A DNA stretch of 21,468 bases, from positions 1 to 21,468 of the forward strand of contig JBDRNT010000114.1 in assembly GCA_043810925.1 (NCBI GenBank), in the 5' to 3' direction. The notes beneath the pieces were generated by a model. It was not told the DNA's origin, made no database searches, and saw only the letters and a program-made list of their open reading frames with translations. Source of the DNA: Candidatus Eiseniibacteriota bacterium (GTDB taxonomy: Bacteria; Arandabacterota; Arandabacteria; Arandabacterales; Arandabacteraceae). Below, piece by piece: positions 1-21,468 of the stretch. Position 1 is the first letter of the stretch. Each line of letters begins with the position of its first letter. The translations under genes and the position numbers were made by a program.

Positions 1-138
1 CGTCAGGCCGGCGCTTTGCCTGCGGCTTCCTTCAGATTCCACCTCACGGTGGACACCCTTGCCGTCCGGCTAACACTTCCCCCTGTCGGGTGTGTAGAGG
101 ACTTGCACCTCCAAGCAAGTGCGCCCTGCCGGGCGCAC
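1..138 (-). mobile_element. Group II intron, class IIC, 5' end (domain I); continues off the left edge of the window
   Basis: The minus strand from 138 reads GTGCGCCCGGCAGGGCGCACTTGCTTGGAGGTGCAAGTCCTCTACACACCCGACAGGGGGAAGTGTTAGCCGGACGGCAAGGGTGTCCACCGTGAGGTGGAATCTGAAGGAAGCCGCAGGCAAAG. It has the GUGYG 5' splice consensus and a IIC-like domain I sequence, and sits directly after a terminator hairpin and U-tract. Confidence 0.9.
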
Positions 139-142
139 ATAG

Positions 143-169
143 AAAAAGGGCCGCGGTCACCCGCGGCCC
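143..169 (-). terminator. Rho-independent terminator of the M10 protease gene, also the intron target
   Basis: Minus strand GGGCCGCGG-GTGA-CCGCGGCCC-TTTTT: perfect 9-bp stem, GNRA loop and U-tract, 20 nt after the stop codon. Confidence 0.9.
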
Positions 170-189
170 CATGTTAACCTGCGAGTAGT

Positions 190-1851
190 CTACCGGACCA
201 GAAGCGCCTGTTTCACCTCCGTCCGGTCTCCCGACCGGGCACGGAGGAAGTAAATTCCGCTGGCCGCTTCATTGCCCCGGCTATCCCGTCCGTCCCATAC
301 AACCTCAACGCTACCCGAGCTCGCTGCGTGACCGTCGATCACACGTGCAAGCCGGCCGGTCACATCAAACACCTCCACGGTGTACGGACCGGCGACCGGA
401 GCCATGAACCTGGCCCTCGCATCGGTACTGAATGGATTCGGGTAGACCGAGAAAGCGAGACCCGTCCGGGGCAGACCGTCGGGATCTGCAACAGGTACGC
501 CTGAGCCGGGATCGGAATAGATCGTCATGGTATATCGCTGAACATTGGTCCCCGTACCGGCTTTCCCGTAAACCCTGATCTGGTACGAACCCACCGAAGG
601 AACAGTATAGTTCAACACTTCCGTATCCTGCATGCCACCGGATGTTGCGCTCGTAAGAAGCGTCGTCCCCGCGGCGTTATAGAGCTCAATATCGGGATCG
701 GCTATCGAGTCGGTCGTCATCCAGGTGGGGTCTGCGCCGCCTTCTCTACCGAGCAGATACGTCGATCCGATGGGATCCACTTCGACTGTGATCGAGGTGT
801 TTGTCAGAGTCACCAGATACCAGTCGAAGTCGTTTTCTCCAGCGTCAAGCGAGAGATCCTCGACTATGGTTGTGTCGGTGATCGTACCCAGGTCGGTCGG
901 CTCGAGATTGGTGTCGTTCTCCTCGTAGGAATCGCCGTAGTTACGCATCCCGCCGCGGACATCGTCGTCCTGGGCGCCGACAAAAGCACCGGAACCGCAC
1001 TGGTAAGCCTCCATCAGCTTGGTGCAGTCGTTCGGGGTACAGTGACCGAGTCCGAAACCGTGGCCGTGTTCGTGCATTACCACATTCTTAAGGTTCCCGT
1101 AGTTGTTCGCGGGGTTATGGTAGAAGTCGACATCGTCGGTGTCGAGCACCATGTCCCCGCCATCAGGGTAATAGTTATAGGCGAGCACGTTCGATGGGCC
1201 GTCAATAGAGCGGCCACCGATCCGAACATCACCCCGTACACCCAGCGATCCCTGATTGTCAGGCATATTCGCACCGTCATCGGAAACCTCGATATACGTG
1301 ATGCCTGCAACAACCGACCAGCGATCAAAAGCGTTCCGGATCTTGGTCATCCACCCGTCACCACCCCAGGCCGCAGTGAAAACCGAGACCAGGTTACTCG
1401 AACCGCCATCCGCCCAGGTACCATCAGGCACAACGCCCCAGGTGATCGTGATCGGCTCACCGATGACACCCGTGTTTCCATCCATAACTGTGTAGTTCCA
1501 GCGGTCCCGCCTGTAGTAGCCGAGAAGTCCGGCACCGGGTGCATATGTGGGTAATTCTCTTAAGATCCTCTCCGCGTCCTCCGGGCTTGTGTCCGGGTGA
1601 AGACAGAAGGCCACGGGTCCGTATTCAACGTCCTTGCGTTCAGCCACTTGCCCGGCCAGTGCCATCACGGTCACCTCGCAGGCAATCTTGTCGAAGGGGT
1701 CCTGCGAGCTCATCAGGTCTCCCAGGGTGGGAGATTTCCCATATGAATCTGTCGAACTCCTGGGGGCAAGAAACGTGACGAAAAGCAGCATGGAAAGAAG
1801 TGCAGCCCCTCCAAACGTCAACACAACCGAACGGTGTCCGTTCAAACTCAT
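190..1851 (-). CDS. Secreted M10/matrixin-family zinc metalloprotease with a PPC-like domain and a C-terminal FlgD-Ig domain
   Basis: Metzincin motif HEHGHGFGLGH (1042-1074), Met-turn LMEAY, upstream 'IDGPSNVLAYNYYP', hydrophobic N-terminus, and tail 'VYPNPF...FDVTGRL...WDGRD...ASGIYF'. AGGAGG lies 8 nt before ATG 1851, which is preferred over TTG 1857. Confidence 0.88.
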   Translation of the reverse strand: MSLNGHRSVVLTFGGAALLSMLLFVTFLAPRSSTDSYGKSPTLGDLMSSQDPFDKIACEVTVMALAGQVAERKDVEYGPVAFCLHPDTSPEDAERILRELPTYAPGAGLLGYYRRDRWNYTVMDGNTGVIGEPITITWGVVPDGTWADGGSSNLVSVFTAAWGGDGWMTKIRNAFDRWSVVAGITYIEVSDDGANMPDNQGSLGVRGDVRIGGRSIDGPSNVLAYNYYPDGGDMVLDTDDVDFYHNPANNYGNLKNVVMHEHGHGFGLGHCTPNDCTKLMEAYQCGSGAFVGAQDDDVRGGMRNYGDSYEENDTNLEPTDLGTITDTTIVEDLSLDAGENDFDWYLVTLTNTSITVEVDPIGSTYLLGREGGADPTWMTTDSIADPDIELYNAAGTTLLTSATSGGMQDTEVLNYTVPSVGSYQIRVYGKAGTGTNVQRYTMTIYSDPGSGVPVADPDGLPRTGLAFSVYPNPFSTDARARFMAPVAGPYTVEVFDVTGRLARVIDGHAASSGSVEVVWDGRDSRGNEAASGIYFLRARSGDRTEVKQALLVR

Positions 1852-1938
1852 GGTCAATACCTCCTCAGGTAAGCGCCGGCCAACGGCTCAACAGACGGGA
1901 GATACACATCTTCACCCGAATAGTCACACTCAAATCCA

Positions 1939-1967
1939 AGTATATCATAATCCGACCCTGGTTTCCA
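1939..1967 (-). promoter_or_regulatory. Putative sigma70 promoter (extended -10) of the M10 gene
   Basis: Minus strand TGGAAA-17 nt-TATACT with TG at the extended -10 position. Confidence 0.5.
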
Positions 1968-2130
1968 GCGGTTTCTGATCATATCCGACCGTTATTGTGA
2001 TGCCTGCTCCGACTTCAGAGTTTCAAAAATGTAGCCTAACTGACAGCAAATTCTGCCAATAATCGGCCATTTATTGCGAGCTTGAGTTGGAAATCTCGGC
2101 GCCGCAGCGGCCCATGTGCCGGAATGACAC

Positions 2131-2159
2131 TTGACCCACGGCCTGTGTGGCTATATCCT
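2131..2159 (+). promoter_or_regulatory. Putative sigma70 promoter of ftcD
   Basis: TTGACC (2131-2136)-17 nt-TATCCT (2154-2159), about 45 nt before the start. Confidence 0.45.
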
Positions 2160-2203
2160 TCAGATAACATACATCATCCGATTGTCCCGACAGACAGGGA
2201 GTA

Positions 2204-3886
2204 ATGGCTATGATAAAACTGGTCGAATGCGTTCCGAACTTCAGCGAAGGCCGTGACCTGGCCAAGATCGAACAGATTACAAACGAGATAAGCGCCACCG
2301 ACGGAGTTACTCTCCTTGATGTCGATCCCGGAAAGGATACCAACAGGACAGTCGTCACATTTGTCGGTTCGCCTGAGGCGGCTGTGGAGGCCGCATTCAG
2401 GGCGATCGCAAAGGCCGCAGAGGTGATCGACATGTCGCAGCACCACGGGGCCCACGCCCGGATGGGAGCAACCGATGTCTGCCCGTTCGTCCCGGTGTCA
2501 GGGCTTGATATGGATGATTGCGCCGAGCTTGCGAGGATACTGGGCAAACGTGTGGGTGATGAGCTGGGGATCCCTGTCTATCTCTATGAGTATGCGGCTT
2601 CAAGGCCGGAACGCAGGAGCCTCCCCGATGTGAGAGCCGGCGAGTACGAAGCTCTGCCGGATAAGCTCAAGAAACCGGAGTGGAAGCCTGATTTTGGGCC
2701 TGCGCAGTTCAAACCCGGCCCGGGGGCAACCGTGATCGGTGCGCGGGAGTTCCTGATTGCATACAACGTCAATCTCAACACCAGAGATACCGCGCTGGCC
2801 AAGGAGATAGCCTCTTCGATCCGTGAGAAGGGACGCGTCAAGCGGGATGCCGACCGCAAGATCGTGCGTGGTGAAGACGGCAAGGCCCTCCGCATCCCCG
2901 GCACGTTCAAGGAATGTAAGGCCGTAGGCTGGTACATGGAAGACTTCGGACGCGCCCAGGTATCCATAAACCTTACGAACTACAAGGTAACACCGCCCCA
3001 TCTCGTCTTCGATGAGTGCTGCAAGCTTGCCGAGACCATTGGGGCAAGGGTAACGGGCAGCGAGCTCGTCGGACTCATACCGCTGGAGGCCATGCGTATC
3101 GCAGGCCGTCATTACCTCGAAAAACAGGGTAGGTCCAGAGGCGTGCCGGAGGAGGAACTGATTCACGTCGCGGTACTCTCGATGGGACTGGGCGATCTTT
3201 ATCCTTTTGAGAAGGAGAAGAAGATCATCGAGTACCAGGTCAGGAAAGGCAAAACCCTCACCGGTATGACGGTGGATGACTTCACCAATCTCCTCTCTAC
3301 CGATGCACCTGCGCCCGGTGGCGGCAGCGTGGCGGCACTCTGCGGTGCCTTGAGTGGAGCACTGTCTTCGATGGTTGCAGCTCTTACCCACGGGAAGACA
3401 GGCTACGAGGATGTTTTCAAAGAGGTCGATGAGGTAGGGGTTGCGGGTCAGCGACTGAAAGATGAATTCCTCACGGATGTGGATCGTGACACCGACGCTT
3501 TCAACCGGGTGATGGATGCCATGCGGCTTCCCAGGAAGACCGATGACGACAAGGCGGCGCGCGAGACAGCCATGGAGGCAGCCAACAAGGAGGCCACGCT
3601 TGTGCCGCTTAACGTTCTCAGGCGCTCGTGGGACGCAGCCGAGCTTGCGCGGCGGGTGGTGGAAAAGGGAAACAAGAACTCGGTCAGTGATGCGGGCGTT
3701 GCGGCCCTGACCGCACGGGCGGCGGCCGAGGGGGCGTATCTCAACGTAACCATAAATCTGCCGGGGATCACCGACGAGAAGTTCAGGGCCGATACCGCGA
3801 AGGAAGCCGAGACGATCCGTAAGAAGGTCGTCAAACACACCGAGGAAACGGTCGGTTTAGCCGAGAAGATAATAGCTGAGCTGTAG
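2204..3886 (+). CDS. ftcD: Bifunctional glutamate formiminotransferase / formiminotetrahydrofolate cyclodeaminase
   Basis: N-terminal 'LVECVPNFSEGRD', 'NRTVVT', 'HHGAHARMGATDVCPFVP', 'GAREFLIAYNVNL'; C-terminal cyclodeaminase 'APAPGGGSVAAL' and 'GNKNSVSDAGVA...NVTINL'. The start could be 2210. Confidence 0.95.
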   Translation: MAMIKLVECVPNFSEGRDLAKIEQITNEISATDGVTLLDVDPGKDTNRTVVTFVGSPEAAVEAAFRAIAKAAEVIDMSQHHGAHARMGATDVCPFVPVSGLDMDDCAELARILGKRVGDELGIPVYLYEYAASRPERRSLPDVRAGEYEALPDKLKKPEWKPDFGPAQFKPGPGATVIGAREFLIAYNVNLNTRDTALAKEIASSIREKGRVKRDADRKIVRGEDGKALRIPGTFKECKAVGWYMEDFGRAQVSINLTNYKVTPPHLVFDECCKLAETIGARVTGSELVGLIPLEAMRIAGRHYLEKQGRSRGVPEEELIHVAVLSMGLGDLYPFEKEKKIIEYQVRKGKTLTGMTVDDFTNLLSTDAPAPGGGSVAALCGALSGALSSMVAALTHGKTGYEDVFKEVDEVGVAGQRLKDEFLTDVDRDTDAFNRVMDAMRLPRKTDDDKAARETAMEAANKEATLVPLNVLRRSWDAAELARRVVEKGNKNSVSDAGVAALTARAAAEGAYLNVTINLPGITDEKFRADTAKEAETIRKKVVKHTEETVGLAEKIIAEL

Positions 3887-3941
3887 CAGCGGGGTTCCAC
3901 CCCCGCAGGTCCATAGGTCGGGCACAGAGACCCGACGTTAC
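3883..3941. repeat. REP doublet (inward-facing GTAG-family palindromes) between convergent genes
   Basis: Plus: GTAGCAGCGGGGTTCCACCCCCGCAG. Minus: GTAACGTCGGGTCTCTGTGCCCGACC. Related copies at 4327-4410 and 7834-7941. Confidence 0.7.
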
Positions 3942-3943
3942 CG

Positions 3944-4288
3944 TCAATCCCGGCTGAGGGTTTCCAGGGTCTCATAGGCGTGGCGCAGGTGTGGGATCAC
4001 TATGCTCCCGCCCACGATCAGGGCTACGTTTAAGGCATCATGGATCTCGGCATCCGTATAGCCAGCCTCAGCACACTTTATCAGATGGTAGTCGACACAG
4101 TCATTGCATCGGAGCACGGTTGAAGCCACCAGGCCGAGCAACTCTTTGGTCTTGCCGGGTAGCGCACCGTCTTCATAGGCTGCGGCATCGAGCCTGAAGA
4201 AGCGCTTGATACCCGTGTGATCACCGTCAAGGATCTTCTTATTCATACGCTCGCGCCGCGCGCGAAATTCATCAAGATGTGACGGCAT
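3944..4288 (-). CDS. Carboxymuconolactone decarboxylase/AhpD-like family protein (CxxC)
   Basis: 'GALPGKTKELLGLVASTVLRCNDCVDYH...AEAGYTDAEI'. The start is set at ATG 4288 (MPSHL), which follows GGAAGGAG/AAGGAG; the upstream extension runs through REP DNA. Confidence 0.88.
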   Translation of the reverse strand: MPSHLDEFRARRERMNKKILDGDHTGIKRFFRLDAAAYEDGALPGKTKELLGLVASTVLRCNDCVDYHLIKCAEAGYTDAEIHDALNVALIVGGSIVIPHLRHAYETLETLSRD

Positions 4289-4326
4289 CTCCTTGCTCCT
4301 TCCTACCCGTATAACACCGTCGGACC

Positions 4327-4410
4327 GTGGCATCGCGGTCCCATCCCCGACGTTCTTATCTTCGTCGGGCGCGGAGACCCGATACATCGGGCGCGGAGAC
4401 CCGACGCTAC
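4327..4410. repeat. REP cluster with an internal tandem duplication
   Basis: Plus: GTGGCATCGCGGTCCCATCCCCGACG. Minus: GTAGCGTCGGGTCTCCGCGCCCGA. The 18-mer TCGGGCGCGGAGACCCGA occurs at 4365-4382 and 4387-4404. Confidence 0.72.
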
Positions 4411-4422
4411 AAATGTGCTCTC

Positions 4423-6618
4423 TTAATCCCCGGGCTCGATTCCGAGCTCTTTAAGAACGTTGTGGGCACCGTCGACGAACTCAGCAATAAACAGTACGTA
4501 ACGGATATCCACGTGGATCGAACGCGTGATATCGTTCTGAAATGCAAAGTCGGCCGTCATCGCTTCGTAGTTCCCATCAAAGAGACAACCGACGAGCTCC
4601 CCCCTGGCATTGAGAAGAGGGCTCCCCGAATTACCGCCAGTTGAATCATGAGTCGTAAGCAAGTTCACGGGCACATCCCCAAGCGCCGGATGCAGGTATG
4701 AAGAATAACCCCGGCCGGCCGCCAGTTCGAGCAGCCTCTCGGGACAGTCAAACGGAGCCACACCGGTGTTCTTTGCCGCTACCTCCTGGAAGGCTGTGAA
4801 TGGAGTGTAGTGTATCTCGCCGTCCGGTGAGTAACCTTTGACCTCACCGAAGTTAAGACGCATTGTCCCATTGGCGTCGGGGTAGGGTTCATGTCCCGAC
4901 CACTCGGCGATCAGATCCATCCACTTCGGAGTGAGGCTGTGAAGCCCGCCGTCAAACGTCTGTTCCCGTCGGATCCTGGCTTCCTCTTCATCGTAGAGTC
5001 TTGCCGCCAGTGCAATGAAGGTATCACCTTTGCCCAGAAGCTCCTCATGTGACATGTCGAACAACGCAAGACGCTCATCCCTGTCGTCAAGTTCGGTGCC
5101 GGCGTAGAGATCATCCAGGAAGATCTCGATGGCTTCTTCAAGCTCAGATCCCGTCTTCCCATCAAACAACTCATCCACAACCTCGACCCTCTGACCCTCC
5201 GGGAGCCTAAGCATTTCATGGAGGAACATCCTCAGCAGGGCGCGATCACTCTCCAGATGCAGGCTCATCTGGAAGAACCGGAGCTTTCTCTTGTTGTCGG
5301 GGATCCACCGATCCATGTAGTCAGGATCGCGATCCATGTCATCTTTCTCTTTCTCGATGCTCCACTTGTAGAGGAGCATGGCCTGGGTGAGCAGGGTCCC
5401 ACGGGAGAACATCATATCAAGCAGAAGATCGCGCATCGCGCCCTTCGCGCGGCCATCATAAGTCGCTTTGAACTGGGCGAGAAGCCTCCCGTATTTCTCG
5501 TTCATGGACGGTTCACTCGCCAGGTAGGTTCGGATCTCCTGTTCCAAGTCTTGCTGGCGCTTGACAAGTCCGAATCGCTTGAAACCCTCCAGCATACCCT
5601 CATTGTTTTTAAGGCGGTTGTTCATGGTCTTTATCATCGAGGCCACCCTGACAGCGGCAACCGGGTCTTTCCTGGATTGCCCATCGAGGATCCCCACCAT
5701 CTCTTTGTACAGCCTTATCCTCTCGGGATATTCGAAGTTCTCAAAGTCCCGCAGTGCGTAAGATGTGAGGTACCTCCGGGTTCTGCCCGGGAAGCCGATG
5801 ATCATACTGAAGTCGCCGTCCTTAAGTCCTTCGGGCGCTATCTTAAGATGAGTCGTCGGCCGGTACGGGACATTGCCGTCACTGAACTCCGCCGGACTTC
5901 CGTCGGGAGCCACATAGGCGCGGAGAAAGGAGAAGTCTCCTGTGTGCCGCGGCCACATCCAGTTGTCTATGTCACCACCGTACTCCCCGATGGCCCGTGA
6001 CGGGACATATACCACTCGAACGTCCTTTATTCTTAAGAATGTGTAGAGCAGGTACTTCGATCCGCCAGAAAACTCCCGGACCTCGCAATACACATCTCTT
6101 CCTGCCTCGGCCTTTCTTATGATCTCCTTCTTTCTTTGCTCGATTGCTTTGTAGCGATGCAGAGGCGACATCAGTCGCTCGACCGCTGATAAGACCTCCT
6201 GAGTTACATCCTCAGTCGACTTGATTACCTGGGCCGTGTAGCCGTAGGCGGGTGCTTCCGCATCCCGGGTCTGTGCCAGAAAGCCGTTTTCGATATAGTT
6301 CTTAGCCGGGGTGCTAATGCGCTGTACCGCCCCGAACGCAACATGGTGGTTTGTAAGAATGAGCCCCTCCTTGGAAACAAAGGAACCGGTCGCGCCGAGT
6401 TTGACTACCGCATTCGCTACCCCCGTCCCCGCGGTGTTGTAGATTTCTTCCCGGCTGAGCTCGAGACCCATTTCATGCATCTCGGTCATTACCTCATCGG
6501 GCAGTTCGTGAGGAAGCCACATCCCTTCCTCGCACCGGCCGGGGCCGGGCCATGCCAGGGCTGCGACAATGGCGGCGCAACCCGCCACAGCAGCAAGCGT
6601 ACGCGGTATCATCTTCAT
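4423..6618 (-). CDS. S46 family dipeptidyl peptidase (DPP7-like), secreted
   Basis: Signal peptide then 'EEGMW', 'TGSFVSKEGLILTNHHV', 'DNWMWPRHTGDFS', catalytic 'TGGNSGSP', and 'FDGNYEAM' (Gly at the DPP7/DPP11 specificity position, so DPP7-type). Confidence 0.93.
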   Translation of the reverse strand: MKMIPRTLAAVAGCAAIVAALAWPGPGRCEEGMWLPHELPDEVMTEMHEMGLELSREEIYNTAGTGVANAVVKLGATGSFVSKEGLILTNHHVAFGAVQRISTPAKNYIENGFLAQTRDAEAPAYGYTAQVIKSTEDVTQEVLSAVERLMSPLHRYKAIEQRKKEIIRKAEAGRDVYCEVREFSGGSKYLLYTFLRIKDVRVVYVPSRAIGEYGGDIDNWMWPRHTGDFSFLRAYVAPDGSPAEFSDGNVPYRPTTHLKIAPEGLKDGDFSMIIGFPGRTRRYLTSYALRDFENFEYPERIRLYKEMVGILDGQSRKDPVAAVRVASMIKTMNNRLKNNEGMLEGFKRFGLVKRQQDLEQEIRTYLASEPSMNEKYGRLLAQFKATYDGRAKGAMRDLLLDMMFSRGTLLTQAMLLYKWSIEKEKDDMDRDPDYMDRWIPDNKRKLRFFQMSLHLESDRALLRMFLHEMLRLPEGQRVEVVDELFDGKTGSELEEAIEIFLDDLYAGTELDDRDERLALFDMSHEELLGKGDTFIALAARLYDEEEARIRREQTFDGGLHSLTPKWMDLIAEWSGHEPYPDANGTMRLNFGEVKGYSPDGEIHYTPFTAFQEVAAKNTGVAPFDCPERLLELAAGRGYSSYLHPALGDVPVNLLTTHDSTGGNSGSPLLNARGELVGCLFDGNYEAMTADFAFQNDITRSIHVDIRYVLFIAEFVDGAHNVLKELGIEPGD

Positions 6619-6624
6619 CTCATG

Positions 6625-7428
6625 TCACCTCCGGTTGTCCGGCCCTTTCGCGATTTCCTTGAAGTCGATGTTGCTCATGACCTCCTCTAACCACGTCCGG
6701 GCAATACCAGACTTGCTCCGAATGTCATCCGCATCCTTGACGAAGTAGAGATCGGCAAGTCTGGCCACCAGGTCGGGTGGGAGATCATAATGGACATAGC
6801 GTGTCTTAAAGTCGTGCCGGACCGGCTTGTGTTTGATACGCAGCACCTCCACAAGCGAGCCGAGTATCAACCGGTGATAAAGATCCAGTGCCTCGATATC
6901 GTTATGCCTGTTCAGTTCCTTTTCAACGAAGCAGCCGAAGGTCTCAAGACGTTTCTGGATCTGTCGTACCCGGTCTCTTAACTTGCCCGAGAGCTTCTCC
7001 CGGTCGAGGGCCGGGCAAGTCAGGAGGTTGGCCTTGTTGAAATGAAACAGCGAGCTGCCGTGTATCTCCGGCTGGAGCAGCTTGTCCTCAGCACTGTGCT
7101 TGAACACGGCGAAGTCGATCAACATGAATTCCGGGGTCCCTTTGAGCCGGTAGAACGCCTGTACATACTCCCCCAGGGCCGGCTCCGGGACGTCGTACTT
7201 GTGCTCGATGGGAGCCAGTGATTCGAGCGCACCTTCCACTACCGGGAAGGTATCGGTCACCCGCTCATCGTCGGCATCGACGCAGATATCGATATCCGAC
7301 CACTCATCGACACGGCCGAAGGCAACAGCTCCCCCCTCCCACAGGGCATATACGTAATCAAGGGGCTCCAGCGCAGCTACTATCGTTCGGACAATCTTGT
7401 CGCGGCTCGGTGTATGGTCAGGCTTCAT
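6625..7428 (-). CDS. Pol-beta-fold nucleotidyltransferase with a helical C-terminal domain (LinB/Lnu- or AadK-like architecture)
   Basis: 'ALWEGGAVAFGRVDEWSDIDICV' matches the hG[GS]x9-13DhD motif; third Asp in 'LIDF'; 267 aa. Confidence 0.75.
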   Translation of the reverse strand: MKPDHTPSRDKIVRTIVAALEPLDYVYALWEGGAVAFGRVDEWSDIDICVDADDERVTDTFPVVEGALESLAPIEHKYDVPEPALGEYVQAFYRLKGTPEFMLIDFAVFKHSAEDKLLQPEIHGSSLFHFNKANLLTCPALDREKLSGKLRDRVRQIQKRLETFGCFVEKELNRHNDIEALDLYHRLILGSLVEVLRIKHKPVRHDFKTRYVHYDLPPDLVARLADLYFVKDADDIRSKSGIARTWLEEVMSNIDFKEIAKGPDNRR

Positions 7429-7432
7429 CGAA

Positions 7433-7732
7433 TTACTTCAGTTTTGCCTCAACGCTACCGACTTTCTCACCCATGGTCTGATCCCTGTCGGTACGCGTCC
7501 CCACCTTGATCACCGTTGAGACCCGTGGTGCGCCCATCTCGTGCACAACCTCATGGCAGCGTTTGAAGGCGTCGAATACGGCGTCCCACTCCCCCTCCAC
7601 ATTCGTCCCGTAAGCATGGAGATGCGTATCCAGTTCCGCTTCCGTGAAGACACGCTCGCACGCAGCCACATACCTGGACAGCGAAACCCCGACGCCGATC
7701 GGGACTATGCTCACATCAGCTATTACCTTCAT
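7433..7732 (-). CDS. MTH1187/YkoF-family thiamine-binding protein
   Basis: 'IADVSIVPIGVGVSLSRYVA...LHAYGTNVEGEWD...CHEVVHEMGAPRV...RTDR'; 99 aa; GGAGG RBS. Confidence 0.92.
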   Translation of the reverse strand: MKVIADVSIVPIGVGVSLSRYVAACERVFTEAELDTHLHAYGTNVEGEWDAVFDAFKRCHEVVHEMGAPRVSTVIKVGTRTDRDQTMGEKVGSVEAKLK

Positions 7733-7781
7733 GATGTTCCACCTCCCGGATTACTCGACCGACCATGATCTTACAGCACTG

Positions 7782-7979
7782 ATTTCGGGGACACCATACT
7801 TAATTAGGTTCGACCGGATCCCGGGCAATGGCGGTAACGTCAGGGTTCCATCCCCGACGTAAAGGCCGTCGCCTGAGGAGCGACGACGCTACAATGTCGG
7901 CCACAGAGTCGGCCACAGAGATCGGGCGCTACAGCCCGACGTAATTAGGTGACGTAATTGAGTATGGTGTCACCGAAAT
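7782..7979. repeat. Composite REP/MITE-like element: 25-bp inverted repeats enclosing GTAG-type REPs
   Basis: ATTTCGGGGACACCATACTTAATTA (7782-7806) matches the reverse complement of 7955-7979, ATTTCGGTGACACCATACTCAATTA, at 23/25. Inside are GTAACGTCAGGGTTCCATCCCCGACG (+, 7834), GTAGCGTCGTCGCTCCTCAGGCGACG (-, 7892) and a tandem GTCGGCCACAGA x2. Confidence 0.7.
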
Positions 7980-7992
7980 TGACTCTGGGCAC

Positions 7993-10809
7993 TCACTTGA
8001 GGAAGACCGTTCTCCGGGTCTCGCTGTGTCTGCCGGTGTCGAGACGATAGAAATAGACTCCCGATGACACCGCAATCCCCTGGTCGTTGGTACCGTCCCA
8101 CGTGACGCGGTGCTCTCCGGCATCAACACGATCAGAATCAACAAGAACCCTGACCACCCGGCCGGTGACATCATAGACACGAACGCGCACAGATGAAACC
8201 TGTGGTACGGCATACCGGATGAGCGTCGACTGATCGAACGGGTTCGGGTTGCTTTCATCGAGCCGGAGTCCGGGTCCCGACGCTGCGATGTCTCTCACCC
8301 CGGAAATATCGATCTCAATGACCTCGATAAGTTGATCGGCAGCAACAAGTGTTGTGTCGGTTACGACCCCCGAAGGCCAGGTTACCTCGACCGTATCCAC
8401 AGTCTCGAGTTCGCCAAGTCCGAAAGATGCAACCAGCGAGTTCTGCGAGCAATAGCCGGACCCACCTGAAATCTCACGAAACTGGGACAACCCGCCTGCG
8501 ACGATACGAATCCGGGCACCAATGCCGGCCGCATTCGAATAGACACCGGTCAGCTTCACCTTGAGCCAGTGGTTGTCGGGTTGGTACTCATTATGGAAGA
8601 GTCGATTGGTCCCGTCCGAGTTCGCAAGATAGAGATCGACGAGCCCGTCTCCATCGTAATCCGCAAAGGCTGCGCCCCTGCCGTCCCCCTCATCATTCAC
8701 GGGGGCCACCGTTGCCTTGCCGAAGGTACCATCGCCCACGTTCCTGTATGCCTTGTTCTCGCCACCGGTTATGGTGTGATAGATGTCGATGTTGCCGTCG
8801 TTATTGTGATCACCCCAGGCTACACCCTGACCGGCACCGCCGGGACCGATAGGGTTCACAGTGACATCGACAAAGTTTCCAAGTCCGTCGTTACGGAAGA
8901 GCTTATTCGCAGTACCGTTGTTTGCTAAGTAGATATCGATGTCGCCGTCACTATCGTAGTCGGCCCACGCAACGCCCCTGCCGTCATCAGCATCGTTTAG
9001 AGGCGCGGCTGTCACATCCGTGAAGATCCCGCTCCCATCATTCCGGAAGAGCTTGTTGGCCCCATTGTTGGCAAGGTAGATATCAGGATCGCCGTCATCG
9101 TCATAGTCACCCCACGCCATGCCGTAACCGTCCCCCGTATCCCCCAGGGGACCGCTCGTCGCGTCGAAGAAGATACCGGCGTTCATGAGAAGCACGTTGG
9201 CGCCCCCGTTATTGACGACATAGAGGTCGATGTAACCGTCATCGTTATAGTCGGCCCACGCCGCACTCTCGCTGTCGCCCGTATTGCCCACGGGGCCGGC
9301 CGTGACATCCACAAAGGTGCCGCCGCCGTCGTTTCGGAACAGCCTGTTTGCCTGGCCCGAGGTGTTGGTAATATAAAGATCGAGATCGCCGTCGTTATCA
9401 TAGTCACCCCAGCATGCGGCACGTCCATGACCGGTATCACCCAGCGGTCCGCTTGTCACATCGGTGAAACTCCCACCACCGTCATTCCGGAGTAGCTTAT
9501 TGGCAGTCCCGTCATTCACAATGTAGATATCTGGATCGTCGTCGTTGTCGTAGTCACCCCAGGCCACACCGTAGGTCGCACCCGTGTCACCCAGGGGACC
9601 TGCCGTAGCATCAATGAAATCCGCACCGGGTTCGATACCGCAAAGCATGTATTCCACCATGGGATCGCATCCCGACCAGGTGCAATAGAGATTGTCCACG
9701 GCATACCAATCATCCTGGGAACCGGCCCAGCCGTAGTTGAGATGGATATAGGGGGTGCCCGTGTCCATATAGCCGTCGCAGACGATTGAGTGACTGCTGA
9801 TCCTGTAGTGAATGGGCCGCGGCGGACTTGCATCGAGCTCCTCCCTTATCCGGGCAAACCAGGATTCGGCGTCGGGGTAGGCGTTACGATTGTATCGCGT
9901 AACGGTGTTTAAGTACTTGAAGTAGTCGGGGTAGACTGTCTCACCGTAGTAGGTGTAAGTGCCTGAACCGCAGCGTCCGTAGTCCATGTCCCAGGCTATC
10001 CCGACATCGGAGGATAACTGGGCAACGGCGGCCGCCTGCGTAGAATCGTAAAATATATAGAGCCTCTTCATATTCCACCAGTCATACGGGTGATTGAAAT
10101 CTGCACTGAGCGTCTGTCCGGGTGTGCTTCCACCACAGGACTCATCCCCGTTCCAGTAGTATGAATAACTCCCCGTACCGTACGACGGGTGTCTCCAGTA
10201 TCTCATGATCTGAGCACCGGCAGTCGCAACGCATCCGACAACACATCTTCCACCATCTCCCATCGGGCAACTGTCGTTGAGAGGCGCACCCTGGTCCCAC
10301 TTGGTCTTAACAAGCGGGCCCACCGAGTCGATGCTGGTCGGCGCGGGGCCCGATCCAAGCAGCCAGTCCCATTGCTCGCCCACCTTGGCCGGCGCTATCC
10401 CGGTTCCGAGAAGCGGGAAGCTTCCATAACGTTCCTCAATGGCAACGAGCGTATATTCCATGGCGTCCTTGAGGATCTGCCCGTAACCTTCCTCGGCGTC
10501 ATTCTCAAAATCTCCAGTGAAGGAGAAAGACTTCACGGGTGAGAGATCCTTAAGAACGGATACCACGATGTGCCCACCCGGGTGGATCGATAGATGATAC
10601 CCGAGCAAGCGACCATTCTTGGTAAGATCGGTACAGCTTACGATCTCAGGATGCTCCGACGTCCCCCAGCTCCCTCTCATCTCAATCATATAGTCGAGAA
10701 AACCGGCGCCGACCGTCATGGCCTCATCAGAGGTTACCAGGGCCGGGTGAGCCGCTGTGGGAACCAGCACCGCAAGCGCGAGCAGGAAAAGACTGAACTT
10801 AGACCTCAT
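7993..10809 (-). CDS. Secreted C10 (streptopain-like) cysteine protease with prodomain, 7 FG-GAP/VCBS repeats, ASPIC/UnbV and FlgD-Ig domains
   Basis: Signal peptide; 'TKWDQGAP', 'VVGCVATAGAQIMRYW' (Cys at 10231-10233), 'HSIVCDGY' (His at 9790-9792), 'HLNYGW'; repeats 'AWGDYDNDGDxDIY'; ASPIC 'NAAGIGARI...GGSGYCSQNS...FGLG'; tail 'NPNPF...WDGTN...SSGVYFYRL'. Confidence 0.9.
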   Translation of the reverse strand: MRSKFSLFLLALAVLVPTAAHPALVTSDEAMTVGAGFLDYMIEMRGSWGTSEHPEIVSCTDLTKNGRLLGYHLSIHPGGHIVVSVLKDLSPVKSFSFTGDFENDAEEGYGQILKDAMEYTLVAIEERYGSFPLLGTGIAPAKVGEQWDWLLGSGPAPTSIDSVGPLVKTKWDQGAPLNDSCPMGDGGRCVVGCVATAGAQIMRYWRHPSYGTGSYSYYWNGDESCGGSTPGQTLSADFNHPYDWWNMKRLYIFYDSTQAAAVAQLSSDVGIAWDMDYGRCGSGTYTYYGETVYPDYFKYLNTVTRYNRNAYPDAESWFARIREELDASPPRPIHYRISSHSIVCDGYMDTGTPYIHLNYGWAGSQDDWYAVDNLYCTWSGCDPMVEYMLCGIEPGADFIDATAGPLGDTGATYGVAWGDYDNDDDPDIYIVNDGTANKLLRNDGGGSFTDVTSGPLGDTGHGRAACWGDYDNDGDLDLYITNTSGQANRLFRNDGGGTFVDVTAGPVGNTGDSESAAWADYNDDGYIDLYVVNNGGANVLLMNAGIFFDATSGPLGDTGDGYGMAWGDYDDDGDPDIYLANNGANKLFRNDGSGIFTDVTAAPLNDADDGRGVAWADYDSDGDIDIYLANNGTANKLFRNDGLGNFVDVTVNPIGPGGAGQGVAWGDHNNDGNIDIYHTITGGENKAYRNVGDGTFGKATVAPVNDEGDGRGAAFADYDGDGLVDLYLANSDGTNRLFHNEYQPDNHWLKVKLTGVYSNAAGIGARIRIVAGGLSQFREISGGSGYCSQNSLVASFGLGELETVDTVEVTWPSGVVTDTTLVAADQLIEVIEIDISGVRDIAASGPGLRLDESNPNPFDQSTLIRYAVPQVSSVRVRVYDVTGRVVRVLVDSDRVDAGEHRVTWDGTNDQGIAVSSGVYFYRLDTGRHSETRRTVFLK
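8590..9620 (-). repeat. Seven intragenic FG-GAP/VCBS repeats of about 50 aa (predicted Ca-binding beta-propeller)
   Basis: Seven units of the form GPLGDTG..G.AW(G/A)DYDNDGD.D(I/L)Y..N...N.L.RNDG.G.F.DVT, counted in the translation. Boundaries are approximate. Confidence 0.85.
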
Positions 10810-10851
10810 GATGTTTTACCCCTTCCCTTCGGATGTACCTGTACAATATAT

Positions 10852-10880
10852 ATTATACCATAATTCCGAGGAGGTTTCAA
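10852..10880 (-). promoter_or_regulatory. sigma70 promoter of the C10 gene
   Basis: Minus strand TTGAAA-17 nt-TATAAT with extended TG (TGGTATAAT), 42 nt upstream of the ATG. Confidence 0.75.
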
Positions 10881-10953
10881 ACACGACGGGGCGCTGGGTG
10901 GTGTATCAATTTGGGTGTCGACGCCAGGGAAGGGTTTGAATGAAAACCGATAA

Positions 10954-11010
10954 TGTGTACACTCGTGACACCGCCAACGGTGTGCGGAAAAGTGTGGGCG
11001 TTTTTCACAC
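10954..11010. promoter_or_regulatory. Putative enhancer boxes for a sigma54 activator (TGTG-N9-[C/G]ACAC x2)
   Basis: TGTG-TACACTCGT-GACAC (10954) and TGTG-GGCGTTTTT-CACAC (10993), about 95-150 nt upstream of a -24/-12 site. Confidence 0.55.
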
Positions 11011-11103
11011 ATTCGAATATTGCCGGGGCGTGAGATGCTCCGGTGGGGATCGCCATATGGTTTGCATACGGCCAGTTAGAGCTGTCGCGGCGCTGCTGAG
11101 GTG

Positions 11104-11119
11104 TGGCACACCGCTTGCG
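11104..11119 (+). promoter_or_regulatory. sigma54 (-24/-12) promoter
   Basis: TGGCAC-ACCGC-TTGCG matches the consensus TGGCAC-N5-TTGC, upstream of an operon that encodes a sigma54 activator. Confidence 0.72.
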
Positions 11120-11133
11120 TATCAAGGAGGATC

Positions 11134-12621
11134 ATGAGGCTACTGTTGCCAAATACCCTCACCTTGGTGGCTGCTGTTCTGCTGCTCCCGGGGCTCCTTG
11201 CCGCAGGACCACTGAGGCTTGACGCCGGTGAACCTGTCCTCGTGTCTGGCGGATCGATGGGTCAAGACGAGACGGTTTCTGCTACCTCCGGCTCAAGACC
11301 CAGGGCGCTTTATCTCGAGAAGATCATTGTCACGGGGAACAGGCGCTTTACGGATGTGGAAATCCTCGATGCGGTTCAACTGTTCCCCCGAGACGTGATC
11401 AATGTCGAGATGCTGGAGCGGGAGCGTGTCCGCCTGCTGGCCGCCTATCCCGGTCTCTTTGATGTGAGACTCTTCACCCGTCCGGGATCGAGCCGCGGAC
11501 AGGTGATCGTGGAAATCGAGATTGTGGAAAGGAAGACCTTCTCACTTGAGACCGGTTACGGGTACCACGATCTCAACGGGTGGTTTCTAACGCTCATCGG
11601 CCTTCGCTTTGAGGATCTCTTCCACACCGATACCCAGCTCAGGCTCGGGTTCCGTTACGGCTTTAACCTGGTCCGAGTTGACGCGGAGTGGGAAAGGCCC
11701 GCTCCTCGTGACGGTGGGCTTGGCTGGAACGTGAGACTGTATGTGCTGAGCGAGGACCGCCGTTTCTTTGGAAGCGGCGCCCCGGAGGATCCCGCGGCAG
11801 GCGATACGGCCGGCTATGCCTGGGACGGATCCGGATGGAACGAATTCCGGCAGAAGATCGAGCGAAGCGGTGGAGAGGTCTCAGCGCTTTACCGTCTGGG
11901 CGACACGCACTTCTCATTCGGAGCCAGGGCCCAATCAGTACGGCCGGACAGCACGTTTCAGGACGTGGAACGGGACAGTGAGCGTGAGATCGAGGATCTT
12001 CCCGATGTGCTCCAGGGGGATGCCGACAAGACCGTCATCACCGGTCTCTTCTTCAGGATGACCCGCGACACACGTGATCACGTCGTCTACCCTCGCTCCG
12101 GATCATTCGCCCTTCTTTCGTTGGAGGCCAACAACACCATTCTCGGCGGTGACGAGATCTTCACACGTACCGTACTGGACTTGAGGAAACTTGCTCACCT
12201 CGGGGGTGACCGTGTGCTTTCGGGGAGGCTCAATGCCGGCATCACCACCTCGGGTACACCATACTACGAGCGCTTTACACTCGGCGGTATTTACTCAATC
12301 CGCGGCTTCAGGGAGCTGAGCCTATCGCCAACCGCCGGAGATGATGGCTTCTGGATGGCGAGCTGCGAACTGCGTTTTCCTCTTATCGGATCTCTTGAGG
12401 CTCCCCCGCGCCTATCGGGGCTGGTCTTCGTCGACGCCGGACAGGGGTGGCAGCGCGGCAGTGCGTTCTCAACAGCTGATATCGAGTCGGCCGCCGGCTA
12501 TGGAGTCCGACTCAGACTGCCATGGCTCGGGATGCTGGGACTCGACGCGGGTATACCGTTTTCGCCGGGACGAACCGGGGACAACTTTCGGATTCACGGA
12601 TCGTTGGGATTCTCGTTCTAA
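11134..12621 (+). CDS. Omp85/BamA-TamA family outer-membrane protein with a single POTRA domain
   Basis: Signal peptide; POTRA 'LEKIIVTGNRRF...VIVEIEIVER'; barrel motifs 'DHVVYPRSG', 'LGGIYSIRGF', 'FVDAG', 'GYGVR'; C-terminal 'GSLGFSF'. AAGGAGG precedes ATG 11134. Confidence 0.88.
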   Translation: MRLLLPNTLTLVAAVLLLPGLLAAGPLRLDAGEPVLVSGGSMGQDETVSATSGSRPRALYLEKIIVTGNRRFTDVEILDAVQLFPRDVINVEMLERERVRLLAAYPGLFDVRLFTRPGSSRGQVIVEIEIVERKTFSLETGYGYHDLNGWFLTLIGLRFEDLFHTDTQLRLGFRYGFNLVRVDAEWERPAPRDGGLGWNVRLYVLSEDRRFFGSGAPEDPAAGDTAGYAWDGSGWNEFRQKIERSGGEVSALYRLGDTHFSFGARAQSVRPDSTFQDVERDSEREIEDLPDVLQGDADKTVITGLFFRMTRDTRDHVVYPRSGSFALLSLEANNTILGGDEIFTRTVLDLRKLAHLGGDRVLSGRLNAGITTSGTPYYERFTLGGIYSIRGFRELSLSPTAGDDGFWMASCELRFPLIGSLEAPPRLSGLVFVDAGQGWQRGSAFSTADIESAAGYGVRLRLPWLGMLGLDAGIPFSPGRTGDNFRIHGSLGFSF

Positions 12622-12641
12622 CGATCCAGCAGGTGAGAGTA

Positions 12642-13322
12642 GTGGCAACAGTCAGACGCACTATATTGATATGTCTGGCCGGGCTGTGTTTAACCGCAAT
12701 GGTTCGCACGGCTCGCGCCGAAGACGAAGTGCGACCTGCCGTCGTCCGGATCGATCTCTACGCCCGTGACGGTCAACTGACCGGCGACATCACTGCACAT
12801 GGCCTCTTTTCAGAGCGGATTGTCGGCACTGTTCAGAGCGGTCTCCCGGCCGTAGTGGAGGTGTTTTACCTCGTTGCGGAACCCGGTGGCGGCACCGTAG
12901 AAAAAGGGGTGCACTCCTACTCGCTCAAGTACGATATATGGGATGATACCTATTCGGTCACCGGGCAGGATTCAACGGTGTTCTTGCCGTCACTCGAAGC
13001 CATGCGCTCTATGATCGAACAGATGACGGGCCTCGCCCTGGTGCCTCTCGGGAGGATGCACGCAGGCCGTTCTCACTATGTTCAGTTGAGTATCGCTGTA
13101 AGTCCGCTTCGGGGCAGCGACAAGAGACGAATGACCGGATGGATCAGCGAGAATGTACGAAGCACGGGGGAAGCTTCCTGGCACGAGCAGGTACTTGATG
13201 TGAATGACCTCATAACTCACTTCTTCTCCAGGGAAAAGGACACGGCAAAGACAACCGATTGGTTTCGCTCACCGCCCTTTAAGCCTGAGCTTCTTCCTTC
13301 TCGTGACACGGAGGAAAGGTAA
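12642..13322 (+). CDS. Exported DUF4390-like protein
   Basis: Signal peptide (RRTILICLAGLCLTAMVRTARA), 'VQSGLP', 'YSLKYDIWDDTY', C-terminal 'TDWF'. Its stop overlaps the kinase start (TAATG). The GTG start at 12642 or 12633 is uncertain. Confidence 0.65.
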   Translation: MATVRRTILICLAGLCLTAMVRTARAEDEVRPAVVRIDLYARDGQLTGDITAHGLFSERIVGTVQSGLPAVVEVFYLVAEPGGGTVEKGVHSYSLKYDIWDDTYSVTGQDSTVFLPSLEAMRSMIEQMTGLALVPLGRMHAGRSHYVQLSIAVSPLRGSDKRRMTGWISENVRSTGEASWHEQVLDVNDLITHFFSREKDTAKTTDWFRSPPFKPELLPSRDTEER

Positions 13323-14929
13323 TGTCGATCCGGTATCGTCTCATCGCGATGTGTTTCGTTGTCGCGCTGGTCCCTGCCATTCCTCTTTCCATCCTTGTCA
13401 GCAATCTGCTTGAGAAGAGCTTCAATGTCGGGCTCAGCAAGACCATGGAAGACGCTCTCGAAAGCGGGATGACCGTATCGCGAAAGCACCTCGAAGATCT
13501 TCATCTCGCCTTTGAAGCGAAGACCGCCAGGGTGACCGCGCTCCTGTCCGGCACCGTCCCGGATTCATCCCTGGTGGCGGCGGCTCTCTCGGTTGGGGAT
13601 CGATCGCATGGGATCGACGGCTTCATCATCCGAAGCGAAATGCGAAGCGAAATACAACAAGATGGCCGGTCGGGTTCAGCGGCCCCGTTTCCCGGGGCGC
13701 TGTCAGGTTATTCAAACGAACCGGTTTTGACGGGTCTTGTCGGCGGGTCTGCCGTCGGCGAACGCAGGCCGTCCACGAATTCCAGCGCGGACCTTGTCTT
13801 TTATGAGACCGAAGACAGGGCGGTCCAGCTTGCGCTCTGGTCTCCGGATGGCGGCGCCGGCTCAGTGCTTTTCTACAAAGAGGCAGACCCGGAGTTCTTG
13901 GCGCACGCCGAGAAGCTCCTTCTCGGACGCCAGGTCTTTGCCCAGCTCCGCCTCGCCCAGGAGCGGCTGAATCGAAGTTTCTTCTATCCGTTCATAATTG
14001 TCTACGCAGTTATCCTGTTACTCTCCCTGGCCTTCGCCTTCTTGATGTCCGAGCGGCTGGCCCGGCCCATCAGGCGGCTCGTGGATGCGACATCCGCCGT
14101 GGCGCGGGGTGATTGGCGCATACAGATAAAGCGGGAGGCCGGGGGAGAGATCGGCACTCTCGTGGACAGTTTCAACCAGATGGTCAGCCGTCTTGACACC
14201 CAGCGGCGCAGACTGAGTGATCTGGAGAAGATGGCCTCATGGAGAGAGGTCGGCCGCCATCTTGCGCATGAGATCAAGAACCCGCTGCTACCGATACGGC
14301 TCACCGTGCAGGAAATGAAAGACCAGTACACCGGCGACGACGAGCGCTACGGCGCGCTCCTCAGCGAATCGGTGCGTGTGGTGGAGGATGAGCTGAGTCA
14401 CCTCCAGAAACTCGTGAAGGAGTTCTCATCATTTGCCAGGATGCCGGGACTCTCGCCCGTTCAGGGGTCCATTGCGGATCTGGCGAAGGACGTTTCCCTG
14501 CTTTACCCGCAGATCAAAACCACTATTGACGCAGAGCAGGGGCTACCGCGATCTGTTTTTGATCCGGACCAGCTCAGGCGCGTTTTGATCAACCTCTTTG
14601 ACAACTCGCTCTCCGTGTTTGCCTCCGGACACCAGGGGAGGATTCAAATGCGCATCAGAAGCGAGGGCGACACCATGGTTCTCAGGTTCGCCGATAACGG
14701 ACCGGGGATACCGGCTGAGAACATTTCGAAGATCTTCGATCCCTATTTCTCAACTCGAAAAGGGGGAACCGGTCTTGGGCTTGCGATGGTGAAAAACATC
14801 ATCCTGCTCCACGAAGGGACGATAGAGGCGACGGGTCGCGAGAACGAGGGTGCCTCCTTCACCATAACGCTTCCCGCTCGAGGTCCATCGGGGAAGGCGG
14901 TCAATGACGACGGATTCTCCAACTTGTAG
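13322..14929 (+). CDS. NtrY-like HAMP sensor histidine kinase
   Basis: Two TM segments, HAMP 'LARPIRRL...GEIGTLVDSFNQM', H-box 'WREVGRHLAHEIKNPLLPIRL', N-box 'VLINLFDNS', G1 'DNGPG', F 'IFDPYFST', G2 'GTGLGL'. Confidence 0.92.
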   Translation: MSIRYRLIAMCFVVALVPAIPLSILVSNLLEKSFNVGLSKTMEDALESGMTVSRKHLEDLHLAFEAKTARVTALLSGTVPDSSLVAAALSVGDRSHGIDGFIIRSEMRSEIQQDGRSGSAAPFPGALSGYSNEPVLTGLVGGSAVGERRPSTNSSADLVFYETEDRAVQLALWSPDGGAGSVLFYKEADPEFLAHAEKLLLGRQVFAQLRLAQERLNRSFFYPFIIVYAVILLLSLAFAFLMSERLARPIRRLVDATSAVARGDWRIQIKREAGGEIGTLVDSFNQMVSRLDTQRRRLSDLEKMASWREVGRHLAHEIKNPLLPIRLTVQEMKDQYTGDDERYGALLSESVRVVEDELSHLQKLVKEFSSFARMPGLSPVQGSIADLAKDVSLLYPQIKTTIDAEQGLPRSVFDPDQLRRVLINLFDNSLSVFASGHQGRIQMRIRSEGDTMVLRFADNGPGIPAENISKIFDPYFSTRKGGTGLGLAMVKNIILLHEGTIEATGRENEGASFTITLPARGPSGKAVNDDGFSNL

Positions 14930-14959
14930 GATCAACATTTCGACAAGGAGTCTGCGCGT

Positions 14960-16363
14960 ATGGTCAAGCGAGTACTGATCATAGACGACGAGCCCAATAT
15001 CCGGAAGACCATGGAGATGATCCATAGAAACAGCGGGTGGAACACCGCCTCTGTCGAGAGCGGAGCCGCCGCCCTTGAACTCCTGCAGACCGAGCGCTTC
15101 GATCTGGTCTATCTCGACCTGGCCATGCCGGACCGCGATGGCATAGACGTGCTCAAAGATATCAAGCTGCGCTTCCCGGATCAGATGATCGTCATACTGA
15201 CCGGTCAGGCAACGATTGAGAAAGCGGTTGAGGCAACCAGGCTGGGGGCATTCGATTTTCTCGAAAAAGACTGCGGCAAGGAGAAGATCCTGCTGACTTC
15301 GAAGAACGCGCTCGAACACCGCTCACTTGCCGATGAAAACCGGCGACTGCGTGACAAGATCTCAAAGCGCCATGAGTTCCTCGGAAAGAGCAGAGACCAC
15401 GAGGAAATACTCGGGCAGATCGCCAAGGTAGCTCCCACCAATGCGCGTGTTCTCATCTTCGGCGAATCGGGTACAGGCAAGGAGCTCGTCGCCAGGGAGA
15501 TTCACCGGCGCAGCAAGCGAGCACGAACACCCTTTGTCCAGGTGAACTGTGCCGCGATCCCCGAGGAACTGATCGAGGCGGAGCTCTTCGGGAGCGTCAA
15601 GGGCGCATTCACGGGCTCGGTGGCGTCACGCGAAGGCAAGTTCCAGGCGGCAGACGGAGGCACCATCTTTCTTGATGAAGTCGGAGACATGAGTCTTCGC
15701 GTCCAGACCAAAGTGCTTCGTGCGCTCCAGGAGGGCGAGATCCAGCGAGTCGGCAGCGATGAGGTCGTCACGGTCGATGTCCGTGTTCTCGCCGCCACGA
15801 ATAAGGACCTCAAGGAGGAGATCGCAGCCGGCCGTTTCAGGGAGGACCTCTTTTTCCGCCTGAATGTCGTGCCGATCACCGCCATGCCCTTAAGAGCGCA
15901 TCCGGAGGATATCCCTCTGCTCGCCGATGCCTTCGTAAAATCATACTGTGCGGAAAACGGCCTGCCGGAGAAGCGTCTGGACGAGAGGGTTGTGGATCTC
16001 CTTAAGACTTACCAATGGCCCGGAAATGTCCGGGAACTCAAGAACCAGGTGGAACGTCTCGTTATCATGTCCCCGGCAAGAACGGTACATGTTGAGGATT
16101 TGAGCTCCGAGATCCGCCGCGGAAAGTCCTCGGCTCCCGCCCGGGAACCGGCGGATGATTCGTCCGGAGAGCCAGAGACCGAGATTCCCGCAGGAGCGTT
16201 GACCCTGCAGGAGGCCAAGAAGGAGCTCGAACGCAGGATGATCCTCGAGTCGCTTCAGCGAAACGGCTGGAATGTGACGCGCACAGCCGGGGAACTCGGG
16301 CTGGAGCGAACGACGCTGCATAAGAAGATCAAGTCCCACGATCTCGAGAAGGAACAAGCGTGA
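14960..16363 (+). CDS. sigma54-dependent response regulator (NtrX/NtrC family; REC-AAA+-Fis HTH)
   Basis: REC 'LIIDDE...LDLAMP', Walker A 'GESGTGKE', 'GAFTGS', 'FLDEVGDM', 'RFREDLFFRLNV', 'WPGNVREL', HTH 'NVTRTAGELGLERTTLHKK'. Confidence 0.95.
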   Translation: MVKRVLIIDDEPNIRKTMEMIHRNSGWNTASVESGAAALELLQTERFDLVYLDLAMPDRDGIDVLKDIKLRFPDQMIVILTGQATIEKAVEATRLGAFDFLEKDCGKEKILLTSKNALEHRSLADENRRLRDKISKRHEFLGKSRDHEEILGQIAKVAPTNARVLIFGESGTGKELVAREIHRRSKRARTPFVQVNCAAIPEELIEAELFGSVKGAFTGSVASREGKFQAADGGTIFLDEVGDMSLRVQTKVLRALQEGEIQRVGSDEVVTVDVRVLAATNKDLKEEIAAGRFREDLFFRLNVVPITAMPLRAHPEDIPLLADAFVKSYCAENGLPEKRLDERVVDLLKTYQWPGNVRELKNQVERLVIMSPARTVHVEDLSSEIRRGKSSAPAREPADDSSGEPETEIPAGALTLQEAKKELERRMILESLQRNGWNVTRTAGELGLERTTLHKKIKSHDLEKEQA

Positions 16364-16394
16364 ATGGTGGTTACACTGTGAAGAGAGACCACAC
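16359..16394. promoter_or_regulatory. Putative tandem enhancer boxes
   Basis: CGTG-AATGGTGGT-TACAC followed directly by TGTG-AAGAGAGAC-CACAC, about 110 nt upstream of the 16503 site. Confidence 0.5.
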
Positions 16395-16502
16395 GAAAAC
16401 GATCGCGGCCGTTCTGCTATCCGGGAATATGGCATGTCTGTATCAGATATAGAAGCAAGGGGTTACGTCATTCGAATGGATTCTGATCGTCCGGGCCGGT
16501 TC

Positions 16503-16518
16503 TGGCACCTTTATTGTA
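16503..16518 (+). promoter_or_regulatory. Putative sigma54 promoter (variant -12)
   Basis: TGGCAC-CTTTA-TTGTA: correct spacing, with GT in place of GC at -12. Confidence 0.5.
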
Positions 16519-16576
16519 ATAAGGTTGACTGGAGCGACAAAACGCACTTGGAAACCGCATAGAAAGGACGTGCCCG

Positions 16577-17227
16577 ATGTTTACGTTTAGAGCCAGACGA
16601 TCAGGCCACCGGACCACGCCGGAAGTGGTCGCCGCAGTCACCTTGTTCCTGCTCTCGGTTCTCGCTGCCGGAGCCGCTGCAGAAAATCCCGAGGATGAAA
16701 AGGGGTTCTATCTCGGTCTGAAGCTCATGGGATCTTCGCTTCACGCCGACAACACGACCGACGCTGATGAGGTCTTATACATAAAGGATGACGGCGGCGG
16801 GGTGCAGCTTGATTTCGGCTACCGCTTCAACCGGACTTTCATGCTTGAGTTTTGCGTCGGTGGCGCGAACCACGAGACATCCGACCCTGCGATAGACGCC
16901 CGGTTCGAGGTGTTCCAGATTTTCGGATACTACCGCTTCTCACCGGAACGCGCCTTTCGCCCATACCTGAAGGGCGGGTTTGGCGGCTACGGGCTGTATG
17001 TCGAAGAGGGCCCGGTCAACTGGCGAATCAAGGGGGGCGGTGTCGCATTAGGGGGAGGTTTCAGGTACTTCTTCGCGCCCTATTTCTGCATGGGCCTCGA
17101 CTTCACCCACAATATCATCCAGTATGATACCGCCGCGATGGAAGTCGAAGGTTTCAGCTATGAATGGGCGATCGACGAGCATGGCGCAATGACATCGCTC
17201 GGAGTGACATTCGGGTATTCCTTCTGA
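16577..17227 (+). CDS. Outer-membrane beta-barrel protein (8-stranded OmpA/OmpW-like)
   Basis: Signal peptide ending AAA; amphipathic strands 'GFYLGL', 'FGYRFN', 'RPYLKGGFG', 'GGGFRYFF'; C-terminal 'GVTFGYSF'; AAAGGA RBS. Confidence 0.85.
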   Translation: MFTFRARRSGHRTTPEVVAAVTLFLLSVLAAGAAAENPEDEKGFYLGLKLMGSSLHADNTTDADEVLYIKDDGGGVQLDFGYRFNRTFMLEFCVGGANHETSDPAIDARFEVFQIFGYYRFSPERAFRPYLKGGFGGYGLYVEEGPVNWRIKGGGVALGGGFRYFFAPYFCMGLDFTHNIIQYDTAAMEVEGFSYEWAIDEHGAMTSLGVTFGYSF

Positions 17228-17239
17228 CCGCACTTTTCA

Positions 17240-17279
17240 CCGCGGGTTCTTTATGGCGAAGACCCGCGGCGTTTCTTTA
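17240..17279 (+). terminator. Probable intrinsic terminator
   Basis: CCGCGGGTTCTT...AAGACCCGCGG stem followed by GTTTCTTT. Confidence 0.6.
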
Positions 17280-17289
17280 TCTCCACACC

Positions 17290-17384
17290 TGTGATTTCCG
17301 GCCACACTTTTCACACATCACCCGAAGTCGTAACTCCTGTAATCGCAAGCGATTGCATGATCATGGCCTGGCACGATACCTGCG
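17290..17384 (+). promoter_or_regulatory. Enhancer box plus sigma54 promoter of the lipoprotein gene
   Basis: TGTG-ATTTCCGGC-CACAC (17290-17307) and TGGCAC-GATAC-CTGCG (17369-17384, GG-N10-GC). Confidence 0.6.
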
Positions 17385-17444
17385 TATACACAGCCATGAA
17401 ATGGTTGGAGACACGGTCCCTGGTTAACCGAAGGAGGTTTGGTC

Positions 17445-18335
17445 ATGAGAAAGCGTTGGTTGGCACTGCCAGTTGCGGTCCTTTTAGTCTTCGTGTCTTT
17501 TACCGGTTGTTCAATGGAGGACACCGGCGGTTCCCCGGGGGTACCCACACCACCTGAGCTTCCGTCCATCTCAACGATGACGATGAACACGTCGCTCTTC
17601 CAGTCGTCTGAGGTGGATACGGAAACTCTTGCACTCAGTGGATACGGCCAGGCCGGGGCAATGCTGGGCCTGGGGTCGAAACTCAATTTCTTCAACGCGG
17701 CCACCCGCGTGCTTTTCCTCGACCTCGTCATTCTTGTGGGCGCAGTACAGCCCGTCGCAGCATTTGCCCTTGCCGGCCAGTCCATACCACAACCCCAGGG
17801 TGACGGTTCGTGGCTCTGGACATATATATTCGTAGACCAAGAGGGCGAACACAGCATCTTCCTTTACGGGAAGAACATGGGGACCTATACTGAGTGGAGG
17901 ATGGAAGTTTCGAGTACGGAAGCGCCGGCGCCTACCGATCACTTTCTGTGGTTCGAGGGTGAGGTGCAGCAGGACCAATGTTCAGGCTACTGGCAATTCT
18001 ACAGACCCGTGGAGGAGCTCGCCGCGGGTGCCACTGACATGCTTGCCTCGCCCGGCATTCAGTGCATCAGGATTGACTGGGAGCACCGCGAAGGTGACGA
18101 GCAGGAACTCGCTTTTCTCCTCAATGAACCCGGCGCACCCTGGGAAGGATCAACCCTCATATTCTCAGAAACACCGGCGGTCTCATCGGTCGACTTCTTC
18201 GATTCATCAATTAGTGACGGCGGAGTCATCACGTGGTATCCGGACTGCTCCGGTTCGATAGAGTGGTTTGACTACAGAGATGGCGAGAAACAATGCTGGG
18301 ACAGCCTTCACGATGACACGGTGTGCCCTGAATAA
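17445..18335 (+). CDS. Lipoprotein of unknown function
   Basis: MRKRWLALPVAVLLVFVSFTG|C lipobox; AAGGAGG 7 nt before ATG 17445; Pro/Gly linker; beta-rich acidic body; C-terminal C-x8-C pair. Confidence 0.8.
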   Translation: MRKRWLALPVAVLLVFVSFTGCSMEDTGGSPGVPTPPELPSISTMTMNTSLFQSSEVDTETLALSGYGQAGAMLGLGSKLNFFNAATRVLFLDLVILVGAVQPVAAFALAGQSIPQPQGDGSWLWTYIFVDQEGEHSIFLYGKNMGTYTEWRMEVSSTEAPAPTDHFLWFEGEVQQDQCSGYWQFYRPVEELAAGATDMLASPGIQCIRIDWEHREGDEQELAFLLNEPGAPWEGSTLIFSETPAVSSVDFFDSSISDGGVITWYPDCSGSIEWFDYRDGEKQCWDSLHDDTVCPE

Positions 18336-18351
18336 GATTCGCGAAGATAAG

Positions 18352-18380
18352 AGGAGGCGGTTTCTTAGAAACCGTCTCCT
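18352..18380. terminator. Hairpin between convergent genes (probable terminator)
   Basis: AGGAGGCGGTTTC-TTA-GAAACCGTCTCCT, a 13-bp stem with one G-U pair. Confidence 0.6.
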
Positions 18381-18381
18381 T

Positions 18382-18453
18382 CCTGATCAGCGAAGCTCAC
18401 CTGCCCCTATGATGCGCAGTGGAATAGCGGTCAGGTGCAGTGCCTTGTTAAGC
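18382..18453 (-). mobile_element. Integron attC site (72 nt) with a non-canonical R' end
   Basis: Minus strand: R'' GCTTAAC, AAGGC, L'' ACTGCACC, TGACCGCTAT...ATAGGGGCA, L' GGTGAGC, TTCGCT, then G|ATCAGG. It has RYYYAAC, 5/6-nt spacers, an extra base in L'' and a second unpaired base (TG-A-CC), and starts right after the stop codon. Confidence 0.8.
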
Positions 18454-19209
18454 CTACTGGCGCTTCTTGAAATACAAAATAACCCCTAATTCACCGCCAT
18501 GATTTGTATACTCGAAATAGCACTCACATACATTGGATTGCTGCATTACGAGGAAGAGCCTGTTCAGATTGTAACTATTCATTTGCATTTGTGGTGCGAC
18601 AAACTCCCTTCCTTTTATCAAATTCACGAAGTTCTTTGCTAACGGAACATTGTTCTTAACTAGTGATACTAATTTCCTTATTCTGTGAACCTTGGCATAT
18701 GTAAAATGAACAACACAAATACCCCCATCTTCCAGATGATCTATGAGATTCTTGAAAATCCGTTCTCCTCTTGGTACAGGAATATGCTGAAAGACGATAA
18801 ATGAATGTATGAAGTCATACTTACCGGTTAGTGACGAAAGGTTGTCGTCGGATTTAACAAGGATTACATTCTTAATGGAGCGAGTTTCACAGTTCTTCTT
18901 GGCCTCATCTAACATCGAATCAGAAACATCAACACCAGTAACTGTTTCTGCGACATCCGATAGAGGAATAACCAGCCTCCCAACTCCACACCCAAAATCC
19001 AATGCTTGCTTGATCGTGAAGGTTGGGTCGATGTGCTCCCGGCTTTTTGTACAGATGGTATCAATATATACATATCCGGATCTGAAGAAATCTTCCCTAT
19101 TCTCATCTGTCAGATTACGTTCTCGGAATTTGTCATCCGAAATAACACTAAAATACGGATCGTCCCTTCCGAATTTCTCCCATTCTCTGTCCGTGCTACC
19201 GTTGAACAT
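18454..19209 (-). CDS. Class I SAM-dependent methyltransferase (integron cassette gene)
   Basis: 'ALDFGCGVGRL', 'VTGVDVSDSML', 'YDFIHSFIVFQH', 'LEDGG'; visibly AT-richer than its neighbours. Start is ATG 19209 or GTG 19215. Confidence 0.9.
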   Translation of the reverse strand: MFNGSTDREWEKFGRDDPYFSVISDDKFRERNLTDENREDFFRSGYVYIDTICTKSREHIDPTFTIKQALDFGCGVGRLVIPLSDVAETVTGVDVSDSMLDEAKKNCETRSIKNVILVKSDDNLSSLTGKYDFIHSFIVFQHIPVPRGERIFKNLIDHLEDGGICVVHFTYAKVHRIRKLVSLVKNNVPLAKNFVNLIKGREFVAPQMQMNSYNLNRLFLVMQQSNVCECYFEYTNHGGELGVILYFKKRQ

Positions 19210-19311
19210 CTTCACCTTCTTCTGTTGGGTTTAATCGCGGGCATAAACCGATCCTATCCTGCCGTTGTTACTAATAACTCGGACTCGATATGCCAGATCA
19301 CGGAACCGTTG

Positions 19312-19437
19312 TCAAACGTCTGTTTTGCATCCCAAGTTTTGCTGAACGAGGGAACCGGCGCGGGCTTTCTCACCGGGATCACCCTTCATGAGGACGGTAG
19401 CAGCCAGCACCAGGAGGGATTTCATAGGTACTTTCAT
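19312..19437 (-). pseudogene. Possible truncated remnant of an exported-protein gene, or a small ORF (41 aa)
   Basis: GGAG RBS and ATG 19437, signal-like start MKVPMKSLLVLAATVL, early stop, and a consensus promoter upstream. Confidence 0.3.
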
Positions 19438-19480
19438 AACGCGACTCCCTGTAATTATCTGGAACGTTCCTCGCTGTTCG

Positions 19481-19509
19481 AGAATACGCCTTTCCCTTGA
19501 GGATGTCAA
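19481..19509 (-). promoter_or_regulatory. Near-consensus sigma70 promoter pointing toward the cassette
   Basis: Minus strand TTGACA (19509-19504)-17 nt-TATTCT (19486-19481). Confidence 0.65.
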
Positions 19510-19540
19510 TATTGATAGCTCGGATCATCCTTCCGGCACC

Positions 19541-19569
19541 TTGAAATTAGGAATCCTATGATGTAGACT
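19541..19569 (+). promoter_or_regulatory. Putative sigma70 promoter of the GT-C-like gene
   Basis: TTGAAA-17 nt-TAGACT. Confidence 0.55.
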
Positions 19570-19627
19570 CCGGTGCGTGGATTTATCCTGTTCCGGTAGT
19601 ACTTGACGGTTTCAGCGGTAGGATCCG

Positions 19628-21379
19628 GTGGACTCAAATAAGATCACAAGGGCGATTTCACTCCTTGCATTCTACGGGATTGCGTTCGTGGTTTTCACCT
19701 ATCCCCTGGTGCTCGAGTTCGACGACGCGTTTATCTCAGATGGTAGTGACGGGTGCCAGTTTGTCTGGAACATATATAACTTCACCGACAATCTCGAGCA
19801 CTCGAAGCCCCTCTTTTACACGGACAAACTCTACTATCCGATTGGAAGCTCACTCATCCTCCATGTCTATGCGCCCGTATTCAGCATAGTCGGCCTGCTC
19901 GTTGGGAATCCCGTGCTTGCCCTCAACATTACCGTCGCCTTGAGCTTCGTCTTCTCCGGTATCGGGGCGTATCTCCTCTGCAATCACTATGTCCGTAACC
20001 GGCTCCTTTCAGCCCTGGCAGGTTTTGTCTTTGCGTACTGTCCCTACAAGTTGCTTCACATATACGGCCATTACGATCTCATGCTCACGGCCACGATACC
20101 GTTCTTCATACTCTTCTTCGTGAAGTCGCTCAAGGGAATCGATGGCGGACGACGGCTCCGCCTGGTTGACCGGCGAAGCCTCATCCTCGCACTCGTCATG
20201 CTTGCGGTTACCTACTTTTCAAGCTACTACTACACCTTCTTCCTCATTATATTCGTACTCCTTTACGTTTTCTATTTCACTCTTAAGATCTACGCCTTCC
20301 GGCTGTTCACGCGAAGAAACCTCATCTACGGTCTCGGCATCATACTTGTCTCCACCGCAATCGTAGCCATCTTCGAGCGGCTTGGTCTCGACAGGGACGG
20401 CATTGCAAGAAACGGTCTTGGCCGGAGCGCCGATGTGCTGGCCTTCTTTGTACCGTCGGCGTCCAGCCGGTTCCTCGCATCGGGCCCTGTGCGGCATATC
20501 AGATTCGAAGTGATCCGGGCAAATGAGGCTGAAAGCACAGTCTATATCGGTTATGCAATCCTCGTATTCGCCGCCGGTTATTTTTTCAAGCGACAATATC
20601 GCGGCCAAAGTGCCGAAGCAAAGGTGCTGCCCTTCATGACGGGTTGCTTCATGGTACTCGCAATGCCGCTCGTGCTTGTGGCAGACAGGATAGTATGCGC
20701 ACTGCCGTCTGCTCTCATACACTACATCCCGTTCGTCAACAACTTCAGGGTCCCTTATCGATATACGATCATGATCATGCTGTTTCTTCCGATCCTGGCC
20801 GGCCTCTTTATAAAGAGGTGGATCTGGGATGCAATTCCGAGGCGACTCCATCTCGTCTTAATAGCAGCGCTTGTTGTTATCCTTTCCCTGGAATATATGC
20901 AGCAGCCCTTCCCCATGGTTTCAAGAAGTGAAGTGCCGGAGGTGTATGAGTATCTTGCCACGCAACCCGACGGGGTGCTGCTTGAGATTCCTTTCGGCCT
21001 TAGAGACGGCTTCCGTGAGATCGGGGACGAGCAATCGATACAGATATTCTACCAGACCGTCCACCATAAGAAGATCCTCGGCGGAGTGCTGTCACGGCCG
21101 CGCAGGGAGATATTCGAATTCTTCATGACCGAGCCCGTCGTCTCGGATCTCATCAGGATGCAGGAAGACGAGACCTGGGATCCGGAGTTACCGGGCCCTG
21201 AGGGCATGTCAAAATTCCTCAAGACCTTTAGCCCCCGCTATGTGCTGATACACCCTGAATACAGGGAGAGCCGCACCGGGCACTTCGTTGAAGCGATGTT
21301 CTCCGGTCACGTCTCGGACACAAAGGACGTTGACGGATTCCTGCTGATGACCATAGAATTGCCTGGCACCGGCTATTAG
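19628..21379 (+). CDS. Polytopic membrane protein, probable GT-C-fold glycosyltransferase (YfhO/PMT-like)
   Basis: Many TM helices, acidic first loop 'SDGSDGCQFVWN', 'LYYPIG', 'AGFVFAYCPY', 'FRVPYR', and a C-terminal extracytoplasmic domain 'LLEIP...QTVHHKKILGG'. Confidence 0.7.
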   Translation: MDSNKITRAISLLAFYGIAFVVFTYPLVLEFDDAFISDGSDGCQFVWNIYNFTDNLEHSKPLFYTDKLYYPIGSSLILHVYAPVFSIVGLLVGNPVLALNITVALSFVFSGIGAYLLCNHYVRNRLLSALAGFVFAYCPYKLLHIYGHYDLMLTATIPFFILFFVKSLKGIDGGRRLRLVDRRSLILALVMLAVTYFSSYYYTFFLIIFVLLYVFYFTLKIYAFRLFTRRNLIYGLGIILVSTAIVAIFERLGLDRDGIARNGLGRSADVLAFFVPSASSRFLASGPVRHIRFEVIRANEAESTVYIGYAILVFAAGYFFKRQYRGQSAEAKVLPFMTGCFMVLAMPLVLVADRIVCALPSALIHYIPFVNNFRVPYRYTIMIMLFLPILAGLFIKRWIWDAIPRRLHLVLIAALVVILSLEYMQQPFPMVSRSEVPEVYEYLATQPDGVLLEIPFGLRDGFREIGDEQSIQIFYQTVHHKKILGGVLSRPRREIFEFFMTEPVVSDLIRMQEDETWDPELPGPEGMSKFLKTFSPRYVLIHPEYRESRTGHFVEAMFSGHVSDTKDVDGFLLMTIELPGTGY

Positions 21380-21388
21380 GAGAGCGCG

Positions 21389-21468
21389 ATGCGGATAGAC
21401 ATTCTCGGTGCGGATTCCTTCGGGGTACGGTCACTTGCCACCTTCGTAAGAACCTCGAAGACACGGAT
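21389..21468 (+). CDS. 5' part of a UPF0282-like metallo-beta-lactamase-fold hydrolase (runs off the window)
   Basis: AGGAG RBS; MRIDILGADSFGVRSLATFVRTSKTR resembles the family N-terminal 'A(E/D)S(L/F)GVRS(M/L)ATFV' motif. Confidence 0.6.
   Translation, partial: MRIDILGADSFGVRSLATFVRTSKTR

Follow-up and report, generated by a model that had tools for sequence, protein, structure and literature searches.

A conserved six-gene sigma-54 envelope module in an uncultured bacterium hints at sensing of the outer-membrane state

The window, i.e. the whole stretch of 21,468 bases analysed here (contig JBDRNT010000114.1 of an uncultured Candidatus Eiseniibacteriota bacterium), contains six neighbouring genes that appear to form a self-switching sigma-54 envelope unit. 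These genes and their predicted control elements are the following.

10989..11011, minus strand: upstream activator site of P1, GTGTGAA-N7-CACAC, about 112 nt ahead of the -24 element
11104..11118, plus strand: candidate sigma-54 promoter P1, TGGCACaccgcTTGC, an exact consensus match, predicted to drive omp85-duf4390-kinase-activator
11134..12621, plus strand: accessory Omp85-family protein, 495 aa, with signal peptide, one POTRA and a 16-strand-type barrel
12642..13322, plus strand: exported DUF4390 (PlrP-like) protein, 226 aa, starting with GTG
13322..14929, plus strand: sensor histidine kinase (TM1, periplasmic domain of about 190 residues, TM2, HAMP, HisKA, HATPase)
14960..16363, plus strand: NtrC-class sigma-54 activator with REC (D53), AAA+ (PF00158, 236 bits) and HTH_8
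16357..16397, plus strand: two tandem upstream activator sites of P2 (GTGAA-N8-yACAC, twice; matrix scores 10.0 and 11.3 bits)
16503..16517, plus strand: candidate sigma-54 promoter P2, TGGCACctttaTTGT, with a leader of about 48 nt, predicted to drive the small outer-membrane barrel
16577..17227, plus strand: small outer-membrane beta-barrel protein (OMP_b-brl), 216 aa (PF13505, 55 bits; cut-off 28.7)
17240..17279, plus strand: hairpin and T-rich tail, likely the intrinsic terminator of the P2 unit (-18.9 kcal/mol, z -2.57)
17283..17317, plus strand: upstream activator sites of P3, CCACACCTGTGATTTCCGGCCACAC then TTTTCACACA, with a regular-expression match at -78
17369..17383, plus strand: candidate sigma-54 promoter P3, TGGCACgatacCTGC, with a leader of about 50 nt that includes GAAGGAGG, predicted to drive the lipoprotein
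17445..18335, plus strand: lipoprotein of an unnamed family, with lipobox (alignment of homologues, structure model)

The preliminary description had placed three units behind -24/-12 sites, and the search bore this out. TGGCAC-N5-TTGC, with at most one mismatch, occurs exactly three times in the window (11104, 16503 and 17369), each time on the plus strand, between genes and ahead of one of the three units. The first site is perfect, the second has TTGT at -12 and the third CTGC. Because 10 of 100 shuffled windows also contained at least three matches, the count by itself is not rare, and it is the placement and conservation of the sites that carry weight. A scan of both strands of 19 orthologous loci (329,111 bases) gave 49 sites with a score of 9 or more out of 10; 42 of them coincide with the three promoter positions, the other 7 lying elsewhere. 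At least four named candidate phyla have the same three sites in their orthologous clusters. P1 is present in all 19 loci that contain the start of the Omp85 gene, P2 in 22 of 24 and P3 in 18 of 24. The gap between the regulator and barrel genes is merely 25-100 nt in the two loci without P2, and that between the barrel and lipoprotein genes is about 50-110 nt in the six without P3. The -12 element of P2 is TTGT/A/G in all orthologues.

The sites combine GG at -24, GC at -12 (GT in P2, the window having TTGT and not TTGC), fixed spacing and a gene downstream. The genome encodes rpoN (contig C37, 207 bits, in a search of the genome's contigs) as well as a matching activator whose loop is of the GAFTGA type. 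No sigma-70-like site was found ahead of any of the three units. We infer that P1, P2 and P3 are candidate working sigma-54 promoters. The -12 C (11118) and the ATG (11134) leave P1 a predicted 5' UTR of only about 4 nt; since P1 abuts the Omp85 start codon, the mRNA is probably almost leaderless, and this short spacing is conserved. An apparent ribosome-binding site, AAGGAGG at 11124-11130, would be lost if transcription from P1 started 12 nt past the -12 C. The terminator hairpin of the P2 unit is conserved in C23, G007 and L027.

One dyad, GTGTGAA-N7-yACAC, is common to all three promoters. When the genome was scanned with a matrix built from 16 loci of other genomes, the P1 dyad scored 20.1 bits, which made it the second-best match in the whole genome of 3.85 Mb, behind only the promoter of a paralogous module on contig C23; the two top matches are thus the two Omp85 promoters. 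The position of the P1 dyad is the same in most of the 19 loci. At P2, where the first dyad overlaps the stop codon of the activator gene, the position is conserved in orthologues, and at P3 CACACCTGTG and CCACAC are invariant in a 4-way alignment. The shared dyad, together with the top matrix matches at the Omp85 promoters, points to positive autoregulation and an apparently closed regulon. Judged from these sites, the regulon looks self-contained and autoregulated, as had been proposed.

The complete order Omp85, DUF4390, kinase, sigma-54 activator, small outer-membrane protein and lipoprotein was found in 17 genome loci (metagenome-assembled genomes labelled Eisenbacteria, Krumholzibacteriota, Latescibacterota and Zixibacteria), and five further loci, interrupted by contig ends, are consistent with it. 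The Omp85 gene lies directly upstream of the DUF4390 gene in 38 of the 38 metagenome loci with room for one. Conserved synteny, which the preliminary description had put forward as a check on its proposal, is therefore present, and no flanking gene beyond the six is conserved among the module loci compared. The same genome harbours the second copy on C23; as the G+C content of this contig is 2.2 SD below the genome mean, the apparent paralogue could also stem from a relative whose contig was mis-binned. A description of this arrangement was not found in the literature searched. The arrangement itself (genes, putative promoters, dyads, synteny and homology) is established from sequence, and its conservation across several little-known phyla hints that the outer-membrane state may be sensed in a way not yet described.

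The first protein of the module belongs to the Omp85 superfamily (PF01103, 119.8 bits against a cut-off of 24; POTRA PF07244, 22.7 against 21.3). Just about 35 residues separate its signal peptide from the single POTRA, and both the loop-6 motif IRGF and the terminal ...GFSF are conserved in the alignment. It was rejected as a BamA, since it reached only 111.6 bits with TIGR03303 (cut-off 297), over model positions 322-741 only; a full BamA is encoded elsewhere in the genome (contig C104, 467 bits). The TpsB model PF03865 (ShlB/FhaC) gave 30.4 bits against a cut-off of 22.7 at residues 374-471, covering only 88 of 311 model positions and scoring far below PF01103.

The second gene starts with the GTG at 12642, an ATG at 12522 having been rejected. 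Its product scored 24.5 bits with PF14334 (E 2.1e-5), under the gathering cut-off of 27; the G007 orthologue scored 27.3 bits, and the model also picks up 15 of 15 orthologues, all at E <= 0.01 (2.7e-8 for the best). In hhalign, the window family aligned with eight DUF4390 proteins of the phylum with 98.8% probability (E 7.7e-17); two of the eight were scanned with Pfam, both being above the cut-off. The Atlas model reached a TM of 0.76 to a DUF4390 cluster. By profile and fold, this protein is a divergent PlrP homologue. Its gene lies directly 5' of the kinase gene in all type-B loci, and its TAA stop codon overlaps the kinase ATG (TAATG), a 1-nt overlap seen in 11 of 16 orthologues when tallied from coordinates.

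The regulators had been described as an NtrY/NtrX-like pair. NtrY is characterized by HAMP plus PAS before HisKA. In the present kinase, Pfam revealed HAMP (243-292) and HisKA (309-374, with the H-box LAHEIKNPL, as confirmed by alignment) and no PAS domain, between these two or elsewhere, and no NtrY model figured among the best 25 of 89 NCBIfam hits. The activator scored 407.9 bits with the NtrX equivalog NF051870, whose cut-off is 600; AtoC and NtrC models outscored NtrX, also under their own cut-offs. The label consequently fails on architecture and cut-offs and holds only loosely. The closest solved structure to the kinase core is ZraS (9jfj, E 1.2e-40), and yet identity with ZraS/ZraR was rejected on the NCBIfam equivalog cut-offs (123.6 against 479 and 364.2 against 760, respectively). 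The model of the periplasmic domain (pLDDT 85) has a helix/strand order that fits a PDC/Cache domain, but fold searches did not bear this out, the best Foldseek E-value being 0.04 and the VIA-align match extending to the helical hairpin only. That the first unit encodes a sigma-54 activator was borne out by its REC, AAA+ and HTH_8 domains and the motifs GESGTGKE and GAFTGS; the loop (GAFTGS or GAYTGS/A) and Walker A are kept in 18 of 18 orthologues. The genome encodes about 20 sigma-54 activators. In a quick tree, the window's activator formed one clade with type-A activators (SH-aLRT 97; see below), and an orphan activator on contig C124 of the same genome fell inside the clade of DUF4390-linked activators.

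The small outer-membrane protein ends in ...GYSF and is retained in the conserved cluster. The last protein is predicted to be a lipoprotein from its signal peptide and lipobox (...SFTGC), whose cysteine, Cys22, is shared by 32 of 32 aligned homologues. Its model (pLDDT 81) comprises a disordered linker after the lipobox, one long hydrophobic helix, a 12-strand antiparallel beta meander and a C-terminal cysteine pair. No Pfam domain was found in any of 228 homologues. The fold bears a weak likeness to that of the surface lipoprotein OspA (TM about 0.27), and neither this match nor the barrel-wall one rises above noise (Z <= 8.7).

We compared the module with known systems. ZraP-ZraS-ZraR is an autoregulated sigma-54 envelope stress system in which the periplasmic accessory protein is both output and modulator. 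The present module resembles it in its kinase core, its apparent sigma-54 dependence and autoregulation, and an accessory periplasmic protein that may likewise be output and modulator, but this protein is a DUF4390 and not ZraP, and the unit includes an Omp85, a small outer-membrane protein and a lipoprotein.

In Bordetella, according to a 2026 report (PMC13001219), the DUF4390 protein PlrP is the third component of the NtrYX-family system PlrP-PlrS-PlrR and acts on PlrS via its periplasmic domain, the first genetic role assigned to DUF4390. In both systems the gene for the exported DUF4390 protein lies immediately 5' of a sensor kinase gene and overlaps it, an NtrC-class regulator gene comes next, and the kinase has its periplasmic sensor domain flanked by two TM helices. 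By comparison with the Bordetella system, the module kinase differs by the lack of PAS and of an NtrY-type N-terminus, the regulator by a working-type sigma-54 loop accompanied by apparently real -24/-12 promoters, the upstream gene by being an Omp85 in place of rsmB, the regulon by including a small outer-membrane protein and a lipoprotein, and the hosts by being Eisenbacteria and allied candidate phyla, not Proteobacteria. The DUF4390-kinase link that had been suggested for the window matches the PlrP-PlrS genetics. Taken as a whole, the preliminary description stands as regards the sigma-54 units, synteny, rpoN, apparent autoregulation and this link, and falls on the NtrY/NtrX label. As it had also suggested, the Omp85 may insert or display the downstream outer-membrane protein or lipoprotein.

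A second type of locus in the same phylum, type A, contains the same four protein kinds (kinase, activator, a large bactofilin/CBM48-Omp85 and DUF4390), with a perfect sigma-54 site ahead of the Omp85-DUF4390 pair in 6 of 6 loci. Its gene order differs, and the regulators are therefore not behind the promoter. Type-A loci also differ by the large Omp85 with other N-terminal domains, by their dyad (GTGTC-N5-6-GACAC), by a TPR gene instead of the small outer-membrane protein and lipoprotein, and by a HAMP-SpoIIE phosphatase gene upstream.

The account towards which we lean, if only by a modest degree, is that of a closed sigma-54 regulon under positive autoregulation, controlled by a two-component system of its own with a DUF4390/Omp85 signal input. 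Points that tell against it are the TTGT of P2, the ribosome-binding site that P1 would remove, the sensor-domain fold searches, the orphan activator on C124, the G+C content of C23 and the modest complex score given below. The kinase would sense a signal through its periplasmic domain, and the phosphorylated activator would bind the dyad upstream of the three promoters, P1 then expressing omp85-duf4390-kinase-activator, P2 the small barrel and P3 the lipoprotein. DUF4390, translationally coupled to the kinase, would most likely tune the kinase/phosphatase balance from the periplasm, with the one-POTRA Omp85 as its most likely outer-membrane partner, and the outer-membrane or barrel-assembly state may be relayed to the kinase in this way. 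A specific form of this relay, in which Omp85 holds or releases DUF4390 according to that state, DUF4390 sets the kinase/phosphatase balance and DUF4390 is a general trans-envelope adaptor, is possible and is put forward tentatively.

A three-chain fold prediction bears on this contact. It scored 0.48, in a range where, according to the tool, most predictions prove wrong if the contact was not already likely. The best control, DUF4390 against the kinase sensor with Omp85 replaced, gave 0.16, and replacing the partner gave 0.00 and 0.00. In the calibration, 116 of 157 solved complexes attained the mark, as did 2 of 215 mismatched pairs; scores of <=0.60 accounted for just 18 of the 157 solved complexes and for both mismatches that passed. 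The job used custom alignments, unlike the calibration set-up. The runs agreed in at least 59% of contacts, with partner pLDDT of at least 68. The prediction faintly suggests that DUF4390 docks in a manner dependent on Omp85, and that a signal may pass from Omp85 through DUF4390 to the kinase.

We considered the possibility that Omp85 is an output with no part in sensing, i.e. a stress-induced auxiliary barrel foldase, co-induced with the small outer-membrane protein and lipoprotein for outer-membrane repair or remodelling, while DUF4390 acts on the kinase alone. In Klebsiella, an envelope two-component system, BaeSR, is reported to activate an accessory BamA paralogue, bamK (PMC13059784), with the housekeeping BamA elsewhere, as here; bamK is not known to be linked to a DUF4390 gene or to sigma-54, and the present Omp85 differs in having one POTRA and sharing an operon with its regulators. 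The window protein retains foldase hallmarks (POTRA, RGF loop, terminal aromatic residue), and the regulon includes a barrel client and a lipoprotein. Yet the strict adjacency of Omp85 and DUF4390 (38/38) is not accounted for, and it extends to type-A loci, where Omp85 has bactofilin-like and CBM48 domains with no recognisable POTRA, and where no small outer-membrane protein or lipoprotein like those of the window was found. The fall of the complex score on Omp85 replacement also argues, if faintly, against an output-only role, which we regard as rather doubtful.

Alternatively, the one-POTRA Omp85 might be a dedicated two-partner or surface-lipoprotein transporter exporting DUF4390 or the lipoprotein to the surface. 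TpsB proteins have two POTRA domains, against one here, and the ShlB/FhaC match that favours this idea is partial. The adjoining gene does encode an exported protein and the lipoprotein fold recalls OspA, but only at noise level, and DUF4390 at the cell surface would be out of reach of the kinase, on which the PlrP genetics suggests that it acts (PMC13001219); we consider such a transporter improbable. It is very improbable that the -24/-12 matches are non-functional, the six genes using ordinary promoters and the conservation reflecting something else, for although the shuffles and the loss of the P1 ribosome-binding site favour it, the position-specific conservation across phyla, the matching dyads, the lack of sigma-70-like sites and the absence of P3 where the barrel-lipoprotein gap is about 50 nt, as operon logic predicts, all speak against it.

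With regard to the favoured closed regulon, the Omp85-DUF4390 pair belongs to a sigma-54 two-component system whose promoters and operator sites can be read, which offers a testable partner for DUF4390; the defined DNA sites are usable for reporters in laboratory E. coli and, the regulon being small, there are few variables. If the relay is true, this would be outer-to-inner-membrane signalling of a new kind, with an Omp85 protein in a new role, and the proteobacterial DUF4390 (PlrP) would depend on an unlinked Omp85 or have done away with this partner. If it is false, the module would be a tidy, widely kept stress-inducible BamA paralogue with its clients.

The module spans positions 10,954-18,335 of the window, which is an entire contig (C114), and consists of six genes, all on the plus strand, in a metagenome-assembled genome of 3.85 Mb that is 91.7% complete. 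The genes, the three -24/-12 sites that precede them and the dyad common to the three promoter regions, GTGTGAA-N7-yACAC, are as follows.

11104 (+): -24/-12 site P1; dyad about 112 nt upstream, on the opposite strand
11134-12621 (+): Omp85 protein; signal peptide, one POTRA, barrel
12642-13322 (+): exported DUF4390-like protein; GTG start 20 nt past the Omp85 stop
13322-14929 (+): sensor kinase; TM, periplasmic domain of about 190 residues, TM, HAMP, HisKA, HATPase
14960-16363 (+): NtrC-class activator; REC, AAA+ with GAFTGS loop, HTH_8
16503 (+): -24/-12 site P2; two dyads in tandem, about 145 and 125 nt upstream, the first overlapping the activator stop codon
16577-17227 (+): OMP_b-brl protein (small OMP)
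17369 (+): -24/-12 site P3; dyad about 78 nt upstream
17445-18335 (+): lipoprotein without a Pfam family

The stop codon of the DUF4390 gene overlaps the start of the kinase gene (TAATG), and a hairpin with a T-rich tail (-18.9 kcal/mol, z -2.57) lies 3' of the small OMP gene.

The preliminary description had proposed three plus-strand units, each starting with a -24/-12 site. This was confirmed by a search of the 21.5-kb window with the pattern TGGCAC-N5-TTGC, allowing at most one mismatch, which gave three matches (11104, 16503 and 17369), all on the plus strand and each in the gap preceding one unit. As 10 of 100 shuffles also reached three matches, the count is by itself unremarkable, and it is the placement that matters. 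No sigma-70-like site was found in front of any of the three units. The gene for sigma-54, rpoN, on which this reading depended, is present in the genome, and PF00158 matched at 23 places, about 18 of them full-length. A sigma-54 site precedes the Omp85 gene in all 19 orthologous loci, the small OMP gene in 22 of 24 (the two exceptions have gaps of only 25-100 nt) and the lipoprotein gene in 18 of 24. The OMP-lipoprotein spacing in the remaining six is only about 50-110 nt, as expected if both genes are co-transcribed there. Across the 19 full loci (both strands of 329,111 bases), 49 sites reached a score of 9 of 10 or better, and 42 of these fell at the three promoter positions.

Transcription from sigma-54 promoters starts about 12 nt past the C of the -12 element. 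The distance from the -12 TTGC to the ATG of the Omp85 gene is 13-17 nt in 13 of 19 loci, and in one further locus the start codon at this distance is TTG or GTG; with a start about 12 nt past the -12 C, the Omp85 mRNA is predicted to be nearly leaderless, with a leader of 2-6 nt. In the window, the AAGGAGG at 11124-11130 would then lie outside the transcript. The start codon itself is sound, since basic residues straight after the ATG are conserved across loci. The other five loci, which form a single subgroup, carry GGAGGTG at the Omp85 promoter and have their start 26-29 nt downstream; this GGAGGTG sits right at the predicted 5' end of the P1 transcript. The leaders of P2 and P3 are of ordinary length, about 50 nt, and include Shine-Dalgarno sequences. 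A short gap behind another sigma-54 site of the genome (C161:117913) was rejected as an ORF-calling artefact.

A weight matrix for the dyad was trained on Omp85 promoters from other genomes only (16 in total) and scanned over all 3.85 Mb. The best match was the Omp85 promoter of a second module copy on contig C23 (32.6 bits), the second best that of the window (20.1 bits), and the fifth best the small-OMP promoter on C23. From this ranking the regulon looks closed and, with the activator gene lying behind P1, it would be positively autoregulated. Because the dyad is common to both modules, cross-talk between them is possible.

The surroundings contain several other genes. The divergent neighbour (7993-10809, minus strand), preceded by a sigma-70-like site at 10880-10852, encodes a secreted protein of 938 residues with a C10 peptidase domain, FG-GAP repeats, ASPIC/UnbV and a T9SS-type C-terminal sorting domain. 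Another large FG-GAP protein of this kind is encoded upstream of the C23 module, as it is at some orthologous clusters. No seventh conserved module gene emerged from the flanks of 19 loci, in which large proteins of the FG-GAP/T9SS type, seen in 6, were all that recurred. Further upstream lie an M10 metalloprotease with a T9SS sorting domain (190-1857, minus strand), a fused formiminotransferase-cyclodeaminase (2204-3886, plus strand) and an S46 dipeptidyl-peptidase (4423-6618, minus strand), a neighbourhood of protein and amino-acid catabolism unrelated to the module. G+C drops to 47-52% across 18000-21379. A 583-residue ORF (19628-21379) matched nothing in Pfam or NCBIfam; partial copies of it on contigs C19 and C110 (80-92% identity) suggest a repeated, possibly mobile gene.

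The C23 copy (8102-15520, minus strand) is complete, with the same three sigma-54 sites, the same dyad and proteins 55-77% identical to those of the window. It is the orthologue of the copies in sister genera, and the window copy forms a separate lineage, its kinase being 65-66% identical to the C23 and sister-genera kinases alike. The G+C content of C23 is low for the genome (54.2% versus 56.2 +/- 0.9%, 2.2 SD below the mean), which leaves two readings of this copy, a true paralogue or a contig mis-binned from a relative.

A conserved Omp85-DUF4390-kinase-regulator order, as anticipated in the preliminary description, was indeed found in other genomes. The lipoprotein family was used as bait (228 homologues, aligned); one genome per species was scanned and module genes were located by tblastn. 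All six genes occurred in the same order in 17 of the 42 loci obtained, in records labelled Eisenbacteria, Krumholzibacteriota, Latescibacterota, Zixiibacteriota and 'Ignavibacteriales'. Five more end at a contig break and are consistent with this order; in one, 9.5 kb separates the OMP from the lipoprotein, and one has a divergent layout. The rest comprise nine with the lipoprotein alone despite room upstream, four at contig edges and five with distant lipoprotein relatives only. A search with a DUF4390 alignment yielded 40 metagenome loci; in all 38 with room for it, an Omp85 gene immediately precedes the DUF4390 gene.

In 12 of the 17 other genomes of the phylum that were searched, PF14334 detected a canonical DUF4390 gene with a score exceeding the Pfam cut-off. 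Six loci of other genomes in the phylum (L017, L018, L020, L022, L023 and L024) share another layout, type A: rlmN, HAMP-SpoIIE phosphatase, kinase, sigma-54 activator, sigma-54 site, large Omp85, DUF4390, TPR protein and an unnamed gene. PF14334 detected no type-A locus in the 91.7% of the present genome that is represented. In the four annotated loci (Pfam or tblastn), the type-A Omp85 has bactofilin-like and CBM48 domains before its barrel, with DUF4390 next, and the kinase has the same build as that of the window. All six carry a perfect TGGCAC-N5-TTGC between the activator and Omp85 genes, and upstream of it a palindrome, GTGTC-N5-6-GACAC, which differs from the window dyad. A third, more divergent layout (metagenome contigs L100-L103, and L061) has Omp85 and DUF4390 separated from the kinase and activator by about 650 nt of additional DNA, with neither small OMP nor lipoprotein within the cluster; in L061 a distant lipoprotein relative lies on the other strand, facing the cluster. 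In a quick tree, the activators of the three types formed one clade (SH-aLRT 97) with one orphan activator of the present genome, on contig C124; its neighbours, Na/Pi-PhoU and methyltransferase genes, ruled it out as part of a type-A locus. The common layout and activator clade indicate that activator, sigma-54 promoter and Omp85-DUF4390 are the old core; in the window type, the regulators have moved behind the promoter and two more promoters have been added.

The label NtrY/NtrX-like, proposed earlier for the regulatory pair, was not borne out, since neither protein reached any NCBIfam cut-off; the best models for the activator were, in order, AtoC, NtrC and NtrX, all below cut-off. Among solved structures the kinase core is closest to ZraS (E 1.2e-40), and Pfam detected no PAS domain in this kinase. 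The model of its sensor domain (pLDDT 85) has a helix, an alpha/beta core and a helix, in the order of a PDC/Cache domain; a fold search gave no match at E <= 0.001 that would confirm this fold, and VIA-align matched only two long helices.

The DUF4390 protein of the window scores 24.5 bits with PF14334, below the cut-off of 27. PF14334 matched all 15 aligned orthologues, the family profile matched established DUF4390 proteins from the phylum with 98.8% probability, and an Atlas structure model had a TM of 0.76 to a proteobacterial DUF4390 cluster. No solved structure was related by sequence (best E-value 0.09). As described by Wolber et al. (2026, PMC13001219), the Bordetella DUF4390 protein PlrP is periplasmic, its gene overlaps that of the sensor kinase PlrS, and genetic evidence points to a restraint of PlrS phosphatase activity by PlrP via the periplasmic PDC domain; DUF4390 is reported there in beta-, gamma- and zeta-proteobacteria and Magnetococcia. 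Our literature search found no other published work on its role. We consider that the window protein is probably a PlrP-like co-sensor.

The lipoprotein model (pLDDT 81) has a lipid anchor, a disordered linker, a single long hydrophobic helix and an antiparallel meander of 12 strands. Foldseek returned only OspA (TM about 0.27), and VIA-align against 48,161 chains gave Z <= 8.7 for barrel walls and OspA, the usual noise level; no fold could be named. Related Atlas clusters come from Gemmatimonadota, Bacteroidota and Balneolota.

The BamA model of NCBIfam covers only POTRA5 and the barrel in the window Omp85, and a full BamA is encoded on contig C104; from its sequence, the window protein is an accessory paralogue. 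We considered, as the main rival to a sensing role, the possibility that it is merely an induced auxiliary foldase, by analogy with bamK, described as such under BaeSR (PMC13059784). A three-chain complex prediction combined residues 24-495 of Omp85 and 28-222 of the kinase (its sensor domain) with DUF4390 (27-226) as scored partner. The score was 0.48 (runs 0.49, 0.48 and 0.40), classed as weak support; it fell to 0.00 and 0.00 with DUF4390 replaced and to 0.16 with Omp85 replaced. Contacts agreed to at least 59% between runs and partner pLDDT was at least 68. In the calibration, 116 of 157 solved complexes passed the mark, against 2 of 215 mismatched pairs; at scores of 0.60 or less only 18 of the 157 did so, as did both of those mismatches. 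The present run differs from that set-up in using three chains and custom alignments. We read the drop as a sign that DUF4390 is placed with confidence only when Omp85 is there, a lead and not a result, and Omp85 as the outer-membrane partner of DUF4390 is a tentative assignment.

Literature searches on DUF4390, PlrP and Omp85 with sigma-54 or two-component terms gave, among the papers listed, no description of an Omp85-DUF4390 module. Of the preliminary interpretation, the autoregulated sigma-54 module is well supported from sequence, and the NtrY/NtrX names fail. Very probably, the module is run by a two-component system of its own and is positively autoregulated, with three sigma-54 promoters that share one operator. 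In the sensing mechanism that we propose, DUF4390 would act as co-sensor for the kinase, and Omp85 might be its partner in the outer membrane.
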